Part shown: positions 1-64,000 of the stretch, piece after piece | How positions within the stretch are numbered: the first letter of the stretch is position 1 | Layout of the letters: each line of letters opens with the position of its first letter | From: Escherichia phage CMS-2020a | DNA: 64,000 bases | Sequence record: CP054387.1 | Strand: one strand, 5' to 3' | Position numbers and translations under genes: made by a program | Notes under the pieces: model-generated | What the model saw: only the letters and a program-made list of their open reading frames with translations | The model's database searches: none | Told to the model about the DNA's origin: nothing

Positions 1-459
1 CTTTAACTTCTAGCGAATTACCTTTTCTTTCAACATCATCAATACAAACCAAATAATTATTAACAAATTTATACTCAAGAGATGACAGCAGGTTATCTGT
101 TTTGAACCCAAAAAAATCGTTCTTTCCGAAATGTATTAAAAATTTTGACAAGGAGTTGTATTTCAACCATCCCCAAAACCCATTTCTATAACGAATCATA
201 GTTCGATCCGTTTCAGATAAAATTAGTTCTTTATATTTCTTTTCATTAATTGGTGTGGCACAATGATAAAGAGCTTTTTTAATATCACCAATAGAGTTAA
301 CCCCAAACAAAGAAACATACGAATATGCATTAAAATCTAATCCTTCAGAATGCTTAGTATAAAAACTATTCCAATAATGAGTTTTACCAACGCCCCAATC
401 TCCTTTTATGACGGCAACCCGATGATCTGAAACTAGAAAATTTTTTAGAAATGATTCTA
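1..459 (-). CDS. KAP-family-like P-loop NTPase, N-terminal fragment (gene continues beyond window start)
   Basis: Absent from ORF track because there is no stop inside the window. Minus-strand ATG at 459..457 preceded by AAGGA. My translation MESIESFLKNFLVSDHRVAVIKGDWGVGKTHYW... contains Walker A GDWGVGKT and a later hhhhDD (LVCIDDVER) Walker-B-like segment. Visibly AT-rich. Confidence 0.5.
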
Positions 460-520
460 TCGATTCCATTAGTATCAATCCTTTAATTCATATATTGGGC
501 GTAACAAACGCCCAATATAA

Positions 521-880
521 TCAACCTTTCTTCATCAACTCTCGTTTGATTTCATCGGTACGCATCGTGACATCGGCAGCTGTGATCGCCTCGTTCAGTT
601 TCACGATGTCCTCGATTTCCTGCGGTGACTTCTCTGCCAGATGGAAAATAGCAGCACGAATCACATCAGAGCGGGTGAATTTCTCGAAGCGAGGGATGAA
701 CTTCATCATCTCCAGCAGTTCGAAGTATTCGTCCTCCAGTGACATTGTGCGGCTTTTAATTTTCTCTTTGCCACGAGTCGGGCGTCCCTGTGGTCTGACT
801 GGTTGGCGCAAAGGAGTTGTGTTCTTAGCCGGTGCATCAGGCTCTTTGCGCTTTGCTAGGTCACCCATTTTCATGGACAT
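521..880 (-). CDS. small partition-associated protein (ParG/RHH-like centromere-binding candidate)
   Basis: 119 aa ORF immediately downstream of and start/stop-overlapping the ParA-like gene; basic N-terminus; position typical of the small partner in type Ib partition loci. Confidence 0.4.
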   Translation of the reverse strand: MSMKMGDLAKRKEPDAPAKNTTPLRQPVRPQGRPTRGKEKIKSRTMSLEDEYFELLEMMKFIPRFEKFTRSDVIRAAIFHLAEKSPQEIEDIVKLNEAITAADVTMRTDEIKRELMKKG

Positions 881-1548
881 TATTCTTCTTCCTCCAGACT
901 CAACAGATAATCTACAAATTCTTCAAACTCGGCTTCCGCCTTTTTGTCGCGCTCGCTACCGGTCATTTCAAAGATAGAACGACCAGACTCTTCCGCATCA
1001 TCATAGACGTTGCGGTTATATAGATTGACTGGCGCAGACTCGATGCCAAACGTCTCAACAATCTCTTTAGCCGCCAGAATGCGAGACACTTGTGATGGCA
1101 AAGCCGGGCACTGGTTCATGACCGCGCGGACCTTCACTTTATCGTTTACATTGCGAACATTGTCGATAATAGGATCGATGTCACGTAAAGATTTCAAATC
1201 ACGACGCTTAGGACGCAGCGGGATAATGATAACGTCAGCCATCAGCATCGCTTGTCGCTGAATTTCGGAGTCGAAGCCACCAGCATCTACCACTACAAAC
1301 TCAGCTCTACCCTGAAGCGATTTTAGGTGCTTAATGATGTCATCCTGAACGTATGCAAAAGGAATCAGCTCAAGGTCTTCGTTCTGTCGACGGTCTTCAC
1401 ACCAGCTCGTTGTCGTGCGCTGAATATCTATATCGGTAATATAAACCTTCTTCTTCTTTTTGACTTTCAGGCAAACGGCAATTTGCTGGGCAACGGTGGA
1501 TTTGCCAGGCCCGCCCTTTGTGCCGCCAACCACAAAGATCTTGGTCAT
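880..1548 (-). CDS. ParA/ParF-type partition ATPase
   Basis: 222 aa; deviant Walker A GGTKGGPGKST near N-terminus (MTKIFVVGGTKGGPGKSTVAQ), small ParA/MinD-like size. Confidence 0.85.
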   Translation of the reverse strand: MTKIFVVGGTKGGPGKSTVAQQIAVCLKVKKKKKVYITDIDIQRTTTSWCEDRRQNEDLELIPFAYVQDDIIKHLKSLQGRAEFVVVDAGGFDSEIQRQAMLMADVIIIPLRPKRRDLKSLRDIDPIIDNVRNVNDKVKVRAVMNQCPALPSQVSRILAAKEIVETFGIESAPVNLYNRNVYDDAEESGRSIFEMTGSERDKKAEAEFEEFVDYLLSLEEEE

Positions 1549-1866
1549 TGGAGAGTTCCCTTTGCGTATATAATTATCGTCTGAAACAACTTGTTTTCTT
1601 ATATGTGATATAGCCTAAATGCCTACGGCTGCGGTGTAAAGGTTAAATGGCAGGTTGTGATTAACAATTGGCAAACATAGCTTGTATTTGTCTGTTGAAA
1701 AAAGTAACAATGACCTCTATATTACAAGTACGGTGATATGCTGTACACAATTTGATAATGCACACGTAATGGGCTATAGCCTTTTAAAGTAATTTTTGAG
1801 TCGAAAACTCAGTTTGAACAGAGGAGATTGATGGCCTTCCTACATCACGGCCATCAGGAGGAATAC

Positions 1867-2136
1867 ATGTCAGCACTAAAAAAGCAGCGCATCGATTTGA
1901 GATTAACCGATGACGATAAAAGCATCATCGAGGAAGCTGCCGCAATGTCTAACCAGAGCATTACTCAGTTTATGGTTAGCAGTGCATCTGAACGTGCCGT
2001 GAAAGTTATAGAGCAACACCGTAGACTGGTTCTGAATGAAGAATCCTGGAATCTGGTTATGGACGCTATAAGCAATCCTCCGGCACCGAACGACAAGCTG
2101 AAACGAGCTGCTGATCGTCTGAAAAGCATGGAGTAG
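1867..2136 (+). CDS. DUF1778-type antitoxin (AtaR/TacA/KacA-like) of GNAT toxin
   Basis: ORF track starts at TTG 1828; ATG at 1867 has AGGAGG 6 nt upstream; MSALKKQRIDLRLTDDDKSIIEEAA... closely resembles the AtaR/KacA antitoxin family as I recall it; stop 8 nt before toxin start. Confidence 0.8.
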   Translation: MSALKKQRIDLRLTDDDKSIIEEAAAMSNQSITQFMVSSASERAVKVIEQHRRLVLNEESWNLVMDAISNPPAPNDKLKRAADRLKSME

Positions 2137-2143
2137 TTTACTC

Positions 2144-2665
2144 GTGGATAATATAAAGATAGAAATTTTCTCTGGAGAGAAAGATTATGATTTGAATGGT
2201 TTTGATTGCGGTGAAGAATCACTAAATACCTTTTTAACCAACCACTTAAAAAGGCAGCATGAGGGAAAAATTCTTCGCGCTTATGTGCTTTGCACGAAAA
2301 AAGGCAGACCAAAAGTGTTAGGGTATTACACTTTGTCAGGTAGCTGCTTTGAAAAGGAGTCCTTACCTTCAAGAAGCCAGCAAAAGAAGGTACCTTATCG
2401 GAATGTTCCAAGTGTTACTTTGGGTAGGCTGGCTTTGGACAAGTCCCTTCAAGGTCAAGGATTTGGCTCAATGCTTGTAACACATGCAATGCGCGTTGTG
2501 TACAATGCATCTCTTGCTGTAGGCATTCATGGACTTTTCGTTGAGGCGTTAAATGACAAAGCCAAGGCGTTTTATAAAAGTTTAGACTTTATCCAGCTGG
2601 TTGGTAACAACGAGCGTTCTTTGTTCTATCCTACAAAATCTATCGAAAAATTGTTCGAAGAATAA
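2144..2665 (+). CDS. GNAT-family acetyltransferase toxin (AtaT/TacT/KacT-like)
   Basis: 173 aa, GTG start; GNAT motif A region RLALDKSLQGQGFGSMLV, C-terminal KAFYKSLDFI; directly follows DUF1778 antitoxin. Confidence 0.8.
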   Translation: MDNIKIEIFSGEKDYDLNGFDCGEESLNTFLTNHLKRQHEGKILRAYVLCTKKGRPKVLGYYTLSGSCFEKESLPSRSQQKKVPYRNVPSVTLGRLALDKSLQGQGFGSMLVTHAMRVVYNASLAVGIHGLFVEALNDKAKAFYKSLDFIQLVGNNERSLFYPTKSIEKLFEE

Positions 2666-2696
2666 TGTACTCCCCTCAAGTGAGGGGAACTTCGCA

Positions 2697-2882
2697 TCAC
2701 CAACCGCAAACTCTCTCTCCCATCGTATTGTGAAAAAGGATTTGGCGTTCGGTTTCTTCGGTCATCACATCATTATTGCTGATATAGATAGGCCCAGCTC
2801 CATCGCAGAACAATACGCTGGCGGTTTGTGGTTTAATGACGCACCCACTTATCATACAACTCACGATGAACGGCAGAAGCAT
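2697..2882 (-). CDS. o-spanin (Rz1-like outer-membrane lipoprotein) candidate
   Basis: Internal ATG at 2882..2880 of ORF 2697..2912; MLLPFIVSCMISGC has lipobox ISGC; overlaps the 3' end of the Rz-like ORF in another frame at the end of the lysis cassette. Confidence 0.45.
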   Translation of the reverse strand: MLLPFIVSCMISGCVIKPQTASVLFCDGAGPIYISNNDVMTEETERQILFHNTMGERVCGW

Positions 2883-3084
2883 CTTTCTGACGTATTTTAT
2901 TGCTCGTCTCATTCACCACTTCCACTGTGCTTTGAAGTCGTTTTCTGTCTTCCTGTTTTGCCTTCTCTTCCATTGCTCGTCGCGCCGCATTCCCGCCCAT
3001 CGTGTAAGCGCCGACAAGAACGAAAAGAACGGCAGCCAGCGTAATCAAAGCAACTTTTAGCTTTGTCATCAGGCTGCCTAGCAT
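2833..3084 (-). CDS. i-spanin (Rz-like) candidate
   Basis: 83 aa, N-terminal hydrophobic TM segment (LKVALITLAAVLFVLVGAY) then charged helical region; immediately downstream of the endolysin-like gene; unusually short for Rz. Confidence 0.4.
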   Translation of the reverse strand: MLGSLMTKLKVALITLAAVLFVLVGAYTMGGNAARRAMEEKAKQEDRKRLQSTVEVVNETSNKIRQKDASAVHRELYDKWVRH

Positions 3085-3085
3085 A

Positions 3086-3778
3086 TTAGACCATCCCTTT
3101 CTGGTGTCTTCTTACCTGCGACCAGGCAATGAATCCTGCCACAACAATAGTGGCAATACCGAAGATGATGCGTACTGTATCCCCACTAGAGATATGACCT
3201 TGTGCTTTATCCATAGCAGCGGAAACCTGCGGCATAACATCGGCCAGCTGCGCCAGACCAATACCTGCTGTAACAGTTGCGCCTGCTGTTTCTTTAGTTA
3301 CAGGAACAGCCTTCACGGTTTTCACCGGCTTAACGACTCCAGCTCGACGCAGACCTTCCTCAATAACTTCTGCCGCATACCAGGTGTTCAGCGTTTTTAG
3401 CGGACCTCGCCCATTCTCATGGCGAATGATTGCCTCAACCAAAGGTCGAAGGATGTCGTAATCATGCAGATCGATGATCATGTCTGCGGTTACACCAACG
3501 GCTTTAGACACCTCATTAATGTAGGCGTCAGTATTGTTTTCATTCGGCGGTGCCCAACGTTCAATAACTTCACGAATGGTATCGATACTTGAGCCGTCTT
3601 TTGCGCGACGTTTGTCGTGGTAGGTAATTAGAGTCACCGCCAGCGCACGAATCCCCCAAACAGGGTCTTTAAACGTGCAAAAGCGCGGTTCGTCTGGATT
3701 CGCAACCAGACCTTGCCACGGTGATCCTTTATCAAGATTACCGGGGTTATTATTACGAATGCCTCTCGGAGTCTTCAT
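3086..3778 (-). CDS. lysis-cassette protein, putative peptidoglycan hydrolase (endolysin-like) with C-terminal transmembrane segment
   Basis: ATG at 3778 with AGGAG 8 nt upstream (ORF track starts further upstream at 3805); sits between holin-like and spanin-like genes; C-terminal hydrophobic stretch IIFGIATIVVAGFIAW; catalytic family not identified. Confidence 0.4.
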   Translation of the reverse strand: MKTPRGIRNNNPGNLDKGSPWQGLVANPDEPRFCTFKDPVWGIRALAVTLITYHDKRRAKDGSSIDTIREVIERWAPPNENNTDAYINEVSKAVGVTADMIIDLHDYDILRPLVEAIIRHENGRGPLKTLNTWYAAEVIEEGLRRAGVVKPVKTVKAVPVTKETAGATVTAGIGLAQLADVMPQVSAAMDKAQGHISSGDTVRIIFGIATIVVAGFIAWSQVRRHQKGMV

Positions 3779-3791
3779 CCTTGTTCTCCTG

Positions 3792-4115
3792 TTATTGCAG
3801 TCCATTTTTTACGCCATATGCGGCTAATCCTAAAATTAGTGCGGTTATAATAAACGACGTCACTTTAGAAATAATGCCTCCAAAGAAGCCGCTTGAGATC
3901 GAATCTAACCTATTAAGTAGTTTATCCAGATTGGAATGTTGAATACTGTGTTGAGCCGGAGTCATGTCACCAAAATAGTTTTTCAACTGCTCATGAACCT
4001 CATGAACTATCTCCTCTCTGATTTCTTTTCCTAATTTACCAACAACTTCTCTGGCGACAATTTTAGCTATTCTCTCAACCTGATCATGAGTGACGCCTCC
4101 TACGTCATTAGCCAT
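3792..4115 (-). CDS. holin-like small membrane protein (candidate)
   Basis: 107 aa with a single C-terminal TM (FFGGIISKVTSFIITALILGLAAYGV); first gene of the putative lysis cassette; AT-rich upstream region. Confidence 0.3.
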   Translation of the reverse strand: MANDVGGVTHDQVERIAKIVAREVVGKLGKEIREEIVHEVHEQLKNYFGDMTPAQHSIQHSNLDKLLNRLDSISSGFFGGIISKVTSFIITALILGLAAYGVKNGLQ

Positions 4116-4212
4116 GCTTCCTCCATGAGCAATCTATTTTAATATCCCCTTACATAATTTTATGTAATTTAAATATCAACTGAAATTTAAATAATATATA
4201 ACCTTTTATATT

Positions 4213-4725
4213 TTAACTAATTTTCAAATCTTGTGTAACCCCCGTCCTTTTCATTGCCGTTATAAAGGCCGAACTAGGTGTTCCTTGCCAGTAATAGTGA
4301 AAACCGTTAATAACACTATTGTAAGTAAAAACTTGTGAGACTCCACCAACTGTTACTGTAATATTGCTTGCCCTTCCCCCTGCGATGTATAAACCCCCAG
4401 TGGGCGGTAAACCAGGAACGTAGTGAGCTTGCGTAAGCACGATCCCCACTAAACGACCTAAACCACAGCTCGAAGCACCAGCAATTGTACCTTGGTTCTT
4501 TTCAGCCAATGGCCAATCTGAACCTACAGCCCCCCAGTTTTCGACTTTATCAGGAGGATTCCCTTTATAGTAAGCGGTTGCAATTTTACAGCCCATAGAT
4601 CTTCCCACCATTTGACTCATCATAAAAGGTTTACCCAGTCCTAATTTACTACCTGCGGCGCTCATCCATTGTTCGCCCGTTTCGTTCTTGGCCGAAGAAC
4701 CGACCCATCCCGATGTTACCCCCAT
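4213..4725 (-). CDS. hypothetical Gly-rich protein between tail fibre and lysis genes
   Basis: 170 aa ORF, no recognisable motif; position suggests moron or fibre-associated protein. Confidence 0.4.
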   Translation of the reverse strand: MGVTSGWVGSSAKNETGEQWMSAAGSKLGLGKPFMMSQMVGRSMGCKIATAYYKGNPPDKVENWGAVGSDWPLAEKNQGTIAGASSCGLGRLVGIVLTQAHYVPGLPPTGGLYIAGGRASNITVTVGGVSQVFTYNSVINGFHYYWQGTPSSAFITAMKRTGVTQDLKIS

Positions 4726-4810
4726 ATCATCTCCCCTTCTGAATGCGTGGGGTGAGTATCACCCCCACAATTTAAATTCAGTAGAAACCAGAAACTCCAA
4801 CAGCTGTCGT

Positions 4811-7800
4811 TTACTTCTCCCGAAGTTCTTTAATCTCATGACGAAGTGTTTTAAAGCCCTCGACTAACAATGCAATTATGCCGTTGTAGTTAAGACACAG
4901 ACGTTTTTCACCAGATATAACGTCTGTGTCTTCAGTTACCAGTTCAGACAATGCTTTTTGTGCATCCTGAGCAATTAAACCAACTGACGTTTTCCAACTA
5001 TCATCAGAGAGTTGGATTTCATAAAGATAACCAGTAAGTGCCTCCAAACGATCTAACGCATTATCTAGCTTTACCAGATTACGCTTGTTACGCTTATCTG
5101 AGCGGATCTGAACATCATTAAATGAGCCATTTCCATTTACAGTCAAATTACCTGTTATCGTACCCCCACCGATAGGCAAAGCACCAATTTGAGCGGCACT
5201 TATACTAATATTTTTTGTTCCGTCGAAACTTACTCCATTTATAGTACGTGCTGTTTGTAGCTTAGTTGCTGATGCTGCGTTACCAGATGTATTCTGATTT
5301 CCTGACGTATTCACACCTGGAAGATTAATGTTTGCGCTACCATCAAATGATACTCCACCTATTGTTCTTGATGTTTTTAATTTAGTAGCTGTTGCAGCAT
5401 TACCTGATGTGTTCTGATTTCCAGCTTTGTTAACGCCTGGTAAATCTATATTCGCTGTACCATCAAACGATACCCCCCCTATATTTCTCGCTGTTTTCAG
5501 TTTCGTAGCCGAAACTGCATTTCCATTTGAGGCAAGGGCGCCTATCTCTGAAGCCGTTGGTTTATTTTGAGAACTGTAATTACGACGCCATGTTGGGCTA
5601 TAGTTATCGCCGTTGTATGTATAAATAAACTCACTATTAAGAACAGCACCAGATGCACCTCCAGATGTTGAAGGTGTTGTAATGCGTATAGTGTAATTAC
5701 TTGTACCGGTTGAAAACACCTCAATAACAGAACCAGCAAGAGGTATAACTCCACATCCCGTTGATGCATTTCCTATATAACAGTTACTACCATAAGACCA
5801 GCTACAACGTGTGCTCCACTGAGTTGCATCAAATGCCCCTTGTGAATTTAACCATGCGACAAATTGTGCAGTTGTCCACTCTTGAGTATTCCCCGTAGCA
5901 AGATTAGCAACATATTTTGCTGCACCTAGTTGTTTTGGCGTGATGCTTATATTCTTTGAGCCATCAAAACTGACCCCATTTATTTTTCGTGCCGTTGCAA
6001 GTTTTGTCGCCGTTGCAGCATTACCTGACGTGTTCTGATTTCCAGCTTTATTGACACCAGGTAAGTCAATATTTGCAGTGCCATTAAACGATACCCCACC
6101 TATTGTTCTTGCCGTTTGCAGTCTCGTTGCGCTCCCTGCATTACCTGTTGTACTCTGATTTCCAACCTTGTTAACGCCTGGTAAGTCAATATTTGCAGTG
6201 CCGTCAAATAACATTCCACCAATTGAACGAGGTGTTGCTAACTTAGTGGCAGAGGCAGCGTTTCCACTAGTACTCTGAGTTCCTGTTGAGTTTACACCTG
6301 GTAGATTTATATCTGATGAACCATCAAACGGTACTCCGCCAATTTTTCGTGCTGCTTTTAATTTTGTTGCAGTATCGGAATTTCCGTTAAGTGAGCCTGC
6401 AAGACCATTACTAAATGTTTGCTTTGCACTCCATGTATTGGCTGTACTCAATAAAGGTATTTTATCGCCACTTGTTCCATTTTCCTTCAATCCAAGATAC
6501 TGAATAATCGCCTGTACACTTGCTTTAGAAAGAATATCTCGACCAACAGAAGTTATTGTTGCTAATCCAGCTGTATCATTCCCTGTAAAATAAGGAAGTT
6601 TATTAGCGGCTGTTGTTAGTCCAGCCAGTGCAGTCAGCGTAGCATCAAGAGGTTGTTTTGTGGCCAACTTGTTCGTCATTGTTGTGGCAAAATCGGGATC
6701 ATCACCCAAAGCCCTTGCCAACTCATTAAGAGTATCAAGCGCTTCAGGTGATGATCCTACAAGACCTGAGATCGCTTCTCTTACATAAGCAGTTGTGGCA
6801 ATTTGCGTATTATTAGTGCCTTGAGTCGCCGTTGGTGCCGTTGGTGTGCCAGTAAATGCTGGGCTGTTGATTGCTGCTTTTCTATCAGCAAGATCCTTTA
6901 CACTTTTAACCGCTTTTGTTGTTGCGGCCAATGATTCAGAGGCGTTATTTGTATCGCTACTTAATTGAACCAGCCCTTTTTGTGAAGTTGTCGCGTCATT
7001 TGCAGTATATTTTGATTTAGCAAGATCAAACGCAGCCTTTACTGCTTTTGGTGTTGCTGCAAATTCTTCTGACGAACTGCTCGTCTCACTGCTTAATTTG
7101 ACAATACCCTTCATAGTCAAACTGGCATCATGTAATGATATCGCTGACAAAGCTCTTTCTGCTCTAGTAGCAGCTATCTCTGCACGCTCTGCCGATGCAA
7201 GTGCTGATGTTTGGCTTTGCTTTGCTTCTTCTGCTTTAGCCGCAGATTCAGCTGATTTCGATGATGCGTTACTAGCACTAGTTGAGGCTTCAGCAGACTT
7301 TCGGCTAGCTTCATCCTTCGAAGCTCTAGCAGCAGACGCATAAGTTGAAGCCTGATTAGCGGATGTCTTCGCAGACCTTGCCGACTCTCTAGCCTGATTT
7401 GCAGAAGTTGATGCACTGCCAGCACCAGAAGCAGCATTCATTTCAGATAATTTTGCAGCCTCTTTAGAGACCAACGCAGCATTAGCCGAACTTGTGGCTT
7501 CTGTTGCCTTAGTGGAAGCTGTTGATGCAGAAATTGCAGCTGCGTTCTTCGCCTCTAAAGCACTTGTTTCTGATGCTTTAGCACTTGATGCACTTTTATT
7601 TGCTGCATTTTTAGACGCTGTAGCATCCAACGCACTATTAGATGCCTGAGTAGCCTTACTGCTTGCTAGATTCGCACTCTTCGCCGCAGCCGACGCACTG
7701 GCCGCAGCCTGTTTTGCTTTATCTCCTGCGGAATTAATTGCGTTAGTATTATTTTCATACCATTCTACGTGCTTATTATGCTCCGCGATAATCTTAGAAA

Positions 7801-8182
7801 GAGGTTTTACATTAACATTAGTGCCATCTTCTCGCTCAAGAGTAACTTCATCTACGGCAGTTAACCAATTTCGAACTGTTTTTGCATCACCAGACATTCG
7901 TGATAAAAGAGCCGTAAATCTCGCACTAAACTGTGTCAAATCTCCTTCGTAGGTAGTGATGATCCTACATGGTATATCACTTTGCGTTTCACCAGTATAG
8001 TTTTCAACCAACGTTAAGGTTGTGTCATTTGTTACGCTTTTAATTTCATACAATTTATTATCAGGTGCGACGACAATCATGCCAGGCAACACACCATTGG
8101 CCGTAACGTTCCATGCTGTCCCAGCACCAACCAGAGTATTGCTGCCTTGTGTAAATGTGATAGTACCTTCCCTGTACCACAT
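4811..8182 (-). CDS. tail fibre protein with tandem fibre repeats and C-terminal S74-type intramolecular chaperone domain
   Basis: 1123 aa; ~7 tandem ~38-aa repeats (GGVSFDGTANIDLPGVNKAGNQNTSGNAATATKL...) encoded by ~115 bp DNA repeats at roughly 5.2-6.5 kb; Ala/Ser-rich coiled region; C-terminal LDNALDRLEALTGYLYEIQLSDDSWKTSVGLIAQDAQKALSELV resembles endosialidase/T5-fibre autoproteolytic chaperone. Confidence 0.85.
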   Translation of the reverse strand: MWYREGTITFTQGSNTLVGAGTAWNVTANGVLPGMIVVAPDNKLYEIKSVTNDTTLTLVENYTGETQSDIPCRIITTYEGDLTQFSARFTALLSRMSGDAKTVRNWLTAVDEVTLEREDGTNVNVKPLSKIIAEHNKHVEWYENNTNAINSAGDKAKQAAASASAAAKSANLASSKATQASNSALDATASKNAANKSASSAKASETSALEAKNAAAISASTASTKATEATSSANAALVSKEAAKLSEMNAASGAGSASTSANQARESARSAKTSANQASTYASAARASKDEASRKSAEASTSASNASSKSAESAAKAEEAKQSQTSALASAERAEIAATRAERALSAISLHDASLTMKGIVKLSSETSSSSEEFAATPKAVKAAFDLAKSKYTANDATTSQKGLVQLSSDTNNASESLAATTKAVKSVKDLADRKAAINSPAFTGTPTAPTATQGTNNTQIATTAYVREAISGLVGSSPEALDTLNELARALGDDPDFATTMTNKLATKQPLDATLTALAGLTTAANKLPYFTGNDTAGLATITSVGRDILSKASVQAIIQYLGLKENGTSGDKIPLLSTANTWSAKQTFSNGLAGSLNGNSDTATKLKAARKIGGVPFDGSSDINLPGVNSTGTQSTSGNAASATKLATPRSIGGMLFDGTANIDLPGVNKVGNQSTTGNAGSATRLQTARTIGGVSFNGTANIDLPGVNKAGNQNTSGNAATATKLATARKINGVSFDGSKNISITPKQLGAAKYVANLATGNTQEWTTAQFVAWLNSQGAFDATQWSTRCSWSYGSNCYIGNASTGCGVIPLAGSVIEVFSTGTSNYTIRITTPSTSGGASGAVLNSEFIYTYNGDNYSPTWRRNYSSQNKPTASEIGALASNGNAVSATKLKTARNIGGVSFDGTANIDLPGVNKAGNQNTSGNAATATKLKTSRTIGGVSFDGSANINLPGVNTSGNQNTSGNAASATKLQTARTINGVSFDGTKNISISAAQIGALPIGGGTITGNLTVNGNGSFNDVQIRSDKRNKRNLVKLDNALDRLEALTGYLYEIQLSDDSWKTSVGLIAQDAQKALSELVTEDTDVISGEKRLCLNYNGIIALLVEGFKTLRHEIKELREK

Positions 8183-8276
8183 GTTGAATCTGCTCCTTTA
8201 ATCAGGTGGGCTATCCTTGCCCACCATTAAGTATGTAACTACCTATTATTATCGATAAAAATATTTTTTTCCATAA

Positions 8277-11200
8277 TCAAAGTCGACCAATTCTTACCCT
8301 GAGTACATTATTGTCGTCGTAAACGTCGATTCTCTGCCCATTGATAACTAATCTCCCATTTCCTCCACTGTTACCGTTAATCTCAAGCGTTCCGTTTTTG
8401 CCAAATCTCCATCCGGCTCGTCCTCTTACGAAGTTTGTTGATTGTAAGTCACCTACCTTTGCGTTTGTGATAGTGCCATCTTTGATATAAGCACCGTTCA
8501 TATACGCAACGCTGTTTTCGATAACAAATGGCGTTGTGATCTTCCCATTAACATTGTTGACCAAACCAAATCGATCTGCCCGCACCAAAAACTGAGAAAG
8601 CCCCGTTGTATCAATACCCAGCGCAATGCCCGCTACATACTTCTGCCCACCACTCGTTGAAGTTTCCATCTTCAATGTGTACGAGGTTGATACTTTTCTA
8701 TTAGCGTCAGCTATAGCAGAAGCCTGCTGCTGAATAACGGCAACATTTCCATCTACAGACGCTTTCAGTGTATCAATTCGTTTTCCTAGAGCGTTGTCTG
8801 CACTTGTTCTGGCCTTTGACTCTGACGTAATCGCTGCATTGATATAATTTGTTGTTTGCGACTGGAGATTAGTTACCCTTGTCGAAAGCGCTGCATCAGC
8901 ATCAGTTCTGGCTTTCGTCTCTTCTGCTACAGCAGCCTTTATATCTTTACCTGTTTGTGTCTTTAGTGAGTTAATCTGCGACGTCAATGCGGTATCAGCG
9001 GCAGCTCTTGCTTGAGTTTCAACCGCAACAGCTGCACTTATATCCTTAGCAGTTTTTGTTTTAAAACTTGCCAAGTCTTTTGCAATGGCAGAATCCTGAC
9101 TTGTACGAGATGTCGATTCTCGCTCTATCGAGGACTGAAGATTATTAGCCCTCGTAGTAAGAGAAGAAATTTGTCTGGATAATGCATCGTTAGCGTCAGT
9201 TCTTGCTTTGGTTTCAACTGCTACCGCCGCTGCAATGTCTTTACCTGTTTTTGTTTTTAAACTACTAACTTCTCTTGATAGTGCACTATCGCCTGATGCT
9301 CTGGCTTCTCTTTCCTCATTAATAGCAGCTGATATGTCATCATCTACTTTTGCCTGCAATTGATTAATTTGTGTGGATAACGCTGAATCGCCGCTAACTC
9401 GCGCTTGTTGCTCACTTTTAATAGCAGCAGATATATCGTTATTAACTTTTGTTTGAAGTTGAGTTATTTGCCTTGATAATGCTTCATCTTGCGTTGCTCT
9501 TGTTTGTTGCTCTTCTCTAATAGCGGTTGAAATATCAGTATTTACTTTAGACTCCAGTTGTGTGATCTGCTTTGAAAGAGTCTCATTGGCCGATGCTCTT
9601 GCAGATTGTTCGGTCCTTATTGCGGCACTGATATCACCTTCAAATTTACTCTGTAATTGTGTCACACGATTGGCTAACGCATTATCACCATCAGTTCTGG
9701 CTGTCGCTTCTTCGAGAATAGATGCTCGAATGTTGTCACCAATCTCGGCTCGTATCTCTTCAACCTTAGACGCCATTGCTGACACATCATCGACAAGAAT
9801 CTTTTGAGTCGTGGCAATTTTCGCGTTATTTACCAGCTGCCTGTGCTGATCTTCGTCCTGCCGCAACGCAAGATCGATATTTGTCTTAGAAATGGCTTCA
9901 AGATTAGTTGTGATTTCTGAACTTACTCTTCCTACCTCAGCAACCGTTCTCCGCATTTCTTCTACAGCCGCAACACTTTCATCAACCGATGATCTCATCG
10001 TTTCTATCTTTTTAGCATTCGCTAGATCTGCTTGTGCACGAACTTTACGCTCTTCGGCAATTAAAGATGATGCATTTTCAAGTGCCGCATTTGCTGCTTC
10101 TACGACACCAGCAACAGAATCACCTTGTTTTGATACTGTATTACGTAGTTCAATAAGTGCTGCATTTGAATTTTCAACTTGTCGTAATGCATCATCTACT
10201 TTTTCCCGAGTGCTAGAAACTTCCGTTCTAAGCTCGCTTTGCGCATTCTCCAGTGTCTCGCTGCGTTCAGTAAACGATGTTTTGAACTCATCGATACTAC
10301 TCGTTAGCTCCTTATTTAATGCGGAAATTTCACCTTCCAGAGATTCGACACTCTGATCGATATGATTATTGATTTCATCAACAGCTTGTTGAGAAGCCTT
10401 ACTGTCAATTTCCTCATTTAAAGCCTGGCCAAGTTCTGACGAGGTAATTTTATTGGCTAAAAATGAAAGAACATCTCGCGTTGTGGCCTCTGTACCAAGA
10501 TTTGAGTTTGGGCGACTCAACATGCCACGCTTATTTGCTGATCTAACCCAGTAATACCAAGTTTCACTATCCCCAAGACCAGCATGTGTAAAGGTGGTGC
10601 TTGCAGACTCTGCGATCAGTTTCGCCGTATCCAGATTGTTGGTCTGGGATGCGTAAACATTAATGTGATCAAGGTCTACCGAATCTGGATTGACCCAATT
10701 CAGTATCACATTACGATAGTCCCCAACTGCCGTTAATGACGTTGGTGCATCCGGCGGTGTCATTGTGCCCAGCACCTGATAAACGGTACTGATAATCTCT
10801 GTTTTTTTACCGTTGAATGAAACCGCATACAGTTGGAAGTCGTAGCGTCCATTCTCCGCGACATTAACGATTTCGTATTGCTCTTCGGTTACACGTGCCG
10901 ATTGCCAGTTCGATACATTGTTTTCATCAGAACGTCGCCAACTGATCCAATACTCTGGAGATTTCCCTTCCCATGTTGCAGTCAGTTTTACTGACAGGTT
11001 GCCAGGGCTTGAGAGATAAGTCCCTTCAGTGATTTGCAAATTAGATGGCTTGGAGTAAGTCGGGTCCAATACCGTCGTATTCTGCGGGATAAGCGTTGCA
11101 CCATTGTCGATTGCCTCATATTTAGACGGATTGTTCTCAACAGCGGTGATGTCAAAGCTACCCGACGTTTCCCCCTGAGCGATGTTAACGATGCGAACGC

Positions 11201-12989
11201 GCATAGGTTCGAGATCTGGTTCTGTGATTGTCCATACACCGTTCAAAACAGGCGTTTCCGCTGACGACAGAGCTTTTGAAAACGTAACCTTTGTTATGTT
11301 TTCGCCAGTTTCAAGAACATCGCGTTCAACGATTTTGCCTTCCTGATTCAATATCCGAATAAAGCTGCCGCTTTTAGCTAACGACACAGGCGCATCGAGA
11401 GTGATGCTGTTTTTGGTAAACTCCACAATTCGACCGGAGTTACGTTTACCTGCACGATATTTGTTCTGAATCAGAACGGTTTCACCGGGCATCAGAAATG
11501 AGGCGTCTAAACCGGCAGTAAATGTAATTACATCCGACTCCATTCTGGCGGTATACAAAAGCCACAAACCAACTCGGTGAGCTTGGCCTCGACTTGTACA
11601 TCCAAATGCTACGACTTCTGTTTTACGCTCACCATAACGGCGCATTGCGTCCTGATCTTCAACGTACTCAATGTTTTGCTTATAACCGTCCTCCTTGTTG
11701 TTGTAGGTCACGAGCGCAACGGATGGGCGATCTTTACGCGCAGAACCTTTATAGGTAAACAATCCATCTTTGACGTTCGAGTTGGTAAACATCATTACTG
11801 GATCTGATGGGCTATCCTGCATGATGTTAACCATGCCACCAGCCCAAAACACCATGCCGCGGAATGCACCGGCAATATCCTGAATTAGTCGGTATGCATC
11901 CTGTCTACTGGTGATCTGCGTATTGATTGCAAAGCGTTTCTCTTTACCACCAAAGCCATCATCAACCTCTTCGTCACAATATCGACCGATCTGGTACAGT
12001 TGGCCGAGATCAATCATAGATTCCGACACATACTGACCAAGCCCATATCGAGAATTGGTAAGCAAGTCGAAGAGAATCCACGCAGGGTTTGAAGATGACA
12101 ACAGCTTAAAAGAGCCATCCCATACGCCATCATAAGTGTTACTAGCCTCGTTGTAGTTTGATGGTACGCGAATTTTTAATCCCCGCACCAGATAGGAACG
12201 AGAAGGCATAGAGCCGCCAAACTGCTCAGAATTAACCTTCAGTCCCACCAACACAGAGTTTGGGTAGTTCATCGGTGTATCAACGATCTCACCGATTGAG
12301 TCCACCCATGTATCGTTATAAAGATACTGACCGCTGTTATCATCAGTAATACGAACTACTCGAACACTGTATGCCCGACCTGGCTTGGGTAACTTCAGCT
12401 CATAACTACGATAATAAGCACCGGTTTTCTTCGCTGTTAACTTAATACCAACGTTTTTTTCACCTTCTGCGACCACATCTACAAATGTTGAATCTCCATT
12501 TGAGATCTGGAACTTATACTCAACGGTAGTGCCGTTTGTATCACCCGTTTTTTGGTCTATTCTTCGCAGAGAAGGGAACTTCATGATGACTCGAACACGA
12601 TCGGCCTCATCGTTATCTATTGAAACCGTCACATAATGCGATTTCTTTAGTTGGATATTGATCGATTTAGGTGTTTCGACGAAATCAAAGCCAGACATTG
12701 GTGTCTGGTCTTGCGAGCCGTCTCGAAAATCCCATGAAATTCCGCTAAAGTTTGAAGAGCCGTCTTCATTTACTATGGGCAAATCGTCGACAAAAATAGA
12801 TCTTGCGCCATTTACCAAGCCGCCAATTACGCCTTCTCCAAGAAGATCGAGAATAGAGGCCATAGCACGAGAATTTACGGTATCGTCTGCTTCAACTGGT
12901 GTGCGACTAGAGCTTTTGCTACTTTTTTTGCCACCAGAACCTGCAATTAATAGAGGTAACTTTTTCTTCTTGAACTGTTCCATGCCCAA
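8277..12989 (-). CDS. central tail fibre / host specificity protein J-like, with long coiled-coil repeat insertion
   Basis: 1570 aa; N-terminal half alignable by eye to lambda J (e.g. NYPNSVLVGLKVNSEQFGG...VPSNYN...YDGVWDGSFK vs lambda CYPNTALVGVQVDSEQFGS...VPSNYN...YSGIWDGTFK); at least 8 tandem ~33-aa heptad-like repeats (DISAAIRTEQSARASANETLSKQITQLESKVNT...) about 8.8-9.85 kb. Confidence 0.9.
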   Translation of the reverse strand: MGMEQFKKKKLPLLIAGSGGKKSSKSSSRTPVEADDTVNSRAMASILDLLGEGVIGGLVNGARSIFVDDLPIVNEDGSSNFSGISWDFRDGSQDQTPMSGFDFVETPKSINIQLKKSHYVTVSIDNDEADRVRVIMKFPSLRRIDQKTGDTNGTTVEYKFQISNGDSTFVDVVAEGEKNVGIKLTAKKTGAYYRSYELKLPKPGRAYSVRVVRITDDNSGQYLYNDTWVDSIGEIVDTPMNYPNSVLVGLKVNSEQFGGSMPSRSYLVRGLKIRVPSNYNEASNTYDGVWDGSFKLLSSSNPAWILFDLLTNSRYGLGQYVSESMIDLGQLYQIGRYCDEEVDDGFGGKEKRFAINTQITSRQDAYRLIQDIAGAFRGMVFWAGGMVNIMQDSPSDPVMMFTNSNVKDGLFTYKGSARKDRPSVALVTYNNKEDGYKQNIEYVEDQDAMRRYGERKTEVVAFGCTSRGQAHRVGLWLLYTARMESDVITFTAGLDASFLMPGETVLIQNKYRAGKRNSGRIVEFTKNSITLDAPVSLAKSGSFIRILNQEGKIVERDVLETGENITKVTFSKALSSAETPVLNGVWTITEPDLEPMRVRIVNIAQGETSGSFDITAVENNPSKYEAIDNGATLIPQNTTVLDPTYSKPSNLQITEGTYLSSPGNLSVKLTATWEGKSPEYWISWRRSDENNVSNWQSARVTEEQYEIVNVAENGRYDFQLYAVSFNGKKTEIISTVYQVLGTMTPPDAPTSLTAVGDYRNVILNWVNPDSVDLDHINVYASQTNNLDTAKLIAESASTTFTHAGLGDSETWYYWVRSANKRGMLSRPNSNLGTEATTRDVLSFLANKITSSELGQALNEEIDSKASQQAVDEINNHIDQSVESLEGEISALNKELTSSIDEFKTSFTERSETLENAQSELRTEVSSTREKVDDALRQVENSNAALIELRNTVSKQGDSVAGVVEAANAALENASSLIAEERKVRAQADLANAKKIETMRSSVDESVAAVEEMRRTVAEVGRVSSEITTNLEAISKTNIDLALRQDEDQHRQLVNNAKIATTQKILVDDVSAMASKVEEIRAEIGDNIRASILEEATARTDGDNALANRVTQLQSKFEGDISAAIRTEQSARASANETLSKQITQLESKVNTDISTAIREEQQTRATQDEALSRQITQLQTKVNNDISAAIKSEQQARVSGDSALSTQINQLQAKVDDDISAAINEEREARASGDSALSREVSSLKTKTGKDIAAAVAVETKARTDANDALSRQISSLTTRANNLQSSIERESTSRTSQDSAIAKDLASFKTKTAKDISAAVAVETQARAAADTALTSQINSLKTQTGKDIKAAVAEETKARTDADAALSTRVTNLQSQTTNYINAAITSESKARTSADNALGKRIDTLKASVDGNVAVIQQQASAIADANRKVSTSYTLKMETSTSGGQKYVAGIALGIDTTGLSQFLVRADRFGLVNNVNGKITTPFVIENSVAYMNGAYIKDGTITNAKVGDLQSTNFVRGRAGWRFGKNGTLEINGNSGGNGRLVINGQRIDVYDDNNVLRVRIGRL

Positions 12990-12999
12990 AAATCCTTGA

Positions 13000-13590
13000 T
13001 TACATAAGCTGGTCGATGGTGATAGAAGAACTCACGACCTGTGAGCCAACCAAAATTTCCTCACCATAGATAAGCTGTACAGGGTTGCCCTGGTTTGTTG
13101 TATTTTGAGGCCCATCAAAGTAAAAAGAGTTCGAATTATCAGCCTGTCTCACACTTTCGTTAGTGGCTTGTGGAGATATGATTTGCGCTATACCGCCCAT
13201 CATCAGTGACAAACCGAGAGGCGCAAGAGCGGGCACCCATATCGAGGCAACCATTAACACTGCTCCAACAACCGTCTGAAACCACCCAAAAGCAGATCCA
13301 CCGCTTCCTCGCGGAACAGGGGTAATGCGGATTTTGGCAATGTTGTCAGACTGCCCCATCATCTGATATTCACTCTCGTCCACAGACCACTTGTGGCCCT
13401 GTTTATTGGTGATCTGGATGTGGTATCTGTCATAGGTTTTGATATTGCGCTTCATCCATGCTTTAAAACCAGGCTTATTGGCCTCAATTAAATCCAGAGC
13501 CTGTTTTGTATTGCGCACCTTTAGATGCCAGTGGCGGCCAAAATGTTTGGCCATAGGGCCGCCAAGCTGCACATGAACTAACTCAGACAC
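13000..13590 (-). CDS. tail assembly protein I-like
   Basis: 196 aa; C-terminal YGEEILVGSQVVSSSITIDQ resembles lambda I YGEMRVGSRVVSQEIS; position between K-like and J-like genes. Confidence 0.8.
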   Translation of the reverse strand: MSELVHVQLGGPMAKHFGRHWHLKVRNTKQALDLIEANKPGFKAWMKRNIKTYDRYHIQITNKQGHKWSVDESEYQMMGQSDNIAKIRITPVPRGSGGSAFGWFQTVVGAVLMVASIWVPALAPLGLSLMMGGIAQIISPQATNESVRQADNSNSFYFDGPQNTTNQGNPVQLIYGEEILVGSQVVSSSITIDQLM

Positions 13591-14402
13591 GCCTCATCTC
13601 CCTTGAGCAAGTCTCTGTGACGCAAGTGATGCGTCGTATGTTTCTGATACATCCCGCCGTAATAAGCACGACAACTAAGGCGGTCGATCTGGTGATGAAG
13701 AATCATTCCATCGCCGATATAAACCGCGCAGTGGTCAGGCATTTTTCCGTATTGGATAAAGAAGACGTCCCCACGTTGAGGTTCTGTTCCGGGCGCAAGC
13801 CGTACCAATCCTTCGTTTCGGTAGTTCTGGTCGAGAATGTCGTTATCGCCGGTGTACCACGATGGAATATGCAGGTGTGCGTTCGGGTTTAGTTCGACGT
13901 TAAACTCACGCTTCAAATAGTCCCGACACAACATCCAGCAATCGAATACGCCAAATACATACGGTCTACCCAGGTATGGCATTTCGAAACCATCAGGTGT
14001 GATCACATTCATCTCGCTAAAATGGAAAGGGGCATCTCCCTCAACATTCTTGCGAATAGCCAGAATCATCCACGGAACTTCCGTCGCTTCGCAGCCTGCA
14101 CGATCGGCATCAGATGCTTCTGCTGATTCATCAGTATGTGAATGCCAGATTGCGATAACATCACCCGCATCCTCAGCCGCCATAATGTCGTCAACGTGCA
14201 TTACAAAAGTGTTCTGCGGGTTCTCCGAAACATTCCGCGCTTCCATAAAGCGATATTTGTCGCCATTAGTTCTAACCAGAAAGCCACACGCTTCATTAGG
14301 GTAGCGATTTATGGCGCAGAGATAGATTTGCTGCATAACGTCAGAGCCAAGCTCAGGGATTGCTTTATTACCCATACCGCGTAGCTCCAATAAATCCGCC
14401 AA
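13578..14402 (-). CDS. tail assembly protein K-like (JAB/MPN + NlpC/P60)
   Basis: 274 aa; JAMM motif HSHTDESAEASDAD (HxHx7Sx2D); downstream Cys and His consistent with NlpC/P60 (FDCWMLC ... DHCAVYIG). Confidence 0.8.
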   Translation of the reverse strand: MADLLELRGMGNKAIPELGSDVMQQIYLCAINRYPNEACGFLVRTNGDKYRFMEARNVSENPQNTFVMHVDDIMAAEDAGDVIAIWHSHTDESAEASDADRAGCEATEVPWMILAIRKNVEGDAPFHFSEMNVITPDGFEMPYLGRPYVFGVFDCWMLCRDYLKREFNVELNPNAHLHIPSWYTGDNDILDQNYRNEGLVRLAPGTEPQRGDVFFIQYGKMPDHCAVYIGDGMILHHQIDRLSCRAYYGGMYQKHTTHHLRHRDLLKGDEACLS

Positions 14403-15066
14403 AATGGATCACACCGTCGGCAAAATAATTCCGACGCGCATTACAGGCGTCATAACGTTTTGTGCAGTAGTCCGCACCAGACATAGACGTCTGCTGGTTA
14501 TTTTTGTCGAAATATGGACCGGTATAGCCGCATTCTGGCCCTCGATATTTCCACGGGCAGGTGTTTTTAATGATCTGACGATACGGCAGTTGCACCCCCA
14601 TCAAATCGAACACACTGGACAATTCAAACTCGACAACCTGATGAGTTTCGAGAGTTTTCTGTTCGATAAACCACATTTCATCGGGGAAATGTTGGTTTGG
14701 ATCTGCTGTTGGGTTGCCGTCTTTAAAATTAACGGCATCGAGGAAGCGAGCCAGCGTCATCTTGCGAATAATGCGGCAGCCAACAAGATCGTCGTTTGCC
14801 TGAACTTCCGCAGAGACGGTTCCGGCAAAGTTCGATACCTGAATTTTTGGACGTGGCAACGTTCCCTGGCCCGTTTTGTCAAAACCTGATGCTTTGATTG
14901 GCCACGGCTCGTATGTCACTCCTTGCCAGACGACCGGTTGCATCAGTTCGTTTGTTCCGGCGTGGAAGAATAGCTTCCCCCCTGAAGTTGTATTCGACAT
15001 ATCCAGTACGAACAACTCAATGAGTGCAGAGGGAGATAAGCTCTGAATATCAGCTTTAATTCCCAT
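14368..15066 (-). CDS. minor tail protein L-like
   Basis: Start moved to ATG at 15066 (AAGGA 8 nt upstream); MGIKADIQSLSPSALIELFVLDM...VVWQGVTYEPWPIKASGF and C-terminal Cys cluster CPWKYRGPECGY...C...C parallel lambda L. Confidence 0.85.
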   Translation of the reverse strand: MGIKADIQSLSPSALIELFVLDMSNTTSGGKLFFHAGTNELMQPVVWQGVTYEPWPIKASGFDKTGQGTLPRPKIQVSNFAGTVSAEVQANDDLVGCRIIRKMTLARFLDAVNFKDGNPTADPNQHFPDEMWFIEQKTLETHQVVEFELSSVFDLMGVQLPYRQIIKNTCPWKYRGPECGYTGPYFDKNNQQTSMSGADYCTKRYDACNARRNYFADGVIHFGGFIGATRYG

Positions 15067-15148
15067 TGTTTCATCCTTGAAATAAGTAGGCGCTGACATC
15101 CTGTCAGCGCCACAATAATAGTAAATTAGCACTTACTTATCCAGATGC

Positions 15149-15484
15149 TTAAACCTCAAATACTTGTCTGAATGTAGCAGTTAAGACACAGTACCCCTGA
15201 TATCGCTTGACCGTATGACTGTCACATACAACTACAATCTGCTTGCCTCTTGGATTAACCCAATAGAACGATTCAACGCCTGATCGCTCAGTCAGGAAGT
15301 CATCGATTGCATTAATTTCGTTGTATGATCTGGTAAAGGTTAACGACCATTCTTCTTTAATACGATTAAGACCTTGAGCCTGTCGCTGCTCGTAGTCATC
15401 ACCAAAATTAAGTACCGTTACATTCGGTTTTACGCTTTTTTCAGATTCGTAATCTGGATACCAATTAAACGTTTGTCTTTCCAT
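15149..15484 (-). CDS. minor tail protein M-like
   Basis: 111 aa, size and position between tape measure and L, lambda M-like. Confidence 0.75.
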   Translation of the reverse strand: MERQTFNWYPDYESEKSVKPNVTVLNFGDDYEQRQAQGLNRIKEEWSLTFTRSYNEINAIDDFLTERSGVESFYWVNPRGKQIVVVCDSHTVKRYQGYCVLTATFRQVFEV

Positions 15485-15526
15485 CTCACATCCTTGTGAG
15501 ACTACCCCGGTCGGGGCAGTCGATAG

Positions 15527-18500
15527 TTAGTTACGTTGAGTGTTTGGGTTGAGTGATCCGCCAGGGCGTTTCTCTTGAGCGATAGTCTCAAGCGCGATTG
15601 CTTTCATCCGTTGAGCGGCATTGTTCCATATGCTTTCTGTATCGCCGGATTCAGTTGTGCTACCGTCACTATGGACGTTGATCTCAATTGATACCGGAGA
15701 AAGAACATTTCCTCCTCCACTCATACCATCGGTACTGAGCGTTACAGGGATTGTTCGACCATCAGGCAATGGAACATACGCCTCATTCATATCGCCTTCC
15801 CCAAACAACGCCAATTGAGGTGAGTTGGCGATACCGCCTTTTTGGTATGCCCGGAGCGGGATCACGCCGTCTTTTCCGAATATTCCTCCATTTGCAAACT
15901 TCGGGATTGCAGGAATGCCTTTAGTTCCGTCAGCCACACTGCTGGTTGCGGTTTTAGCAGAGCTTGATGTCACGCTGTCGAAACCACCGCCAGCCCAAGC
16001 TGAAACAAGACCAGATGCAACCGTTGCTCCAAAACTCAACCACTTATTACCAGAGCCGGAAGCATTAGCTCCAAGCATTGCAAACGCGGCAGACAGCGCG
16101 CCGGTAACAGAGCTGAGGTTCTGCATCGAGAAGATGGAGTCCTTCACGGCTTTTGTCTCGGCATCTTTGGCTTCAGTGCTATCAAATAGCCCTGATACCC
16201 AGCTACCAATCGCATTTGTTGCAGTGCCAATTGCGCTGGTGGTCTGCTGTGTTGTTTGCCCCAATCCAGTTACCGAACTGGACGTCTCCTTCGTGGCTTC
16301 TCCTACAGACTTGTCGCCGTTAACAGTGTTGCCCATTCGTACCCCTTGATTGGCAACGGCGGAAGCAACCCCGGTCAGCAAATTACCACTCTGTGAACTA
16401 CCAGCTGCGGTGGTTCCCATCCCCAACATGTTCATTAGAGGCAGCGTGATCTGCGACTTCACGACCATATTGGTGATATCTTTCAAAATAGACTGAGATA
16501 GGCTGGAGAAACTCATCTTCCCGTTAATAACGAAATCAGTCAGGACATCAGTTAAGCCACTAAACAAATCAGTCCAGGTGCTTTCGATCTGCTCTGCCAG
16601 GTTTTCGTATTCCAGTGCCAACTTCTGCGTCGCAGTCCCCGTCTCTTTAATAAGCGCGGTATTGCCAGCAGCAATCAGTTGATTGATTTTCTTTGTATAA
16701 AGCGCCACAACTTTAGGATCAGACGCCTTATCACGAAGTTCTATCAACGCTTTGAGATTGCGGTTGTAGGTGTCTTCGAAATCAGCAACTTTCTCTTCAC
16801 GAGACGGCGTATAGCCAGCACTAATAATGGAATCCGACTCCGGTGCCCAGGTGGAGATCATCTGCTCAACATTGCGGCGATTAAACATCTCGCGATATTC
16901 AGGTGTCGCATTTTTGAGGTCTTCAAGACGTTTTTTCGCCTTGTCGATCATCTCTTGAGTGATGAACTCGTTAGGAACCGCATTAGCCAAATCTGTCAGC
17001 GATTTCGTTGTATCGCGAAGAGACTGATCAAACGATACCGTAGCCTTAGAGCTTTCACCCATTTGCCCCATAAGCTGATCGGCTTTGTCCAGAGCCTTCT
17101 GGTATCCGGCTGCCAGTTTCTGTTGCGCTGCCTGTTCTTTCTTGGCCGCACGCTGCGAGGCATTAGCTGATCGTTGGGCTGCTTTTTCGGCGGCTGCTGC
17201 ATCCTGTTCACGAGCTTTAGTCAGTGCAGCAATGGCTGCGGCACGCTCTTCATCGCTCATTTTCTCCAGAGAGCTGGCACTGGATGCTTTCTGCAAATTA
17301 AGCTGCGTCTTGAGTTGTTTAGGCCCAATAATCGGCTTACCTTCGAAGTCCATCATCGGAGTGCCGTCAGGCAAAGTACGCTGATAAGTCGCAGAATCCA
17401 TCTGGTTTCGCATATATTGCGCCAACGCCTTCTGGGCAGCTTTATCAGTTGTACCTAACCCAAGAACAGTCCCCTGGTTTGACATTACGCCCTTACCAGT
17501 TTTGGCAGCGTTATCTCTCTCGAACTCTGCCTGAGTCAGTTCCTGAGCGACGACTTCCAAATTCTCCTGATAACCACGAATACTTCCTTGCAGTTTCTTG
17601 ATCTGCTCGGTGTTTCCTTCCTTTTTCGCTTTTTCAAGCTGATCATTAAGAGTGGCTATTTGCCCCTCGACAGCATTCTTACGAGAAGAAAGTGAATCAA
17701 CCAGTTTTTGCGCAGGCTCCAGATAGCTTTTGTTTACCGTTTCACGTAACGGTGCCAATAGCTTGTTCTTTTCGTCATCTGAAAGTGAACCGTCATCATT
17801 GATTTTCTGGATCTTATCCAGAGCCTCCTGCCGGGCTTTCACGAATGTTGCCGCAAAGTCTCTATTCTCTTCCCGTATTTTCTCTATCTGTGATTCTGCC
17901 GCATCTTTTGCAAGACGTTTGGCTACAGCAATGTCTCCGCGTTCAATTGCCCCAGTAGTTTTATCGCGTTTCTTACGAAGGTCATTTAGCTCATTTTCTA
18001 TACGCTTACGTTCATCCTGATTAATCTTTACTGTAGTTCCGGCCATACCCGGCCCATAAACCACCTTTTCGCCAGATTTTAACTCTTGTTCCTTTTGCGT
18101 GATTTGTTGCTCAAGACGCGCTTTATACTCCGCCATCTGTGCACGTTTGGCCGCCGTCATCGCCTCTGGTATTTTCCTAATCTCGTCAACGACCTTTGAA
18201 GTTTCGCTGCGGAGCATGGTCATGTACGTGATTAGGCCAGCAACAGCTACAGTGGCAACTGTAAATGCTGCCCCTATAGGATTTGCTGCAATGAACGCCG
18301 TTAATCCAGCAAAAGCGCCTTTAAGCCCCGTAATCGCCCCACGGATGGCGAAAATAAGAGAGGGGATCGGAGCCAGCCCCATACGTGCCGCACGATTGAA
18401 TCGAGTTACTGCTGTAGCGCCGAGGTTAAATGGAGTCTGTATGGCGGTCGCCATCGTGGCAAAGGTGCTAACCATCTGGCTGCCTGCGCCAACTACCCCC

Positions 18501-20110
18501 ATGATCCCTGCTCGCATCAGTTTGAACGCAACCATCGCGGCCACGACCTTACCGAGATTAATTACCAGCTCTTGGTTCTTTGCTAACCATTGAGCAAGCT
18601 GACGCAACCCATCGATTGCCGTTGTTAACCCCGAACCTAAAGAATTGGCAAACGAAATCCCTTCGGCGCTATTCATGATTGAAGCCAGTTCTTTCATCCC
18701 CTTCGATAGAGAATCCAGATATCCGGCCTGACCAACCCGATCAGCAAATAACGTGAATGACGTCTGAAGTTGCGCCAGCGCACCTGTGTAGGTTTGCATC
18801 ATGTCTTTCGCTGCGTTCTCATTCTCCGCACGCAGACCAACAAACATCAGAGACAACGCCTGTTTTGCCTCAACCGTACCGCTGGCAACGGCTTTAGTCA
18901 GTTCCCCCATAGTGATGCCTGCTGCGTCCGCCATTGCCTGCATCGCGTTAGGAACGGCTTCACCTAATTGCTGACGTAGCTCTTCCATTGACACGACGCC
19001 CTTACCGGACATCTGCTGAACGGCCACAGCCGCACGTTTCAACAGCTCACTATTACCACCAAAACGAGCAACGGAGTCCACCAGCGCCTTCAGAGAACCA
19101 TCGGTTGGATCTAAGCCAGCAGAACGAAACTTCACGAAGGAGTCTGTTAACGCCTGCATCGCGAACGGCGCATTTTGAGCCATGTCTACGATGTACTTCA
19201 TATCATCAGCGGCAGCCTGGCCCGGGTTGGACTTCTCCTTATTCAACCCTCGAAGCATCACCCGCATACGTTCCATTTCGGCCGCAGCTTCAATAATAGG
19301 CTTCTGCCAACCAAACATGATACTGGTGACGGTTCTTGCAGCATCTCCGATCTCACCAAGCAGGAAAATGTTGCCACGAAGGCCAGAGAACATACTGCCT
19401 TCGTTATTTTTACCGATATGCCAAGAGTAACCACCACGTCCACCGCTACCCCCACCATTTCCGCTTCCTGATGTGCGAACGCGTACAGGCTTGTTAATCA
19501 GTTGCTGACGTCCGATAACTTCGTCCATCTGCTCACGAACTTTTTTTAGTCCCTCGGCAGCCTGGCTTGTTGTCACACCCCAATTACTGAGTCGCTTCGT
19601 CGTGGTATTAAGGCGCGTATTCATGCCACTCACGGACGCAGAGGCTTCTTTGACCTCCGTACCAAAACGGCTTGCGCTTTTGCTTGCATAGGTCGCCCAA
19701 TCAGAGAAATCATTTAGCTCTGATTGCACTTTACGTAATGACGCGGTGAGTTTATCTACTGAAGAAGTTGTCGTATCGACGCGCTCAATCAGGGCTTTAA
19801 GACCAGAATTGAGGCTGGTGATGTTGCCACGCATTTTACGCGTAGCATCTGAAGCAAGCTCAAAACCGGCAGCTACATCCTGTAGTTTATCTGCCGTAGA
19901 ATCGAGCTTGCTTTCCAGAACGCCAATGATACGGGCGACCGAACCCAAAGAGCGTTCAAAGGTTTGGATTTTTTGAGCAGGCTTTGTTACCTGCTCACCA
20001 AATCGAGTAAGCAGTTTTCCCGCACGATCGATTGACGCTGTAAACTGTTTGTCTTCCAGCGACAGGATAAACTCTACGTTTTGTGACATTCCCTTGTCAT
20101 CCTCTGCCAA
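15527..20110 (-). CDS. tail tape measure protein
   Basis: 1527 aa, long helical/coiled-coil low-complexity protein with Gly-rich segment, located between G/T chaperone and M/L/K/I/J. Confidence 0.85.
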   Translation of the reverse strand: MAEDDKGMSQNVEFILSLEDKQFTASIDRAGKLLTRFGEQVTKPAQKIQTFERSLGSVARIIGVLESKLDSTADKLQDVAAGFELASDATRKMRGNITSLNSGLKALIERVDTTTSSVDKLTASLRKVQSELNDFSDWATYASKSASRFGTEVKEASASVSGMNTRLNTTTKRLSNWGVTTSQAAEGLKKVREQMDEVIGRQQLINKPVRVRTSGSGNGGGSGGRGGYSWHIGKNNEGSMFSGLRGNIFLLGEIGDAARTVTSIMFGWQKPIIEAAAEMERMRVMLRGLNKEKSNPGQAAADDMKYIVDMAQNAPFAMQALTDSFVKFRSAGLDPTDGSLKALVDSVARFGGNSELLKRAAVAVQQMSGKGVVSMEELRQQLGEAVPNAMQAMADAAGITMGELTKAVASGTVEAKQALSLMFVGLRAENENAAKDMMQTYTGALAQLQTSFTLFADRVGQAGYLDSLSKGMKELASIMNSAEGISFANSLGSGLTTAIDGLRQLAQWLAKNQELVINLGKVVAAMVAFKLMRAGIMGVVGAGSQMVSTFATMATAIQTPFNLGATAVTRFNRAARMGLAPIPSLIFAIRGAITGLKGAFAGLTAFIAANPIGAAFTVATVAVAGLITYMTMLRSETSKVVDEIRKIPEAMTAAKRAQMAEYKARLEQQITQKEQELKSGEKVVYGPGMAGTTVKINQDERKRIENELNDLRKKRDKTTGAIERGDIAVAKRLAKDAAESQIEKIREENRDFAATFVKARQEALDKIQKINDDGSLSDDEKNKLLAPLRETVNKSYLEPAQKLVDSLSSRKNAVEGQIATLNDQLEKAKKEGNTEQIKKLQGSIRGYQENLEVVAQELTQAEFERDNAAKTGKGVMSNQGTVLGLGTTDKAAQKALAQYMRNQMDSATYQRTLPDGTPMMDFEGKPIIGPKQLKTQLNLQKASSASSLEKMSDEERAAAIAALTKAREQDAAAAEKAAQRSANASQRAAKKEQAAQQKLAAGYQKALDKADQLMGQMGESSKATVSFDQSLRDTTKSLTDLANAVPNEFITQEMIDKAKKRLEDLKNATPEYREMFNRRNVEQMISTWAPESDSIISAGYTPSREEKVADFEDTYNRNLKALIELRDKASDPKVVALYTKKINQLIAAGNTALIKETGTATQKLALEYENLAEQIESTWTDLFSGLTDVLTDFVINGKMSFSSLSQSILKDITNMVVKSQITLPLMNMLGMGTTAAGSSQSGNLLTGVASAVANQGVRMGNTVNGDKSVGEATKETSSSVTGLGQTTQQTTSAIGTATNAIGSWVSGLFDSTEAKDAETKAVKDSIFSMQNLSSVTGALSAAFAMLGANASGSGNKWLSFGATVASGLVSAWAGGGFDSVTSSSAKTATSSVADGTKGIPAIPKFANGGIFGKDGVIPLRAYQKGGIANSPQLALFGEGDMNEAYVPLPDGRTIPVTLSTDGMSGGGNVLSPVSIEINVHSDGSTTESGDTESIWNNAAQRMKAIALETIAQEKRPGGSLNPNTQRN

Positions 20111-20462
20111 ATATTTGCATCAGTTGCTCTTTGGCGTCAGGGTCTGCCCTATCCTGGCTTGGATCGTAGACTTTATCTGTTACGACTGGTCTTCCAATCC
20201 TGAGTTGCAAACCCTCCATGAACGCCTTCACGCTCTCGCCATCTGCCTGAGCAGCGAGAGCGACTTGCAGGTTGCGGACATCCTCTTCCGCACGTAGACG
20301 GTCGATGTTGCGACTGAGCATCCAGAACATCGTGAGAGGGATGTTCAGTAGTTCTAACGGCGACACGGCGTAGTGAGCAACTACACGACTGAAATAGAAT
20401 CCGAGATCTATTGAGACGGTCCTTGTCCCGGATTCATCGCGGGAAATTACTTTGCCCCTTCG
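20097..20462 (-). CDS. tail assembly chaperone frameshift extension (gpT-like segment of G-T fusion)
   Basis: Reading frame -1 relative to G is open across the G stop (hand translation ...RRGKVISRDESGTRTVSIDLGFYFSRVVAHYAVSPLELLN...) and continues to 20097, overlapping the tape measure start; a -1 shift near the 3' end of G would produce a G-T fusion. No canonical GGGAAAG heptamer seen. Confidence 0.45.
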   Translation of the reverse strand, partial: RRGKVISRDESGTRTVSIDLGFYFSRVVAHYAVSPLELLNIPLTMFWMLSRNIDRLRAEEDVRNLQVALAAQADGESVKAFMEGLQLRIGRPVVTDKVYDPSQDRADPDAKEQLMQIFGRG

Positions 20463-20764
20463 CCAGCCGCTTTTTCGTTTTCTTCATCAATCACTTCCAT
20501 AGCGAAGGTGAAGATCTGCTGAAGTTGCGGAACAGTCAGTTTTTCAAGAACTTCGTCGGGCACTGAAGGGATAACCTTGCGAACCAGATCTGCATAAGCT
20601 GTCACTTGCTCAACAGGAGACATATTGGTCAGATCTTTACCTTCCATCTGCTTAATGGAAACGAACAGACCTACCGTCATTTCAACGATGGGATATTCCT
20701 GGCCGCCAAATTTGACACTTTTTTTAGGAGGTAGGATGGAGTCGAGATCGAGTAATTTTGTCAT
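20447..20764 (-). CDS. tail assembly chaperone G-like
   Basis: 105 aa acidic protein immediately upstream of tape measure, with open -1 frame extension. Confidence 0.6.
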   Translation of the reverse strand: MTKLLDLDSILPPKKSVKFGGQEYPIVEMTVGLFVSIKQMEGKDLTNMSPVEQVTAYADLVRKVIPSVPDEVLEKLTVPQLQQIFTFAMEVIDEENEKAAGEGAK

Positions 20765-20831
20765 TTGTTAAAATCCTTTTAAAAGAGAGGCCCATCATGA
20801 GCCTCAATTTATAGATTAATAAGTTGCTTGA

Positions 20832-21569
20832 TTATTGATTAACCGTCACTAATTTGGTTACTTTCTTGCTACCGCTATTGCTGGTGAATGATATGTTTGC
20901 AGAACCTTGTTCCACACCACGCACAAGACCAGTCTGATCAACAGTGGCTTTTTTATTATCAGATGACCATACGCCTGTTTTATCAACTACATCATCTGGG
21001 GTGAAATTAGCAGTCAGTTGAACTGTCGCCCCGACCTTTACACTCGGAGATTCAGGTGTAATCGTCACGTTTTTCACCGGTTTTGGGCCACTCATTTTGC
21101 CAAGAACCCCCTCATCATCAGGGTACGCGTTGAACTGAACAGAGAACACACGTACATCATCAGACTGGTAGGACATAGTGAAGTTGCCAGCGGTTGCCGC
21201 TTTCGGGAGCGTCAACACATAGTCGGTGGTGTCCTGCGGTGTCAGGACGAGTTCCTTCGCCACGTTGATCAGATTTACGCCCTGTGCAGATGTGATGGTG
21301 ACGGAGTTGTCATCTTCGCTCAAAGTAGAACCAGGCATAAGATCGACCATGTTTTTGAGCACAGACTCGGCCAGAGGTGCGGTAATGGTAATGTTACGCC
21401 CCTGAACCAATTCAGAGATTACAGTCTGACCTTGTTGATCGACTGTAACTTTAAGCGTTTCAGTGGCTACTTCAACCTGAACACCACCTTTGGTGTAACC
21501 CAGATCCACACCACCAAATGATACCTTGCAGGCACCAAGCTTGATGTTTTTTACATGGGTATTAGACAT
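20832..21569 (-). CDS. major tail protein (V-like) with C-terminal Ig-like domain
   Basis: 245 aa; position upstream of G; C-terminal ~80 aa (VTITPESPSVKVGATVQLTANFTPDDVVDKTGVWSSDNKKATVDQTGLV...) looks like a Big_2 Ig-like domain. Confidence 0.7.
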   Translation of the reverse strand: MSNTHVKNIKLGACKVSFGGVDLGYTKGGVQVEVATETLKVTVDQQGQTVISELVQGRNITITAPLAESVLKNMVDLMPGSTLSEDDNSVTITSAQGVNLINVAKELVLTPQDTTDYVLTLPKAATAGNFTMSYQSDDVRVFSVQFNAYPDDEGVLGKMSGPKPVKNVTITPESPSVKVGATVQLTANFTPDDVVDKTGVWSSDNKKATVDQTGLVRGVEQGSANISFTSNSGSKKVTKLVTVNQ

Positions 21570-21642
21570 TGATGGAAACTCCTTTTTCCGTTAATTTCAC
21601 GCATTCATTGCGCTATATTTAAGTATATACTTACCTATTTAT

Positions 21643-22026
21643 TTAATTCAATAAATAGCCAGCAAATTCAACTGGAATACCGGCTTCTATTAACGATCCA
21701 TCATTTTTCGGATAAACGACAGGCATAGCCATAGGCCGTACAAGTCGAAAATAGACCTCTCCAGATTCCGTTTCCTCTACGGGAAACATATCAATGATCT
21801 TACGCGCTTTCTCAATAGTCGTTGTAATTGACGAGCCACGCACAATGATTGTGAACGACTCATGATAAAAGCCCTGTAACTCATGATCGATACTGATACC
21901 GGTATTTGGGTTAATAAGCAGGACACCGGATTTGACATAGGCAGGTAAGTAATGACAGAAAATGTCTGTCCCTACCGTGCCAATCTTTGCCTTCTGCATC
22001 AAATTTGCAAATGCTTCAATAAACAC
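21643..22026 (-). CDS. tail terminator / tail completion protein (U-like) candidate
   Basis: Start set to GTG at 22026 just after the stop of the upstream gene, with GAGAGG upstream; longer ORF-track start overlaps upstream gene by >100 nt. Confidence 0.45.
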   Translation of the reverse strand: MFIEAFANLMQKAKIGTVGTDIFCHYLPAYVKSGVLLINPNTGISIDHELQGFYHESFTIIVRGSSITTTIEKARKIIDMFPVEETESGEVYFRLVRPMAMPVVYPKNDGSLIEAGIPVEFAGYLLN

Positions 22027-22027
22027 A

Positions 22028-22501
22028 TTAACCTCTCGTAAACCCGGCTTTTTTGGCAGCCTCAAGAATCGCTTCGGAGAACTGCTTCTCGCTAATTTCC
22101 ACCGCTCTTTCCAGAAAGTGTGGACCAACACGAGGTTTTACACCTTCAATTGGTGGGTTTGTCACGTTCTTCATTCGAGAAAGATAACCGAGACGGTATT
22201 TGCCCAGCTCCATGTACTTAGCATAGTCACCTACTTCTACGCCAGGATGCCCCTGACGTGGCTTTGCCCCAGACACAGAAAGCTCAATGCGCAGCCCTGA
22301 ATAACCTTCTTTAATCACCCTAGCAAAGATGGCTGTCTCCAGAGATCCGGTTTCCAGCGGGGCCATTGCACGGCTGAGGCGCTCAACCAAACGCGCCAGC
22401 TTTTCCATGTCCCGAATAAGATATCGCTTAAATGCTTTCTGGCTGTTGTTGAGTCTATTCCCCGCACGTTTGAACTGATGCGCATCGTATTTCAGACCCA
22501 T
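22028..22501 (-). CDS. head-tail connector protein (HK97 gp10-like candidate)
   Basis: 157 aa; position between head-closure and tail-terminator genes. Confidence 0.45.
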   Translation of the reverse strand: MGLKYDAHQFKRAGNRLNNSQKAFKRYLIRDMEKLARLVERLSRAMAPLETGSLETAIFARVIKEGYSGLRIELSVSGAKPRQGHPGVEVGDYAKYMELGKYRLGYLSRMKNVTNPPIEGVKPRVGPHFLERAVEISEKQFSEAILEAAKKAGFTRG

Positions 22502-22836
22502 ATATTCGCCCCTACTTCAAGATGCCCAGGTCTTCCTCGTAGCCCCCAGCGGCGATGAACACTGGACACCTTTAATTTTTGACCTTCAAGGATCAGTACA
22601 TCATCAAGTTCTACAGCCGATTCCAAAGGAACAACTAACACAGCATCAAACAGCTCCAGACTCGCCTTGCCACGACTACCAGAGCTATCAGCACGAACTG
22701 ACGATTTCTCATTACTCTGTTCGAATTTAACTACACCTACATTCGTCTTCCTGACGAACTGCAATTGCGCTTCACCGTAGACGTTCTTTGTGCCAAAGCG
22801 GTAGATCGCAATTTCTGTTTGCCATGAAATATTCAC
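22492..22836 (-). CDS. head-tail adaptor / head closure protein candidate
   Basis: 114 aa ORF, position in head-tail joining block. Confidence 0.4.
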   Translation of the reverse strand: MNISWQTEIAIYRFGTKNVYGEAQLQFVRKTNVGVVKFEQSNEKSSVRADSSGSRGKASLELFDAVLVVPLESAVELDDVLILEGQKLKVSSVHRRWGLRGRPGHLEVGANIWV

Positions 22837-22907
22837 GCTCTCTCCCTGTTGTCGATCTCATTGCCAGCCAAAACTATTGCTTCCAAAACCAAATAATGAG
22901 AAAGACA

Positions 22908-23741
22908 TTACGAACGTCGGACAATCATACGATTGTCTATATAACGGATCAGTAAACGCCAGGTGCTGCGAGCAACATGCACGTTTGCTGATTTACCGGT
23001 ACGATACATGTTGGTAGTTTCACCGATAGATTCTGACAAAATGCCATCCTCTCGTGCTGCGACGATATCATTGCCATTTGCTATCTCACACGCTTCATTA
23101 ACAACGGCTAGCATTAACGCTTCTTTGAAGTAGTCAGGGAACTCTTCAAACTTCTCCTGAGTAATCTTTTCCCAATCGACTAAATCATGCCGGTACGCTC
23201 CATCTGCTCCCCACGGAATGTCATACACATTCAGCATATTTTGAGGGCGATCGTATCGGTCAAAGTCGATACGTAGAATTTTGCGGATTGAGAACGGTAA
23301 AGTTTTAATACGTCTTGTAGCCTCAATGAGACGCTTGCGCATTAAGCCTTCACCATCCGACAGCAAAGTGTCCCCATTCAGCATATCGATCGCCTGCATT
23401 TGAGCATCAGCGACAGTTGCAAACGACTGTTCTGGTATCGACAGTTCAAAAGTATTCAGCAGAACATACATTTGACGCTCTTCATGCGTCAGGCCCGATG
23501 CAACAGCCTTCACAATGACGTACCGCAGATCTCGCTCTTTCTCAGAGAGCTGGTTATATTCAGCCGACACGACAACCGGAATCGACATTTGACCGCTGGT
23601 AATTTCTAGCGGCTCGCCATCAACGAGAATAGCCCCGGTGCTGTCCTTTACTGTGTAGGTGGCAGATTCGATATCCAGCACGTTGAAGGCAAATGAAAGA
23701 GAAACAGCTTCACCGCTACGATACGAGTCGATCTGCGCCAT
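22908..23741 (-). CDS. hypothetical structural protein
   Basis: 277 aa ORF in head module, contiguous with neighbours. Confidence 0.4.
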   Translation of the reverse strand: MAQIDSYRSGEAVSLSFAFNVLDIESATYTVKDSTGAILVDGEPLEITSGQMSIPVVVSAEYNQLSEKERDLRYVIVKAVASGLTHEERQMYVLLNTFELSIPEQSFATVADAQMQAIDMLNGDTLLSDGEGLMRKRLIEATRRIKTLPFSIRKILRIDFDRYDRPQNMLNVYDIPWGADGAYRHDLVDWEKITQEKFEEFPDYFKEALMLAVVNEACEIANGNDIVAAREDGILSESIGETTNMYRTGKSANVHVARSTWRLLIRYIDNRMIVRRS

Positions 23742-24175
23742 TACTCACCGCCTTGTGCTTTCAGGATGCCGTCAATCATTTCGACAATTCCTTTCGCCTT
23801 AACACCAATCTTATTCCCAATTGAACGTAAACCGGCAATACCCTCACTATCAGCAATTGACTCCAGTTCTTCCCGTGTGAAAGTTTGAATTGGTTTAGCT
23901 GGTTCATCTGCCGTTCCGCGCTTCATTGGAACAATGTCAGGTGCTGATGGCTCAACAATCTGATCTACGTTCAGATCATTACGTTCGCCATATGCAGCAG
24001 ATGGAGAAACGTTTTTACCCTCAACAGTTGATGCGCGCATTGATGCACAAATCCTCTGCTGGTCGATAAAAGGTAACTCGGAAACGGATACCCCATTCTC
24101 AAACTTAACTCCACACAACATTCCCGAATAATCAGAAAATTGCGGTTCCAATAAACGAATTTTTGCTGGTTTCAT
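23741..24175 (-). CDS. hypothetical head protein (possible decoration/connector)
   Basis: 144 aa ORF immediately downstream of the capsid terminator hairpin. Confidence 0.4.
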   Translation of the reverse strand: MKPAKIRLLEPQFSDYSGMLCGVKFENGVSVSELPFIDQQRICASMRASTVEGKNVSPSAAYGERNDLNVDQIVEPSAPDIVPMKRGTADEPAKPIQTFTREELESIADSEGIAGLRSIGNKIGVKAKGIVEMIDGILKAQGGE

Positions 24176-24204
24176 TACGCTTTCTCGCTATACAGGCATA
24201 TTTA

Positions 24205-24240
24205 AAACCTACAAAAAGGGTGGGCGTATAGCCCACCCTT
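24205..24240 (-). terminator. rho-independent terminator after major capsid gene
   Basis: Perfect hairpin aagggtgggc-gtat-agcccaccctt (plus 24216..24240) followed on the minus strand by TTTTTGTAGGTTTT. Confidence 0.7.
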
Positions 24241-24272
24241 AAGCATAGGTAATTACATACCTATTGTTTTAG

Positions 24273-25193
24273 TTAAATTTTTACATTGTTCAGTGCAGCG
24301 ATAGCCTTATCGTGCTTATTCGCCAGAGAGCAGTACCATTTCACACGAGTACGTACTGCATCTTTATTCTGTACCGTGCCAATGTTCTCCACAACGATAC
24401 CAGCATTGTCACCGCCATACAGACCGGTAAGACCATTTTCTTCTGACAAATGCAGACAATAAATGTTAGCAGTACCTTCCTGGCCTTCCGTTTTCTGCTC
24501 TGAACCTTCAGTAACTTTAACCCCATTTTTAGGAATGAAGTCGTTAACAATAAATGGAATACCATTATGGCACAGCATAGGACGACCGAAGTTCTCCATC
24601 ATGATTTCAGACGGGCCTACGTTTACTGTACGCAGCAGCGCACGGTAAGCACGCAGGTGCTCTGAACGCATCATGATGCAGTCAGCGCCCAAATCTTTCA
24701 CCGCATCGACCAGCTCGTCGAACATAGAGAAAGTCATAGATGCACCAGCAATGTCGATCTTCTGATCTTTGTGCATCAGACGCGGAATACCATCAAACGC
24801 TTTGGTATTAGTTTCAGAATTACCCAAGATCAGATTTCGACGGAATGCACGAGCCAGACCTTTCACTTTCTGGCGAACCTGAACAGCCAACTGATTGTTA
24901 GTATCGGACATAGTTGTTGCCAAGAATTTATCAACGTCAACGTCACCAGCCAGAATACGCAGTTTTGCAACATGTTCGCTGAATGTTGCTGCGCCTTCCG
25001 CAATAGTATCGTTTACATCAATAAAGGTCGCTTCACTAAGCGTTGCTTCGCGATTATAAAGATATGCCTTCGAGTTAATCTTCATAAAAGGCAGAATCGC
25101 AAACAGGTCATCGCGATCGATGATAGTTTCGATCACACCCTGTTCAAGTTCATTATTGGATAGCTTTTCAGCTTCTTCACGCAGTAATGGCAT
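24273..25193 (-). CDS. major capsid protein (HK97-fold candidate)
   Basis: 306 aa; downstream of scaffold-like gene and followed by a strong terminator. Confidence 0.7.
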   Translation of the reverse strand: MPLLREEAEKLSNNELEQGVIETIIDRDDLFAILPFMKINSKAYLYNREATLSEATFIDVNDTIAEGAATFSEHVAKLRILAGDVDVDKFLATTMSDTNNQLAVQVRQKVKGLARAFRRNLILGNSETNTKAFDGIPRLMHKDQKIDIAGASMTFSMFDELVDAVKDLGADCIMMRSEHLRAYRALLRTVNVGPSEIMMENFGRPMLCHNGIPFIVNDFIPKNGVKVTEGSEQKTEGQEGTANIYCLHLSEENGLTGLYGGDNAGIVVENIGTVQNKDAVRTRVKWYCSLANKHDKAIAALNNVKI

Positions 25194-25218
25194 CTATCAA
25201 TTCCCTTTGATTTAGATG

Positions 25219-26106
25219 TTACTTAAGTCCAATTTTCCCAAGACCAGAGGTCAACTTATCCATAGTCGACTTGTTCTTCGGTTGGGATATTGTGTAGGTC
25301 GATTTGGAATGTGAGCCTACACCCTGCTTGGCTTCGCTACGCATCAATGCGTCAGCTTCCGGATCTGCCCGCACAATGCGTTCAATCGCGGATTCAAACG
25401 GCAACGGCTTACCTTCACCGTCAACCAGAACAGCTCGTTCTTTATGACCTGCCGGTTTGTCATAACCCACTACGCTACCGTCTTCACCCACTTCAAAATG
25501 AGAACCGTAGATCACGCGGGCTTTTGCCGGGGTCATCAGAACTTTGTCACGTAGGAAGAGAGAGTTACTGAAGGAAGCGCCCACGGTCATCTCGACTAAT
25601 TGAGATTTCAGTGATGCGTTTTCACTTTCCAGTGCTGTATAACGTTCGTCACGCTGTGCCAGCTCTGCCTGGTGTGCTTCGATCATCTGTTTTTTAACAG
25701 CATCGAACTCACCACGACGCTCCAGTTCAGCTTGCTCCGCCTCACGACGTGCATTTTCTGCGGCCTGTTCAGCTTCTAAAAGCTGGCGAGCACGCGCCGG
25801 GTCGATATCACCGTACTGAGCAAGCTGATCGGCCAATGTGCGCTCTTTCTCTTTGCGCTTCATGTTCTCCTTCAGCAGTTCAGCACCAGCTTTCTTGGTT
25901 TTACGAAGTTCGGCCAGTAACTCTTCCTGAGTCATGCCAGCGTATTCGTCATCGCCCTTCGGCTGCTCTTTTTGTTCACCCTGTTTGTCAGGATCTTGTG
26001 TGCTCTGCTCATTATCAGCAGCTACACCGCCAGCGCCTCCACGCTCATGCGCTTCAGCGACATCCATCAGACCACGACGGGCCAAAAGCATTTGCCACAG
26101 ATTCAT
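25219..26106 (-). CDS. scaffolding protein candidate
   Basis: 295 aa, charged helical/coiled-coil middle region (EAEQAAENARREAEQAELERR...), between portal and capsid genes. Confidence 0.45.
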   Translation of the reverse strand: MNLWQMLLARRGLMDVAEAHERGGAGGVAADNEQSTQDPDKQGEQKEQPKGDDEYAGMTQEELLAELRKTKKAGAELLKENMKRKEKERTLADQLAQYGDIDPARARQLLEAEQAAENARREAEQAELERRGEFDAVKKQMIEAHQAELAQRDERYTALESENASLKSQLVEMTVGASFSNSLFLRDKVLMTPAKARVIYGSHFEVGEDGSVVGYDKPAGHKERAVLVDGEGKPLPFESAIERIVRADPEADALMRSEAKQGVGSHSKSTYTISQPKNKSTMDKLTSGLGKIGLK

Positions 26107-26127
26107 AAAAATTCCTTTTGTTACTTA

Positions 26128-27702
26128 TCACTCGTTCTCTTGAGTAGATGAGTCCCCATTCCCTCGGGGTTGATCTTGCCCGCTTTCTTGGGCTGCACCA
26201 CGATCATAAGTAAGTACTGACTTATTTTCAAGGGTATTTAGATCATTTTTTGGAGGAAAATTCAAGAGATCTTTATCAAATTCCTTTTTCATCGCCTCAG
26301 TAATGTTCGGGAAAATCTTCTCAATAAGCATTTCCATCTGGTGACGACGTACAGAGTCCGGTGCCTGAAGTAATGACAGTTTCTCGGCAACAGAAAATTC
26401 ATCAGTAAGGCCACGAATATCGAAACTTTCTGGATACGCAATTAAAGAGTGGTCTTCGTCCAGATCTACCCCCATCCATTTCGCAACCAGTAGCATGATT
26501 TGGCGTTCAGCCCTTTCCAGACGCTCTGCTTTTGTGACAAGCAAGCTATTTACACGCTGGAAGTCATACATTTTTGCGGCACCAGATGAATTATCGATTC
26601 CCTGTGCGTTGTCCTGCTTCGTTCGCTCACCAGCTACACCAACTGAATGGTAGATTTCGTTAATCACCGTCTTAATCGTAGTGATGATCATCTGAGCTTG
26701 TTTCGGGTCTGGTGACAGATAAAACGGCTGGTTTCCACCTTCAGAATCGTAGGTGAAGACTCGCTTTGTGCCCATTTCAAGCACTTTAGTGTGGTTTTCA
26801 TCACCAGGTAAAAGCGACTGTACCGGTATAGCCAACTGGCTAAATGTCTGATCCTGAATAATGGCATCAAGGTTTGACAGATAGTTTGCAACCGCACGAT
26901 CAAGATAAGCGATATCATCGATCAACGATGGGCTGAAATACGGTGATTCACTTTCTCCAATACAATCAACAGGAAACACAGGAACTACGCCGAGATTATG
27001 CTCACCGCTATCCTCTAAAATAACTTTTGCCTGACGGCGACCTGCTCCACCAGCGCCCTTCTTCACTTCCTCACGGAACAGATACCACTCGTTTTGTGTC
27101 CACAGACGATAACGTTGGTATTCCTGACCTGTAGAAGTAAAAGGATCTGCGTCATCACGAGCGACTTCCACAATTAACGCCCACAACATATTCCCGTCGT
27201 CGTCCCATGCCACATCCAGCATTTGCTGAGGTGAAATCCAGTAGGCGTAGGCGCGAGCATCTTTCTTTTTCTCGTCAGCTACTGACTCAACATCACCACT
27301 CATCGTGCTATCGACAACAACCCATATGCGACCGTAAATAGACGACTGCAAATCAATGGCGGCCATAAATGAGTCAATAGAGGCATTCTGGCGAGTCGCA
27401 CGTTTCCAGAAATTGCGGATCTGCTCTGGTGCCTCTTCGATATTTCTATGAATGTCTTCTTTAAAGAGATATTTGTTGATGAGGTTTACCACCTCACGAG
27501 TGTGGTTGAAGCGATAGGCACGCTCAACACGCTCCTTAAACTCCTGATCTCCCTCTTTAAAGTAACGAAAGATATTGTCTGTAAACCAACCACGCCCGCC
27601 AGCGTAAGTGCTGGCGAGGAAGTCCCAATGTTCTTTTTTCTTTTCGTATTCCGGGTGGCGTCGCGCCACCAGATCCTTAATTTGTTTGTCGTTCAAATCC
27701 AT
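26128..27702 (-). CDS. portal protein
   Basis: 524 aa, immediately downstream of terminase large subunit. Confidence 0.7.
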   Translation of the reverse strand: MDLNDKQIKDLVARRHPEYEKKKEHWDFLASTYAGGRGWFTDNIFRYFKEGDQEFKERVERAYRFNHTREVVNLINKYLFKEDIHRNIEEAPEQIRNFWKRATRQNASIDSFMAAIDLQSSIYGRIWVVVDSTMSGDVESVADEKKKDARAYAYWISPQQMLDVAWDDDGNMLWALIVEVARDDADPFTSTGQEYQRYRLWTQNEWYLFREEVKKGAGGAGRRQAKVILEDSGEHNLGVVPVFPVDCIGESESPYFSPSLIDDIAYLDRAVANYLSNLDAIIQDQTFSQLAIPVQSLLPGDENHTKVLEMGTKRVFTYDSEGGNQPFYLSPDPKQAQMIITTIKTVINEIYHSVGVAGERTKQDNAQGIDNSSGAAKMYDFQRVNSLLVTKAERLERAERQIMLLVAKWMGVDLDEDHSLIAYPESFDIRGLTDEFSVAEKLSLLQAPDSVRRHQMEMLIEKIFPNITEAMKKEFDKDLLNFPPKNDLNTLENKSVLTYDRGAAQESGQDQPRGNGDSSTQENE

Positions 27703-27728
27703 TTGAATAACCTTAGATAATTACTTAC

Positions 27729-28985
27729 CTATCGAGAACCACCAAGAATAACACGGTTTTTGACTGGATACCTACGATGTACTGGATAGCCCAATGCGTC
27801 TGCACTATGCTCAATGCCACCTGTCTTATCCATATCTCGTGTTCCAGGCTTGTAGATGACTTTTTCCAGTGAATCAATCAAATGCTTGCACTTCGGATCG
27901 ATATACAGCCGGATATCTCCAGATGCGGACATCAGCATTCGGTTAACAGCATTAACACGATCCGCAATTGGCGGGTGCTTTTTCGAATAATCGACACGTA
28001 AGAATCCCTTCTCTTTGAATATGTCTACGTCAGACTCCCCACGAGCATGTTGGCGATAAGCACCTGCCGGATCTGGAAATACCGTTACCTGTGATTTCCA
28101 GCGCCAGAAGCGTCTCTCAAGCTCATCACAAACTTCTGCCGTGTTAGAGGAAAAGAGCACCAATTCATCAATTGCCCATAGCTCACCATTTGGCTGAGGT
28201 TGCAAAATTACTGAAGACATCGGGTCAATGTTGAAGTCCTGCCCTACCCATATAGGCAACCGAGGGTTGAACTGAAGCGGTTTTACATGCACGTTACGAT
28301 CGAACGGGTAGTAAACGCGCCCGGACATGTTCTCAAAGCTGGCCAGGTACTCCTGAGCGAACGATTTGGGGTCCATATCGTTCTTAGCAGCTTCAATTTC
28401 CGCCGTAGGTACAAACGGAGAATCGGCAGTTACAAACTGCCAGCTCTTCCACTGTCCCTTTCTTTGCAGCTCTACGTTCTGGCCTATAGTCCACAGTTTG
28501 TGAAATTCCGAGAAGCCTTTTGGCGTACCAATGATCAGTGCACCGCCGCGTGTCGATGAAAGAGTAGGTCGTAACACCTTGTACCAGGTGTCAGCCTTCA
28601 TATCCTGAAATTCATCAAGCACTACAAAATGCAACGCTACGCCGCGCAGAGTGTCAGGCTTATCAGCACCTTTGAGGGCGATCTCCGAACCGTTCTTCAA
28701 CACGATTGTCATCGTGGTGTCGTTCTTTTTCCTAACCCACTTACGAGGCAGAACTTCCTGTAGATCGTCCCACAAAATCTGGCGAGCCATCTGGTAAGTA
28801 GGAGCGACATACCAGACCCTTTGCTTTTTTTCCTTTGCCGCCGCACGAATAATAGTGGAGATCGACAACCGGGATTTTCCCCAGCGTCGACCAGCACAAA
28901 CAACTTTAAATCGATGCGGAGACTGGAAGACTTTCATCTGTCCAGAATGCAGTTGCACAAGACTGAGCGAGGACGGGATTGCCAT
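27729..28985 (-). CDS. terminase large subunit
   Basis: 418 aa; Walker A VVCAGRRWGKS, Walker B HFVVLDEFQD, acidic residues in C-terminal nuclease-like half. Confidence 0.8.
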   Translation of the reverse strand: MAIPSSLSLVQLHSGQMKVFQSPHRFKVVCAGRRWGKSRLSISTIIRAAAKEKKQRVWYVAPTYQMARQILWDDLQEVLPRKWVRKKNDTTMTIVLKNGSEIALKGADKPDTLRGVALHFVVLDEFQDMKADTWYKVLRPTLSSTRGGALIIGTPKGFSEFHKLWTIGQNVELQRKGQWKSWQFVTADSPFVPTAEIEAAKNDMDPKSFAQEYLASFENMSGRVYYPFDRNVHVKPLQFNPRLPIWVGQDFNIDPMSSVILQPQPNGELWAIDELVLFSSNTAEVCDELERRFWRWKSQVTVFPDPAGAYRQHARGESDVDIFKEKGFLRVDYSKKHPPIADRVNAVNRMLMSASGDIRLYIDPKCKHLIDSLEKVIYKPGTRDMDKTGGIEHSADALGYPVHRRYPVKNRVILGGSR

Positions 28986-29617
28986 TATTTGTCCTCCCCT
29001 TCACTTCCATCATCTGTCGCATCAAATTCGCTTAGAGCTTCTTCTTCCAACGTCTCAAGCAATTCGTCATCGATGATTTCAGGCTCGTCGTCTTCCTGAC
29101 GTAATTTCGCCACCTGGGAAGGCGTAAGCTCACCAAATACCAGGTTCGGAATTTCTTCCTCGTCATTTTCCGCATGATCCATGCCCAATGCTTTGGACGA
29201 AACTTCAAAGCATTTTGCAAGGGTATTACTGGCTCTCTGTAAGCTCTTGAGAGAATCCTCAATCGCCCCTAAAGGCTTACCCTCACGTTTGGCCGTAGTG
29301 ACTTCGACCATCACCATCTGCCCCAACGCATACGCCCAGCCGTCATAACGTGTACGACGTTCTTCTATCTTTTCCGCACGGGCTTTAGCGCGAAGCTCTG
29401 CGTCAGATTTAAGAGACTCACGAACCATCTTCCCAACAGAGTCCGCGCCTTTCTCTAATCCTCGCTTTTTGAAATGTCTGGAGAGTGTTTCACGACGAAT
29501 GCCGTACTCTTCCTCCAGCTTTGAGAGTGTATATTCGCCTGACGTCCATTTGGCTTCAGCTTCGGCCCACTCCGCTGGTGTCAGGCGAGTTTTTACCTCG
29601 TCTTTTTCGACCGTCAT
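28985..29617 (-). CDS. terminase small subunit candidate (HTH N-terminus, acidic C-terminus)
   Basis: 210 aa, start/stop-overlapped with TerL; N-terminal HTH-like segment (LSKLEEEYGIRRETLSRHFKKRGL). Confidence 0.5.
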   Translation of the reverse strand: MTVEKDEVKTRLTPAEWAEAEAKWTSGEYTLSKLEEEYGIRRETLSRHFKKRGLEKGADSVGKMVRESLKSDAELRAKARAEKIEERRTRYDGWAYALGQMVMVEVTTAKREGKPLGAIEDSLKSLQRASNTLAKCFEVSSKALGMDHAENDEEEIPNLVFGELTPSQVAKLRQEDDEPEIIDDELLETLEEEALSEFDATDDGSEGEDK

Positions 29618-29710
29618 AGATCCCTCTAAAACACACAGAGCGCGTCCATGCGCTCTAAAACAACTTGTTTACTGCATCTGCTAACCAACTTGTTTTCTGG
29701 GGTGTTTAAT

Positions 29711-29812
29711 TAGGTCTGGCATGTCTTACGAAGCCTGCTTCCGTATATATTTAATAAGTTACTTATTATTTATATATACAGATGCAGGTCTTTAAATAAG
29801 CTCCCAGACCGA
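29711..29812. promoter_or_regulatory. conserved palindromic intergenic element, copy 1 (upstream of terminase genes)
   Basis: aggtctggc...gcctgcttccgtatatatttaataagttacttattatttatatatacagatgcaggtc...cccagacc; inverted arms cctgcttccgtatata / tatatacagatgcagg around an AT-rich palindromic centre; second copy at 61221..61306. Confidence 0.5.
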
Positions 29813-30079
29813 TTACATCACCAGTAACTTCGCTTTGGCTCGACCTAAAGTGGTTAACCCAAGAGTTCGGCGGTGATAGCGATTGTCACTGCGTTGGCGC
29901 GTATGCCCTTTCTCCACCAGCCCCTTTTTTATCAGAGCGCGAATTGAGAACTGGATACTTTGCTTGGTTGTCTTGTACGGCAAAACTTCAAGCAATTCGT
30001 CCAGGTCAAGTAGATGACCTCGCTCATAACCGAGATTGAGCGTTTTGATGATGTCCTTTTGTTTATCGGTTAACGTCAT
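29813..30079 (-). CDS. winged-helix DNA-binding protein (putative regulator)
   Basis: 88 aa, basic C-terminus, directly upstream of palindromic element and terminase. Confidence 0.5.
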   Translation of the reverse strand: MTLTDKQKDIIKTLNLGYERGHLLDLDELLEVLPYKTTKQSIQFSIRALIKKGLVEKGHTRQRSDNRYHRRTLGLTTLGRAKAKLLVM

Positions 30080-30088
30080 GGCAAATCC

Positions 30089-30979
30089 TTATGCCGGTAA
30101 AGCAATTTCTAACGGTTTATCCAAAGGTTGTTTGTCGAATGCCAGCAATGGCAGCGTGTCAGGCAGTCGACGACCAAAGTCAGGGTTTCGATACACACCA
30201 TACAACGGAGACGTAAAGCTCAGGTTGTGAATGTCCTTGAGCAGCTTCACAATGCTGGCCTCGTCCACCAGACTGTCGGCAATGTCCTGAATCGTCGTGC
30301 CACGATTCCGCCCAGCTTTTGCCAGGGAACTGTTCTTGTGGTAGTCCGCCACCAGATCACGCAGTGCACGGCGACGACGAGACTCGCTCATTGCGAACAA
30401 CTCTTTGACGATCGCCTCGTTATCACCCGTGTCGGAACGGAAATGGCGCTGGAATACACGCAGTGCACTTTCATAGCTCTTCGGTCGCTCAGGGCGGATG
30501 AACTTAAACCCTGCTTTCATGGCGAAGGGATTGTATTTGCTCATCGAGGACTGGATCTCAATGATTGGCCGGTCATGCATCCTGCTAACCAGGTTAATCA
30601 TTCGATAAGAGACGCCTACGCCACGATACTGAGTATCCACAACTGAGCGACTGATCACCGCAAAGTTGTTATTCACGTACCGACCCCAGTACTGGTTAGC
30701 CACGGTGGTATTAGTGGTTGGTTTCAACTTAGGAAACATGCGGTGGCGAGGTGCCAACAGTAGTTTCGGGTAAGCCATAACCACGACGCCCACCAGACGA
30801 TCATCAAGTTCGCAGCGATAGTAAGTTGGCGCGAAAGGTTTGCCGTCTGTTTTGTAGTGAAGCGACTTAAGAGCGTGCCAGTCCTCTACAGTTCCCTTTG
30901 TAACAGTCATTCGCTCCAGAAAGTCCAGATGACGCGGAAACTCTTCAGGGCGGTAGCGTTTAATGATGATGTCCGTCAT
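30089..30979 (-). CDS. GNAT-fold acetyltransferase-like protein with C-terminal extension
   Basis: 296 aa; VVDTQYRGVGVSYRMINLV fits GNAT motif A (R/Q-x-x-G-x-G); YNPFAMKAGFKFI fits motif B; overlaps ABC ATPase gene by 4 nt. Confidence 0.5.
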   Translation of the reverse strand: MTDIIIKRYRPEEFPRHLDFLERMTVTKGTVEDWHALKSLHYKTDGKPFAPTYYRCELDDRLVGVVVMAYPKLLLAPRHRMFPKLKPTTNTTVANQYWGRYVNNNFAVISRSVVDTQYRGVGVSYRMINLVSRMHDRPIIEIQSSMSKYNPFAMKAGFKFIRPERPKSYESALRVFQRHFRSDTGDNEAIVKELFAMSESRRRRALRDLVADYHKNSSLAKAGRNRGTTIQDIADSLVDEASIVKLLKDIHNLSFTSPLYGVYRNPDFGRRLPDTLPLLAFDKQPLDKPLEIALPA

Positions 30980-31641
30980 AAATGGACCTCATCATGACTA
31001 CCATTGTGATATTCCACCTTCACGCGTTCTTTGTAGTGCTTGGTGATCTGCATATCCGGGCGCAGCGCGTTCTTCAGGTCTTCGTGAGTCGTCGCCACCA
31101 TTACCGTCGCACCAACCTTTCGAGCGGCACGCTGGAGGTTAGATGCCACAACCTGAGCGGTTACACGGTCTAGAACAGCACCGAACTCGTCAGCAGCCCA
31201 CACTTTAGCGCCTGACTCAATCAGTTTGGCAATCTTGAGACGATATTTCTGGCCGTCTGACATTTCAGAAGGCTTGCGAACAAACAGATATGCATCGTTC
31301 AGACCAGCCATAGATAACAACCCAAGCGCATCGCTGGTCGTTTTGCCCAACTGATCGATGACGTTAACCTCATTATCGAAGGTAAAATCATCGATGGAGG
31401 CTACAGACAGCCCTTCATCCTTCATCTGTCGTTGCAACTCGCGCAGCACAACGGATTTGCCGGAACCGGATTGGCCGGTGATGTACACCACATCGCCCTG
31501 CTTCACTTCCAGCTCCAGATTGTCGTAAAGCGTCCACTCTTTTTCGTCCAGGCCAAGCCCGAACGACTCAGCGATTTCCAACGTGCGCGTGGTTTTATTT
31601 ACGCGTGTCTGAAACGATACGTTGATGTTGTATTTGCTCAT
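30976..31641 (-). CDS. ABC-type ATPase (stand-alone nucleotide-binding domain)
   Basis: 221 aa; Walker A GQSGSGKS, signature-like SDGQKYRL, Walker B VWAADEFG, H-loop ATTHE. Confidence 0.8.
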   Translation of the reverse strand: MSKYNINVSFQTRVNKTTRTLEIAESFGLGLDEKEWTLYDNLELEVKQGDVVYITGQSGSGKSVVLRELQRQMKDEGLSVASIDDFTFDNEVNVIDQLGKTTSDALGLLSMAGLNDAYLFVRKPSEMSDGQKYRLKIAKLIESGAKVWAADEFGAVLDRVTAQVVASNLQRAARKVGATVMVATTHEDLKNALRPDMQITKHYKERVKVEYHNGSHDEVHL

Positions 31642-32306
31642 GCAGCCATCTCCCCGGAAGAGATCTTCTCCGCATATGCCACAAATGCGTCTACCCCGCT
31701 TTCTCCCGTCATTTCTTCCATATGGGCAAGCAAATCACCAACAACAATGGCAGAGCCAGCAGGGAGAGTTTTAAAGCCCAATACGTCGACAACACGTACT
31801 TCTTCCGCTGCAACTTCACGACTGATCTCGGTGTGTTCATCCTTCTGTCGTTTAGTTTCTTCGCTAAGATCGATAACTAGCGAGTCGGTGTCCATTTCTT
31901 CTGTCATACTGCCAACGAGAACATTCAACTCACGCTCTTCAAAGCCGAAAACCTCGATATCGTCCAGAACAAGCGACTCAAGCTCTTTCTGTAGCTTAAT
32001 TGCATCGTAATCAATGCTGGCAAGTCGGTTATCTTCAAGGCGCTTCGCACGAACCTCGTCATCACTGAGATCATCGCGAACAATAACCGGTACACGCTCA
32101 AGTCCAGCAAAAATTGCAGCCTCACGGCGGCCGTGGCCAGTAATAATTACGTCGTTCTTATCGACCGTAATTGGCTGGTCAAATCCGCGCTTTTTAATGG
32201 CTGCGGCCAGATCTCTGATCTGCTGTTCATCATGCTTTTTGGCATTCATCTCATAGGGAATAAGATCTGCCGGGTCGCGATATACGATTTCAAACTTTTT
32301 GGTCAT
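31638..32306 (-). CDS. ParB-like nuclease domain protein 1
   Basis: Start at ATG 32306 (AAGGAG upstream, TAATG overlap with upstream stop); IITGHGRREAAIFAGLERVPVIVRD matches ParB/Srx GxxRxxAA box. Confidence 0.7.
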   Translation of the reverse strand: MTKKFEIVYRDPADLIPYEMNAKKHDEQQIRDLAAAIKKRGFDQPITVDKNDVIITGHGRREAAIFAGLERVPVIVRDDLSDDEVRAKRLEDNRLASIDYDAIKLQKELESLVLDDIEVFGFEERELNVLVGSMTEEMDTDSLVIDLSEETKRQKDEHTEISREVAAEEVRVVDVLGFKTLPAGSAIVVGDLLAHMEEMTGESGVDAFVAYAEKISSGEMAA

Positions 32307-33004
32307 TACATACGCTCCTTGTAGTAGTCGACCAGCCACACTAGAGCCTCACCAGCGTTTTCCATTTCATTGCCAGTATTAATTGCCTGGTCTTTGATGA
32401 TGTTTTTTATGGTTTCTGCAACGCGATCTGACGCATCGAAGGTTACTTTGAAGCGCATGGTCTGATGTTCCGCACCGACACGTTCGGTTTTCTCTCGTTT
32501 GTCGGTATCGACAGGCTCATCACTACCACGAGACAACGCCTCCAGTGCTTCAAGGTCGATTGCCGCCTCTTTTGCTAAAACCATCGAGATTTCGTCGTCA
32601 TACGGGGCGATTTCAGACAGTTGATAGTCAAGTTCTGACTGAATTTCTTCAATGAAGCGTTGCAATGCGATTTGGTCGTCTTCACCGTATCGCTCGTTGT
32701 CCACCAGTGACATCTGTTTTGCCACGACATCGCTAATTTTGCCCACAGAAAGCACAGGAACCGTTGAAATTCCTTGCTCAATAGCAGCACGCCAGCGATG
32801 TTCGCCGCCGAGGATTTCAAAAAATCCATCTTCAAGCTCACGAGCCAAAATTGGCTTAAAAAAGCCCAATTTTTCGATAGAACCTTTCAGTTTTTCGAAA
32901 TTCTGCGCACCAACCGAATTGGTGTTCCAGGTATTCGGGCGAAGGTTGGCAACATCAACCTGCAAAATCGTGATTTTTACGTCCATTTTATTGCTACAAT
33001 CCAC
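32306..33004 (-). CDS. ParB-like nuclease domain protein 2
   Basis: 232 aa (start ambiguous, GTG 33004 or ATG 32986); ILGGEHRWRAAIEQGISTVPV is a ParB-type motif. Confidence 0.7.
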   Translation of the reverse strand: MDCSNKMDVKITILQVDVANLRPNTWNTNSVGAQNFEKLKGSIEKLGFFKPILARELEDGFFEILGGEHRWRAAIEQGISTVPVLSVGKISDVVAKQMSLVDNERYGEDDQIALQRFIEEIQSELDYQLSEIAPYDDEISMVLAKEAAIDLEALEALSRGSDEPVDTDKREKTERVGAEHQTMRFKVTFDASDRVAETIKNIIKDQAINTGNEMENAGEALVWLVDYYKERM

Positions 33005-33068
33005 TAAGTAATCACTTACTTATTATAATAGCCAAATAACATACAAAAGGCACTAAGGAAAGAGGTTT

Positions 33069-34628
33069 ATGACTGTTCGGATTGTATCTAACGCAGTAAA
33101 TGCGCTTATTTCTGGCGCAGATGACAAGGTAAAGCAACTGGTGCAGCAAATGTTGAGCTACGAAGTCGAGGCTGGCGACTGGAAGGGCACAAGCACAATG
33201 TTCAACTGGAGCAAAAACTCGTTCCCTGCTGGCTTTGCCAAGCCCGTGGCGGCTAATTTGAACAAGGCGGGCATCAAATGTGTTCATATCCGCAAAGACA
33301 AAGCCCCGGCGCTTGGTAAACCAAATCCGGCGGTTAACCCATTCCCATACAATCCTGATTATGCGTATCAGGATCAGACTGTGGAAACACTGGTTCGAGA
33401 GGGAATGATGATTGCGCAGATCGCTACTGGTGGCGGGAAATCTAACGTTGCCTGCAAAGCAGCTGCACGTATCGGTCGAATGACATTATTTTTAACAACC
33501 CGCTCTGTTCTGATGTTTCAAATGGCCGAAAACTTCCAGAGATCCATCGACTACCGCGCCGAAAATGGCGAACCGTGGTTAAAGGGCCAAAAGGTTGGAG
33601 TCATTGGCTCGGGTGAGTTCCAGGTATCACGACATATCAACGTCGCTACAGTTCAAACTCTGGCAAGTTTCCTTGAAGAACCACCACGCGATGCAACACC
33701 AGATAAAAAGAGCTACCACCTCAAACGTCGGGAGTTGGTGAAACGCTTCCTTTCAAGTGTGTCTCTGCTTATTCTGGAAGAAGCGCATGAGTCTTCAGGC
33801 TCTAATTTCTATGACATTGCTAGATTATGTGTGAACGCAGACTATCGTCTGGCGCTTACAGCCACGCCGTTCATGAAGGATTCGACGGAAGCCAACATGC
33901 GCCTGATGGCGATGGCCGGGCGAATTGAAATTAAAGTCACAGAAAAGTATCTGATTGATCGAGGCATTCTGGCAAAGCCGTACTTCCTTTATCATAAAGT
34001 TGCCTACAAGCCAGACGAGGCCAGAATCAAGGCCGAACTTGCCAACAAACACCTCAATTTTAGAGTTGGTATGAGCACCGCCTACCAAAAGGCTTATCAG
34101 TTGGGGATCGTGTATAATTTGGGACGTAACGAGGCCATTGTGCGCGAAGCATTGCTCTATAAGCAACATTCTCTCAATTGCATGACTCTGGTTCGTCTTA
34201 AACGCCACGGGCAAATCCTGATGGAGATGATGAAGGAGTCCGGCCTTATAGTTGACTTCATCTATGGGGAATCGAACCAGGCGACAAGGCAAGCAAAGCT
34301 GAACAGTTTAGCGTCTGGCGAAATAGATGTTTTAATAGGCTCGACTATTCTGGATGTCGGTGTTGATGTGCCAAGCGTTGGTGCGGTCATTCTGGCTGGT
34401 GGTGGGAAAGCAGAAGTTGAAATGAGACAGCGTGTCGGTCGTGGCTTACGAGCCAAGAAGAATCAGGCAAACGTGTGTTTTATCACTGATTTCATTGACA
34501 TTAGCAACAAATACCTGTTGTCTCACTCTTATGAGCGAAAACACATCATCGACACCACACCTGGCTTTGCAGAAGGTGTATTGCCTGTTGATGGCGCATT
34601 CGATTTTGGAGTTCTGAAACGAGATTAG
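33069..34628 (+). CDS. SF2 DEAD/DEAH-box-type helicase
   Basis: 519 aa; motif I ATGGGKS, motif II LILEEAHE, motif III LTATP, motif VI RQRVGRGLR; RBS AAGGAAAGAGG upstream. Confidence 0.85.
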   Translation: MTVRIVSNAVNALISGADDKVKQLVQQMLSYEVEAGDWKGTSTMFNWSKNSFPAGFAKPVAANLNKAGIKCVHIRKDKAPALGKPNPAVNPFPYNPDYAYQDQTVETLVREGMMIAQIATGGGKSNVACKAAARIGRMTLFLTTRSVLMFQMAENFQRSIDYRAENGEPWLKGQKVGVIGSGEFQVSRHINVATVQTLASFLEEPPRDATPDKKSYHLKRRELVKRFLSSVSLLILEEAHESSGSNFYDIARLCVNADYRLALTATPFMKDSTEANMRLMAMAGRIEIKVTEKYLIDRGILAKPYFLYHKVAYKPDEARIKAELANKHLNFRVGMSTAYQKAYQLGIVYNLGRNEAIVREALLYKQHSLNCMTLVRLKRHGQILMEMMKESGLIVDFIYGESNQATRQAKLNSLASGEIDVLIGSTILDVGVDVPSVGAVILAGGGKAEVEMRQRVGRGLRAKKNQANVCFITDFIDISNKYLLSHSYERKHIIDTTPGFAEGVLPVDGAFDFGVLKRD

Positions 34629-34630
34629 TT

Positions 34631-34909
34631 ATGAGTGAAAAGAAAACAACTTATTGCCAAGTGGCATTGTCTGATAAGGCCAATGAAAAACTTGGAAAAT
34701 TTCAAATAAAACTCAAAGAGAAAAAAATCAAGATGTCTAAGGCTGAAGTTATCAATGCCATTCTGGAGACGATGACTATGGCTGAATTTGACAAAGTCAC
34801 ATCTGCCGTTGGGGTTTCCGCTAAGACGCGTGAGAAAATCATGCGCATCTATGAAAACTCCAATATGACAAAAAAAGATTTAGAGGAAATACTGAGCAGG
34901 TTGCCGTAA
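34631..34909 (+). CDS. hypothetical small protein
   Basis: 92 aa ORF starting 3 nt after helicase stop, Lys-rich, AT-rich. Confidence 0.5.
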   Translation: MSEKKTTYCQVALSDKANEKLGKFQIKLKEKKIKMSKAEVINAILETMTMAEFDKVTSAVGVSAKTREKIMRIYENSNMTKKDLEEILSRLP

Positions 34910-34941
34910 CATTTCATATTTACCCCCTATCTACTAATTCT

Positions 34942-35541
34942 ATGATGTGCTCACTTGTTAGAAAGAAGCACATCATGAGTTGGTTAAAAGAATTATCATT
35001 TGTTGACACCACTGGCGCTAAGAAAAATCATTCTTTCTGGAAAGTCAGCGATCCTTCTGATTTTCTTGTTGGTGCTAATGCTGCTTTTGAATTGCTTAAC
35101 TTTTATCAACGTTATCCTGAAATGAAACACAGTCCACTCCTGTACAGAATAACAAACGATATGAATAGGTCTGGTTTATTATCAAGTGAGTCAGCGAAAG
35201 GCTTTTTTAGCAAAATAACGCCACACATATCATTCGATGCTGCAAACGAAATTGATTATCTATCCACGAAACCTCAAGAACAATTATCTGTACCACCTGA
35301 GAAAAAAGAAAGACGAATTGCCAGCATTGAAAATATATCGAAAGAGCTTCGCACAACAACGTTGAGGCTGCTGAACTTTCTTACGCTACTGAATTGGATA
35401 GATGATCAAACATTGATTCCATCAACCGAAGCGTTGGATAACAGAGTCCTTCGTCTAAACAAAAAATCGCAATTTGGTTTTGTGTTCACCAAAAAAGGTG
35501 AAGATTTAATCAAAAGAAAATATAGATTATTGAATAATTAA
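34942..35541 (+). CDS. hypothetical protein
   Basis: 199 aa ORF (alternative start at MSWLKEL), AT-rich codon usage, no recognised motif. Confidence 0.5.
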   Translation: MMCSLVRKKHIMSWLKELSFVDTTGAKKNHSFWKVSDPSDFLVGANAAFELLNFYQRYPEMKHSPLLYRITNDMNRSGLLSSESAKGFFSKITPHISFDAANEIDYLSTKPQEQLSVPPEKKERRIASIENISKELRTTTLRLLNFLTLLNWIDDQTLIPSTEALDNRVLRLNKKSQFGFVFTKKGEDLIKRKYRLLNN

Positions 35542-35686
35542 TAGTCTACATGCAGGTGTATGAGAGCACCTGTATGTGACATTCATCACATTTTTTGAAG
35601 TACACACCTCCGGCTGAAAAAATTTCTTGATTGGCTGAACGATATTTGTAGGCTTTTCAATTGATAACTAAGGTCGGATACTGTAG

Positions 35687-36175
35687 ATGAGTATTTCTAT
35701 AAACAAAATAATTAACTCTTTACGACATAAAATATCACATGGAAAAGATGTTCTTTTTAAAGACAAATATTATCTATTCAACTTAGAGCCGTACAAATGT
35801 ACAAAATTTTATATCACTCGCAACCGTAAATATTCAGTTTCAATCACAAAAGACATGAAGAAAATCTCTTCAGAAGAGTACTTCATATCACATATTTATA
35901 TCTACCCATTTAAATTAGAACCATTAAATATAATTCTTCCAACAATAAAAGGGGTTGAACTTGAAGGTTATACTTTAAGCTCTAACTTTAATGATATGGG
36001 TGTACAAAAACCAGGGACAAGGTCATACTACGCCTACAAAGTAAAATGCAATAACTACAACGCACTTAACATGCTAATCAGCAAACTTGAAACGGAGATA
36101 GTCGAAGGAAATCTAAATGACGATCATGAAAAATTAGAACAAATAGAAAGACTTAGAAAGTGTGATGTTAAATAA
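35687..36175 (+). CDS. hypothetical protein
   Basis: 162 aa ORF, AT-rich, no recognised motif. Confidence 0.5.
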   Translation: MSISINKIINSLRHKISHGKDVLFKDKYYLFNLEPYKCTKFYITRNRKYSVSITKDMKKISSEEYFISHIYIYPFKLEPLNIILPTIKGVELEGYTLSSNFNDMGVQKPGTRSYYAYKVKCNNYNALNMLISKLETEIVEGNLNDDHEKLEQIERLRKCDVK

Positions 36176-36790
36176 TTGGATTATCATGATATGAAAATGA
36201 AACTTTCGTTACTCCTTGCTTGCATATACCTCCCGGCGTTTTCCGCCAACGCATTATCAGATTTCGTCTCTGACATGCAAAAAACGTACAGCATGTTTAC
36301 CTCCGAAGACGTAGTAGAATACAAATCACGAGGTCTGAATCAGCCAGTTTGGTTCAGATTCTCAGACAACGCAGAAGAAACAATACTTAATGGAGGAAAA
36401 GAAAGATTACGGTTGCAAATTAACGGGACCGCTGTACCAGAAAACGTTAATGTAAGCTCTGACGAAGCCATGAAGCCATCTGGAATTGTTTTAGAAGTTC
36501 AAGACGGCACACTTTACTGTGATGAAATGGCTACAACAGGTTGCCAAGTAAACATTAGGGTTGGCAATGAAGACCCTATCGTTACTTACGCCAAGGCTGA
36601 AGGGAATACAAGTGGAAAGGTATTGTTTATCGATGAAAATACCTCAAAACGTATCGTTCGTGACATACAGAAAACAGCGAACTCTAAATCCGTCGATAAA
36701 AAAATCTATGTTGAGGTTCCCTTCTTTGTCGTTGGTAACAAAGAATTTAAATTTGGGTTGCTGAAAACACCTCTAAGAGTATCAGAATGA
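36176..36790 (+). CDS. hypothetical secreted/periplasmic protein
   Basis: N-terminus MKMKLSLLLACIYLPAFSANA looks like a Sec signal peptide with AxA-type cleavage region. Confidence 0.55.
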   Translation: MDYHDMKMKLSLLLACIYLPAFSANALSDFVSDMQKTYSMFTSEDVVEYKSRGLNQPVWFRFSDNAEETILNGGKERLRLQINGTAVPENVNVSSDEAMKPSGIVLEVQDGTLYCDEMATTGCQVNIRVGNEDPIVTYAKAEGNTSGKVLFIDENTSKRIVRDIQKTANSKSVDKKIYVEVPFFVVGNKEFKFGLLKTPLRVSE

Positions 36791-37311
36791 GAACATTGGA
36801 CATCACCTACGGCATACCGGCTGAAGTATGGCCGCGAGACTACGAACATGCTGAACGTACCTTGCTCTTCTGGCGGAAAGCTAAATTTCCTGTCAGAGTC
36901 ACACTTGAAGATGGTCAGGTGTTTTGCATGTATGTGCAGGGAACAATGTCTTCCCGCAACAAGCTAGATTTATGTCCAGCACCGCTTGATAATGACAATC
37001 GTATAAGACTCCCACTTGAGCGCATTAGTACAATTGAATCAGGTGTCATTGATGGCATTGCTTACGATTTCAAAGGGAGACTAACAATACATCCTGACTA
37101 TGTAGATAACCAGCCATCACGTCGTGACTTTTTTAAGATATGTCGTCAGGCTTACCAAAACGGCAAATCTATAAGGGTCTACATGGCAGACGGTCGCGAA
37201 ATTGAGGGAACGTCAGATGGTGTTGACGCCTGTCTAGTCACACTTAAGTTGGAGGACGGTAGAAAAATACTTATTTTCTTCGATTGGGTTGAACGAATCC
37301 TTCCGTTCTAA
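36787..37311 (+). CDS. hypothetical protein with two similar beta-rich halves
   Basis: 174 aa; internal duplication-like segments VRVTLEDGQVFCMYVQG and IRVYMADGREIEGTSDG; overlaps upstream stop by 4 nt. Confidence 0.5.
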   Translation: MRTLDITYGIPAEVWPRDYEHAERTLLFWRKAKFPVRVTLEDGQVFCMYVQGTMSSRNKLDLCPAPLDNDNRIRLPLERISTIESGVIDGIAYDFKGRLTIHPDYVDNQPSRRDFFKICRQAYQNGKSIRVYMADGREIEGTSDGVDACLVTLKLEDGRKILIFFDWVERILPF

Positions 37312-37326
37312 TTTCTATAAGGGCAA

Positions 37327-37356
37327 TAACCGGCTAAGTCCGGTTATTATTTTACA
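37327..37356 (+). terminator. rho-independent terminator
   Basis: Hairpin aataaccgg-ctaagt-ccggttatt followed by ATTTTAC after the 36787..37311 gene. Confidence 0.6.
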
Positions 37357-37599
37357 TGTCATTCATTTAATACCTTTTCAATTCTACCCCGTATAAATAT
37401 ATAAGGTCGAAAGCCGGAATCAATTATTTATTTAGGGAACACCTTCGACGATCTCGCTTTTATTTCTAGGACTTTCATCCCTGCAAAAATTTTAAAAAAA
37501 TCGCTTGCAATCTTTTTTCGCATATCGATAATTGAACTCGTCGAAAGCAAACAAGCTAACGACAAATAAATTTAAATATTTACATTAAGGAATAAAATC

Positions 37600-38250
37600 A
37601 TGGCTAACATTATCATTTCTAAAAAGTCTATCATTGAAGCTGCATCTATTGTATCCGACGAGCTGCGCGAAAAAGCAGATCTGGCAACTCAAACATATAA
37701 CGAACATTATAAAAATGGCACGCACACTAAAGCAGACAAAGCAAATATGCAAGCTGCGACCACTAAACTTGCTTACTTCATCAACAACGTCGTAAACGCA
37801 GTAGAAGACGAAAAATTATGCTCTGTTTTCTACTATGCGATTAAAGCAAGCAAACAAGCGCCAGAAGTATTTTTCCGTGATGCAATGACTAATAGTTATT
37901 CACTGGAAAAACTGGTTTATCTGGTTAAATCAATTAAATCTGGTAAATGCGTTTATTCCATCGCTGATATGTCTGGATCTCGTGTATTTGCTTTAATCGA
38001 TATGATTAACGACGAGATCGACACGTTCACCAATGGCGCTGTTTTCGATTTAATGAATGAAGCTAAAAAAGCGTGTGAGATTAAATTGGACGCTGGCTAT
38101 ACTCAAGCCAACCAGTTGATCAATCTTTGCGAACGTCTTGGACTTGTTGAAAAAGTCAAAGGAGCTGGGATCGCAAAAGCTGGTACTCAGCAATATCGCT
38201 TCATTAAAAATGATTTCTACAATTATTTAGCTGACGCTTTCAAAGCGTAA
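37600..38250 (+). CDS. hypothetical protein
   Basis: 216 aa ORF with AT-rich promoter-like region upstream, no recognised motif. Confidence 0.5.
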   Translation: MANIIISKKSIIEAASIVSDELREKADLATQTYNEHYKNGTHTKADKANMQAATTKLAYFINNVVNAVEDEKLCSVFYYAIKASKQAPEVFFRDAMTNSYSLEKLVYLVKSIKSGKCVYSIADMSGSRVFALIDMINDEIDTFTNGAVFDLMNEAKKACEIKLDAGYTQANQLINLCERLGLVEKVKGAGIAKAGTQQYRFIKNDFYNYLADAFKA

Positions 38251-38298
38251 TTAATGGAATTAAGCGCCCATAGTGGGCGCTTTAAAGGAGCTTTAAAG

Positions 38299-38502
38299 AT
38301 GGTCAGCTATGACAAGATCCGCGCGGAATATCGCGCAAAGTATCGCGCTTATAAACTAGAATTAATCGATGATTTGATCGCGCAACGCGACCAATTAAAT
38401 TTTACGTTTTCTGATTTGCTTAACAGCAAGCGAGATTGCAAGCGCAAACGTGAATACTTACGTTTAAGCGCATTAATCGGAAAACTTCAAAATTCTATTT
38501 AA
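38299..38502 (+). CDS. hypothetical small basic protein
   Basis: ATG 38299 with AAAGGAG upstream; ORF-track start 38254 would include the hairpin 38263..38280. Confidence 0.4.
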   Translation: MVSYDKIRAEYRAKYRAYKLELIDDLIAQRDQLNFTFSDLLNSKRDCKRKREYLRLSALIGKLQNSI

Positions 38503-38523
38503 TTTTTTTTAAGGAGCTTAATC

Positions 38524-38754
38524 ATGTTTGTTCTTATCGCTGGCGTTAACGTCCATAATGAATATTATGTTAATCGCATCGCTGGGATCGCTGGTTACGC
38601 TGGGCGCGCAGTCGAGCTTATAGATGAAACGACGCGCAAAATTGACTTATTGAGCGACCAGGAGCGAAAAAAAGCAGACGTGAACGACGCTGATATATTT
38701 TTAATGTTAAAAGCGTTTGTCGAAATGGGATTTAAAATCAGTTTACACAAATAA
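38524..38754 (+). CDS. hypothetical small protein
   Basis: 76 aa, AAGGAG RBS, followed by strong terminator. Confidence 0.45.
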   Translation: MFVLIAGVNVHNEYYVNRIAGIAGYAGRAVELIDETTRKIDLLSDQERKKADVNDADIFLMLKAFVEMGFKISLHK

Positions 38755-38760
38755 AATCGA

Positions 38761-38785
38761 GCGCCCACTATGGGCGCTTTTTTCG
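38761..38785 (+). terminator. rho-independent terminator
   Basis: gcgccca-cta-tgggcgc hairpin followed by TTTTTT; the same palindrome occurs at 38264..38280; a second hairpin plus T-run follows at 38805..38830 (acgcgcc-aatgat-ggcgcgt TTTTTA). Confidence 0.75.
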
Positions 38786-39369
38786 TTTCCAATACACCTA
38801 CCATAACGCGCCAATGATGGCGCGTTTTTATTGTCTTTAACTCACTCCAACAACATAAAAATAAGCGCCAAAATAACGCCATAGACGCGCTTTTATATCC
38901 TTGTCAGTACATACCCATTACTTAACACATTAACGCGCTTAAAACACGTTATATTGCGCTATAGAGTATGGTTAATCATTGGCTTTTAGTCTTGCTATGT
39001 GATCCGCGTTTATTTGTCGGCGCGGATCGGCATTTTGTTTTGTTCCGTATCCGCTCGCGTATTATGTGCGCGTGATTTTTCACATAATCACACCACTTAA
39101 TCACGTATGCGATTACGCTACGAAAGAAATCTGGATGTCTCAGGCGACGAAAGTCATCATAATTTTCCCCGCTCACCTGTCCGACAACCGCTGGTTGGAT
39201 TCCACCAGCTTCCCGATGTTTTTTCTACATAAAGGCGAATGCAGCCGTTTCCCGAAAAAATCCTGGCCGTTCCCCGTCGGTTCATGAATACGTTCCTCGC
39301 CGTTTCTGAAAATTTCCCTGCGGCATCTGGTGGCTATAGAGAAAGGGCCGTTACTGGCCCTCTTCTCAG

Positions 39370-39852
39370 TTACACGCCATCAAGGATGTGGATGCGGTTG
39401 CTTGCGTATACATTCAGCATAAAGTTAGCGCAAAACAGTTTCCATGTATCAACGCCAGCGGTATACGTAATGTTTTTGCATTTAATTGCATTGTTGGCGA
39501 TCCGCATCCCCTGCGATACTGCTTCATCGTCGGAAAATTTGAACGACGATTGAGTTTTAATCCAGACAGAAATCTGCGTAGCGAACTCAATCAGCTTGGA
39601 CTGGCAGAATCGCCCGGAGCGCACCGGAAAGACGAACGTTCCGAATCCAGAATTTACCACATACGCTTTCTCAAATACCCGCGAGTAACGACGATTGCCA
39701 ATGATGTCGCGTGCAATAATGCATTTTTCTTGTGCTGACAGTTCTACCGTCTCATTGTCGCGCCATGCACCAAGTACTCGTTTTTCAATGTCAGAGAACG
39801 TTACAGCGATATTGCCATGTGCGGGTGCGTTTACAGTAGCGATAAAATTCAT
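39370..39852 (-). CDS. hypothetical protein
   Basis: 160 aa ORF, no recognised motif. Confidence 0.45.
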   Translation of the reverse strand: MNFIATVNAPAHGNIAVTFSDIEKRVLGAWRDNETVELSAQEKCIIARDIIGNRRYSRVFEKAYVVNSGFGTFVFPVRSGRFCQSKLIEFATQISVWIKTQSSFKFSDDEAVSQGMRIANNAIKCKNITYTAGVDTWKLFCANFMLNVYASNRIHILDGV

Positions 39853-39938
39853 GATTAATTCCTTATCGTAAATAACAAATTGTTTTCTTGTTGGCGTTAA
39901 TTATCGTTGTACGAATAAGGCGTCAAAGTGGAAAGTTG

Positions 39939-40027
39939 CGGTAGCCGGACGGGAACAGGTGGGTTTGTCGGTTGCCTGGAGGTAAGAGGTTGGTGTTTTT
40001 AGCCTGCGGGAAACAGGATGGTCATTT
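39939..40027. repeat. iteron-like tandem direct repeats (about 31 bp, 3 units)
   Basis: cggtagccggacgggaacaggtgggtttgt / cggttgcctggaggtaagaggttggtgttttt / agcctgcgggaaacaggatggtcattt; related units at 43454..43517. Confidence 0.55.
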
Positions 40028-40202
40028 AAGGCCACCAGCAGTGGTGGCCTTAATAATTATCGACCGATTACGCTAAGGATCTTTTCCTCAACTGATTTGT
40101 TGTTGCGACTAAACTGCCTTGCGTATCTGATGACAGAAGAGGCGTTTTGCTTTCTGACTATCTCGGCTCTTTCCTTCAGGCGTTTCTTGAAATCGCCCAT
40201 AT

Positions 40203-40577
40203 TTACCACCAGGCGCAGAAGGTCAGTCTGTTATTGTGAAAGTCGTGGTTCTTAATCAGCTCTTCCACAAGTTTTTTCAACTCCCCCACGTCATGCCAGT
40301 ACCCTTCATCGTACTCCTGACTGCCGAAGAAAAAACCTTCACAGGTAGGTAAGTACTCTTCGCAGTTACTTTCGTTCATGTGCATCAAATGAGCTTTCAG
40401 AGCACAAATGTCATTCATCGTTAATTCTAAAAGCTCACAATTTTTGACTTCACCTACGTTGCGTTCCATCCACCCAAAGAGAGCATTGAACTTACGGAAG
40501 TAAGCAACCTTCTTTCTGGATGCATCGTTATTCAGATCGTTTTTTGGTTGCGTCTCAATGTAGATATCAAGTCCCAT
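40203..40577 (-). CDS. hypothetical protein
   Basis: 124 aa ORF. Confidence 0.45.
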   Translation of the reverse strand: MGLDIYIETQPKNDLNNDASRKKVAYFRKFNALFGWMERNVGEVKNCELLELTMNDICALKAHLMHMNESNCEEYLPTCEGFFFGSQEYDEGYWHDVGELKKLVEELIKNHDFHNNRLTFCAWW

Positions 40578-40695
40578 GATGGTTTCCTTATCAAGTTGCT
40601 TTCAGTGAAAGCATTTTCACAAATCAGATAAGGCAGAAAACAAATTGTTATCGGGCATAAGAAAATGGCGCGGTTTACGCGCCATTCAAAGAGGA

Positions 40696-41091
40696 TTAAG
40701 CGAATACGCTTTCAGGGATTAAGGTGTCAGCAGGAATGCCGGAGGTAATGCGCAGACCATACTGACCAATCCAGGTAGTGTTAGTGTTCAGACTGGAAGC
40801 GAATACGGTGTTAACCATATTCATCATGGTTTCAAACACCTCTTTATTCACCTTACGGAAGTAACTTTCAATTTTCAACAACAACGGGTCCGTTGCATCA
40901 AAAATGGACTGATATTGCGCCTCATATTCCCCGCCTGATGTATCTCCTTTACGCACAATAGTACTTGCCTGAACTTCAGTTCCAGTTTCGGTGTTGTACG
41001 TAACGACGGTGATTTTAGCTACATTCTTACCTTCGGCGCTTTCTGAAGCATAGTAGACATCAACTGTCAGGTTTTCTCGTTTAACGCTCAT
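40696..41091 (-). CDS. hypothetical protein
   Basis: ORF 40696..41103 with probable start at internal Met (MSVKRENL). Confidence 0.45.
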   Translation of the reverse strand: MSVKRENLTVDVYYASESAEGKNVAKITVVTYNTETGTEVQASTIVRKGDTSGGEYEAQYQSIFDATDPLLLKIESYFRKVNKEVFETMMNMVNTVFASSLNTNTTWIGQYGLRITSGIPADTLIPESVFA

Positions 41092-41216
41092 ATCACTCTC
41101 CATAGTGTCTTGGTTATTTTTCTATTTTATAGACATAGGTATGTACTTACAATACAAAAAACCCCGTAAGGATGGCGGGGCTGTCGTACTGTCGACTAAT
41201 TACCACTTGCACATTA

Positions 41217-41528
41217 TCAGGCTATTGCCATCACTGATGCTCTCTGAATCTCTTGCTGGGCCACGCGGTTAACTTCCATCAAAGCCAGTTCGAGCTGATG
41301 TTCCGGCCACATTCTTTGAAATGCCATCCAGCCTTTTCCACGCTGGCGACGAACATTCATTACATAACGAGTAAAGGTGTTTTTATCGAAAGACACCGCT
41401 GTTTCACGGAACAGACGAATAGAGGTTCCATTGGCAACGATGTCCAGCAAAGTTAATTGAGCAACCAGTGCAGGCTTCTCTTTTCTCTTCTGGTCTTTGT
41501 CCAGACCAAGAACCAATGATTTTTTCAT
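41217..41528 (-). CDS. hypothetical protein
   Basis: ORF 41217..41558, probable start MKKSLVLGL; palindromic motif and 30-bp repeat directly upstream. Confidence 0.45.
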   Translation of the reverse strand: MKKSLVLGLDKDQKRKEKPALVAQLTLLDIVANGTSIRLFRETAVSFDKNTFTRYVMNVRRQRGKGWMAFQRMWPEHQLELALMEVNRVAQQEIQRASVMAIA

Positions 41529-41682
41529 CACAACTCCGTAAACAACTTGTTTTCTCAATGGCGTAAATAATACCAGTAAGAAAACGGCTACAAAGCATAT
41601 TGATCAGGCGCATGAGCGATATGCAGGTTCTTCCCTGCGGCTACAGATGAAGTTAAGCCAGCAATGCTGGCTTTGGTTGGGC

Positions 41683-42012
41683 TTACGCGAATATCGCAAG
41701 GAAGTCCTGAACGTCCCAATGCTGGACGAGGTGAAGATAGACCTTAGAAATCACGTCATTTTCGCTATCGCATGTGAAGTAGTACTTCTGGCTGCGGTTG
41801 TATGTGTCCACACAAAATTCGCTCATATCCATAAAGTCAGCATCTTCACCCATGTCGCAAATCATCAAAGCAGGTGCGTCATCACGAGTCATCAGCTCCA
41901 GCACCCATCTTGAATTAATCAGAGTGGAAGACCAACCTTCCAGCTCATAAAACTGGTCAAACTCTTTTTGAGTCAATTTCTTAATTTGGTTGATGTCGAT
42001 ATTTGCAAACAT
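41683..42012 (-). CDS. hypothetical protein
   Basis: Start ATG 42012 with AAGGA 8 nt upstream (MFANIDINQ...). Confidence 0.45.
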   Translation of the reverse strand: MFANIDINQIKKLTQKEFDQFYELEGWSSTLINSRWVLELMTRDDAPALMICDMGEDADFMDMSEFCVDTYNRSQKYYFTCDSENDVISKVYLHLVQHWDVQDFLAIFA

Positions 42013-42122
42013 AAAGCAATCCTTAAACATGTTGTTTTCTGAATTACGTAAACAATACCAGTAAGAAAACGGCCACAAAGTATATCGTTACGGTGCTACG
42101 CTGCCCCGAGGTTAATAGCGAC

Positions 42123-42147
42123 AAAAGCCACCGTGCTGGTGGCCTCA
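42123..42147 (-). terminator. rho-independent terminator candidate
   Basis: Hairpin gccacc-gtgct-ggtggc followed on minus strand by TTTTGT, just after stop of 42151..42369. Confidence 0.5.
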
Positions 42148-42150
42148 CTC

Positions 42151-42369
42151 TTAATCTTGGTCGTCCGGGAACTCGCTGTGTACCGCGCCCACCAGCTCCC
42201 GCTTTTCATCTTCACTCAGCAGGTGCCAGATATCCTTCCCTTTGGGCGATTCCCCTTCTGCCGGGACGAACGACCACAACTTGCGGTACAACTCCGGCCC
42301 CACTGCATCCAGACACTCAGCCAGGGAATCCACGCCCCACACCTCAACCGTCACAGGCATCTTAATCAT
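42151..42369 (-). CDS. hypothetical small acidic protein
   Basis: 72 aa, GAGGA RBS upstream, visibly higher GC than neighbours. Confidence 0.45.
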   Translation of the reverse strand: MIKMPVTVEVWGVDSLAECLDAVGPELYRKLWSFVPAEGESPKGKDIWHLLSEDEKRELVGAVHSEFPDDQD

Positions 42370-43020
42370 CTCTTCATCCTCACTTCGTTTCTATAACGTC
42401 TAAATATGCTGTTTACTTGTTGGTGTTATTATCGCAATAAGATAAAGGCGAAAAAGGATTTTATGTCGGGAAAGCCAGGCTGGGCAGTGAATATCCGGGA
42501 ACGACACGAGAGCCAGTATTTACGATATTCTGCTCTACGCGCGCCGCGGGGCTGGTGGGTAGAATAATCCTCTCCCCGAAAACCTACTGAAATCGATTGT
42601 GACCCGCTGGCTGTCTGGCACAATTACGCTGTATCTGGCATTCAGAGGGAATCCAGCGGTAAGCAAGTCAGCCTGCACGTGAGCGCCTCTCTTCTTCCCG
42701 CACATTACAGGTGGGTAGCTGCAACTCTCTCGCTATACCGGTACGCCGCCGTTCCTGAACCGGCATCGAGCCTTTTCCCGAAATCCACACAGGCAACTCG
42801 ACCGTTTCCCTGAAAATCCCCAGCCGTTTCTGTAGCGTATGCAACCTTTTCTCTGTATGGACCGAAGGCTGACCGTAGGGGTGTTACGGGGGGTGATGGT
42901 AAGATGTTGAATAAATACGAAAAAGGAGGCGACACACCTCCTTCCCTCTCCACTTATACATACCTGGCTTCTTCGCTATACATGTTGTGTTTTATCTGTC
43001 TCAACCTCTCTATAGGCGTT

Positions 43021-43760
43021 AATGCTCACTCCTTCCAGAATGTTCTATACGGCGACTATTTCTGTTGGTGAATTGGGTGTGTTGTTTTCTCTGTCGGTGT
43101 ATGTGGTTTCGTTAGTTTTGCGGTGGTTCTTCTATGGGGGTGTTCTCGTCGTTTTGGTGATTGTTCTTCTCCGTGTATGGAGTAATGGCAGGTGGGCGAT
43201 TGCTTTCGTTATTGTGTTTGAGTTGTTTGTCTGGAGTGTGTGAAGGCTTTTGTAGTTATTCGTGTATTGGGTAATGGCGTTTCCCGTGATTGTTATGTTT
43301 CGTGTCTTTTGGGATTGAGAGAAACCTTGCGGTTACAGGCTTCGTTAGGGTTTCAGCGGTTCAGGTGTTTCTTCGCTGTTTGGGTAATGGCGTGTCGTGG
43401 GTATCGCGCGTATGAATGTTTTCGGATTGCCTGTGAAAGTTAGGTTGGTTGTCCGGTAGCCTGGGGAGAAGAGGTGGGTCTTTTCGGTAGCCTGCCATAA
43501 AGAGGTTGGTTGTTTTGGGTAATGGCATATGTGTTATTTGGTTGTTTTGTTATGCCTGAAAATAAGTTGTTTATATGGTTGTGTAACGCAACGGGAGCGA
43601 TTTTGAGCGTGTGTTTTTGTTGGTAGTGTGTTGAGTCGTCTGTGGTGAAATTTGGACGCTGTGGCGCTATCTGCTGCGTAGAATTACGGGTATAAGAAGT
43701 GATGTGTGATAACGTCAATTTTTTAGACCAAATCGGGAGAAAGCGTTGATGTTTCGTTGA
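43021..43760 (+). other. strand-asymmetric GT-rich non-coding tract with short repeats
   Basis: Plus strand strongly enriched in G and T; GGGTAATGGC at 43269, 43382, 43517 and a variant at 43180; only low-complexity ORFs. Confidence 0.5.
43454..43517. repeat. iteron-like tandem direct repeats (2 units of ~32 bp)
   Basis: ccggtagcctggggagaagaggtgggtctttt / cggtagcctgccataaagaggttggttgtttt; same family as 39939..40027. Confidence 0.55.
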
Positions 43761-43910
43761 TCTGTTATTTAGTTGTTTTCTTATTGGTATAAACAACCAT
43801 AACCTATTGATATTTAATGATGTGATTGCTGGTATGGGAGGGTAGTAGTGGCGATCAACGGGTTCTTATAGAAAAGAATCAAATTGTGACCGCCATTATC
43901 AACGGTTTGA

Positions 43911-44096
43911 TTAGATGAGATGGTCTAATTCATCATCTATCATGGCTTTGACGCTGGAGTCGTTCACTCCATATTTATTTATGAGCTGTTTCAGCTCTGT
44001 CGAAAACTGAAGGTAGATATCGTGAGCGTTTTTCACTGTAGGTTCAACGCCACTCATTTCAAGCGCCTTTAGTAGATATGAGTCTTCTTTAAGCAT
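43911..44096 (-). CDS. hypothetical small protein (uncertain)
   Basis: 61 aa ORF downstream of 44133..44432. Confidence 0.3.
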   Translation of the reverse strand: MLKEDSYLLKALEMSGVEPTVKNAHDIYLQFSTELKQLINKYGVNDSSVKAMIDDELDHLI

Positions 44097-44132
44097 AAAT
44101 TCTCCGTTATCTAGTATGAAGCGATTGCCGGA

Positions 44133-44432
44133 TTACCATTGCCAGCACTCAAGCCCTTCAACGACCGGTGCGCCACAATCAAAATGTACAGAGTTAAAGC
44201 CTACATCAAGTACTTTCTGAATGTTCGCAATCGCACCCTCGGATATACCATATCGACGCAACTCATCTTTCCAGTCATCGTCCTGTAACCCGGCGTGGAC
44301 AATGCAACCGTACTCAATTTGTGAAACCCAATCCAGCTCATTGCTTGCGATCATGAATCGGCGAGCATCTTCCTCTGATGTATGAGATGAACTGATCAAT
44401 GCCACCTGGTAGGCTTGGGTAATGTTCAACAT
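44133..44432 (-). CDS. hypothetical protein
   Basis: 99 aa ORF; palindromic motif 14 nt upstream of its start. Confidence 0.4.
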   Translation of the reverse strand: MLNITQAYQVALISSSHTSEEDARRFMIASNELDWVSQIEYGCIVHAGLQDDDWKDELRRYGISEGAIANIQKVLDVGFNSVHFDCGAPVVEGLECWQW

Positions 44433-44544
44433 TTCAACTACTCCAAAACAAGTTGTTTTCTTATGTGGCTTATTATCTCAATCAACAAAAGGTAGAAAAC
44501 AAATTGTTTTAGGGATTGTGTAAATCAGGAGGGATTGTGTCTAT

Positions 44545-44575
44545 ATGAAAATGCCCGGCGTGTTGCCGGGCATTG
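44545..44575 (-). terminator. rho-independent terminator of metG
   Basis: Hairpin aatgcccggc-gtgtt-gccgggcatt followed on minus strand by TTTTCAT, about 20 nt after metG stop. Confidence 0.7.
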
Positions 44576-44593
44576 CGAAGAGAGGTTGTTTAA

Positions 44594-46627
44594 TTACTTA
44601 ACCTGGTGGCCAGGTTTAGCACCAGCATCCGGGCTTAACAGGAAGATATCTTTCCCGCCAGGACCGGCAGCCATCACCATGCCTTCAGAGATACCGAAGC
44701 GCATTTTACGTGGTGCCAGGTTAGCCACCATAATGGTGTGACGACCAATCAGTGCCTGTGGATCTGGATAAGCGGAACGGATGCCTGAGAAGACATTACG
44801 CTTTTCACCACCGAGATCCAGCGTCAGGCGAAGCAGTTTGTCAGAACCTTCGACAAACTCCGCGTTTTCAATCAGCGCCACACGCAGGTCAACTTTGGCG
44901 AAGTCGTCAAAGGTGATGGTTTCCTGAATCGGTTCGTCAGCCAGTGGGCCAGTTACCGGTGCAGCTGTGGCTTTCACTTCTTCTTTGGATGCTTCCACCA
45001 GTGCTTCCACCTGTTTCATATCGATACGGTTATACAGTGCCTTGAACGGATTCACTTTATGGCCCAGAAGCGGTTGCTGGATACCATCCCAGGTCAGTTC
45101 TGTATTCAGGAATGCTTCTGCACGTTCAGTCAGTTTCGGCAGTACCGGTTTCAGGTACGTCATCAGCACGCGGAACAGGTTAATGCCCATAGAGCAAATC
45201 GCCTGCAGATCTGCATCGCGACCTTCCTGCTTCGCCACCACCCACGGAGCCTGTTCATCGACATAGCGATTAGCCAGGTCAGCCAATGCCATGATTTCAC
45301 GGATAGCTTTACCAAATTCGCGGCTTTCCCATGCTTCGCCAATCACTTCAGCGGCATCAGTAAAGGTTTTGTACAGTTGCGGGTCAGCCAGTTCGCTTGT
45401 CAGCACGCCGTCAAAACGCTTGTTGATAAAGCCTGCATTACGGGAGGCCAGGTTAACCACTTTGTTCACGATATCGGCATTCACGCGCTGAACGAAATCT
45501 TCCAGGTTGAGATCGATATCATCAATGCGCGAAGAGAGTTTCGCAGTGTAGTAGTAACGCAGGCTGTCAGCGTCAAAATGATTCAGCCAGGTGCTGGCTT
45601 TAATAAAGGTGCCGCGAGACTTGGACATCTTCGCGCCGTTCACCGTCACATAGCCGTGAACAAACAGGTTGGTCGGCTTGCGGAAGTTGCTGCCTTCCAG
45701 CATGGCAGGCCAGAACAGACTGTGGAAGTAAACGATATCTTTGCCGATGAAGTGGTACAGCTCGGCGGTGGAGTCTTTCTTCCAGTATTCGTCGAAGCTT
45801 ACGCTGTCGCCGCGCTTGTCGCACAGATTCTTGAAAGAACCCATGTAGCCAATCGGCGCGTCCAGCCAGACGTAGAAATATTTGCCCGGCGCGTTCGGAA
45901 TTTCAAAACCGAAGTAAGGGGCGTCGCGGGAGATATCCCACTGTTGCAGGCCAGATTCAAACCACTCCTGCATTTTATTTGCCACCTGCTCCTGCAACGC
46001 ACCGCTGCGGGTCCATGCCTGCAACATTTCGCTGAAAGAGGGCAGATCAAAGAAGAAGTGTTCAGAATCACGCATTACCGGCGTAGCGCCAGAAACCACC
46101 GATTTCGGCTCGATCAGTTCAGTCGGGCTGTAGGTCGCGCCGCAGACTTCGCAGTTATCGCCGTATTGATCCGGGGATTTACATTTCGGGCAGGTGCCTT
46201 TTACAAAACGGTCCGGCAGGAACATGCATTTTTCCGGATCGTACAGCTGTGAGATGGTGCGGTTTTTAATAAAACCGTTTTCTTTCAGGCGAGAGTAGAT
46301 AAGCTCGGACAACTGACGGTTCTCTTCGCTGTGCGTCGAGTGATAGTTGTCATAGCTGATGTTAAAGCCTGCGAAATCAGTCTGATGTTCCTGACTCATT
46401 TCGCCAATCATCTGTTCCGGTGTGATACCAAGCTGCTGTGCTTTCAGCATGATTGGCGTACCGTGGGCATCGTCGGCACAGATGAAATTAACCTCGTGGC
46501 CGCGCATTCGCTGGTAACGAACCCAGACATCAGCCTGGATGTGCTCCAGCATATGGCCGAGGTGGATTGAGCCGTTAGCGTACGGCAGCGCGCACGTCAC
46601 CAGAATTTTCTTCGCGACTTGGGTCAT
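44594..46627 (-). CDS. metG: methionine--tRNA ligase
   Basis: Translation from internal Met ([48 protein letters not shown]...) matches enterobacterial MetRS as I recall it, including HLGH and KMSKS motifs and C-terminal tRNA-binding domain; ORF-track N-terminal extension rejected. Confidence 0.97.
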
Positions 46628-46784
46628 AGTAGGCATTACTTCTTTGTAGTGAAAAGGGGCTTGATAGTAACAAAATGGCCTTATGTCTGCCATGTGATAA
46701 CAGCATTTCTCATAAATGATTAAATGTCGTAGCTGGAGTACACTACAAGGCGACAATTGCGCAAATTAAAATAAAGGAGACGGG

Positions 46785-47885
46785 ATGAGCGAGTCCAAAT
46801 CGCCGGATGCCCTGAGAGCAATGGTAGCCGGTACGCTGGCTAATTTTCAGCACCCAACCCTGAAACACAACTTGACTACGCTTAAAGCGTTACACCATGT
46901 TGCGTTGATGGATGACACACTGCATGTCGAACTAATCATGCCTTTCGTGTGGAATAAGCCTTTTGAAGACCTGAAAGAGCAATGTAGTGGTGATCTGCTC
47001 CGTATCACTGGCGCAAAGGCTATTGACTGGAAGCTGTCGTACAACATTGCCACGCTTAAGCGCGTCAAAAACCAACCAGGCATTAATGGCGTTAAGAACA
47101 TTATCGCCGTCAGCTCAGGCAAGGGCGGCGTGGGTAAATCCTCCACAGCAGTAAACTTGGCACTGGCTTTGGCTGCTGAAGGTGCGAAAGTTGGTATTTT
47201 GGATGCCGATATCTATGGTCCATCAATTCCAACCATGCTGGGCGCGGAAAACCAACGTCCAACCTCACCGGACGGTACTCACATGGCACCTATCATGTCT
47301 CATGGCCTGGCAACCAACTCTATTGGTTATCTGGTCACCGATGACAATGCAATGGTGTGGCGTGGACCGATGGCGAGCAAGGCGCTGATGCAGATGTTGC
47401 AGGAAACACTGTGGCCTGATCTGGACTATCTCGTTCTCGATATGCCACCGGGCACTGGTGATATTCAATTGACGCTGGCGCAGAACATTCCTGTAACTGG
47501 TGCGGTTGTGGTAACTACGCCGCAAGACATCGCGCTGATCGATGCGAAGAAAGGCATTGTGATGTTCGAAAAAGTCGAAGTGCCGGTACTGGGTATCGTT
47601 GAAAACATGAGTGTGCATATTTGCAGTAACTGCGGTCATCACGAGCCAATTTTTGGCACCGGTGGAGCACAGAAACTGGCCGAGAAATACAACACGCAGT
47701 TGTTAGGCCAAATGCCACTTCATATCTCTCTTCGTGAAGATCTGGATAACGGAACACCAACCGTTATTAGTCGTCCAGATAGCGAATTTACGGCTATTTA
47801 TCGTGACCTCGCAGATCGCGTTGCTGCCCAAATGTATTGGCAAGGTGAAGTAATACCTGGCGAAATCGCATTCCGCGCAGTGTGA
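46785..47885 (+). CDS. apbC: Fe-S cluster carrier ATPase ApbC/Mrp
   Basis: 366 aa; P-loop SSGKGGVGKSSTAVNLA, CxxC motif HICSNCGH; divergent from metG as in enterobacterial chromosomes. Confidence 0.95.
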   Translation: MSESKSPDALRAMVAGTLANFQHPTLKHNLTTLKALHHVALMDDTLHVELIMPFVWNKPFEDLKEQCSGDLLRITGAKAIDWKLSYNIATLKRVKNQPGINGVKNIIAVSSGKGGVGKSSTAVNLALALAAEGAKVGILDADIYGPSIPTMLGAENQRPTSPDGTHMAPIMSHGLATNSIGYLVTDDNAMVWRGPMASKALMQMLQETLWPDLDYLVLDMPPGTGDIQLTLAQNIPVTGAVVVTTPQDIALIDAKKGIVMFEKVEVPVLGIVENMSVHICSNCGHHEPIFGTGGAQKLAEKYNTQLLGQMPLHISLREDLDNGTPTVISRPDSEFTAIYRDLADRVAAQMYWQGEVIPGEIAFRAV

Positions 47886-47910
47886 TAAAAAGGCGGTGCA
47901 TTGCACCGCC
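47886..47910. terminator. bidirectional hairpin terminator between apbC and the HumD-like gene
   Basis: ggcggtgca-tt-gcaccgcc hairpin; T-run on the minus-strand side. Confidence 0.55.
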
Positions 47911-47922
47911 TAATCAGTTCTC

Positions 47923-48312
47923 CTACATCACAGGACAATCATCAAACTCGCCACTTCTTGCGTCGTTGATAATGTGAGTGATCACACCAAACACGGCATT
48001 GCTGCCCGTGCATCCATCGTCATCCTTTGGCAATGCTTCCTTCTTACCGGTTCTTAAATCCTCCAGATGCTGACGTGGAGACTTCCGGTATCTTTTTACG
48101 CGATATTCCCCATCCAGAGCGCATACAAGCAGAGAACCATCAACCGGGGTAAGTGAGGAATCAACCACCAGCAATGCACCCTGTAATATTCCCTCACGAT
48201 GATGACTATCAGCTGCTCTCATGAAGTAGGTCGCTGAAGGATGTCTAATTATCTGCTGATCAAGAGAAATACGGCTCTCAGCATAATCCGCCGCAGGAGA
48301 AGGGAAGCCCAT
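47923..48312 (-). CDS. UmuD-prime/HumD-like S24-family protein (N-terminally short, resembles processed UmuD)
   Basis: [37 protein letters not shown]... parallels UmuD from about residue 25 ([37 protein letters not shown]); Ser in DSH and Lys in VKRY retained; in-frame stop 4 codons upstream of ATG so no N-terminal arm. Confidence 0.85.
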   Translation of the reverse strand: [129 protein letters not shown]

Positions 48313-48328
48313 AGCGTTTTGCCCTCAA

Positions 48329-48348
48329 TACTGTTCATTTACACAGTA
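48329..48348 (-). promoter_or_regulatory. LexA box (SOS operator)
   Basis: Minus-strand TACTGTGTAAATGAACAGTA fits CTGT-N8-ACAG, 16 nt upstream of the HumD-like start codon. Confidence 0.8.
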
Positions 48349-48484
48349 TACATGAAAGAAGCTCACTCAGTGCAACTGATCGGTACATAGCACCAGACAA
48401 AGGAACGTTATTTTCTCGAACAAGAAAAGGTAGAAAACAAATTGTTTAAGGCCACAACTAGTGGCCTTAATGGAGAAGGGATGC

Positions 48485-49009
48485 TTATTGGCTATGGCTA
48501 AAAATCAAATGAGACACTTCATTTGGTTGTAGCTCGTCAAGATCCGGGGCCACAAAACCTTTTCCGAAAGACTTCACAAGTGATTCACCAGCCGCATCAT
48601 TGTCACCTATTACGCGAAAGTCATACGGCAGCATTGCCAGTTGACGACGTAATCCTGCTGAGAAAGTCGAACCTAACAGCGCCCACGAATTTCCGCCCGC
48701 GTTGTGCACTGCTGCACTTTTAAAAATCGACTCAGTTATCCATATCGGTCCATCTTTTAAAGGAAGATAGGTTCCCCATAGTAGCTGTCTGCCGTGCGCT
48801 CGTGTGAAATACCGGGCCATCTTCGGATTGCTATGCTGCTTAGGAGCGCCTGGTCTGTATGTCTGATACCCGGCCAACATCCCATCAAACCTGTATAGAG
48901 GGAATGTAACAACTCCTTCGCTTTCATCGATCCACTGTCTATATGGATGCACATCATAGCGGTAGTTACGAGTTAGCAAATGAGCTTCCAGCTTTCCAAA
49001 TTTAGTCAT
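48485..49009 (-). CDS. hypothetical protein (possible TOPRIM-like acidic motif)
   Basis: Start at internal Met MTKFGKLEAH; segment RVIGDNDAAGE resembles a DxD TOPRIM motif, weak. Confidence 0.4.
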   Translation of the reverse strand: MTKFGKLEAHLLTRNYRYDVHPYRQWIDESEGVVTFPLYRFDGMLAGYQTYRPGAPKQHSNPKMARYFTRAHGRQLLWGTYLPLKDGPIWITESIFKSAAVHNAGGNSWALLGSTFSAGLRRQLAMLPYDFRVIGDNDAAGESLVKSFGKGFVAPDLDELQPNEVSHLIFSHSQ

Positions 49010-49022
49010 AACTTCGCATCCC

Positions 49023-49877
49023 TCATAACACTTCCCATTTATCACCATATTTCTCCATAGCTCTTAGCCAATAAACATGGCCACTAGGCATAGTGATGTG
49101 AGGCTCGCCAAACTCTTCTCCATGTACATCAAAGATGTCCCCAACAGAAAATTGGGGGATTTCTGTTCCGTTTTCACCTATATGTGTAATTCGTATACGT
49201 TTCGGTTGGGATTGTCCACCTTTGAGCGAGTTGTTCACTGCTCTGGCAATTTTCTCCCGCAATTGCTGCGTTCCGTGATACGTAACCGCAATATCCCGCA
49301 ACTCATTCACTAGTTCTCGAATTTGGTGATCTTTAAGCTCATTATTTGGGTGATTGGTAACAACTCTGGTTAATTCCCCATTGTCTTTTGCTCTTACGTA
49401 TGCAGCTCTTGTGCATTCGCCCCATGTATTACCGCCTACATTAACTTCGTAGATTAGGCTGGACTTATCTGTCAATTCGGAACAAATACGGGCCGTGGTC
49501 TGGCAACTAGAGCATTCGCAGTTATCGCGGAAACCGTGGTCTACTGGCTTCGGTTTAACATCATCAACTTTTTCTACCCTATTGGAATTTAAATACTTCG
49601 AAGCCTTGCTATGCCAATCGCTGGTTTTAGGATCTTGTCCATCCATCAAACGCCAGGCTTCAGCTATTAACTCATAACTAGTGACTGTAGCTTCCTGCGC
49701 ATCACCAATAAGTCGTGTAATCTCTCTTTCAAGCCGACCGCCTAACTCCGTTTTAGTGCAATGTTCTGACCAATCGCCAGTCTCAAGAAGCGCGAGAATG
49801 CTTAAAATATCGTCCAATAGAACGGTAGTATTATCGACTTCCTTCTGAAACTCACCGGCTACTGATTTATGCATCAT
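49023..49877 (-). CDS. hypothetical protein
   Basis: 284 aa ORF with Cys cluster CECSSC. Confidence 0.45.
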   Translation of the reverse strand: MMHKSVAGEFQKEVDNTTVLLDDILSILALLETGDWSEHCTKTELGGRLEREITRLIGDAQEATVTSYELIAEAWRLMDGQDPKTSDWHSKASKYLNSNRVEKVDDVKPKPVDHGFRDNCECSSCQTTARICSELTDKSSLIYEVNVGGNTWGECTRAAYVRAKDNGELTRVVTNHPNNELKDHQIRELVNELRDIAVTYHGTQQLREKIARAVNNSLKGGQSQPKRIRITHIGENGTEIPQFSVGDIFDVHGEEFGEPHITMPSGHVYWLRAMEKYGDKWEVL

Positions 49878-50155
49878 TCGTCATCCTCATCCGAGTCATC
49901 CTCATCACAGGATGAGAGTAGTGGGTTAGTCATTCGCCCTACTTGAGTGGCGTAGCCACGCCGACAGAGATTGCGCAGCACACTGTATATTTCGAACATC
50001 TCGGTTCGTTCATCGCCAACATCAAGCTCAGATGCTATAGCGTGGCATTCAGTCGCGAGAGCCGATATTTTCTGAAATAACTCTGCTTTATTCACTCTTC
50101 GACTCCTGCGGAGGTTCTGGTAGCGGCATCCAGTGAGTTGCTTGCTCAATACCAT
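49874..50155 (-). CDS. hypothetical small protein
   Basis: 93 aa ORF overlapping neighbours by 4 nt, acidic C-terminus. Confidence 0.35.
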   Translation of the reverse strand: MVLSKQLTGCRYQNLRRSRRVNKAELFQKISALATECHAIASELDVGDERTEMFEIYSVLRNLCRRGYATQVGRMTNPLLSSCDEDDSDEDDE

Positions 50156-50663
50156 TACCCGGCTTAATCGTTACATCTCCGCGCCGAAAGGTGATTCCGG
50201 TATAGCGTGCGGAGCATATTAGCGGTTCAACCAGAGAGCTATCGAAATTCACCGAAATAAGCACGTTCTGGCCCTTTTCAGGCATTCGCTCACTACAGCT
50301 TATCCAACCATCCGGAGTTACCGGATGGGGTCCAGCGAACTCGGGAATGTCAGGACCTTTTCTGATAGCTTTAGCCAGATCCAGCGGGTCATCGTAAAGC
50401 CAGTCGCCAGTTTGTGGGTGATTTGCTTCTGCAAGCTGCGCAGCCCATTCAAGACCATCTTTTTGACCTTGGAGATAATCAAGCGGCAACTCTTCATGAT
50501 TACTTGCAGGTTCTGCACTATCAGCTTCGCGCCGCTTCTGTAGCTCTGCTGCCATCGCTCTCACGACTTCAACTGGTGCCCTTGCAGCAAACTCTATGTT
50601 GGTGATCAGCTCATTAAGATATTGCTCGCCTGGATACTGTTTCTTATCGGTTATAGTGGTCAT
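50088..50663 (-). CDS. DUF551-like phage protein
   Basis: Start at internal MTTITDKKQ; segment GWISCSERMPEKGQNVLISV matches the W-I-S-x-x-x-x-LPE pattern I associate with DUF551. Confidence 0.5.
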   Translation of the reverse strand: MTTITDKKQYPGEQYLNELITNIEFAARAPVEVVRAMAAELQKRREADSAEPASNHEELPLDYLQGQKDGLEWAAQLAEANHPQTGDWLYDDPLDLAKAIRKGPDIPEFAGPHPVTPDGWISCSERMPEKGQNVLISVNFDSSLVEPLICSARYTGITFRRGDVTIKPGNGIEQATHWMPLPEPPQESKSE

Positions 50664-50664
50664 A

Positions 50665-51051
50665 TCACTCTCCTTTTCCCTGAAGCATAGCAGCGCGGCA
50701 GGCATTCCAGCCTCTCACCTCTGCAATAGCGGCAACAGCATCAACCGCGTACATGCTAAGAGGATTAGGCATTGGTTTTTCTTCCGGTACTACTGGAACG
50801 GGTGGAGCGGCGTAGACCTCAATAATTCCATTATCAATAGGCCATTCTCCATCCTTGAGGTAGTCACTTGTGCCGTCAACTTGCTGTTCTGCAATGTGGA
50901 ATGCACCTATTGGTTTTGCTTCCAGCGATGCCAGAGCAATTCGTGCCAGTTCTTCCGCTTCTTCTGCTGGCAGTACAACGTTGCTACCAGGTCCGTATGT
51001 TTCGCGCCACTGTTTGATTGTCAGTAGTCGCTCTTTGGTAATAGTGGTCAT
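50665..51051 (-). CDS. hypothetical protein
   Basis: 128 aa; shares MTTIT N-terminus with the neighbouring gene. Confidence 0.45.
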   Translation of the reverse strand: MTTITKERLLTIKQWRETYGPGSNVVLPAEEAEELARIALASLEAKPIGAFHIAEQQVDGTSDYLKDGEWPIDNGIIEVYAAPPVPVVPEEKPMPNPLSMYAVDAVAAIAEVRGWNACRAAMLQGKGE

Positions 51052-51061
51052 GTGTTACTCC

Positions 51062-51325
51062 TTAACCCGCAGTGCTTTCAACTGATGAGGGGAACAAAAT
51101 CCTTTCATCAAATCCGGCATTCATATCATGGACAGCAACACACCAATCCATCGACGAACGATTATCAAGAGCCTCCATGATTTCATCCATGCGGCGCAGG
51201 TCATACAGGTAAATGCTTTTATCGCCAATGGTGTAAAAACCAATTTTTTTCGGTGATGGGCAGCGATCAAGAACGTCCTGTAATTCGTTCAACCATGCCC
51301 GTTCTTTTTTTGTTAAAGTTGCCAT
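51062..51325 (-). CDS. hypothetical protein
   Basis: Start at internal MATLTKKERAW. Confidence 0.4.
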   Translation of the reverse strand: MATLTKKERAWLNELQDVLDRCPSPKKIGFYTIGDKSIYLYDLRRMDEIMEALDNRSSMDWCVAVHDMNAGFDERILFPSSVESTAG

Positions 51326-51326
51326 A

Positions 51327-51848
51327 TCACTCTCCTTTGATGCGAATGCCTGCTGCAATGCTGTTTATGATGCTGTCAGTGCATGGAGTAGAAAGCTGGG
51401 CATCTCCAGCAATTTTCATGACCTCAACATCCGCATATCGAATACCGAGGTGTATCAGACCGGCTATACCTGACTTAAGTCGAACATTTTCCATAAACAG
51501 ATCTTTTTCCCGCTGTTTAGCGGCTTCCAACTCCATCGACAATTTTTCCAACTGCTCTTTATGCTTCTTGTATTCCTGATACGCGTGCCAAGACTGACCT
51601 TTGCGCACACTATCAGTGATATCAGCAACCTGCTCCGGTGTTAGCGTGGTCAGTGGCTGTGCTGGAAAAATCATCACTTTCCCGGCATCCCAATCAAAAC
51701 CCGCCTGAATTGACTGAACCTCAACTGATGGTGTTGAACCGATGCGACCAGGCGAATGAACAACGATCGTTACATCCATATCGCGACGATGGCTGTGGTT
51801 GTTGGACAAAATACGATTCACCAACTCAGAAAATTTGGAAAATTTCAT
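51327..51848 (-). CDS. Ea22-like early protein
   Basis: Start at [10 protein letters not shown] (ATGA overlap); C-terminus ...[12 protein letters not shown] matches the Ea22-family ending as I recall it. Confidence 0.55.
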
Positions 51849-52168
51849 GCTGATCCCTCTTTCTCTCCCCGGATAATTCTGTTGCACACATCCACACACT
51901 CGTCGCAGATGAAAACGGCGTCCCCAGCAATTAACTTTTTGACGGCGTACTGGGATTTGTTGCAGAAGCTGCAACAAAGTGTTCGCCTGACTGATAAGGA
52001 TGGAGCGCCAGATGTCAGCCGCTCCATATCGTTCTTGCGACGCAATATCACACGGCTGAACTCAACCAGTTTCTCCGGGGATATCTCCTCCTCCGTAGCA
52101 AGCGCCTCTAATCGTTCGAGTATGTGGAAGGCTTTTTTCTGGGTAATTGCAGAATGCGATGTGGTCAT
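51845..52168 (-). CDS. ClpX-type C4 zinc-finger domain protein
   Basis: Start at [10 protein letters not shown]; [27 protein letters not shown] resembles ClpX N-terminal zinc-binding domain. Confidence 0.5.
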
Positions 52169-52169
52169 C

Positions 52170-52700
52170 TCACTCTCCTTTGATGCGAATGCCAGCGGCG
52201 CGGGAATCATTCCATCGCTTTACTTCTTCACGAATTACGTCAATGCATTCTTTCGAATCCATTAGGTAATCTTCATCAAAAAGACGTTCCTGTTCGTTTT
52301 CTATCGCAACAATGATTGCTTCAACTAACTTTTGTGCCTGAGAATCACTTTCTAACTCTGCTATGCGCTTACTTCCATCCGAGATAACGCCCTCGTAATA
52401 CTCACGCTGCTCGTTGAGTTTTGATTTTGCCAACTCCAGTTGTTTTGTTAGTTCCGCAATACGGCAAACATCGTTGATACGCGTTTCCTCTAATGCGTTG
52501 ATCTCATCCAGTAGTGCCAGCACGGTTTCTGGTCCGGCCAGAAATTTGAAGGCGTTGAGGGCATCAATATCAACACCGCTATCTTTAAGTTCCTGTTCAC
52601 TTAACAAGTCATCATCAGCTGGCAACATTAACAGGCGTTCCATTGCTGGAATTGCACGTTCCGCCACCTCACGCAGTGCCTGGTAATTAATTTCGCTCAC
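52170..52700 (-). CDS. Ea22-like early protein (paralog)
   Basis: 176 aa, coiled-coil middle, C-terminus ...[12 protein letters not shown]; DNA tail tcactctcctttgatgcgaatgcc repeated at ~51325 and ~52168. Confidence 0.55.
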
Positions 52701-52941
52701 TGGCTGCCTCCTGCTTTTCTGCCTTCAACACCATGCGAGAACCATCATCCAGCTCCCACACTATCTCACCACCTTCAGCCATGACCAGTTGCCACACCAA
52801 TTGAGCAGCCTCATTGGTAACATCACGACCTGGATCATTGCCAACGCGCATACGTCCACCTTCAACATCGCGCATTTTTGCCAGCATGATAGTTTTTGAT
52901 AGCGGTGAAAAACCAAGCTGTAGTCGTGCTGAATTACTCAC
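52687..52941 (-). CDS. hypothetical small protein
   Basis: 84 aa ORF. Confidence 0.4.
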   Translation of the reverse strand: MSNSARLQLGFSPLSKTIMLAKMRDVEGGRMRVGNDPGRDVTNEAAQLVWQLVMAEGGEIVWELDDGSRMVLKAEKQEAASERN

Positions 52942-53480
52942 TGGTTGCCTCCTTTGCGAAGCTGGGCAGCAAAGTCAACTAACCACTCAGTCATTTCAAC
53001 CTTCCCTACCAGGTCTGAACCAGGGTGCATACAGCAATCACTCTGCGCCGCTTTGAAATCCTTATACTCATATTCTTGGGCCACCAGATTTTTTGCAGCT
53101 TCTATAGCAGCATCCACCCCCTGCGCACGTACTTCAGCCAGAAAAGCATCGGTGGCTGGAGTCTCCGTTAATTCGCTAACCCAATTATCTCCGTGTTCCT
53201 CGGCACACATCGCATCGAATGCTCGCTCAGATTCTTTCAGGGCTGCATTCTCCGCCGCTAATGCGTCTCTCTGCGCCCGCAACTTCTCAATTTCGGCAGC
53301 CATGTAGTAACCAACCATAGCGAAGACGGCAAAAGAGTTGTCTGCCTCATCAGGCGACACTGAGGCCATTAGCAGACCATCGTAATAATCGTGACTCCCA
53401 TTGGTGATCGCCACCTCATAGGAGTCGTGGTTCTCACGCTTGTGAATGAGAACTACGGGGTTTTCGATTTTGTTACTCAT
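52938..53480 (-). CDS. hypothetical protein
   Basis: 180 aa ORF; preceded on minus strand by hairpin plus palindromic motif block. Confidence 0.45.
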   Translation of the reverse strand: MSNKIENPVVLIHKRENHDSYEVAITNGSHDYYDGLLMASVSPDEADNSFAVFAMVGYYMAAEIEKLRAQRDALAAENAALKESERAFDAMCAEEHGDNWVSELTETPATDAFLAEVRAQGVDAAIEAAKNLVAQEYEYKDFKAAQSDCCMHPGSDLVGKVEMTEWLVDFAAQLRKGGNQ

Positions 53481-53618
53481 GTGTTTTTCTCTTCTTTGCT
53501 GTTACATAAGCACTACCAAGTGCTGGTTTATTTTCACAAATAAGAAAATGTAGAAAACAATTTATTTAAGGCCACAACTTATGGCCTTTATTTATTCATG
53601 CCGAAGGATTTGTAGCGT

Positions 53619-53999
53619 CTAATTGCCGTATAAAATGGGGTGAGGTGCTTGCCAGTAGGCTCCACCGGTCCATGTGAACCCCATGCGAATAAGAGTGTTT
53701 ATTGCGGCTTTGGTAGACTCCGATTCGACACTGGCTTTACGAAACTCTTGAACCTCTTTCGCCAACCTGTATGTAATTGTGCAGGGGACGATTGCAGCCC
53801 AGCCTTTCTCATGACTGTTAATGACCATCTGGATGTGACCATCCAGAATAGGTTGATTAGACATGTTATTGAAAATGTCTGCCTGTTTTTGAATGTGAAG
53901 AAAAAGCCTTGCCAGCTCCATTTGCTCACTACGAGACAAGGGATTATCAAGAGGGCTTTTTGCAAAAGCGGCTATACGCTGTGCGTCAATGCCAAACAT
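53619..53999 (-). CDS. hypothetical protein
   Basis: 126 aa ORF. Confidence 0.4.
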   Translation of the reverse strand: MFGIDAQRIAAFAKSPLDNPLSRSEQMELARLFLHIQKQADIFNNMSNQPILDGHIQMVINSHEKGWAAIVPCTITYRLAKEVQEFRKASVESESTKAAINTLIRMGFTWTGGAYWQAPHPILYGN

Positions 54000-54703
54000 C
54001 AGCGCACCTCACCATCTTTATGGCTGGAGTTAACTTCCGCCATTAAATGTCTGACGTAATCGACAAGAGAGCCACCTGGTGGAATCTGGCATTCCTCAAC
54101 TAACTGGAAGTAGATATCCGCAGCATTACGTGTATTGCTACCCGCGCATATTCTTTCTTCCCGAAGTGCATGAAGCTCGTTGATCAAACGGTCACACTCT
54201 CCGTTACGCTGATCCACAACAGCCTCAAGTTCTGCGACGCGTTCACCTGGCGTCTTACCTTCTTCGCGTTGGATGGTAACGACGAAATCGCCAATTGCAG
54301 GGACGTTGTAATCCAGCTCAAGGTAGTTTTTGGCACCGCTGCGGACGAACTCACCCGCGAACATGGTGGCGAACATCTCAGAGGCCATTGTGCTGTTGAA
54401 AAGTGACTCCAGATCTAACGGAGTCCCGGCAGCCAGAGCCTCTTTTGCTGTATCCATTGTATCCATGAACCGATCAAACTCATTAGCGCGCTTTTCCAGG
54501 TCTTTCCATTGCTCGCTCCAACGTTTGGCAATGAAGTCTATGAATGTTTTCGCGGATTCATCAAAATCCCCCTCAAACTTAACGATGCCTTTATCAATAA
54601 TGATCTGGCCTACCGCATCCTCTGCATAACCTTTCAATGTAAACTTGAAAGGAAAATCAGAATGGCCTGTGACGTTAAAATGCTCTAACTGGAGGTTGTT
54701 CAT
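53999..54703 (-). CDS. hypothetical protein
   Basis: 234 aa ORF. Confidence 0.45.
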   Translation of the reverse strand: MNNLQLEHFNVTGHSDFPFKFTLKGYAEDAVGQIIIDKGIVKFEGDFDESAKTFIDFIAKRWSEQWKDLEKRANEFDRFMDTMDTAKEALAAGTPLDLESLFNSTMASEMFATMFAGEFVRSGAKNYLELDYNVPAIGDFVVTIQREEGKTPGERVAELEAVVDQRNGECDRLINELHALREERICAGSNTRNAADIYFQLVEECQIPPGGSLVDYVRHLMAEVNSSHKDGEVR

Positions 54704-54764
54704 ATGTTTTTCTCTTATCGTTTAGTTATTACATTCTTACACAAATTAAGTAAGTATTTACCTA

Positions 54765-64000: not shown

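Follow-up and report, generated by a model that had tools for sequence, protein, structure and literature searches.

A conserved type Ib par operon between two variable cargo slots at the probable plasmid-maintenance end of an SSU5-type phage-plasmid

Phage-plasmids of the SSU5 supergroup are a well-established group (PMC7969092), and for Escherichia phage Cyrano both the yield of virions and maintenance at 5.5 plasmid copies per cell have been reported (PMC9928086). The SSU5-type phage-plasmids (Cyrano/pLF82, SSU5, and the pHCM2 group) display the same gene order as the element described here, and public records and papers (SSU5, pHCM2, Cyrano/pLF82, and p09EL50) already cover this element together with its ParA and its KacT-like toxin-antitoxin pair. 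With regard to the single modules, the type Ib partition system ParF-ParG of TP228 pairs a small Walker-type ParA that lacks an N-terminal DNA-binding domain with a small protein encoded downstream, whose N-terminus is flexible and basic and which bears an RHH-like signature; the promoter/operator lies upstream. In the pairs AtaR-AtaT of E. coli O157:H7 and KacA-KacT of Klebsiella, the antitoxin comes first and the toxin second, and EF_KAP from Enterococcus, PifA from F, and PDC-S49 combine a KAP NTPase domain harboring Walker A and B motifs with a location as single-gene cargo of mobile elements. These features recur in the present element, the RHH-like signature of the partner being a putative one.

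The analysed stretch of 64,000 nucleotides (record CP054387.1), in the following called the window, revealed 99-100% identity over its whole length to circular plasmids of about 110 kb from E. coli and Shigella, among them p09EL50 of E. coli O104:H4. Complete circular plasmids of 107-110 kb matched positions 1-4200 at 100% and positions 39001-64000 at 99.4-99.8% identity. In the region described here, DNA identity amounted to 100% for p09EL50, 96% for Escherichia phage Cyrano (pLF82), and 82% for Salmonella phage SSU5. Leftward extension in the identical plasmid NC_018651.1 led to a replication module comprising a DnaB-like helicase, a primase, a ligase, DnaE, and a RepB-family plasmid initiator, the latter at NC_018651.1 60566-61780 and thus about 31 kb left of the window and outside it; a published Cyrano repA primer had no match inside the window with up to 3 mismatches allowed. 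The same replicon carries capsid, portal, terminase, tail, and lysis genes together with the RepB-family initiator and ParA. Replication as a phage-plasmid, as suggested by an earlier sequence-only reading, is therefore borne out by the identity to circular plasmids of 107-110 kb and by the initiator, and the leftward extension it had proposed yielded both the complete NTPase gene and a replicon. Since near-identical or related elements (p09EL50, Cyrano, and SSU5) are established phage-plasmids, we regard this reading as correct. Virion production has been demonstrated for the relatives Cyrano and SSU5, and the present element may be infectious as well. It would represent a siphovirus prophage kept as a low-copy circular plasmid of about 110 kb in E. 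coli and Shigella.

We assign a probability of roughly 0.85 to the reading that this region forms the maintenance end of a phage-plasmid of the SSU5 type, composed of a conserved type Ib par core and two flanking cargo slots. Identities, family memberships, synteny, and extrachromosomal location have been shown, and so has the co-expression in the lysogen of Cyrano, which is 96% identical. The following features were identified (window positions):

1-469, minus strand: 5' part (156 codons) of a KAP-family P-loop NTPase gene, start codon at 469, crossing the left edge
380-403, minus strand: Walker A motif GDWGVGKT (GxWGxGKT) of the KAP protein, residues 23-30
491-519, minus strand: hairpin with a perfect 12-bp stem and no U-tract, between the partner stop codon and the KAP start
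521-880, minus strand: ParA partner, 119 aa (phrog_5111), stop codon at 521-523
880-1548, minus strand: ParA, type Ib (ParF-like) partition ATPase, 222 aa, deviant Walker A KGGPGKST
1577-1649, minus strand: near-invariant 73-bp par promoter/operator block
1640-1635 and 1617-1612, minus strand: par promoter, -35 TTTACA and -10 TAGGCT with a 17-nt spacer
1596-1584, minus strand: par palindrome AAACAAGTTGTTT, at about +8 to +20
1656-2695, plus strand: variable slot A with the toxin-antitoxin operon, between par promoter and lysis genes
1695-1723, plus strand: promoter-like site TTGAAA-17-TATATT of the toxin-antitoxin operon (promoter scan)
1772-1781 and 1798-1812, slot A: candidate operator palindromes of the toxin-antitoxin operon
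1867-2136, plus strand: antitoxin of the DUF1778/TacA family (AtaR/KacA-like), 89 aa
2144-2665, plus strand: GNAT toxin (AtaT/KacT-like), 173 aa, GTG start
2669-2690: GC-rich hairpin between the convergent toxin and Rz1 genes
2697-2912, minus strand: Rz1 (PHROG spanin match)
2833-3084, minus strand: Rz (PHROG spanin match)
3086-3805, minus strand: endolysin (PHROG endolysin match)
3792-4115, minus strand: holin (Cyrano and SSU5 annotations)

The sequence-only reading had placed the elements it listed exactly or within a few bases, including the adjoining lysis cassette, which spans 2697-4115 on the minus strand to the right of the toxin-antitoxin pair; every one of these elements gave family matches well above chance level. 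The order common to this element and Cyrano/SSU5 runs from tail fibre, holin-endolysin-Rz/Rz1, slot A, ParA-partner, and slot B to a conserved hypothetical gene, DnaB helicase, and primase. Within it, ParA, the 119-aa partner, and the 73-bp promoter block form a conserved core (520-1655) found in more than 700 plasmids. The region had been taken as a single maintenance island; it is not one island but a core par operon between two separately variable cargo slots, which carry the toxin-antitoxin pair and the KAP gene.

ParA was assigned by a PHROG ParA-like match (4e-51), Pfam matches to MipZ, AAA_31, and CbiA, and the structure of TP228 ParF (4dzz, 1e-10), while its score against NCBIfam ParA_partition (115.7 bits) was under the 180-bit cut-off. 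It belongs to the small Walker-type proteins without an N-terminal HTH or other DNA-binding domain. The expected small downstream partner was found as well, its ATG overlapping the ParA stop codon (TAATG). The N-terminal third of this protein is disordered and basic with a conserved MGDLAKR motif, and the remainder is helical and includes an RHH-like segment, SRTMSLEDE...FTRSDVIRAAI. Only 18 representatives of its family were detected in 1.84 billion proteins. Homologs are always located directly behind a ParA of 221-229 aa in the same phage context, and the pairing is kept down to 31% identity. Since searches of Pfam, PDB, and folds revealed nothing significant for the partner, a DNA-binding role rests on its position and a weak motif, and we presume it to be the centromere-binding, ATPase-stimulating protein by analogy to other par systems. 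Neither in sequence nor in fold could a similarity to ParG of TP228 be detected, and the partner is extended by an additional helical part at its C-terminus; an array of tetramer boxes like that of TP228 parH was not found near par. A search for centromere repeats revealed no iterated array by par (470-1870) and just chance-level two-copy matches in 1-2000; the conserved 73-bp block with its single palindrome is all that the stretch offers. DNA binding by the partner as well as the position of the centromere are what we infer from the comparison. By analogy to ParF/ParG, a sigma-70-like promoter in the 73-bp block would drive ParA and the translationally coupled partner; the latter would bind plasmid DNA via its RHH-like segment and stimulate the ParA ATPase with its conserved basic N-terminal peptide, and this would distribute plasmid copies across the nucleoid so that each daughter cell inherits them.

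The 73-bp block was present as a single copy with at least 94% identity in 728 plasmids from at least six genera, whereas flanking coding DNA was only 78-86% identical there. Two distant elements (L011 and L012) also keep the -35, the -10, and the palindrome. The 13-bp palindrome occurs plasmid-wide in 19 copies upstream of genes, compared to 0.4 expected, and each AAACAAnTTGTTT site is preceded by a sigma-70-like -10 element, which places it at about +8 to +20. These sites precede par, the helicase, nrdB, a cobT-like and a small-terminase-like gene, and many small early genes; a literature search for the palindrome sequence yielded nothing relevant. Comparable dispersed operators are the C1 operators of P1, the O_B sites of KorB in RK2, and the dispersed sopC sites of N15. 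Here, a short palindrome likewise recurs over the replicon near promoters, in about 19 copies and including the promoter of the par operon. The promoter of a DnaB-like helicase also carries such a site, as in the case of P1 ban. The palindrome itself is unrelated in sequence to the P1 C1, KorB O_B, or sopC sites, and its copies are candidate operators only.

Two other readings of the 119-aa protein were considered. It is labelled 'RelE/ParE putative toxin' in the Cyrano record and the accompanying paper (PMC9928086), which would make it a toxin instead of a partition partner. However, comparison with Pfam, NCBIfam, and PDB detected no resemblance to RelE/ParE even at E = 10, and neither the disordered, basic N-terminal third nor the helical remainder agrees with such a toxin. 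Moreover, the gene is always translationally coupled to that of the small ParA and never adjoins an antitoxin-like gene, and two of its homologs gave sub-threshold RHH_1 matches (residues 49-85). We thus regard a RelE/ParE-type toxin as very improbable and the Cyrano annotation of this protein as probably wrong. According to the other reading, the par palindrome and its 18 further copies are the sites of the ParA partner, which would act as a KorB-like centromere binder and global regulator. The excess of sites over expectation, the retention of the sites at par and at the helicase even in elements whose partner is just 31% identical, the invariance of its putative beta-strand (SRTxSxE), and the silence of most palindrome-linked genes in the Cyrano lysogen, in which the partner is expressed, are in accordance with this idea. 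It is weakened by pMT1, which keeps six syntenic sites without the small ParA or the partner, and a prophage repressor with dispersed operators (cf. P1 C1) fits at least equally well, so that such a role of the partner seems unlikely. An HTH repressor is encoded on the plasmid itself (NC_018651.1 78935-79321). The same low standing applies to the broader scheme in which the par promoter would belong to a plasmid-wide AAACAAnTTGTTT regulon, the KorB-like partner would tether the prophage and silence lytic and replication genes, and slot B would serve as a defence-gene expression site.

Slot A is delimited by the homology to SSU5 and pJN2-26, which stops at 1655-1658 and resumes at 2696-2715; both of these harbor unrelated genes in between. 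The divergent DUF1778/GNAT pair recognized in the sequence-only reading was confirmed by matches of the antitoxin to Pfam PF08681 (TacA1/DUF1778, 5.7e-26), KacA (5zgn, 7e-42), and AtaR (6ajm, 1e-40), and of the toxin to AtaT (6gts, 7e-79; 69% identity), KacT (5xun, 6e-74), and GNAT Pfam families. The antitoxin starts at ATG 1867 (RefSeq) behind an AGGAGG ribosome-binding site, while a longer TTG-started ORF begins at 1828, and a gap of 7 nt separates it from the toxin gene. As the toxin retains the catalytic Tyr144 and the acetyl-CoA motif QGQGFG, it seems to be an AtaT/KacT-like, tRNA-acetylating GNAT enzyme, its tRNA target being deduced from these relatives. Charged tRNA would be acetylated and translation would stop unless the labile DUF1778 antitoxin is resupplied, and release of the toxin might result in post-segregational killing or phage-triggered arrest. 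In difference to AtaR-AtaT and KacA-KacT, the pair is located in the cargo slot of a phage-plasmid. It was found in 145 PLSDB plasmids and occurs in the same form in Cyrano, whereas SSU5 and Klebsiella relatives carry unrelated genes at its place.

Slot B holds the P-loop NTPase, whose GxWGxGKT motif had correctly been seen to lie in a gene leaving the window. The protein scored 25.3 bits against KAP_NTPase (PF07693), for which the gathering score is 20, and matched phrog_4740 over its full length (3e-164). The gene had been called truncated; it is cut by the window edge alone and is intact in NC_018651.1 (91460-93154, 564 aa). Apart from the Walker A motif, a Walker B motif (LVCIDDVERK) was identified, and the NTPase domain is followed by about 300 aa without a known domain. 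A match to PADLOC PDC-S49, one of the PDC families that comprise candidate and not validated defence systems, was obtained with 3.7e-22, aligning residues 3-223 to profile positions 8-214 of 624. Transmembrane helices, which are typical of many but not all KAP NTPase domains, were not predicted because the top 19-residue Kyte-Doolittle mean was 1.35, indicating a soluble protein. It thereby differs from KAP defence proteins, and only its NTPase domain aligns to PDC-S49, on which no mention was found in the literature. The KAP gene was present in just 23 PLSDB plasmids, and homologs elsewhere occur singly, as cargo of an ICE and as an orphan gene on a chromosome. Where the present element carries the KAP NTPase, Cyrano and SSU5 harbor a DUF2971/PDC-S31 candidate defence gene. 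Anti-phage activity has been shown in Enterococcus for KAP NTPases fused to uncharacterised C-terminal regions (PMC13552941), and judged from these likenesses the KAP NTPase most likely provides single-gene defence against phages or superinfection. At the boundary of slot B, homology to most relatives begins at 520, while pWP4 has positions 454-519 in common with the window. The hairpin at 491-519 (-18.9 kcal/mol, z = -5.1) is thus on the cargo side, and a further terminator hairpin behind the KAP gene revealed z = -6.0. Slot B extends from the partner stop codon to this conserved strong terminator, and in the lysogen transcription from the par promoter would continue into its cargo.

RNA-seq of the Cyrano lysogen gave values of 50 for ParA, 89 for the partner, and 55 for the slot-B gene, compared to 6 for the next gene and a background of about 10, and it also showed expression of the KacT/antitoxin pair (PMC9928086). 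In the lysogen, expression of slot-B cargo seems to start at the par promoter, and this cargo resembles defence against phages more than a plasmid-maintenance function. Going further, the toxin-antitoxin pair and the KAP NTPase may both chiefly serve to exclude phages and competitors with little role in stability, leaving ParA and the partner as the only maintenance genes. Their narrow distribution (145 and 23 plasmids, respectively, versus 728 for the par block), the lack of both in SSU5 and Klebsiella relatives, the PDC-S31 gene in slot B elsewhere, and the proven defence by KAP fusions in Enterococcus speak for this. Plasmid-borne pairs of the AtaT/KacT family are classically addiction modules, though, and the toxin-antitoxin pair is the top-expressed locus of the region in the Cyrano lysogen, which is compatible with either role, so that we rate this possibility somewhat below even odds. 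A quite different explanation, also raised in the sequence-only reading, would be a chromosomally integrated, plasmid-derived island adjoining an ordinary integrated prophage. Except for the integrase gene of the element, and plasmid-borne integrases usually resolve dimers, no support for it was found. Opposed to it are the identity of the entire window to complete circular plasmids and the distribution of the par core, which was detected in 264 of 5,426 complete E. coli genomes (about 5%), with all 265 occurrences on plasmids and none on a chromosome. An integrated island is thus refuted for sequenced relatives, in which the par core is always plasmid-borne, and its probability for the present element is close to nil.

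For specialists, the SSU5-type phage-plasmid described here will not be surprising. Our analysis adds modestly to what is known by the recognition of the par operon as a conserved core between two slots, by the apparent expression of slot B from the par promoter, and by the probably wrong RelE/ParE label in Cyrano. The slot behind the partner gene carries differing candidate defence genes (KAP/PDC-S49-like here, DUF2971/PDC-S31 elsewhere), and since roughly 5% of the complete E. coli genomes harbor such elements, phage-plasmid genomics may profit in practice from a defined slot in which defence cargo is expressed.

Besides these genes, the element encodes a site-specific integrase. A scan of window positions 1-4300 against Rfam at E ≤ 1 revealed no RNA family. 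Folded as RNA, the conserved 73-bp block gave z = -0.4 and +0.5 and is therefore not a structured RNA; an RNA element in the promoter block was rejected on the basis of both results. The GC-rich hairpin at 2669-2690 displayed a fold z of -3.3 and likely acts as a bidirectional terminator.

At the nucleotide level, positions 1-4200 showed 100% identity both to p09EL50 (NC_018651.1, 109,274 bp, circular), a plasmid of E. coli O104:H4 str. 2009EL-2050, and to NZ_CP022085.2; for Escherichia phage Cyrano and Salmonella phage SSU5, the values were 96% and 82%, respectively. Positions 39001-64000 revealed 99.4-99.8% identity to the same two plasmids. Therefore, the whole window was classified as one SSU5-type phage-plasmid. 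Such elements form an established phage-plasmid supergroup (PMC7969092), and for Cyrano (pLF82) 5.5 copies per cell were measured and virions are produced (PMC9928086). Leftward extension in NC_018651.1 completed the NTPase gene that is truncated at the window start (564 aa). Left of it are genes for a conserved hypothetical protein, a helicase resembling DnaB, a primase-like protein, a ligase, DnaE, an integrase, and an HTH regulator; a RepB-family plasmid initiator (NC_018651.1 60566-61780) is encoded about 31 kb left of the window start and hence outside the window. The sequence-only reading had considered either a phage-plasmid or an adjacent integrated plasmid-derived island. The first is borne out by the near-identity to circular plasmids, the SSU5-type relatives, and the replication module with its initiator. 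As for the second, the par core (520-1660), comprising ParA, the small partner protein encoded downstream of it, and their promoter block, was detected in 264 genomes when 5,426 complete E. coli genomes were searched; its 265 occurrences are all plasmid-borne, none being chromosomal, and the integrated island was therefore rejected. All central points of this finding were known before and are covered by annotations in public records; new but incremental are the core-and-slot architecture, a candidate defence cargo, a probably wrong toxin annotation, and a putative palindrome regulon.

The genes at the left end of the window are as follows:
Start codon 469, minus strand: P-loop NTPase, first 156 codons, GDWGVGKT at residues 23-30 (ORF listing and translation)
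521-880, minus strand: partner, 119 aa (ORF listing and translation)
880-1548, minus strand: ParA, 222 aa (Pfam MipZ/AAA_31/CbiA; PHROG ParA-like, 4e-51; ParF structure 4dzz, 1e-10)
1867-2136, plus strand, divergent from ParA: DUF1778 antitoxin, 89 aa (Pfam TacA1, 6e-26)
2144-2665, plus strand: GNAT toxin, 173 aa (AtaT structures, 7e-79; KacT, 6e-74)
2697-4115, minus strand: lysis cassette with Rz1, Rz, endolysin, and holin (PHROG spanin and endolysin families)

Thus, the gene content proposed earlier was recovered throughout, namely an NTPase with GxWGxGKT extending off the window, which scored above the gathering score of Pfam KAP_NTPase in the family scan, a small ParA ATPase with its partner, a divergent antitoxin/GNAT-toxin pair, and the neighbouring lysis genes. 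Between the holin gene and a gene for a 1,123-aa tail fibre, we also detected a gene (4213-4725, minus strand) whose 170-aa product has the N-terminal domain of T4 Gp38-type adhesins (Pfam Gp38_N, 1.6e-20). This region varies among relatives, and SSU5 carries Cor and other genes at that position.

The NTPase, par, and toxin-antitoxin genes had been taken for a single maintenance island, of which only the par operon proved to be conserved, the toxin-antitoxin pair and the KAP gene being separate variable cargo. When Cyrano, SSU5, Klebsiella phage pJN2-26, and two E. coli plasmids were aligned pairwise to the window with blastn, homology was uninterrupted only across 520-1655, a stretch that encodes the partner and ParA and reaches 107 bp upstream of the latter. 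In the segment towards the lysis genes (slot A), homology to SSU5 and pJN2-26 was lost at 1655-1658 and regained at 2696-2715; both phages harbor unrelated genes there instead of the toxin-antitoxin pair, with no match in Pfam or PADLOC. On the other side (slot B), homology was lost exactly after the partner stop codon (520) and regained 7 nt before the NTPase stop codon. In place of the KAP gene, a DUF2971 gene stands alone in Cyrano and is one of three genes in SSU5 and pJN2-26; pWP4-S18-ESBL-07_2 possesses two unknown genes and p15ODDR a 357-aa gene on the opposite strand. PLSDB contains 728 plasmids with the promoter block, 145 with the toxin-antitoxin pair, and 23 with the KAP gene; these 23 are all about 100-120 kb and non-mobilizable. 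Based on these boundaries and counts, the presumed island is a conserved partition operon between two cargo slots. A perfect 12-bp-stem hairpin (491-519, z = -5.1) lacking a U-tract separates the partner from the KAP gene. Comparison of 454-519 with positions 3998-4064 of the pWP4-S18-ESBL-07_2 sequence showed that the KAP gene and the otherwise unrelated pWP4 cargo gene have in common this hairpin, the ribosome-binding site, and their five initial codons (MESIE), which hints that cargo is exchanged through recombination at a shared 5' entry sequence.

Regarding slot A, the toxin shares 69% identity with AtaT and retains the catalytic Tyr144 and the QGQGFG acetyl-CoA loop, and the antitoxin matches KacA and AtaR; by these sequence features, the pair is a member of the AtaRT/KacAT group. 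Toxins of this group acetylate charged tRNA and so block translation, as known from work on AtaT, TacT, and KacT. Elsewhere on the plasmid (44594-47885), metG, encoding methionyl-tRNA synthetase, and a divergent apbC/mrp gene were identified with about 90% identity to the chromosomal metG-apbC locus, which occurs in all E. coli. The segment is a captured host fragment and is found on 223 plasmids; its presence alongside an AtaT-like toxin is curious, since AtaT acts on Met-tRNAfMet.

In the KAP NTPase of slot B, Walker A and B motifs are present, a transmembrane segment is absent, and the family scan detected no known domain in residues ~255-564. A match to the PADLOC candidate PDC-S49 (3.7e-22) covers the N-terminal 223 aa. 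Full-length homologs (30-44% identity) are encoded on SSU5-type plasmids of Klebsiella and Salmonella, within the transfer region of a Salmonella salamae integrative conjugative element, and by an orphan gene in Pragia fontium. The slot-B cargo of Cyrano and SSU5 matches another PADLOC candidate, PDC-S31 (3e-41), and phage protection in Enterococcus has been shown for KAP NTPases that carry unknown C-terminal regions as fusions (2026 PLoS Biology, PMC13552941). Taken together, these observations favour a role in defence, which is the most likely function predicted for this protein.

The par promoter block (1577-1649, 73 bp) is single-copy in the 728 plasmids at an identity of at least 94%, the adjoining coding DNA reaching only 78-86%. 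Its hosts are Escherichia, Klebsiella, Enterobacter, Salmonella, Citrobacter, and Cronobacter. The block gave neither an Rfam match nor an RNA-fold signal and contains the following elements:
1640-1635, minus strand: -35 element TTTACA
17 nt, minus strand: spacer between -35 and -10
1617-1612, minus strand: -10 element TAGGCT
1596-1584, minus strand: palindrome AAACAAGTTGTTT

The -35, the -10, and the palindrome are all retained in two distant relatives (L011 and L012). According to normalised values in the supplementary RNA-seq table for the Cyrano lysogen (PMC9928086), the antitoxin (592) and toxin (344) are strongly expressed, followed by the partner (89), the slot-B gene (55), and ParA (50), with 6 for the gene left of slot B and a typical background of about 10. 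Some 1.2 kb to the left of the window, the KAP stop codon is directly followed by a long hairpin (7710-7766 of the leftward plasmid stretch L001; -26.6 kcal/mol, z = -6.0) within DNA conserved among relatives. This hairpin marks the left edge of slot B in Cyrano and SSU5, coincides with the 9-fold expression drop in Cyrano, and is likely the terminator of the par-cargo transcript. Expression values and conserved hairpin point to transcription of slot-B cargo from the par promoter, by read-through up to this hairpin; par and slot B are co-expressed in Cyrano, from which we infer a single common transcript.

ParA revealed a deviant Walker A motif (KGGPGKST) and no N-terminal DNA-binding domain. 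It is nearest to ParF of TP228, a type Ib system, and scored 115.7 bits against NCBIfam ParA_partition, under the 180-bit cut-off. The partner ATG overlaps the ParA stop codon. Among 1.84 billion proteins, the partner family has 18 representatives; homologs down to 31% identity still lie directly behind a ParA of 221-229 aa, in the kept order tail fibre, lysis genes, ParA, partner, DnaB. Their alignment displays an invariant N-terminal MGDLAK(R/K) motif, is one third basic and disordered, and contains the segment SRTMS(L/I)EDE...FTRSDVIRAAI, which is reminiscent of the strand and second helix of ribbon-helix-helix proteins (CopG/Arc/ParD signature). Two homologs match Pfam RHH_1 at these residues, though sub-threshold (E = 0.005 and 0.11). 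The Cyrano equivalent, CYRAN_29 (6002-6361 in Cyrano), is named "RelE/ParE putative toxin" in its public annotation and paper; sequence and profile searches gave no support for this label, the protein being a conserved partner of ParA instead, and the annotation is probably wrong. A repeat search around par found no iterated centromere repeats. At a site not adjacent to this ParA gene, two proteins with ParB/Srx N-terminal domains and an ABC-type ATPase are encoded upstream of the terminase genes (30976-32986, minus strand; NC_018651.1 14387-16397).

The palindrome of the par promoter recurs across the plasmid. With at most one mismatch, 19 copies of AAACAAnTTGTTT were counted on the whole plasmid (0.4 in shuffles), 14 of them within the window; with up to two mismatches, 32 strand-matches compare with 3.8 +/- 2.3 expected from shuffles. 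The sites are:
Window: 1584, 29658, 29683, 39873, 40638, 41540, 42025, 43560, 44446, 44497, 48435, 53555, 58098, 58827
Listed outside the window: NC_018651.1 52455, 65980, 78394, 90515

AGA usually precedes the palindrome on the coding strand, and each copy lies ~14 nt downstream of an AT-rich -10-like hexamer. Nearly all sites are located 10-125 nt upstream of minus-strand start codons, including those of parA, the DnaB-like helicase, nrdB, a cobT-like gene, the gene before the large terminase, an S24 peptidase, and many small genes. The par and helicase copies are conserved in every relative examined, across the SSU5 supergroup, and most linked genes are silent in the Cyrano lysogen by RNA-seq. 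Most likely, the palindrome is an operator to which a global prophage regulator would bind, P1 with its dispersed C1 operators offering a parallel. That the partner acts on these sites in a KorB-like role seems improbable; Yersinia pestis pMT1 lacks both the small ParA and the partner and keeps six syntenic sites. No description of the motif was found in the searchable literature.

Finally, a ~0.7-kb non-coding, strongly G+T-rich stretch was observed at 43030-43700 (GC skew +0.36 and AT skew -0.35 in the 43-44 kb bin). It carries three exact copies and one degenerate copy of TGGGTAATGGC besides other loose direct repeats, with no sign of a tandem array. A role as origin, packaging site, or centromere-like region is conceivable for this stretch.

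What the first reader, a model, noticed from the sequence alone, without database searches (positions are those of the whole stretch)
8277..12989. J-like tail tip protein carrying a ~300-aa tandem coiled-coil repeat insertion
Seen in sequence: the N-terminal ~1000 aa track lambda J, followed by at least eight ~33-aa repeats with a heptad-like pattern and then a distinct C-terminal domain (total 1570 aa versus ~1130 for lambda J). Inference: an extended fibre shaft, possibly a recombination-prone region that changes reach or receptor specificity.
Basis: partly seen in the sequence, partly recalled or inferred. Interest (0 to 1): 0.45.

Follow-up and report, generated by a model that had tools for sequence, protein, structure and literature searches.

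The report
Phage tail-tip fibre with variable-length shaft
This gene encodes the central tail fibre of a plasmid-borne E. coli phage; its long helical shaft is built from eleven 33-residue units, a design that is ordinary for this family, although the number of units changes between close relatives.

Summary
The feature is real but ordinary. The ORF lies on the minus strand (8277-12983, 1568 aa). It is 100% identical at DNA level to an annotated "phage tail tip fiber protein" on an SSU5-type phage-plasmid of E. coli O104:H4.

Residues 18-860 align with lambda J. A proline-free helical region of about 600 aa follows. It ends in eleven 33-aa units (aa 1071-1432), and then comes the Phage_Tail_Tip domain, which lambda J also has. 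The lambda receptor-binding domain is absent.

The units follow an 11-residue (hendecad) pattern, not heptads. AlphaFold2 models five of them as one continuous helix.

The array is typical of this group. SSU5-like relatives carry 5-11 units, and the unit occurs in 645 protein clusters, with up to about 25 copies per protein. Phage T1 gp33 and the F-type pyocin central fibres share the architecture.

The useful new point is copy-number change. Indels between near-identical relatives are exact multiples of one unit. Phage PhiR41_1 differs from this gene by a single 99-bp deletion at an 11-bp direct repeat.

[quoted passage not shown] That mechanism is untested here.

The parts
8277..12983 (-). 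Complete CDS of the J-like central tail fibre. It is 1568 aa from the ATG at 12983, with an in-frame TTG at 12989. The DNA is identical to the CDS annotated as WP_014962315.1.
   Evidence: PHROG 31 'central tail fiber J'
11124..12983 (-). N-terminal hub region, aa 1-620. It contains FNIII-A_GpJ (aa 102-236) and Phage-tail_3 (aa 358-521).
   Evidence: Pfam; 31% identity to lambda J over aa 18-860; PDB sequence matches to lambda J, T1 gp33 and the F2-pyocin fibre
10494..11123 (-). Fibronectin-III / Ig-like region, aa 621-830.
   Evidence: weak fn3 match at aa 645-728; aligns with the Ig_J domains of lambda J
9774..10472 (-). Proximal, irregular, proline-free helical segment, aa 838-1070. It holds the 7-, 11- and 18-aa indels seen among relatives, and the module boundary near aa 883.
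8688..9773 (-). Array of eleven 33-aa units (unit 7 has 32 aa), aa 1071-1432. Consensus: SxxIxxLxxKxxxDIxAAIxxExxARxxADxAL.
   Evidence: AlphaFold2 models units 6-10 as a continuous helix
9330..9428 (-). The 99 bp (gene nt 3556-3654, aa 1186-1218, spanning units 4 and 5) that are absent from phage PhiR41_1. The stretch is flanked by the 11-bp direct repeat GCTGCTATTAA.
8334..8735 (-). Phage_Tail_Tip domain (PF09327, formerly DUF1983), aa 1417-1550. This is the beta-rich fibre tip shared with lambda J residues 845-972.
8280..8465 (-). Short C-terminal end, aa 1507-1568 (...GWRFGKNGTLEING...VLRVRIGRL). T1 gp33 and PDB chain 9ze4_N end in the same way. It takes the place of lambda's receptor-binding domain.
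13000..15484 (-). Upstream tail-tip genes in lambda order: gpM-like (15149-15484), gpL-like (14368-15132), gpK-like NlpC/JAB (13578-14402) and gpI-like (13000-13590).
4213..8182 (-). Downstream side tail fibre (4811-8182, 1123 aa) and a gp38-like adhesin (4213-4725). These are the probable primary adsorption apparatus.
   Evidence: the SSU5 gp22 adhesin binds LPS core (PMC12312913)

Best explanation
This is the central tail fibre (lambda J / TipJ homologue) of an SSU5-type siphophage that is maintained as a plasmid.

Shown here:
- The protein has a J-type hub and FN3 domains.
- These are followed by a proline-free alpha-helical shaft of about 570-600 residues.
- The distal 362 residues of the shaft are eleven 33-residue units, each made of three hendecads. 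The core positions are I4, L7, V11, I15, A18/I19, A29 and L33. An E22-R26-D30 set of charged residues lies in the core register.
- The shaft is followed by the conserved beta-rich Phage_Tail_Tip domain and a short C-terminal end. There is no lambda-type receptor-binding domain.

Inferred from the solved homologues (F-type pyocin central fibres, T1 gp33, lambda J):
- Three chains form a parallel coiled coil that holds the tip away from the tail cone.
- Each unit adds about 5 nm. The array would be about 54 nm long, and the whole shaft up to about 85 nm.

Shown by comparison:
- The number of units changes in register, through deletion or duplication between short direct repeats in neighbouring units.
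- Close relatives therefore range from 5 to 11 units, roughly a 30-nm range.

Inferred and untested:
- The side fibre with its gp38-like adhesin makes first contact with LPS core, as in SSU5.
- The J tip then engages a second receptor.
For: Identity and context:
- The DNA is 100% identical to NZ_CP022085.2, where the gene is annotated as a tail tip fiber protein. The upstream order is TMP-M-L-K-I and a side fibre lies downstream.
- The Pfam, PHROG and PDB matches are all to J-type proteins.

Shaft:
- The extra sequence relative to lambda J is one discrete block.
- There is no proline in aa 826-1484.
- The hydrophobic period is 3.65 residues.
- Indels of 7, 11, 18, 33 and 66 aa all preserve the helical register.
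- AlphaFold2 gives a single helix for aa 1237-1402 with pLDDT 92-98.
- HMMER aligns aa 1264-1540 with the F2-pyocin fibre. Its shaft is a solved three-stranded coiled coil.
- T1 gp33 aligns through to the last residue.

Copy-number change:
- Relatives carry 5-11 units.
- Junction units are hybrids of two neighbouring units.
- PhiR41_1 is at least 98.3% identical in every 300-nt window, apart from one 99-bp deletion at GCTGCTATTAA.

Tip:
- PF09327 is matched.
- Foldseek ranks lambda gpJ (8xcj) and the SU10 tip fibre (7z4b) first.
Against: - No trimer could be modelled. Both AlphaFold2 runs were monomers with shallow alignments, and the tip is modelled at low confidence (pLDDT 40-75).
- Whether the shaft is straight and uninterrupted is unknown. 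Glycines at aa 852, 884, 954, 959 and 1018 could be kinks or could mark an inserted domain, as in the F2 pyocin. The 85-nm figure is therefore an upper bound.
- The direction of each copy-number event (loss or gain) is not determined.
- No functional consequence of unit number has been shown.
- The receptor of the J tip is unknown.
Confidence: 0.8

Rival explanations
1. The array is chiefly a metastable spring. After the tip binds the cell, the coiled coil refolds into a triangular beta-prism, as shown for 163 residues of the F7-pyocin central fibre. This would shorten the fibre, open the tail tip and release the tape measure protein. Unit number would then set the stored energy and the stroke, not only the reach.
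For: - The published motif SxSxxMxxLxS (PMC12874032) occurs 22 times in the 362-aa array, against 4.8 +/- 2.1 in shuffles. It falls at fixed phases, 32 and 17, of nearly every unit.
- In 540 unique units from 150 diverse proteins, positions 1, 9, 17, 25, 27 and 32 are small residues in at least 92% of cases. These positions would be exposed in a hendecad coil. Glu22 and Arg26 are at 99% and Asp30 at 92%, matching the Arg +/-4 salt-bridge rule of that paper.
- The shaft and tip are homologous to an F-type pyocin fibre.
- In the aa 1367-1568 AlphaFold2 model, the last unit and the start of the tip are modelled as roughly 10-residue beta-strands, like the proposed 'seed' strands.
Against: - The motif test uses my own residue classes.
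- The units are homologous to each other, so the 22 hits are not independent.
- The 540 units were collected with a profile built from this protein, which biases them towards its consensus.
- AlphaFold2 gave only the helical state for units 6-10.
- A switch of 360-570 residues would be two to more than three times the one observed in the F7 pyocin.
- The same paper notes that lambda and T5 do not use this mechanism.
Confidence: 0.35
2. The shaft serves mainly as a docking rail for the side fibres, as in the F2 pyocin, where three side-fibre trimers bind the alpha-helical shaft at a glycine kink. Unit number would then set where the side fibres sit relative to the tip.
For: - The F2-pyocin structure shows this arrangement (PMC13455828).
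- A large side-fibre gene lies directly downstream.
- The proximal helical segment contains glycines.
Against: - Lambda-type side fibres attach to a collar on the tail, not to J (PMC12617516).
- The side fibre here is of the lambda Stf / T4 gp37 type, with Phage_fiber_2 repeats.
- No docking motif was identified.
Confidence: 0.2
3. Copy-number variation is neutral drift. Any shaft above a minimal length works, and unit gain and loss merely reflects slippage at short direct repeats.
For: - Counts from 5 to 11 all occur in otherwise similar elements.
- A 10-unit phage (PhiR41_1) is recorded with E. coli K-12 as host.
- The junctions are simple microhomologies.
Against: - All indels seen preserve the helical register (7, 11, 18, 32/33, 66 aa). 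Selection therefore at least removes out-of-register changes.
- Two size classes dominate, 6 and 11 units.
Confidence: 0.3
4. One reading: an unusual, lineage-specific insertion into an otherwise lambda-like J protein that carries its own novel C-terminal receptor-binding domain.
For: Relative to lambda J alone, the extra sequence is a single block.
Against: - The same module sits at the same position in SSU5, Cyrano, PhiR41_1, mEp010, KS9, T1 and the F-pyocins.
- The unit is found in 645 clusters at 50% identity, with up to about 25 copies per protein.
- The C-terminal domain is PF09327, which lambda J also has.
Confidence: 0.03

Closest known systems
Lambda gpJ (central tail fibre; PDB 8IYK, 8XCJ, 9E7M)
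   Same: - The hub, FNIII-A, Phage-tail_3 and Ig/FN3 domains match, with 31% identity over about 840 aa.
- The Phage_Tail_Tip domain is shared.
- The gene order M-L-K-I-J is the same.
   Different: - Lambda has only a very short helical link, about 10-40 aa, between FN3 and the tip domain (my estimate). Here the link is about 600 aa.
- Lambda ends in the LamB-binding domain PF12421, which is absent here.
Phage T1 gp33 (PDB 9L9P chain S; PMC11945409)
   Same: - The match runs end to end: hub, then 33-aa units of the same family (...EALSREIDQLKAQIGDDIQASL...), then the tip domain.
- The last residues are the same (...LRVQIGRL).
- The published AlphaFold3 model shows a long alpha/beta-helix fibre of about 37 nm.
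   Different: - T1 gp33 has 1172 aa and a much shorter shaft.
- Its C-terminal 350 aa were not resolved experimentally.
F-type pyocin central fibre proteins (F2 PyoF10, PDB 25VF; F7 CFP, PMC12874032)
   Same: - The architecture is the same: J-type hub, three-stranded alpha-helical shaft, beta-prism C-terminus, and no canonical receptor-binding domain.
- HMMER aligns aa 18-780 and aa 1264-1540.
- The fold-switch motif is present.
   Different: - These are tailocins, not phages.
- The switching coil is 163 residues, against a 362-aa array within a helix of about 600 aa here.
- Neither side-fibre docking nor fold switching has been shown for this protein.
SSU5 gp20 and the J proteins of E. coli SSU5-like phage-plasmids (Cyrano, PhiR41_1, CMS-2020a)
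   Same: - They are orthologues at the same locus, 71-99% identical.
- They share the same unit family and the same tip.
   Different: - The unit number differs: 6 in SSU5, 10 in PhiR41_1 and 11 in the 1575/1574-aa E. coli forms.
- Klebsiella relatives keep only the first ~945 aa and continue into a different protein of 4045 aa.
Stalks of trimeric autotransporter adhesins (YadA, BadA, UspA). This is an analogy only, from my own knowledge.
   Same: They are trimeric coiled-coil stalks with non-heptad periodicity, and their repeat number varies between strains and sets the reach.
   Different: They are unrelated in sequence, and they are bacterial surface proteins rather than virion proteins.

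Membership tests
Lambda J / TipJ central tail fibre | N-terminal hub homologous to gpJ (FNIII-A_GpJ, Phage-tail_3) | tested here: met
   Pfam E 2e-29 and 1e-34. BLASTP against lambda J gives 2e-114. PHROG 31 is matched. PDB 8iyk_J matches at 1.8e-122.
Lambda J / TipJ central tail fibre | Position after the tape measure, gpM, gpL, gpK and gpI homologues | tested here: met
   Phage_min_tail, Phage_tail_L, NlpC/JAB and the tail assembly protein lie directly upstream on the same strand.
Lambda J / TipJ central tail fibre | Phage_Tail_Tip (PF09327) fibre domain | tested here: met
   E 8e-41 at aa 1417-1550. The region aligns with lambda J 824-931.
Lambda J in the strict sense (LamB-binding type) | C-terminal receptor-binding domain Ig_GpJ_C (PF12421) | tested here: not met
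   It is present in lambda J (E 4.5e-74) and absent here. The protein ends 18 aa after PF09327.
Shaft-type central fibres (T1 gp33 / F-type pyocin CFP) | Long helical coiled-coil segment between the FN3 domains and the beta-prism tip | tested here: met
   No proline at aa 826-1484. Hydrophobic period 3.65. AlphaFold2 helix with pLDDT 92-98. Sequence homology to 25vf_A and 9l9p_S. The trimeric state itself was not tested.
Shaft-type central fibres (T1 gp33 / F-type pyocin CFP) | No canonical receptor-binding domain after the beta-prism | tested here: met
   PMC13455828
Fold-switching central fibres (F7 pyocin type) | SxSxxMxxLxS motif repeated along the coil | tested here: inconclusive
   There are 22 matches against 4.8 +/- 2.1 in shuffles, at fixed phases, and the small positions are conserved. 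However, the residue classes are my own rendering of the motif, and the units are not independent of each other.
Fold-switching central fibres (F7 pyocin type) | Experimentally or computationally observed beta-prism state of the coil region | not testable with these tools
   Only monomer AlphaFold2 was available. Units 6-10 came out helical. The last unit came out as beta-strands at modest confidence.
Classical heptad coiled coil | Hydrophobic period of 3.5 residues | tested here: not met
   The peak is at 3.65 and the power at 3.50 is about 0. Each unit has nine core positions per 33 residues.
DNA tandem repeat / contingency locus | Near-identical head-to-tail DNA copies | tested here: not met
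   Tandem Repeats Finder gives no rows. Unit DNA identity is 50% on average and 69% at most. The longest exact direct repeat is 14 bp.

The most novel reading that the evidence does not exclude
The 33-residue array is a very large, modular fold-switching spring: 360 or more residues, against the 163 shown for the F7 pyocin. In-register gain and loss of units in natural populations (5 to 11 units) would then tune both the reach of the fibre and the energy or stroke released on coiled-coil-to-beta-prism refolding. That would give a natural dosage series for testing how non-contractile tails power envelope penetration.
Probability: 0.25. Interest if true: 0.6.

Novelty: new member of a known kind. 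Interest (0 to 1): 0.25.

Why it matters
As it stands, the finding is a correctly annotated structural gene of a common E. coli phage-plasmid. Its long helical shaft is the rule, not the exception, among J-type fibres outside lambda.

Two points have modest value.

First, SSU5-like elements offer near-isogenic natural variants that differ by whole 33-residue units. The window carries 11 units. PhiR41_1 carries 10 and is recorded with E. coli K-12 as host. Other relatives carry 5-9. This is a ready-made series for asking whether central-fibre length matters for adsorption through O-antigen or capsule.

Second, the array carries the motif recently tied to the coiled-coil-to-beta-prism switch of F-type pyocins. 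These easily grown coliphages could therefore be used to test whether that mechanism operates in real phages, and how it scales with length.

Tried and rejected
- Tandem Repeats Finder on 8000-13200 at minimum score 30 found nothing. The repeat exists only at protein level.
- A homologue search with the last 169 aa returned only 19 proteins, mostly fragments. It gave a shallow alignment and a mediocre model with pLDDT 64.
- Foldseek on that monomer model gave only two significant hits (lambda gpJ and SU10), with low TM-scores. This is expected for one chain of an intertwined trimer. It confirms kinship and nothing finer.
- A full-text search for PDB codes was mostly noise. It did surface the Ur-lambda paper.
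- A search for literature on length variation of central fibres found nothing. A search for 'PhiR41' found nothing useful.
- I tried to place three non-overlapping 11-residue strands of the published motif within each 33-aa unit by hand and could not do so consistently. Two instances per unit are clean, at phases 32 and 17, and a third at phase 25 overlaps both. I therefore make no claim about the strand layout.
- Rejected readings:
  - A heptad coiled coil.
  - A DNA-level recombination hot spot based on long identical repeats.
  - A unique insertion.
  - A novel C-terminal domain.
  - An artefactual or fused ORF, because full-length orthologues exist in isolated phages.

Full report
**Location and identity**

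The ORF reported at 8277-12989 is on the minus strand. The plus-strand frame is full of stops. From the TTG it has 1570 codons. From the ATG at 12983 it encodes 1568 aa, and RefSeq annotates that start.

Window 8000-20200 is 100% identical to plasmid unnamed1 (109,945 bp) of E. coli O104:H4 FDAARGOS_348. There the gene is WP_014962315.1, 'phage tail tip fiber protein'. All 245 places matched in complete E. coli genomes are on plasmids. The nearest phages are PhiR41_1, CMS-2020a, Cyrano and Salmonella phage SSU5. The element is therefore an SSU5-type phage-plasmid.

Upstream on the same strand lie the tape measure protein and homologues of gpM, gpL, gpK and gpI. Downstream lie a 1123-aa side fibre and a gp38-like adhesin.

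**Domain layout**

Pfam finds the following:
- FNIII-A_GpJ at aa 102-236
- Phage-tail_3 at aa 358-521
- a weak fn3 match at aa 645-728
- Phage_Tail_Tip (PF09327) at aa 1417-1550

BLASTP against lambda J gives two colinear pieces. Residues 18-860 align with lambda 2-836 at 31% identity. Residues 1396-1501 align with lambda 824-931.

The extra sequence is therefore one discrete block of about 535 aa, placed between the last FN3/Ig domain and the tip domain. Lambda's own C-terminal LamB-binding domain (PF12421, aa 1001-1132) has no counterpart here. The protein stops 18 aa after PF09327.

About 860 aa track lambda J, not about 1000. The 'distinct C-terminal domain' is in fact the domain shared with lambda J, and what is missing is the receptor-binding domain.

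**The repeats**

Autocorrelation of aa 1100-1420 peaks at lag 33, with weaker peaks at 66 and 99. In aa 1071-1432 the lag-33 identity is 0.40. The best lag in 2000 shuffles gives 0.134 +/- 0.008, so z is about 35.

Laid out in register, there are eleven units, and unit 7 has 32 aa. The consensus is SxxIxxLxxKxxxDIxAAIxxExxARxxADxAL.

The hydrophobic period is 3.65 residues, which corresponds to nine core positions per 33 residues. There is essentially no power at 3.5. Each unit is thus three hendecads rather than heptads. The core positions are 4/7/(8)/11, 15/18/19/(22) and (26)/29/(30)/33, with Glu22, Arg26 and Asp30 at positions in the core register.

There is no proline between aa 825 and aa 1485, against 32 prolines in the first 830 aa. 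AlphaFold2 (monomer, 17-sequence alignment) models aa 1237-1402 as one uninterrupted helix with pLDDT 92-98.

At DNA level the repeat cannot be seen. Tandem Repeats Finder reports nothing. Units are 50% identical on average and 69% at most. The longest exact direct repeat is 14 bp.

**Is the array unusual?**

It is not. Evidence within the SSU5-like group:
- Among the 120 nearest protein clusters, every member has the array. The counts are 5 units (1 cluster), 6 (96), 7 (16), 8 (1), 9 (2), 10 (1) and 11 (3).
- The two full-length 11-unit clusters are large, with 1980 and 1290 member sequences.
- About half of the 226 E. coli genomes with this gene match it over at least 80% of its length. Many of these have spans of 4728 or 4725 bp.
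- SSU5 itself has six units.

Evidence beyond the group:
- A profile of the unit finds 645 clusters at 50% identity, among 1.84 billion representatives, at E <= 0.001. Some proteins have 23-26 matched stretches.
- Among the best 150 of these, the array is usually followed by the same tip domain. This holds both in J-type proteins and in fibre proteins without a J hub.
- tblastn with the array alone finds 57 phage records from at least 17 organism groups, including T1 and its relatives.
- The lambdoid coliphage mEp010 has a 1707-aa J that is colinear with this protein and carries its own roughly 33-aa repeats.

Solved or modelled homologues show what the module is:
- T1 gp33 (9L9P) aligns through to its last residues. 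Its distal 350 aa were too flexible to resolve, and AlphaFold3 models them as a fibre of about 37 nm.
- The F2-pyocin central fibre (25VF) has a three-stranded alpha-helical shaft, a predicted beta-prism C-terminus and no canonical receptor-binding domain.

**Copy-number change**

Pairwise global alignments of close relatives show the following indels:

| Pair | Identity outside the gaps | Indel |
|---|---|---|
| query / P0002 | 96.9% | 33 aa |
| P0003 / P0005 | 99.7% | 66 aa |
| P0006 / P0007 | 94.3% | 33 aa |
| P0007 / P0008 | 88.3% | 32 aa (array) and 7 aa (near aa 884) |
| P0008 / P0018 | 92.4% | 33 aa (array) and 7 aa (near aa 889) |
| P0018 / P0119 | 99.3% | 33 aa |

In addition, indels of 11 and 18 aa occur near aa 886-900. 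All indels of about 33 aa or multiples lie inside the array, and all of them preserve a 7- or 11-residue register. The shorter proteins carry hybrid units, made of the head of one unit joined to the tail of the next.

The clearest case is phage PhiR41_1, whose recorded host is E. coli K-12 MG1655. Its J gene is at least 98.3% identical to the window in every 300-nt window. The only indel is an exact 99-bp deletion (gene nt 3556-3654). Its two ends share the 11-bp direct repeat GCTGCTATTAA. P0002 has lost one unit at a different junction, so it records a separate event.

Unit number therefore changes recurrently, by recombination or slippage at short microhomologies. It does not depend on long identical repeats. 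Whether a given event was a loss or a gain is not known.

**Specificity modules**

Many E. coli plasmids match only nt 1-2650 of the gene at megablast level. Klebsiella relatives share only aa 1 to about 945 and continue into a 4045-aa protein. Some fragments share the tip domain but then continue into a longer, lambda-like C-terminus (P0280 and P0284).

Receptor specificity is thus more likely exchanged as whole shaft-plus-tip or tip modules than altered by unit number.

In SSU5 the LPS-core receptor is bound by the gp22 adhesin of the side fibre (PMC12312913). The window encodes a 31%-identical homologue at 4213-4725. The receptor of the J tip is unknown.

**How it most likely works**

Shown: the architecture, the helical and hendecad nature of the array, its homology to solved coiled-coil shafts, and the in-register copy-number change.

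Inferred:
- Three chains form a parallel coiled coil.
- At about 1.5 A per residue, each unit adds about 5 nm. The array would be about 54 nm, and the full proline-free stretch at most about 85 nm.
- Relatives with 5-11 units would differ by about 30 nm in reach.

What happens after binding is open. In lambda the central fibre bends aside (PMC12617516). In the F7 pyocin a 163-residue coiled coil refolds into a beta-prism and opens the tip. The authors predict this for 21 of 24 siphophage homologues, and they define the motif SxSxxMxxLxS (PMC12874032).

That motif, with residue classes as I rendered them, occurs 22 times in this array, against 4.8 +/- 2.1 in shuffles. It falls at the same two phases in almost every unit. 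In 540 distinct units from 150 diverse proteins, six positions that would be exposed in the coil are small residues in at least 92% of cases. Glu22 and Arg26 are at 99% and Asp30 at 92%. AlphaFold2 models the last unit and the start of the tip as short beta-strands at modest confidence.

I regard the fold switch as a serious possibility, about one in three, and not as shown. The units are not independent, the family alignment is biased by the query profile, and no trimer or alternative-state modelling was possible.

**Verdict**

This is a real, well-delimited, already-annotated J-type central tail fibre with a long hendecad coiled-coil shaft, which is common in the family. The copy-number polymorphism, with a near-isogenic 10-unit versus 11-unit pair, is a tidy observation. 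I did not find it described in the literature, although the two literature searches that touched on it were brief. The link to the pyocin fold switch makes these coliphages a convenient test system. Overall interest is low to moderate.

Noticed in passing
window 4213-4725 (-) and 4811-8182 (-): The 1123-aa side fibre ends in a Peptidase_S74 intramolecular chaperone domain. It is nevertheless followed by a gene with a T-even gp38 adhesin N-terminal domain, which is 31% identical to the SSU5 gp22 adhesin that binds LPS core. Two different tip-maturation or adhesin systems thus appear in one fibre locus.
   Followed up: partly
J gene nt ~2650 (aa ~883), window ~10330; aa 884-900: About half of the E. 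coli plasmids match only the first 2650 nt at megablast level, so a module boundary lies at the start of the helical shaft. Indels of 7, 11 and 18 aa cluster in the same place. These are heptad and hendecad multiples.
   Followed up: partly
L004 (Klebsiella phage pJN2-26) 6001 onwards; record 55798-67935: The J-like gene of Klebsiella SSU5-like phages is annotated as one ORF of 12,138 nt (4045 aa). It shares only about the first 945 aa with this protein and almost lacks the 33-aa unit.
   Followed up: no
P0280 and P0284 (fragments): These proteins share the same tip domain. After '...W.INK.G' they continue into a longer C-terminus resembling the beta-helix plus receptor-binding domain of lambda J and mEp010 J. 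The short end and the lambda-type end appear to be interchangeable cassettes.
   Followed up: partly
E. coli plasmids NZ_CP053233.1 (H68), NZ_CP020118.1 (H95), NZ_CP031136.1 (H45) and NZ_CP195468.1 (H54): IS3-, IS1- and IS1A-family transposases are annotated under the matched J or tail regions. Some of these phage-plasmids therefore probably have inactivated tails.
   Followed up: no
window 1867-2665 (+): A DUF1778 / GNAT acetyltransferase pair, which is a toxin-antitoxin type, sits between the lysis genes and an AAA ATPase gene. It is on the opposite strand to the tail genes (RefSeq annotation).
   Followed up: no
window 2833-3805 (-): The 239-aa product that RefSeq calls 'membrane protein' matches an endolysin PHROG (phrog_873, E 9e-89). 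The 83-aa ORF after it matches an Rz-like spanin. The lysis cassette therefore lies just downstream of the fibre genes.
   Followed up: no
L003 (SSU5) 15482-15715: SSU5 annotates a Cor superinfection-exclusion protein shortly after its fibre genes. From my own knowledge, Cor is usually linked to FhuA-dependent phages, which hints at the receptor of the J tip. I did not look for a homologue in the window.
   Followed up: no
window 15527-20110 (-): The tape measure protein has 1527 aa. At about 1.5 A per residue this implies a tail of roughly 230 nm, in keeping with the very long central and side fibres.
   Followed up: no

What the first reader, a model, noticed from the sequence alone, without database searches (positions are those of the whole stretch)
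29711..29812. Duplicated ~90-bp palindromic regulatory element (second copy 61221..61306)
Seen in sequence: two copies share a flank aggtctgg..., inverted arms cctgcttccgtatata / tatatacaga(a/t)gcagg and an AT-rich palindromic centre. Copy 1 lies between the wHTH regulator gene and the terminase small subunit, where late promoters or packaging sites are usually found. Copy 2 lies between the Dam methyltransferase gene and a small gene in the early region. Inference: a shared promoter/operator recognised by one activator or repressor, or a pair of recombination or packaging recognition sites.
Basis: seen in the sequence. Interest (0 to 1): 0.5.

Follow-up and report, generated by a model that had tools for sequence, protein, structure and literature searches.

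The report
Conserved hairpin terminators in a phage-plasmid
The two look-alike palindromes are real: they are two of three conserved copies of a long hairpin that sits at operon borders in SSU5-type phage-plasmids, and it most likely stops or processes transcripts rather than acting as a promoter, operator or packaging site.

Summary
Both copies have a 53-57 bp core: arms CCTGCTTC(C/T)GTATATA around an AT-rich centre. An outer inverted repeat, GGTCTGG...CCAGA(C/A)C, flanks the core.

The window is an SSU5-like phage-plasmid. Cyrano and SSU5 each carry exactly three copies, at three syntenic sites that recur across the relatives sampled:
- Site A: wHTH gene | terS (copy 1).
- Site B: Dam | small gene (copy 2).
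- Site C: par operon or cargo | replication module. This copy lies about 3 kb left of the window in the nearest relative.

Each window copy starts 2-3 nt after the stop codon of the upstream, co-directional gene. Sites B and C are followed by a sense-strand T-tract. In published RNA-seq of the relative Cyrano, transcript level falls about 9- to 200-fold exactly across site C. At site A the flanks extend the stem with lineage-specific, partly compensatory pairing, and more distant relatives keep a large palindrome of different sequence there.

Best reading (about 0.5): a transcribed nested hairpin that acts as an intrinsic terminator or insulator. It may also be an RNase III site with lambda tI/sib-like architecture.

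Two things remain unexplained. The inner arms are almost invariant, and site A lacks a U-tract. A sequence-specific protein partner is therefore not excluded. The copies also exchange sequence with one another. The promoter and packaging readings are not supported.

The parts
29803..29810 (-). Copy 1 (site A), outer arm on the 5' side of the sense (- strand) RNA: GGTCTGGG. It starts 2 nt after the TAA stop of the wHTH gene (29813-29815).
   Evidence: Sequence read; ORF. It pairs with 29712-29719 in the predicted fold.
29773..29788 (-). Copy 1, inner arm, 5' half in the sense RNA (CCTGCATCTGTATATA).
29750..29772 (-). Copy 1, AT-only centre (upper stem and loop) with the core AATAAGT-N-ACTTATT.
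   Evidence: I19.
29734..29749 (-). Copy 1, inner arm, 3' half in the sense RNA (TATATACGGAAGCAGG). This half is almost invariant across the family.
29712..29733 (-). Copy 1, 3' flank in the sense RNA: the tail CTTCGTAAGACATG (no U-tract) followed by the outer arm CCAGACCT.
   Evidence: T count is 3 of 8. Flank pairing scores z = -3.6 against shuffled flanks (L009).
61318..61324 (-). Copy 2 (site B), outer arm on the 5' side of the sense RNA (GTTCTGG), 3 nt after the Dam TAG stop (61328-61330).
61289..61304 (-). Copy 2, inner arm, 5' half in the sense RNA (CCTGCTTCTGTATATA). It forms a U.G wobble with the other arm.
61264..61288 (-). Copy 2, AT-only centre, less symmetric than in copy 1.
61248..61263 (-). 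Copy 2, inner arm, 3' half in the sense RNA (AATATACGGAAGCAGG).
61238..61247 (-). Copy 2, U-rich tail directly after the hairpin in the sense RNA (CTGTTTTGTA; 6 T in 8).
61221..61228 (-). Copy 2, outer arm on the 3' side of the sense RNA (CCAGACCT), beyond the presumed termination point.
63039..63065 (-). Short canonical terminator-like hairpin using the same stem (GCCTGCTT / AAGCAGGC). T-runs follow on both strands. It lies just after the stop (63074) of the exonuclease gene.
   Evidence: D20; I8; -22.6 kcal/mol.
29656..29698 (-). Context, not part of the palindrome: two AACAAsTTGTT operator- or promoter-like palindromes between copy 1 and terS.
   Evidence: D4 and D5; 18 sites against 2.65 expected in the window.
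29636..29657 (-). Context: a GC-rich hairpin plus TGTGTTTTAG (attenuator- or terminator-like) just before the terS ribosome-binding site.
   Evidence: It is conserved in SSU5 and in the Klebsiella relative.

Best explanation
The element is a transcribed, nested stem-loop kept at three operon or module borders of SSU5-type phage-plasmids.

On the sense (- strand) RNA, the inner 53-57 nt palindrome folds into a hairpin of about 23-26 bp. Its base is the GC-rich stem CCUGCUUC(C/U)G / CGGAAGCAGG. At sites B (copy 2) and C a U-tract follows, so the hairpin works as an intrinsic terminator or insulator. It stops transcripts of the upstream unit (Dam operon; par and cargo genes) from running into the next module.

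The outer repeat (GGUCUGG...CCAGACC) and the spacers can only pair in RNAs that read through, because the 3' half lies beyond the U-tract. That would build a duplex of about 45 bp, which would be an RNase III substrate. This is the same architecture as lambda tI/sib retroregulation. Copy 1 (site A) has the hairpin and the best-supported outer stem but no U-tract. There it is more likely a processing, stabilising or pause element ahead of the late-operon control region.

What is shown: anatomy, conservation, position, T-tracts, the RNA drop across the paralogous site C, flank complementarity, and exchange between copies. What is inferred: that the RNA form is the active one, termination at the two window copies, and RNase III cleavage.
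For: 1. Position. Both window copies start 2-3 nt after the stop codon of a co-directional upstream gene. The same holds at the three syntenic sites in relatives.

2. A strand-specific T-tract follows the 3' arm. At least 5 T in 8 occur in 10 of 12 distinct site C flanks and 6 of 14 site B flanks. On the antisense side the counts are 4 of 12 and 0 of 14.

3. Published lysogen RNA-seq of Cyrano (PMC9928086, S1 table). CYRAN_28, 29 and 30 give 50, 89 and 55 normalised counts, against 6 for CYRAN_31. In the other conditions the log2 values are 8.6-10.4 against 2.6-4.2. The drop falls in the 193-nt gap that holds site C, and the consensus scan finds no canonical terminator there. That scan also missed the site C hairpin itself, so it excludes only canonical terminators.

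4. Folding. The folds are strong: the 123- and 126-nt regions reach -48.2 and -42.4 kcal/mol on the sense strand (z = -7.9 and -6.6). Distant family members still fold, even though their upper stems differ.

5. Flanks pair better than dinucleotide-shuffled flanks at site A in 8 of 9 lineages (z = -2.5 to -4.9). In the L022 lineage the outer repeat at site A changed on both sides (GGTCTGG/CCAGACC to CAACTGG/TCAGTTC), while site B of the same contig kept the consensus.

6. Arm-to-arm length varies from 49 to 57 nt, and some centres are not palindromic (for example a 25-nt loop in L065). A hairpin tolerates both; a rigid dimer site or cruciform extrusion would not.

7. Relatives with TerL only 65-75% identical keep the wHTH|terS synteny and carry large palindromes of different sequence there.

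8. A canonical small terminator in the window uses the same stem sequence.
Against: 1. Copy 1 (site A) has no U-tract in any of 12 lineages, so it is not a canonical intrinsic terminator.

2. The inner stem shows conservation, not covariation. 8 of 17 pairs never vary, and the counts do not exceed the shuffles. This points to sequence-specific recognition or to homogenisation.

3. The strand test is not decisive. The sense strand folds better at sites A (22 of 23) and C (14 of 14). At site B the antisense strand folds better in 12 of 20 sequences, by 10-16 kcal/mol in the SSU5-type lineages, and it also folds better at L138 and L140.

4. In the common CMS-2020a/pLAO59 variant, site C lies between divergently annotated genes. 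There it is not directly downstream of a sense gene.

5. The RNA-seq evidence concerns only the third copy, in a relative, at gene-level resolution.

6. The distance from the palindrome centre to the next start codon is similar (about 113-147 nt) at nearly all sites examined. A promoter-associated DNA site would also fit this.
Confidence: 0.5

Rival explanations
1. A double-stranded DNA site for a phage-encoded sequence-specific protein. Candidates are the adjacent 88-aa putative wHTH protein, the repressor, or a ParB-like protein. It would act as an operator, upstream activating site or 'stoperator'-like road-block for the three downstream modules (late genes, replication genes, post-Dam genes).
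For: The inner arms are nearly invariant in 33 distinct sequences from three sites and several lineages, with no covariation. A GCTTCC/GGAAGC core recurs even in distant relatives whose palindrome is otherwise different or everted. The palindrome centre lies at a similar distance (about 113-147 nt) from the next start codon at nearly all sites examined. In one common variant, site C sits between divergently annotated genes. The putative wHTH gene always abuts site A.
Against: Half-site spacing varies from 49 to 57 bp in steps of 1-2 bp. The strand-specific T-tract and the start just after stop codons have no role in this model. Lineage- and site-specific compensatory pairing of the flanks is not explained, because the change occurred at one site only within a genome. 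No sigma-70-like promoter overlaps the element.
Confidence: 0.2
2. An RNA processing or stability element only. It would be an RNase III site or a 3'-end protective hairpin, like the T7 intergenic RNase III sites or REP/ERIC hairpins, with no termination.
For: The duplex length, about 23-26 bp inner and up to about 45 bp with the flanks, fits the known RNase III requirement of roughly 20 bp or more (established knowledge; folds). It lies between genes of a co-directional array. Site A lacks a U-tract. The several T7 RNase III sites are, from memory, also related in sequence.
Against: The 50-200-fold loss of downstream RNA across site C and the conserved T-tracts at sites B and C are more simply explained by termination.
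Confidence: 0.1
3. A DNA-level replication or recombination element. It could be an AT-rich unwinding element or origin for lytic replication. It could also be a palindrome-induced break site that feeds the phage's T4-like recombination-dependent replication (the phage encodes homologues of SbcCD, RecA/UvsX, UvsY, UvsW and gp32).
For: The centre is AT-only. Site C lies immediately upstream of the helicase/primase module. The copies clearly exchange sequence, once in inverted orientation. The SSU5 record is opened inside copy A.
Against: GC skew gives no origin signal. Imperfect stems, G.T-type pairs, bulges and non-palindromic centres in some lineages disfavour cruciform extrusion. The T-tract polarity is unexplained. 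No initiator repeats or DnaA boxes were noticed on reading the sequence, but this was not searched for formally.
Confidence: 0.08
4. Dispersed centromere (parS) sites for the ParA/119-aa partner system, like the four scattered centromere sites of N15.
For: There are three dispersed palindromic copies on a low-copy plasmid prophage. In cargo-free variants, site C lies directly downstream of the par operon (L006, L027).
Against: The objections are the same as for other duplex-DNA models: variable spacing, T-tract polarity and flank covariation. The 119-aa partner has no recognisable DNA-binding family. A type Ib ParA usually has its repeats upstream of parA (established knowledge).
Confidence: 0.05
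5. A packaging (pac/cos) site, or a mobile miniature palindromic element.
For: Copy 1 lies just upstream of terS, and the SSU5 record starts inside it. The element has terminal inverted repeats.
Against: Three near-identical copies per genome would give sub-genomic cuts. The Cyrano start was copied from SSU5. The element is fixed at the same three syntenic positions. No target duplication was seen, and no copies occur in unrelated contexts: the other 15-mer hits are chance matches inside genes.
Confidence: 0.04

Closest known systems
Lambda tI terminator / sib retroregulation site
   Same: A terminator hairpin lies just downstream of a gene and is nested in a longer dyad. The 3' half of that dyad lies beyond the termination point, so only read-through RNA can form the long RNase III-sensitive duplex.
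   Different: There is no sequence similarity. Here there are three copies per genome at module borders. Copy 1 has no U-tract. RNase III cleavage and differential mRNA decay are untested.
Intrinsic (Rho-independent) terminators, including bidirectional ones
   Same: A GC-rich stem base is followed by a U-tract at copy 2 and at site C. The element sits at the end of a transcription unit, and RNA drops across site C.
   Different: The hairpin is unusually long (53-57 nt, about 25 bp) and its upper stem is AT-only. The stem sequence is conserved across sites and lineages. An outer stem is present. Copy 1 lacks the U-tract.
Phage T7 intergenic RNase III processing sites
   Same: Several related stem-loops of 50-60 nt lie between genes of co-directional operons in one phage genome.
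   Different: T7 sites have characteristic internal loops and do not terminate host RNA polymerase. Processing has not been shown here.
Dispersed centromere sites of the plasmid prophage N15; stoperators of cluster A mycobacteriophages; C1 operators of P1
   Same: Short conserved sites are scattered over a (plasmid-)prophage genome at gene borders and control or insulate lytic modules.
   Different: Those are short duplex-DNA protein sites with fixed geometry. This element is a 55-100 nt hairpin-forming dyad with variable centre length and a polar T-tract.
ERIC / REP / Correia-type intergenic palindromic repeats
   Same: They are imperfect palindromes of about 100 nt in transcribed intergenic regions that fold in mRNA and affect stability or termination.
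   Different: Those are multi-copy and mobile, or at least variable in presence. This element has three fixed syntenic copies and no Rfam match.

Membership tests
Intrinsic terminator | Stable GC-containing stem-loop in the transcript | tested here: met
   The inner hairpins fold at -25.7 kcal/mol (copy 1) and -28.6 kcal/mol (copy 2) on the sense strand, with z = -7.2 and -8.0.
Intrinsic terminator | U-tract immediately 3' of the stem | tested here: inconclusive
   Copy 2 has CTGTTTTGTA (6 T in 8). Copy 1 has CTTCGTAAGA (3 in 8), so the feature is not met there. Family-wide counts are 10 of 12 at site C, 6 of 14 at site B and 0 of 12 at site A. The simple scan flags neither copy, because it handles stems of at most 20 pairs without bulges.
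Intrinsic terminator | Transcript ends or drops at the site | tested here: inconclusive
   Evidence exists only for the third copy, in the relative Cyrano: a 9- to 200-fold drop between CYRAN_30 and CYRAN_31. At sites A and B both neighbouring genes are near background in the lysogen.
RNase III site (lambda sib or T7 type) | About 20 bp or more of dsRNA, here including an outer stem that spans the termination point | tested here: met
   Predicted folds of the 123- and 126-nt regions. Flank pairing exceeds shuffled flanks at site A.
RNase III site (lambda sib or T7 type) | Cleavage by RNase III in vivo or in vitro | not testable with these tools
   This needs rnc mutants or purified enzyme.
Sigma-70 promoter / operator | -35 and -10 hexamers; fixed half-site spacing | tested here: not met
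   No promoter-like site was found at copy 1, and only 9-of-12 chance-level matches near copy 2. Arm-to-arm length varies from 49 to 57 bp.
pac/cos packaging site | A unique site at which virion DNA ends are made | tested here: not met
   There are three copies per genome. End mapping is not testable here. The SSU5 record opens inside site A, but the Cyrano start was derived from SSU5.
Protelomerase target (telRL of N15-type phages) | A single palindrome next to a protelomerase gene on a linear hairpin-ended prophage | tested here: not met
   No protelomerase is annotated in Cyrano or SSU5. The relatives are circular plasmids. There are three copies.
Dispersed parS (N15-like) | Bound by the cognate ParB; confers partition or incompatibility | not testable with these tools
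   Only the context could be examined: site C lies next to the par operon in cargo-free variants.
MITE / ERIC-like mobile palindrome | Many copies, variable presence, target-site duplication | tested here: not met
   All true copies fall in three syntenic sites, and no target duplication was seen.
Any Rfam RNA family | Score at or above the gathering threshold | tested here: not met
   No match at gathering thresholds in the window. Only chance-level miRNA-precursor hits appear (E = 0.8-9.5).

The most novel reading that the evidence does not exclude
The three hairpins are not passive terminators but one coordinated switch. A sequence-specific factor, or read-through-dependent RNase III cleavage in the manner of lambda sib, would act on the invariant CCUGCUUC/GAAGCAGG stem. 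That would open or close the borders of the replication, post-Dam and late modules together when the plasmid prophage shifts from maintenance to lytic growth. A DNA-level variant is that the palindromes are break or unwinding sites that start the phage's T4-like recombination-dependent replication, which would also explain why the copies keep exchanging sequence.
Probability: 0.2. Interest if true: 0.6.

Novelty: new variant of a known kind. Interest (0 to 1): 0.35.

Why it matters
SSU5-type phage-plasmids are very common in Enterobacteriaceae. This family includes pHCM2 of S. Typhi, pMT1 of Y. pestis and many Klebsiella and E. coli plasmids that carry resistance genes, yet their regulation is almost unstudied.

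A conserved three-copy hairpin marks the borders between plasmid-maintenance or cargo genes and the lytic modules. It gives a concrete, testable handle on how lytic genes are kept silent in the plasmid state. It also bears on how inserted cargo genes are insulated and on where transcription units begin and end. If the stem turns out to be recognised by a specific factor, it would be a new regulatory circuit. If not, it is a well-behaved terminator family and useful for annotation.

Tried and rejected
- GC and AT skew on the Cyrano genome. The skew follows gene direction everywhere and gives no origin signal.
- Own-versus-foreign flank pairing. This does not discriminate, because all flanks share the outer motif. 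I replaced it with shuffled-flank controls.
- Covariation counts on the inner stem. There is no signal; the stem is simply conserved.
- G.U polarity and sense-versus-antisense folding as a strand test. The results are inconsistent at site B and could also reflect mutation bias.
- 'Flipped copy' explanation of the site B arm polarity. I rejected this for SSU5, where the centres share one orientation. It holds only for L033 against L065.
- Two IMG/VR scans with the arm sequences of distant relatives. They gave only chance hits.
- The single genome-contig scan with TerS found 4 loci.
- Protein P0007 was not on record.
- Paper searches by name and by the literal arm sequences found nothing on this element. 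One preprint was not held.
- Other ideas considered from memory and dropped:
  - LexA box: half-sites CTGTAT/ATACAG are present but at the wrong spacing.
  - Sigma-54 promoter downstream of copy 1: the spacing is off by one.
  - IHF site in the centre: poor match.
  - loxP or telRL similarity: none.

Full report
**What is there.** Copy 1 has inner arms at 29734-29749 and 29773-29788 around a 23-nt AT-only centre. Copy 2 has arms at 61248-61263 and 61289-61304. A search for the 16-nt arm with up to 3 mismatches returns exactly these four arms in 64 kb, against 0.38 expected by chance. The two copies are 78-79% identical.

Each copy is wrapped in a second inverted repeat. In copy 1 it is GGTCTGG at 29712-29719 and CCCAGACC at 29803-29810. 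In copy 2 it is 61221-61228 and 61318-61324. The full element is therefore a nested dyad of about 100 nt. All genes here are on the - strand. On that strand the element begins 2 nt after the stop of the 88-aa putative wHTH gene (copy 1) and 3 nt after the stop of Dam (copy 2). It ends about 90-115 nt before terS and before a small gene, respectively.

**Where the window comes from, and how many copies exist.** The window is an SSU5-like phage-plasmid. It is 99.7% identical over 700 nt to Escherichia phage CMS-2020a, and its relatives include SSU5, Cyrano (pLF82) and Klebsiella phages. 798 PLSDB plasmids match the copy-1 region, from Klebsiella, Escherichia, Enterobacter, Yersinia pestis and Salmonella.

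The 15-mer CCTGCTTCCGTATAT occurs in more than 120 IMG/VR stretches. Every hit that is a true palindrome falls into one of three syntenic sites:
- Site A: wHTH | terS.
- Site B: Dam | small gene.
- Site C: after parA and its 119-aa partner, with or without inserted cargo genes, and before the replication module (a PHROG-2500 gene, DnaB-like helicase, primase).

Cyrano and SSU5 each have exactly three copies. In CMS-2020a, site C lies about 3 kb to the left of the window start. The window therefore holds two of three copies. It also holds a short terminator-like hairpin at 63039-63065 that uses the same stem, GCCTGCTT/AAGCAGGC.

**Evidence for a transcript-level hairpin and terminator.**

1. 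*Position.* The element always starts directly after a stop codon in a co-directional gene array.

2. *T-tract.* The 3' arm on the sense strand is followed by a T-tract at site C (at least 5 T in 8 in 10 of 12 distinct flanks, for example GCAGGtcttttaaaag). The same holds at site B in 6 of 14 flanks (copy 2: GCAGGctgttttgta). The antisense side rarely has one.

3. *RNA-seq.* In the published lysogen transcriptome of E. coli LF82, the par and cargo genes CYRAN_28-30 give 50-89 normalised counts. The next gene, CYRAN_31, gives 6. In the four other conditions the log2 values are 8.6-10.4 against 2.6-4.2 (PMC9928086, S1 table). The 193-nt gap between these genes contains site C. The consensus scan finds no canonical terminator there, though it also missed site C itself.

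4. *Folding.* The 123- and 126-nt regions fold into one long hairpin, at -48.2 and -42.4 kcal/mol on the sense strand (z = -7.9 and -6.6).

5. *Flank complementarity.* At site A the flanks are more complementary than dinucleotide-shuffled flanks in 8 of 9 lineages (z = -2.5 to -4.9). The pairing is lineage-specific. In one lineage the outer repeat at site A changed on both sides, while site B of the same contig kept the consensus. A symmetric protein site would not be expected to change at only one site in a genome.

6. *Variable centre.* Arm-to-arm length varies from 49 to 57 nt through TA slippage. In some lineages the centre is not palindromic, with a loop of up to 25 nt. A hairpin tolerates this. 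A rigid dimer site or cruciform extrusion would not.

7. *Distant relatives.* Relatives whose TerL is only 65-75% identical keep the wHTH|terS synteny. They carry large palindromes of different sequence at that spot. The Acinetobacter lineage (59%) has only a small AT-rich palindrome there.

**What does not fit a plain terminator.**

- Copy 1 and all other site A copies lack a U-tract.
- The inner stem is conserved rather than covarying. 8 of 17 pairs never vary. The main variation is C-G, U.G or U-A at one pair, and the counts do not exceed the shuffles.
- The sense strand folds better at sites A (22 of 23) and C (14 of 14). At site B the antisense strand folds better in 12 of 20 sequences, by up to 16 kcal/mol in the SSU5-type lineages. 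The strand test is therefore not decisive and may reflect mutation bias.
- In the common CMS-2020a/pLAO59 variant, the cargo gene next to site C is annotated on the opposite strand. The palindrome then sits between divergent genes.
- The centre of the palindrome lies about 113-147 nt from the next start codon at nearly all sites examined. A promoter-associated DNA site would also fit this.
- A GCTTCC/GGAAGC core persists even in distant, otherwise different palindromes.

These points keep a sequence-specific protein partner in play.

**Concerted evolution.** The copies exchange sequence with each other:
- The centre of site B in one contig (L079) is much closer to site A of the same contig (L022; score 28) than to orthologous B sites of other lineages (13-16).
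- The site C centre of CMS-2020a is identical to the site A centre. Cyrano's site C differs.
- In a distant lineage, sites B and C of one contig share the same non-palindromic centre in opposite orientations (18 against 2).

Gene conversion between copies therefore contributes to the sequence uniformity. This weakens 'invariant arms' as an argument for a protein site, but does not remove it.

**Mechanism proposed.** The inner hairpin plus U-tract terminates sense transcription at sites B and C. This insulates the next module. It is shown indirectly for site C and inferred for copy 2.

The outer stem's 3' half lies beyond the U-tract, so it can only form in read-through RNA. The result would be a duplex of about 45 bp. 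From the known substrate rules of RNase III, that duplex should be cleaved. This is the architecture of lambda tI/sib retroregulation (an analogy from established knowledge, not tested here).

Copy 1 has the best-supported outer stem but no U-tract. It is more likely a processing, stabilising or pause element placed just upstream of the real late-operon control region. That region holds two AACAAsTTGTT palindromes (29656-29698) and a GC hairpin with a T-run (29636-29657) immediately before the terS ribosome-binding site.

- Promoter: there is no consensus support.
- Packaging site: three copies argue against it. The SSU5 record does open inside copy A. The identical Cyrano start, however, was set by alignment to SSU5. 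The SSU5 start may equally be an assembly break at a perfect hairpin.
- Recombination sites: no site-specific system is linked to them, but homologous exchange between copies occurs.
- Operator or activator site: not excluded (confidence 0.2).

**Comparison with what is known, and novelty.** There is no Rfam family. The searchable literature has no mention of the arm sequences, and the phage-plasmid papers checked do not mention palindromes.

The closest known systems are intrinsic terminators, lambda tI/sib and the T7 RNase III sites. As DNA-level analogies, the closest are the dispersed N15 centromeres, the P1 operators and the mycobacteriophage stoperators.

I file the element as a new variant of a known kind: an unusually long terminator-type hairpin that is conserved in sequence, nested, present in three copies, and evolving in concert. 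Interest is moderate (0.35). A specialist would not be very surprised by terminators at module borders. The invariant stem, the sib-like nesting and the exchange between copies are nevertheless worth an experiment in this very widespread and little-studied plasmid-prophage family.

Noticed in passing
window 1584-1596, 29658-29670, 29683-29695, 41540-41552, 42025-42037, 44446-44458, 44497-44509, 48435-48447, 58098-58110, 58827-58839 and others: A dispersed palindromic motif, AAACAAsTTGTTT, has 18 sites with up to 2 mismatches against 2.65 expected. The sites checked lie in intergenic regions upstream of operons (parA; terS, where there are two copies); the rest were not checked against genes. 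It looks like the operator set of the prophage repressor or a phage-specific promoter element, in the style of the dispersed C1 operators of P1.
   Followed up: partly
window 8228-8245, 21616-21637, 24246-24263, 26207-26224, 27714-27731, 33008-33022, 41136-41150, 54747-54764, 59719-59736, 61934-61951: A second dispersed palindrome family, TAGGTAAGTA-nn-TACTTACCTA, gives 21 strand hits against 0.43 expected. At the sites checked it lies a few to about 30 nt upstream of start codons (portal, Dam, ParB-like gene). The Acinetobacter relative has an analogous TAGTAAGCGCTTACTA family. Its half-site TAAGT/ACTTA resembles the core of the big palindrome's centre. Function unknown.
   Followed up: partly
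window 29636-29657 (- strand): A GC-rich hairpin plus T-run lies directly between the operator-like motifs and the terS ribosome-binding site. It is conserved in SSU5 and in the Klebsiella relative. A promoter followed at once by a terminator suggests that the late operon is controlled by antitermination, in the style of lambda PR'-tR'/Q.
   Followed up: partly
window 490-520 and 1-470 (- strand); L126 30331-31134; L131 6165-6932: The stretch between the ParA partner gene and site C is a cargo hotspot. Different genomes carry different genes there: a P-loop NTPase-like gene in this window, a 267-aa protein in Cyrano, and an opposite-strand gene in pLAO59/CMS-2020a. The replacement runs from the parB-like stop codon to within a few nt of the palindrome.
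   Followed up: partly
window 30089-33004 (- strand): A conserved five-gene block lies just upstream of copy 1: two ParB_N-domain proteins, an ABC-type ATPase, a 296-aa protein annotated in relatives as an ATPase/acetyltransferase fusion (no Pfam match here), and the 88-aa putative wHTH protein. It is kept next to terS even in relatives with TerL 59-75% identical. Its role is unknown (packaging, DNA modification or defence?).
   Followed up: no
L138 2160-2290; L139 2005-2090; L140 2100-2200: Distant relatives have their own large palindromes at the wHTH|terS site. In L138 the arm-like sequences (TATGGAAGCTAGG ... CCTCGTTTCCATA) are homologous to the window's arms but in swapped (everted) order around a GC-rich insert of about 60 nt. 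GATC/AGATCT motifs appear in L138 and L139 but not in the window copies.
   Followed up: partly
JQ965645.1 (SSU5) positions 1 and 103299; OV696614.1 (Cyrano) positions 1 and 108379: Both GenBank/ENA records are linearised inside the site A palindrome, 1 nt apart. Cyrano was oriented on SSU5. Whether the SSU5 start reflects a virion DNA end or a 454 assembly break at a perfect hairpin is unknown.
   Followed up: partly

What the first reader, a model, noticed from the sequence alone, without database searches (positions are those of the whole stretch)
30089..33004. Overlapping four-gene operon ParB-like, ParB-like, ABC ATPase, GNAT-like directly upstream of the terminase genes
Seen in sequence: four minus-strand genes are translationally coupled by 1-4 nt overlaps (TAATG/ATGA): two different ParB/Srx-type proteins, a stand-alone ABC nucleotide-binding domain (Walker A GQSGSGKS, signature SDGQKYRL, Walker B VWAADE) and a GNAT-fold protein with a ~130-aa C-terminal extension. 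Established knowledge: ParB-like nuclease domains occur in phage packaging and DNA-modification loci, and GNAT folds include DNA-modifying enzymes such as Mu Mom. Inference: this specific four-gene combination is not one I recognise; it could be a DNA modification or anti-restriction module, or an unusual packaging-initiation accessory.
Basis: partly seen in the sequence, partly recalled or inferred. Interest (0 to 1): 0.65.

Follow-up and report, generated by a model that had tools for sequence, protein, structure and literature searches.

The report
ParB-guided ATP-dependent acyltransferase module beside terminase
The four genes are real and form a widespread but never-tested phage module, a ParB-like DNA-binding partner plus an ATP-driven acyl-CoA transferase split into two genes, that most likely puts an acyl group on the phage's own DNA around the time of packaging.

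Summary
The window is an SSU5-like phage-plasmid, 99.7% identical to Escherichia phage PhiR41_1. It carries four overlapping minus-strand genes: ParB-like, ParB-like, an ABC nucleotide-binding domain and a GNAT-fold protein. A fifth coupled gene, a small winged-helix protein, and a structured 195-nt spacer lie between them and the terminase genes. The ABC and GNAT genes are two halves of one enzyme. Hundreds of distant relatives are single ABC+GNAT polypeptides ('ABC-type ATPase with predicted acetyltransferase domain'). Aravind's group has already predicted this enzyme type to acylate a DNA base. It recurs next to the large terminase gene, fused or adjacent to DNA polymerase B, and beside acyl-donor or tailoring enzymes in unrelated bacterial and archaeal viruses. 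The second ParB is its conserved partner in unrelated small phages (Pasteurella Pmp13, Streptococcus Javan141, Rhodococcus Jace). The first ParB is specific to the SSU5/nickie clade. Partition and transport roles are unlikely. I favour ParB-targeted, ATP-dependent acylation of phage DNA (about 0.5). This is a member of a predicted but experimentally untested kind. It can be tested directly in E. coli K-12 phages.

The parts
32306..33004 (-). ParB-like protein 1 (ParB/Srx N-terminal domain plus an acidic helical C-terminal part). The probable true start is the ATG at 32986. It is an addition specific to the SSU5/nickie clade.
   Evidence: PF02195 E = 3.4e-13 and phrog_723 E = 2.7e-79. The GGEHR and DN.RYG motifs are invariant in 27 relatives. 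It is present in all 26 genome loci. ParB proteins of unrelated phages match it far less well than they match ParB2.
31638..32306 (-). ParB-like protein 2, the conserved partner of the ABC-GNAT enzyme. It resembles the N-terminal domain of ParB-methyltransferase fusions.
   Evidence: PF02195 E = 1.3e-8, phrog_930 E = 3.2e-112, phrog_498 'DNA methyltransferase' N-terminal part E = 1.6e-31, and PADLOC MTase_II N-terminal part E = 2.2e-17. The GHGR motif is invariant. The ParB genes upstream of ABC-GNAT in Pasteurella phage Pmp13 and Streptococcus phage Javan141 hit its HMM at 1.6e-40 and 5.7e-37.
30976..31641 (-). Stand-alone ABC nucleotide-binding domain. It is the ATPase half of a split ABC-GNAT enzyme.
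   Evidence: PF00005 E = 5.6e-13. All catalytic motifs are conserved. It is as conserved as the large terminase, 53-66% against 54-65% identity in distant relatives. It is fused to the GNAT half in most distant relatives. No permease gene is nearby.
30089..30979 (-). GNAT-fold acyl-CoA transferase half (core about residues 24-165) with a conserved helical C-terminal extension of about 130 residues.
29813..30079 (-). Small winged-helix DNA-binding protein, 9 nt downstream of the GNAT gene. It is a likely fifth member of the transcription unit.
   Evidence: phrog_900 E = 1.9e-45, with weak LexA-type and Sta1/Lrs14 winged-helix hits. It is detected directly after the GNAT gene in 20 of the 26 loci, often with a 4-nt overlap.
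29618..29812 (-). Structured spacer between the module and the terminase genes. It holds a ~95-nt imperfect palindrome, a second hairpin built on two direct repeats, and a GC hairpin with a U-run just before the small-terminase ribosome-binding site.
   Evidence: RNA fold -68.9 kcal/mol, z = -6.85 against shuffles. The repeats are and the terminator-like site. Coordinate 1 of the SSU5 and Cyrano records falls inside the palindrome.
28985..29617 (-). Putative small terminase subunit (DNA-binding protein). Its stop overlaps the large-terminase start.
   Evidence: phrog_867 E = 3.7e-100. It is conserved in the relatives.
27729..28985 (-). Large terminase subunit. This is the gene class that recurs next to ABC-GNAT in unrelated viruses.
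   Evidence: Terminase_6N E = 3.1e-9 and phrog_10250/phrog_2. A large terminase sits directly upstream of fused ABC-GNAT in archaeal proviruses.
33069..34628 (+). Divergently transcribed superfamily-2 helicase. It is a conserved neighbour of the module, with no evidence that it belongs to it functionally.
   Evidence: ResIII, DEAD and Helicase_C hits, and phrog_16. It is conserved in the same position in 25 of the 26 loci; the short contig L027 does not reach that far.

Best explanation
The locus is a phage DNA-acylation module. Shown: the ABC and GNAT genes are the two halves of one enzyme, an ABC nucleotide-binding domain joined to a GNAT acyl-CoA transferase. ParB-like protein 2 is its conserved partner, and ParB-like protein 1 is a second paralogue added in the SSU5/nickie clade. 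Inferred: the ParB/Srx proteins bind or clamp phage DNA in a nucleotide-dependent way and recruit or activate the enzyme. ATP-driven dimerisation of the ABC domains closes two GNAT domains on the DNA. The GNAT then transfers an acyl group (acetyl, or an aminoacyl-type group) from acyl-CoA to an exocyclic amine of a base, as Mu Mom does. The genes lie at the head of the morphogenesis gene block, next to the terminase genes. DNA would therefore be marked as it is replicated or packaged, protecting it from restriction in the next host.
Against: No experiment shows that DNA of any phage carrying this module is modified. I found no report of restriction-resistant DNA for SSU5, nickie or RHEph10 relatives. 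The similarity to Mom is only at fold level; generic protein and small-molecule GNATs score as well, and the Mom Pfam model does not match the window protein. None of 164 loci with fused ABC-GNAT has a ParB gene nearby, so ParB is not required for the enzyme in general. Genes next to terminase genes are a mixed bag in phages, so position alone is weak evidence. Many of the terminase-adjacent loci belong to one provirus clade and are not independent. The SSU5 version has no donor-synthesis gene of its own. The 2013 paper that made the original prediction could not be read.
Confidence: 0.5

Rival explanations
1. It is a packaging accessory. The ParB-like proteins mark or nick the DNA near the packaging start. 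The ATP-dependent GNAT acetylates a protein, such as terminase, portal, capsid or a DNA-bound host nucleoid protein, to license or clear DNA for packaging. No base is modified.
For: ABC-GNAT recurs immediately next to the large terminase in unrelated viruses, often translationally coupled. In Gordonia phage AnClar it is interleaved with the HNH endonuclease and terminase genes. In the window the module heads the morphogenesis gene block, with a structured spacer before the small terminase. The ABC gene is as conserved as the large terminase. Most well-characterised GNATs among the fold matches act on proteins or small molecules.
Against: The enzyme also occurs away from terminase genes: in a replication-gene block directly upstream of DNA polymerase III alpha, fused or adjacent to PolB, at the end of tail operons, and in a jumbo-phage locus whose ±4 kb shows no terminase gene. 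Neighbouring donor-synthesis and tailoring enzymes (PanD with a CoA-transferase, formyltransferase, amidoligase) are hard to explain for simple protein acetylation. No known terminase system needs an acetyltransferase (my own knowledge).
Confidence: 0.2
2. It is a host-takeover or anti-defence enzyme. The ATP-dependent GNAT acylates a host protein, a tRNA or ribosome component, or a signalling nucleotide. The ParB-like proteins act separately, as nucleotide-hydrolysing or nicking enzymes.
For: Phage GNATs that modify host proteins are known, for example Rac of phiKMV-like phages, as summarised in PMC7824862. ParB/Srx domains can be NTPases or nucleases in conflict systems (PMC5512222). The ABC domain is of the transporter/ABC-F type, not the SMC/Rad50 type. 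Variable moron-like genes are inserted between ABC and GNAT in relatives.
Against: The genes are slowly evolving and syntenic core genes across an old clade, unlike typical counter-defence cargo. They lie with late genes rather than early genes. There is no PADLOC or anti-defence signal. The ParB-plus-ABC-GNAT pairing with overlapping genes in unrelated phages argues that the proteins work together.
Confidence: 0.12
3. It is a plasmid-partition or DNA-segregation system of the phage-plasmid. Two ParB proteins would act as centromere binders, with the ABC ATPase standing in for ParA.
For: The window is a phage-plasmid. ParB pairs in the related Acinetobacter (AB) phage-plasmid group have been read as partition genes (PMC7969092). 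Both proteins carry the ParB N-terminal domain.
Against: The same ParB-ParB-ABC-GNAT-terminase order is kept in phages isolated as free virions, such as nickie, RHEph10 and Stenotrophomonas phages. The ParB2 plus ABC-GNAT pair occurs in a streptococcal prophage (Javan141) and in small phages Pmp13 and Jace whose annotated genes point to a temperate lifestyle, and ABC-GNAT occurs in a Mu-like phage and in jumbo phages. The ParB partition model TIGR00180 scores below its cut-off and no helix-turn-helix domain is detected. No ParA gene is adjacent. No significant repeated parS-like site was found.
Confidence: 0.05
4. It is an ABC transporter, as most database records annotate the ABC and GNAT genes.
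For: The ABC_tran Pfam hit and many transporter equivalog hits, all far below their cut-offs. GenBank names such as 'ABC transporter ATP-binding subunit'.
Against: There is no membrane domain or permease gene in any locus examined. The supposed second 'ATP-binding subunit' is a GNAT fold with no P-loop. Every NCBIfam transporter hit is far below its threshold.
Confidence: 0.01

Closest known systems
ABC ATPase-GNAT proteins of phages, predicted by Iyer, Zhang, Burroughs and Aravind (NAR 2013) to acylate a DNA base, as cited in Iyer et al. 2021 (PMC7824862). The exemplar is Tenacibaculum phage pT24. Annotated in COG and IMG as 'ABC-type ATPase with predicted acetyltransferase domain'.
   Same: The same two domains, homologous over both. 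pT24 also has them as two adjacent genes. Both are viral, and neither has a characterised function.
   Different: The window version has a ~130-residue C-terminal extension, shared with the long archaeal and Firmicute fused forms but much shorter in the ~365-aa forms. It is accompanied by two ParB-like proteins and a winged-helix protein. I could not read the 2013 paper to see which of these contexts it already described.
Mom of phage Mu, a GNAT-fold enzyme that modifies adenine N6 in DNA (PDB 8bv8)
   Different: There is no sequence-level membership: the Mom Pfam model does not hit the window protein and hits Pmp13_0048 only at E = 0.034. Mom works without an ATPase or a ParB partner. Generic GNATs match the fold equally well.
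ParB-domain partners of DNA-modifying enzymes: ParB-methyltransferase fusions, ParB-dependent clade-E phage thymine dioxygenases, and DpdB of the Dpd 7-deazaguanine system
   Same: ParB2 matches the N-terminal domain of ParB-methyltransferase families (phrog_498 E = 1.6e-31; PADLOC MTase_II E = 2.2e-17). A separate ParB-like protein is required for activity of clade-E dioxygenases. The genes overlap with the enzyme gene and lie near the terminase genes.
   Different: The enzyme here is an acyltransferase with its own ATPase, not a methyltransferase or dioxygenase. There are two ParB paralogues. Dependence of the enzyme on ParB is untested. The DpdB comparison rests on my own knowledge.
TmcA / NAT10, ATP-dependent GNAT enzymes that acetylate cytidine N4 in RNA
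   Same: The same logic: a P-loop ATPase joined to a GNAT that acylates a nucleic-acid base (my own knowledge).
ParABS plasmid and chromosome partition systems
   Same: The ParB N-terminal (CTP-binding type) domain with the GxxR motif.
   Different: There is no ParA, no detected helix-turn-helix or dimerisation domain, and no parS repeats. The module also occurs in phages not known to be maintained as plasmids.

Membership tests
ABC ATPase-GNAT predicted DNA-acylation enzymes (Iyer et al. 2013/2021; 'ABC-type ATPase with predicted acetyltransferase domain') | ABC-type nucleotide-binding domain with intact Walker A, signature, Walker B plus glutamate, and H-loop | tested here: met
   PF00005 at 50.1 bits against a cut-off of 25. 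The motifs are invariant in 26 relatives.
ABC ATPase-GNAT predicted DNA-acylation enzymes (Iyer et al. 2013/2021; 'ABC-type ATPase with predicted acetyltransferase domain') | GNAT domain homologous to the one fused C-terminally to the ABC domain | tested here: met
   A profile of the window protein's family finds fused proteins at E = 1e-27 to 1e-15, aligned in their C-terminal halves. The fused protein P0343 covers both window genes in tblastn. hhalign to the short fused family gives 88% probability, E = 3e-6.
ABC ATPase-GNAT predicted DNA-acylation enzymes (Iyer et al. 2013/2021; 'ABC-type ATPase with predicted acetyltransferase domain') | The two domains in one polypeptide or in adjacent co-oriented genes | tested here: met
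   The genes are adjacent with a 4-nt ATGA overlap. The named exemplar pT24 is also split into two genes.
ABC ATPase-GNAT predicted DNA-acylation enzymes (Iyer et al. 2013/2021; 'ABC-type ATPase with predicted acetyltransferase domain') | Homology to the published exemplar in Tenacibaculum phage pT24 | tested here: met
   Jace gp86 matches pT24 at E = 4e-48 and the ABC gene of the window's clade at E = 1e-17 in the same search. The link is transitive, not a direct pairwise test.
ABC ATPase-GNAT predicted DNA-acylation enzymes (Iyer et al. 2013/2021; 'ABC-type ATPase with predicted acetyltransferase domain') | Acyl transfer to a DNA base | not testable with these tools
   This is a prediction only, in the literature as well. 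It needs nucleoside mass spectrometry or an in vitro assay.
Mom family (phage Mu DNA adenine modification) | Match to the Mom sequence family (Pfam PF25680) | tested here: not met
   There is no hit for the window protein at E <= 0.1. Pmp13_0048 gives only a weak E = 0.034.
Mom family (phage Mu DNA adenine modification) | GNAT fold | tested here: met
ParB/Srx superfamily (N-terminal domain) | ParB_N domain with the conserved GxxR nucleotide-binding motif | tested here: met
   PF02195 is above threshold for both proteins. GGEHR (ParB1) and GHGR (ParB2) are invariant.
ParABS partition systems | Full-length ParB with helix-turn-helix and dimerisation domains (TIGR00180 above its cut-off) | tested here: not met
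   TIGR00180 scores 43.2 and 43.3 bits against a cut-off of 58.45. Only the N-terminal domain is matched.
ParABS partition systems | Adjacent ParA ATPase and repeated parS sites | tested here: not met
   There is no ParA in the block. No repeat family stands above chance. The only ParA-superfamily gene seen in the window is an Mrp/NUBPL homologue 14 kb away, next to metG.
ABC transporters | Membrane permease partner, or an equivalog-level match to a transporter ATPase | tested here: not met
   No permease gene occurs in any locus. All NCBIfam transporter hits are far below their cut-offs, for example 61.7 bits against 195.
ParB-methyltransferase fusions | DNA methyltransferase domain C-terminal to the ParB domain | tested here: not met
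   ParB2 matches only the N-terminal ~150 positions of phrog_498 (633 positions) and PDLC03229 (436 positions). No methyltransferase Pfam hit was found.

The most novel reading that the evidence does not exclude
The ParB2/ABC/GNAT module writes a so far unobserved N-acyl base (acetyl, or an aminoacyl-type group such as beta-alanyl that some phages then formylate or extend) into phage DNA. The reaction would depend on ATP and on ParB, and would be coupled to replication or packaging. If so, a new class of DNA hypermodification would be present in SSU5/pHCM2-type phage-plasmids of enterobacteria (a Yersinia pestis contig among them), in Streptococcus pyogenes and lactococcal prophages, in Gordonia phages, and in many archaeal proviruses.
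Probability: 0.4. Interest if true: 0.8.

Novelty: new member of a known kind. Interest (0 to 1): 0.5.

Why it matters
If the module acylates DNA, it would add a second, much more widespread family of acyl-type DNA base modifications beside Mu Mom. It would also show a new way of targeting such an enzyme, through a ParB partner and an ABC ATPase clamp. The module is a core gene set of the SSU5/pHCM2-type phage-plasmids that circulate in Salmonella, E. coli and Klebsiella (a related contig comes from Yersinia pestis). It also occurs in prophages of Streptococcus pyogenes and in dairy lactococcal phages. It could therefore affect host range, restriction evasion and how well these DNAs sequence or clone. 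Carriers such as PhiR41_1 grow on E. coli K-12, so a prediction dating from 2013 can be tested with routine nucleoside mass spectrometry and gene deletions. At the least, the database names 'ABC transporter' and 'partition protein' for these genes are misleading.

Tried and rejected
**Searches that gave nothing**
- A sequence search of the GNAT family against PDB chains gave only a chance coiled-coil hit.
- NCBIfam and PADLOC gave nothing for the GNAT protein, and only generic P-loop or methyltransferase N-domain hits for the others.
- The sigma-70 promoter scan found no minus-strand promoter, and no more sites than chance.
- Repeat searches for a parS- or pac-like array found only short two-copy matches. 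The palindrome TAATAAGTNACTTATTA occurs twice, which 4 of 100 shuffles also reach.
- The first viral-contig scan with the GNAT family returned only near-identical SSU5-type contigs. Scans with distant fused and unfused relatives were needed.
- Literature searches for COG2401, for 'ABC-type ATPase fused', and for SSU5 with ParB-like and ABC found no functional study.
- The 2013 NAR paper could not be opened by PMC id or DOI.
- Papers on phages related to nickie and to ANB28 say nothing about these genes or about DNA modification.
- Stenotrophomonas phage DLP3 has restriction-resistant DNA. However, it belongs to another lineage, and its ParB-like protein is a virion protein after the portal gene, so I did not use it.

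**Ideas considered and dropped**
- Homing endonucleases as the cause of the ABC/GNAT split. The inserted genes are instead an N4 gp49-like protein, a HAD phosphatase, a BTLCP protease and unknowns.
- An A32-like packaging ATPase at the N-terminus of ~900-aa fusions. The hit is only E = 0.015, below threshold, so it is left as a lead.
- Partition and transporter roles (see the rival explanations).
Full report
**What is there**

The window is an SSU5-like phage-plasmid. The 2.9-kb region is 99.7% identical to Escherichia phage PhiR41_1, 98.8% to phage Cyrano and 85.5% to Salmonella phage SSU5.

Four minus-strand ORFs occupy 30089-33004. Their junctions are TAATG, ATGA and ATGA. The first gene probably starts at the ATG at 32986, as annotated in the related records.

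- Both upstream proteins pass Pfam's threshold for the ParB N-terminal domain.
- The third passes the threshold for ABC_tran.
- All four fall in well-populated PHROG families: 723, 930, 293 and 886.

An 88-aa winged-helix gene (phrog_900) follows the fourth gene after 9 nt. Next comes a 195-nt spacer, then a small-terminase-like gene, the large terminase and the portal gene. The module is therefore near the terminase genes but not directly adjacent to them.

**Is the fourth protein a GNAT?**

On its own it fails Pfam (Acetyltransf_10, E = 0.036). It has no sequence relatives in the PDB.

- A family alignment of 34 sequences gave a confident AlphaFold model (pLDDT 87).
- The CoA-pyrophosphate motif (R119-x-x-G122-x-S/A) and the NxxA...AGF motif are invariant across the family.
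- The last ~130 residues form a conserved helical extension.
- Among viral structure models, a Mom homologue is rank 2. Several 'endonuclease-like' proteins of 530-700 residues also rank high. They may be the Mom-nuclease fusions described in jumbo phages by Iyer et al. 2021, but I did not check this.

**ABC and GNAT are one enzyme**

A profile search of 1.84 billion representative proteins found 891 relatives of the GNAT protein.

- Most distant full-length ones among the 150 listed are ~450-500 residues long, with the GNAT-like part in the C-terminal half. All ten that I scanned have ABC_tran in front of it.
- A second search with these fused proteins found more than 2,000 members. Many are from Bathyarchaeia and Nitrososphaerota, some from Firmicutes.
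- IMG names several of them 'ABC-type ATPase with predicted acetyltransferase domain', the same name that the Cyrano record gives the window's GNAT gene.
- A fused bacterial member covers both window genes in tblastn.
- A shorter fused family (~365 aa) is linked by hhalign at 88% probability, E = 3e-6.

In the window's clade all ABC catalytic motifs are invariant. The ABC protein is as conserved as the large terminase, 53-66% against 54-65% identity in the distant relatives. No permease gene is present anywhere. The 'ABC transporter' annotation is therefore wrong.

**Distribution of the four-gene arrangement**

In 26 genomes of gamma- and alphaproteobacteria the order is kept. It runs: helicase (divergent), ParB1, ParB2, ABC, GNAT, usually the winged-helix gene, small terminase, large terminase, portal. 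This holds down to ~40% identity of the GNAT protein, mostly on ~100-115-kb contigs.

The same order is found in isolated phages such as Pseudomonas phage nickie, Rhizobium phage RHEph10, and Stenotrophomonas and Xanthomonas phages.

All of these share one phage backbone, so their synteny alone does not prove a functional unit. Many of them carry one or two extra, variable genes between ABC and GNAT, or between ParB2 and ABC. These include an N4 gp49-like protein, a HAD/PNKP-type phosphatase, a BTLCP protease and unknowns. Translational coupling is therefore not obligatory.

**Independent contexts of the ABC-GNAT enzyme**

These carry the weight of the argument.

1. **Terminase.** In archaeal proviruses the fused gene directly follows the large terminase, with a 4-nt overlap. 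Among 80 viral contigs, 36 of the 67 upstream neighbours I could call are large terminases, typically ending a few nucleotides before or overlapping the ABC-GNAT start. Overall, 73 of 164 loci have a large terminase within the flank. Many of these belong to one provirus clade and are not independent.
2. **Replication genes.** A PolB-ABC-GNAT single ORF exists, and an intein-bearing PolB lies directly upstream in another contig. In one phage contig ABC-GNAT sits directly upstream of DNA polymerase III alpha, with DnaB about 5 kb upstream in the same gene block.
3. **Ends of tail operons.** In some proviruses the gene follows the tail genes and precedes a staphylococcal-type nuclease. In the Mu-like Burkholderia phage phiE255 it follows the tail-fibre genes. 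That is where mom sits in Mu (my own knowledge).
4. **Small phages with a ParB gene.** In Pasteurella phage Pmp13, Rhodococcus phage Jace and Streptococcus phage Javan141, a ~180-aa ParB_N protein is immediately followed by ABC-GNAT, a few genes upstream of the terminase genes. Annotations overlapping the match show a ParB-domain gene (often labelled 'DNA modification methylase', as in Javan141) at the same place in other streptococcal phages and, as a 'type II adenine-specific methyltransferase', in an Oenococcus phage; homologous ABC-GNAT genes also occur in Lactococcus P335 and Porphyromonas phages.

The ParB proteins of Pmp13 and Javan141 match my HMM of the window clade's ParB2 at 1.6e-40 and 5.7e-37. 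They match ParB1 at only 1.4e-14 and 2.8e-10. ParB2 is therefore the conserved partner and ParB1 a clade-specific addition. The same HMMs find no ParB in 164 loci with long fused forms, so ParB is a frequent but not universal partner.

**Neighbouring chemistry**

- Jace encodes, directly after ABC-GNAT, an aspartate decarboxylase (E = 2e-33) and a family III CoA-transferase (E = 2e-8). I read this pair as a route to beta-alanyl-CoA; that reading is inference.
- A formyltransferase follows ABC-GNAT in both Gordonia phage AnClar and Burkholderia phage phiE255.
- Amidoligase_2 follows it in three other proviral loci: one in the Firmicute Heliorestis, where a gamma-glutamyl-cyclotransferase-like gene is also present, and two IMG/VR contigs whose hosts I did not identify.
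- In a 107-kb high-GC viral contig, a SAM methyltransferase and four other genes sit between the ABC and GNAT genes.

Such donor-making and tailoring enzymes are what one expects around a hypermodification pathway. They are hard to fit to plain protein acetylation.

**What is already known**

Iyer et al. [quoted passage not shown] They cite their 2013 NAR paper and name Tenacibaculum phage pT24.

pT24's two genes belong to the same family as the window's. I could not open the 2013 paper, and I found no experimental study.

Separately, a 2025 preprint shows that one clade of phage thymine dioxygenases needs a co-expressed ParB-like protein. ParB2 also resembles the N-terminal domain of ParB-methyltransferase fusions. 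ParB-type partners of DNA-modifying enzymes therefore have precedent.

**Most likely mechanism (confidence about 0.5)**

Shown:
- A catalytically intact ABC ATPase and a GNAT acyl-CoA transferase form one split enzyme.
- A ParB2-type protein is its recurrent partner.
- The set is a slowly evolving core block next to the terminase genes.

Inferred:
- The ParB proteins bind phage DNA in a nucleotide-dependent way and recruit or activate the enzyme.
- ATP-driven dimerisation of the ABC domains closes the GNAT domains on DNA.
- An acyl group is transferred to a base amine, as with Mom.
- This happens as the DNA is replicated or packaged, and it protects the DNA in the next host.

Against:
- No modified base has been reported for any carrier.
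- The similarity to Mom is at fold level only.
- Genes beside terminase genes are functionally mixed.

**Rivals**

- A packaging accessory that acetylates a protein (0.2). It fits the terminase linkage, but not the PolB fusions, the tail-operon positions or the neighbouring donor-making enzymes.
- A host-takeover or anti-defence enzyme (0.12). It fits phage GNAT precedents, but not the core-gene behaviour or the coupling to ParB.
- Plasmid partition (0.05). It is contradicted by the module's presence in a streptococcal prophage, a Mu-like phage and jumbo phages, and by the lack of ParA, of a helix-turn-helix domain and of parS repeats.
- A transporter (0.01). It is excluded by the fold of the second protein and the lack of a permease.

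**Verdict**

The locus is an ordinary, near-identical copy of a known phage-plasmid. It is a member of an enzyme type whose role in DNA modification was predicted more than a decade ago. It is not new in kind. It remains experimentally untouched, it is widespread in clinically and industrially relevant phages, and it can be tested in E. coli K-12. Interest is moderate (0.5).

Noticed in passing
window 29618-29812 (between the winged-helix gene and the small-terminase gene): The spacer is unusually structured. As minus-strand RNA it folds at -68.9 kcal/mol, z = -6.85 against shuffles. It holds a ~95-nt imperfect AT-rich palindrome, a second hairpin built on two direct repeats (AAACAACTTGTTTACTG / AACCAACTTGTTTTCTG), and a GC hairpin with a U-run just before the small-terminase ribosome-binding site. 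Coordinate 1 of both the SSU5 and Cyrano records falls inside the palindrome. It could be a terminator or antiterminator, or a packaging or end-processing site.
   Followed up: partly
window 33009-33025 and 29752-29768: A palindromic motif, TAATAAGTTACTTATTA, in the spacer recurs with two mismatches in the short divergent region between ParB1 and the helicase gene. Two matches are only marginally above chance: 4 of 100 shuffles reach two. It might be a shared operator.
   Followed up: partly
window 44594-46756 (-) and 46785-47885 (+): The phage-plasmid carries a full-length methionyl-tRNA synthetase (tRNA-synt_1g, E = 2.9e-165, with anticodon-binding and tRNA_bind domains). Divergently beside it is an Mrp/NUBPL-type iron-sulfur P-loop ATPase (E = 2.4e-102). 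As far as I recall, this is the arrangement of metG and mrp on the E. coli chromosome, which suggests a captured host segment.
   Followed up: partly
loci L003-L028, between the ABC and GNAT genes and between ParB2 and ABC: The ABC/GNAT junction is a hot spot for insertion of unrelated small genes. They include an 84-aa ORF in SSU5-type elements, an N4 gp49/Sf6 gp66-family protein in the Photobacterium locus L011, a HAD/PNKP-type phosphatase, a BTLCP transglutaminase-like protease and several unknowns. Many alphaproteobacterial (and one Methylocystis) relatives carry a further ~120-160-aa ORF between ParB2 and ABC.
   Followed up: partly
proteins P0194, P0201, P0235 (about 880-910 aa): Some ABC-GNAT proteins have a ~440-residue N-terminal extension. 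It has a P-loop (weak Pox_A32 packaging-ATPase hit, E = 0.015, below threshold) followed by what looks by eye like a PD-(D/E)xK nuclease motif. An ATPase-plus-nuclease layout would recall a terminase. This is unconfirmed.
   Followed up: partly
protein P0164 (847 aa) and locus L176 2336-5980: There is an intein with a LAGLIDADG endonuclease inside the ABC domain of one ABC-GNAT protein. Another sits in the PolB gene directly upstream of ABC-GNAT in a viral contig.
   Followed up: no
locus L278 (Rhodococcus phage Jace) 5122-6233: A phage-encoded aspartate decarboxylase (PanD, E = 2e-33) and a family III CoA-transferase fragment lie directly after the ABC-GNAT gene. They might form a pathway to a beta-alanyl-CoA donor.
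   Followed up: partly
GenBank/RefSeq records of SSU5, PhiR41_1, nickie and others: The annotations of this block are inconsistent and misleading. The GNAT protein is called 'ABC transporter ATP-binding subunit'. ParB2 is called 'DNA modification methylase' or 'DNA methyltransferase'. The formyltransferase of Gordonia phage AnClar is called 'tRNA-methyltransferase'.
   Followed up: yes
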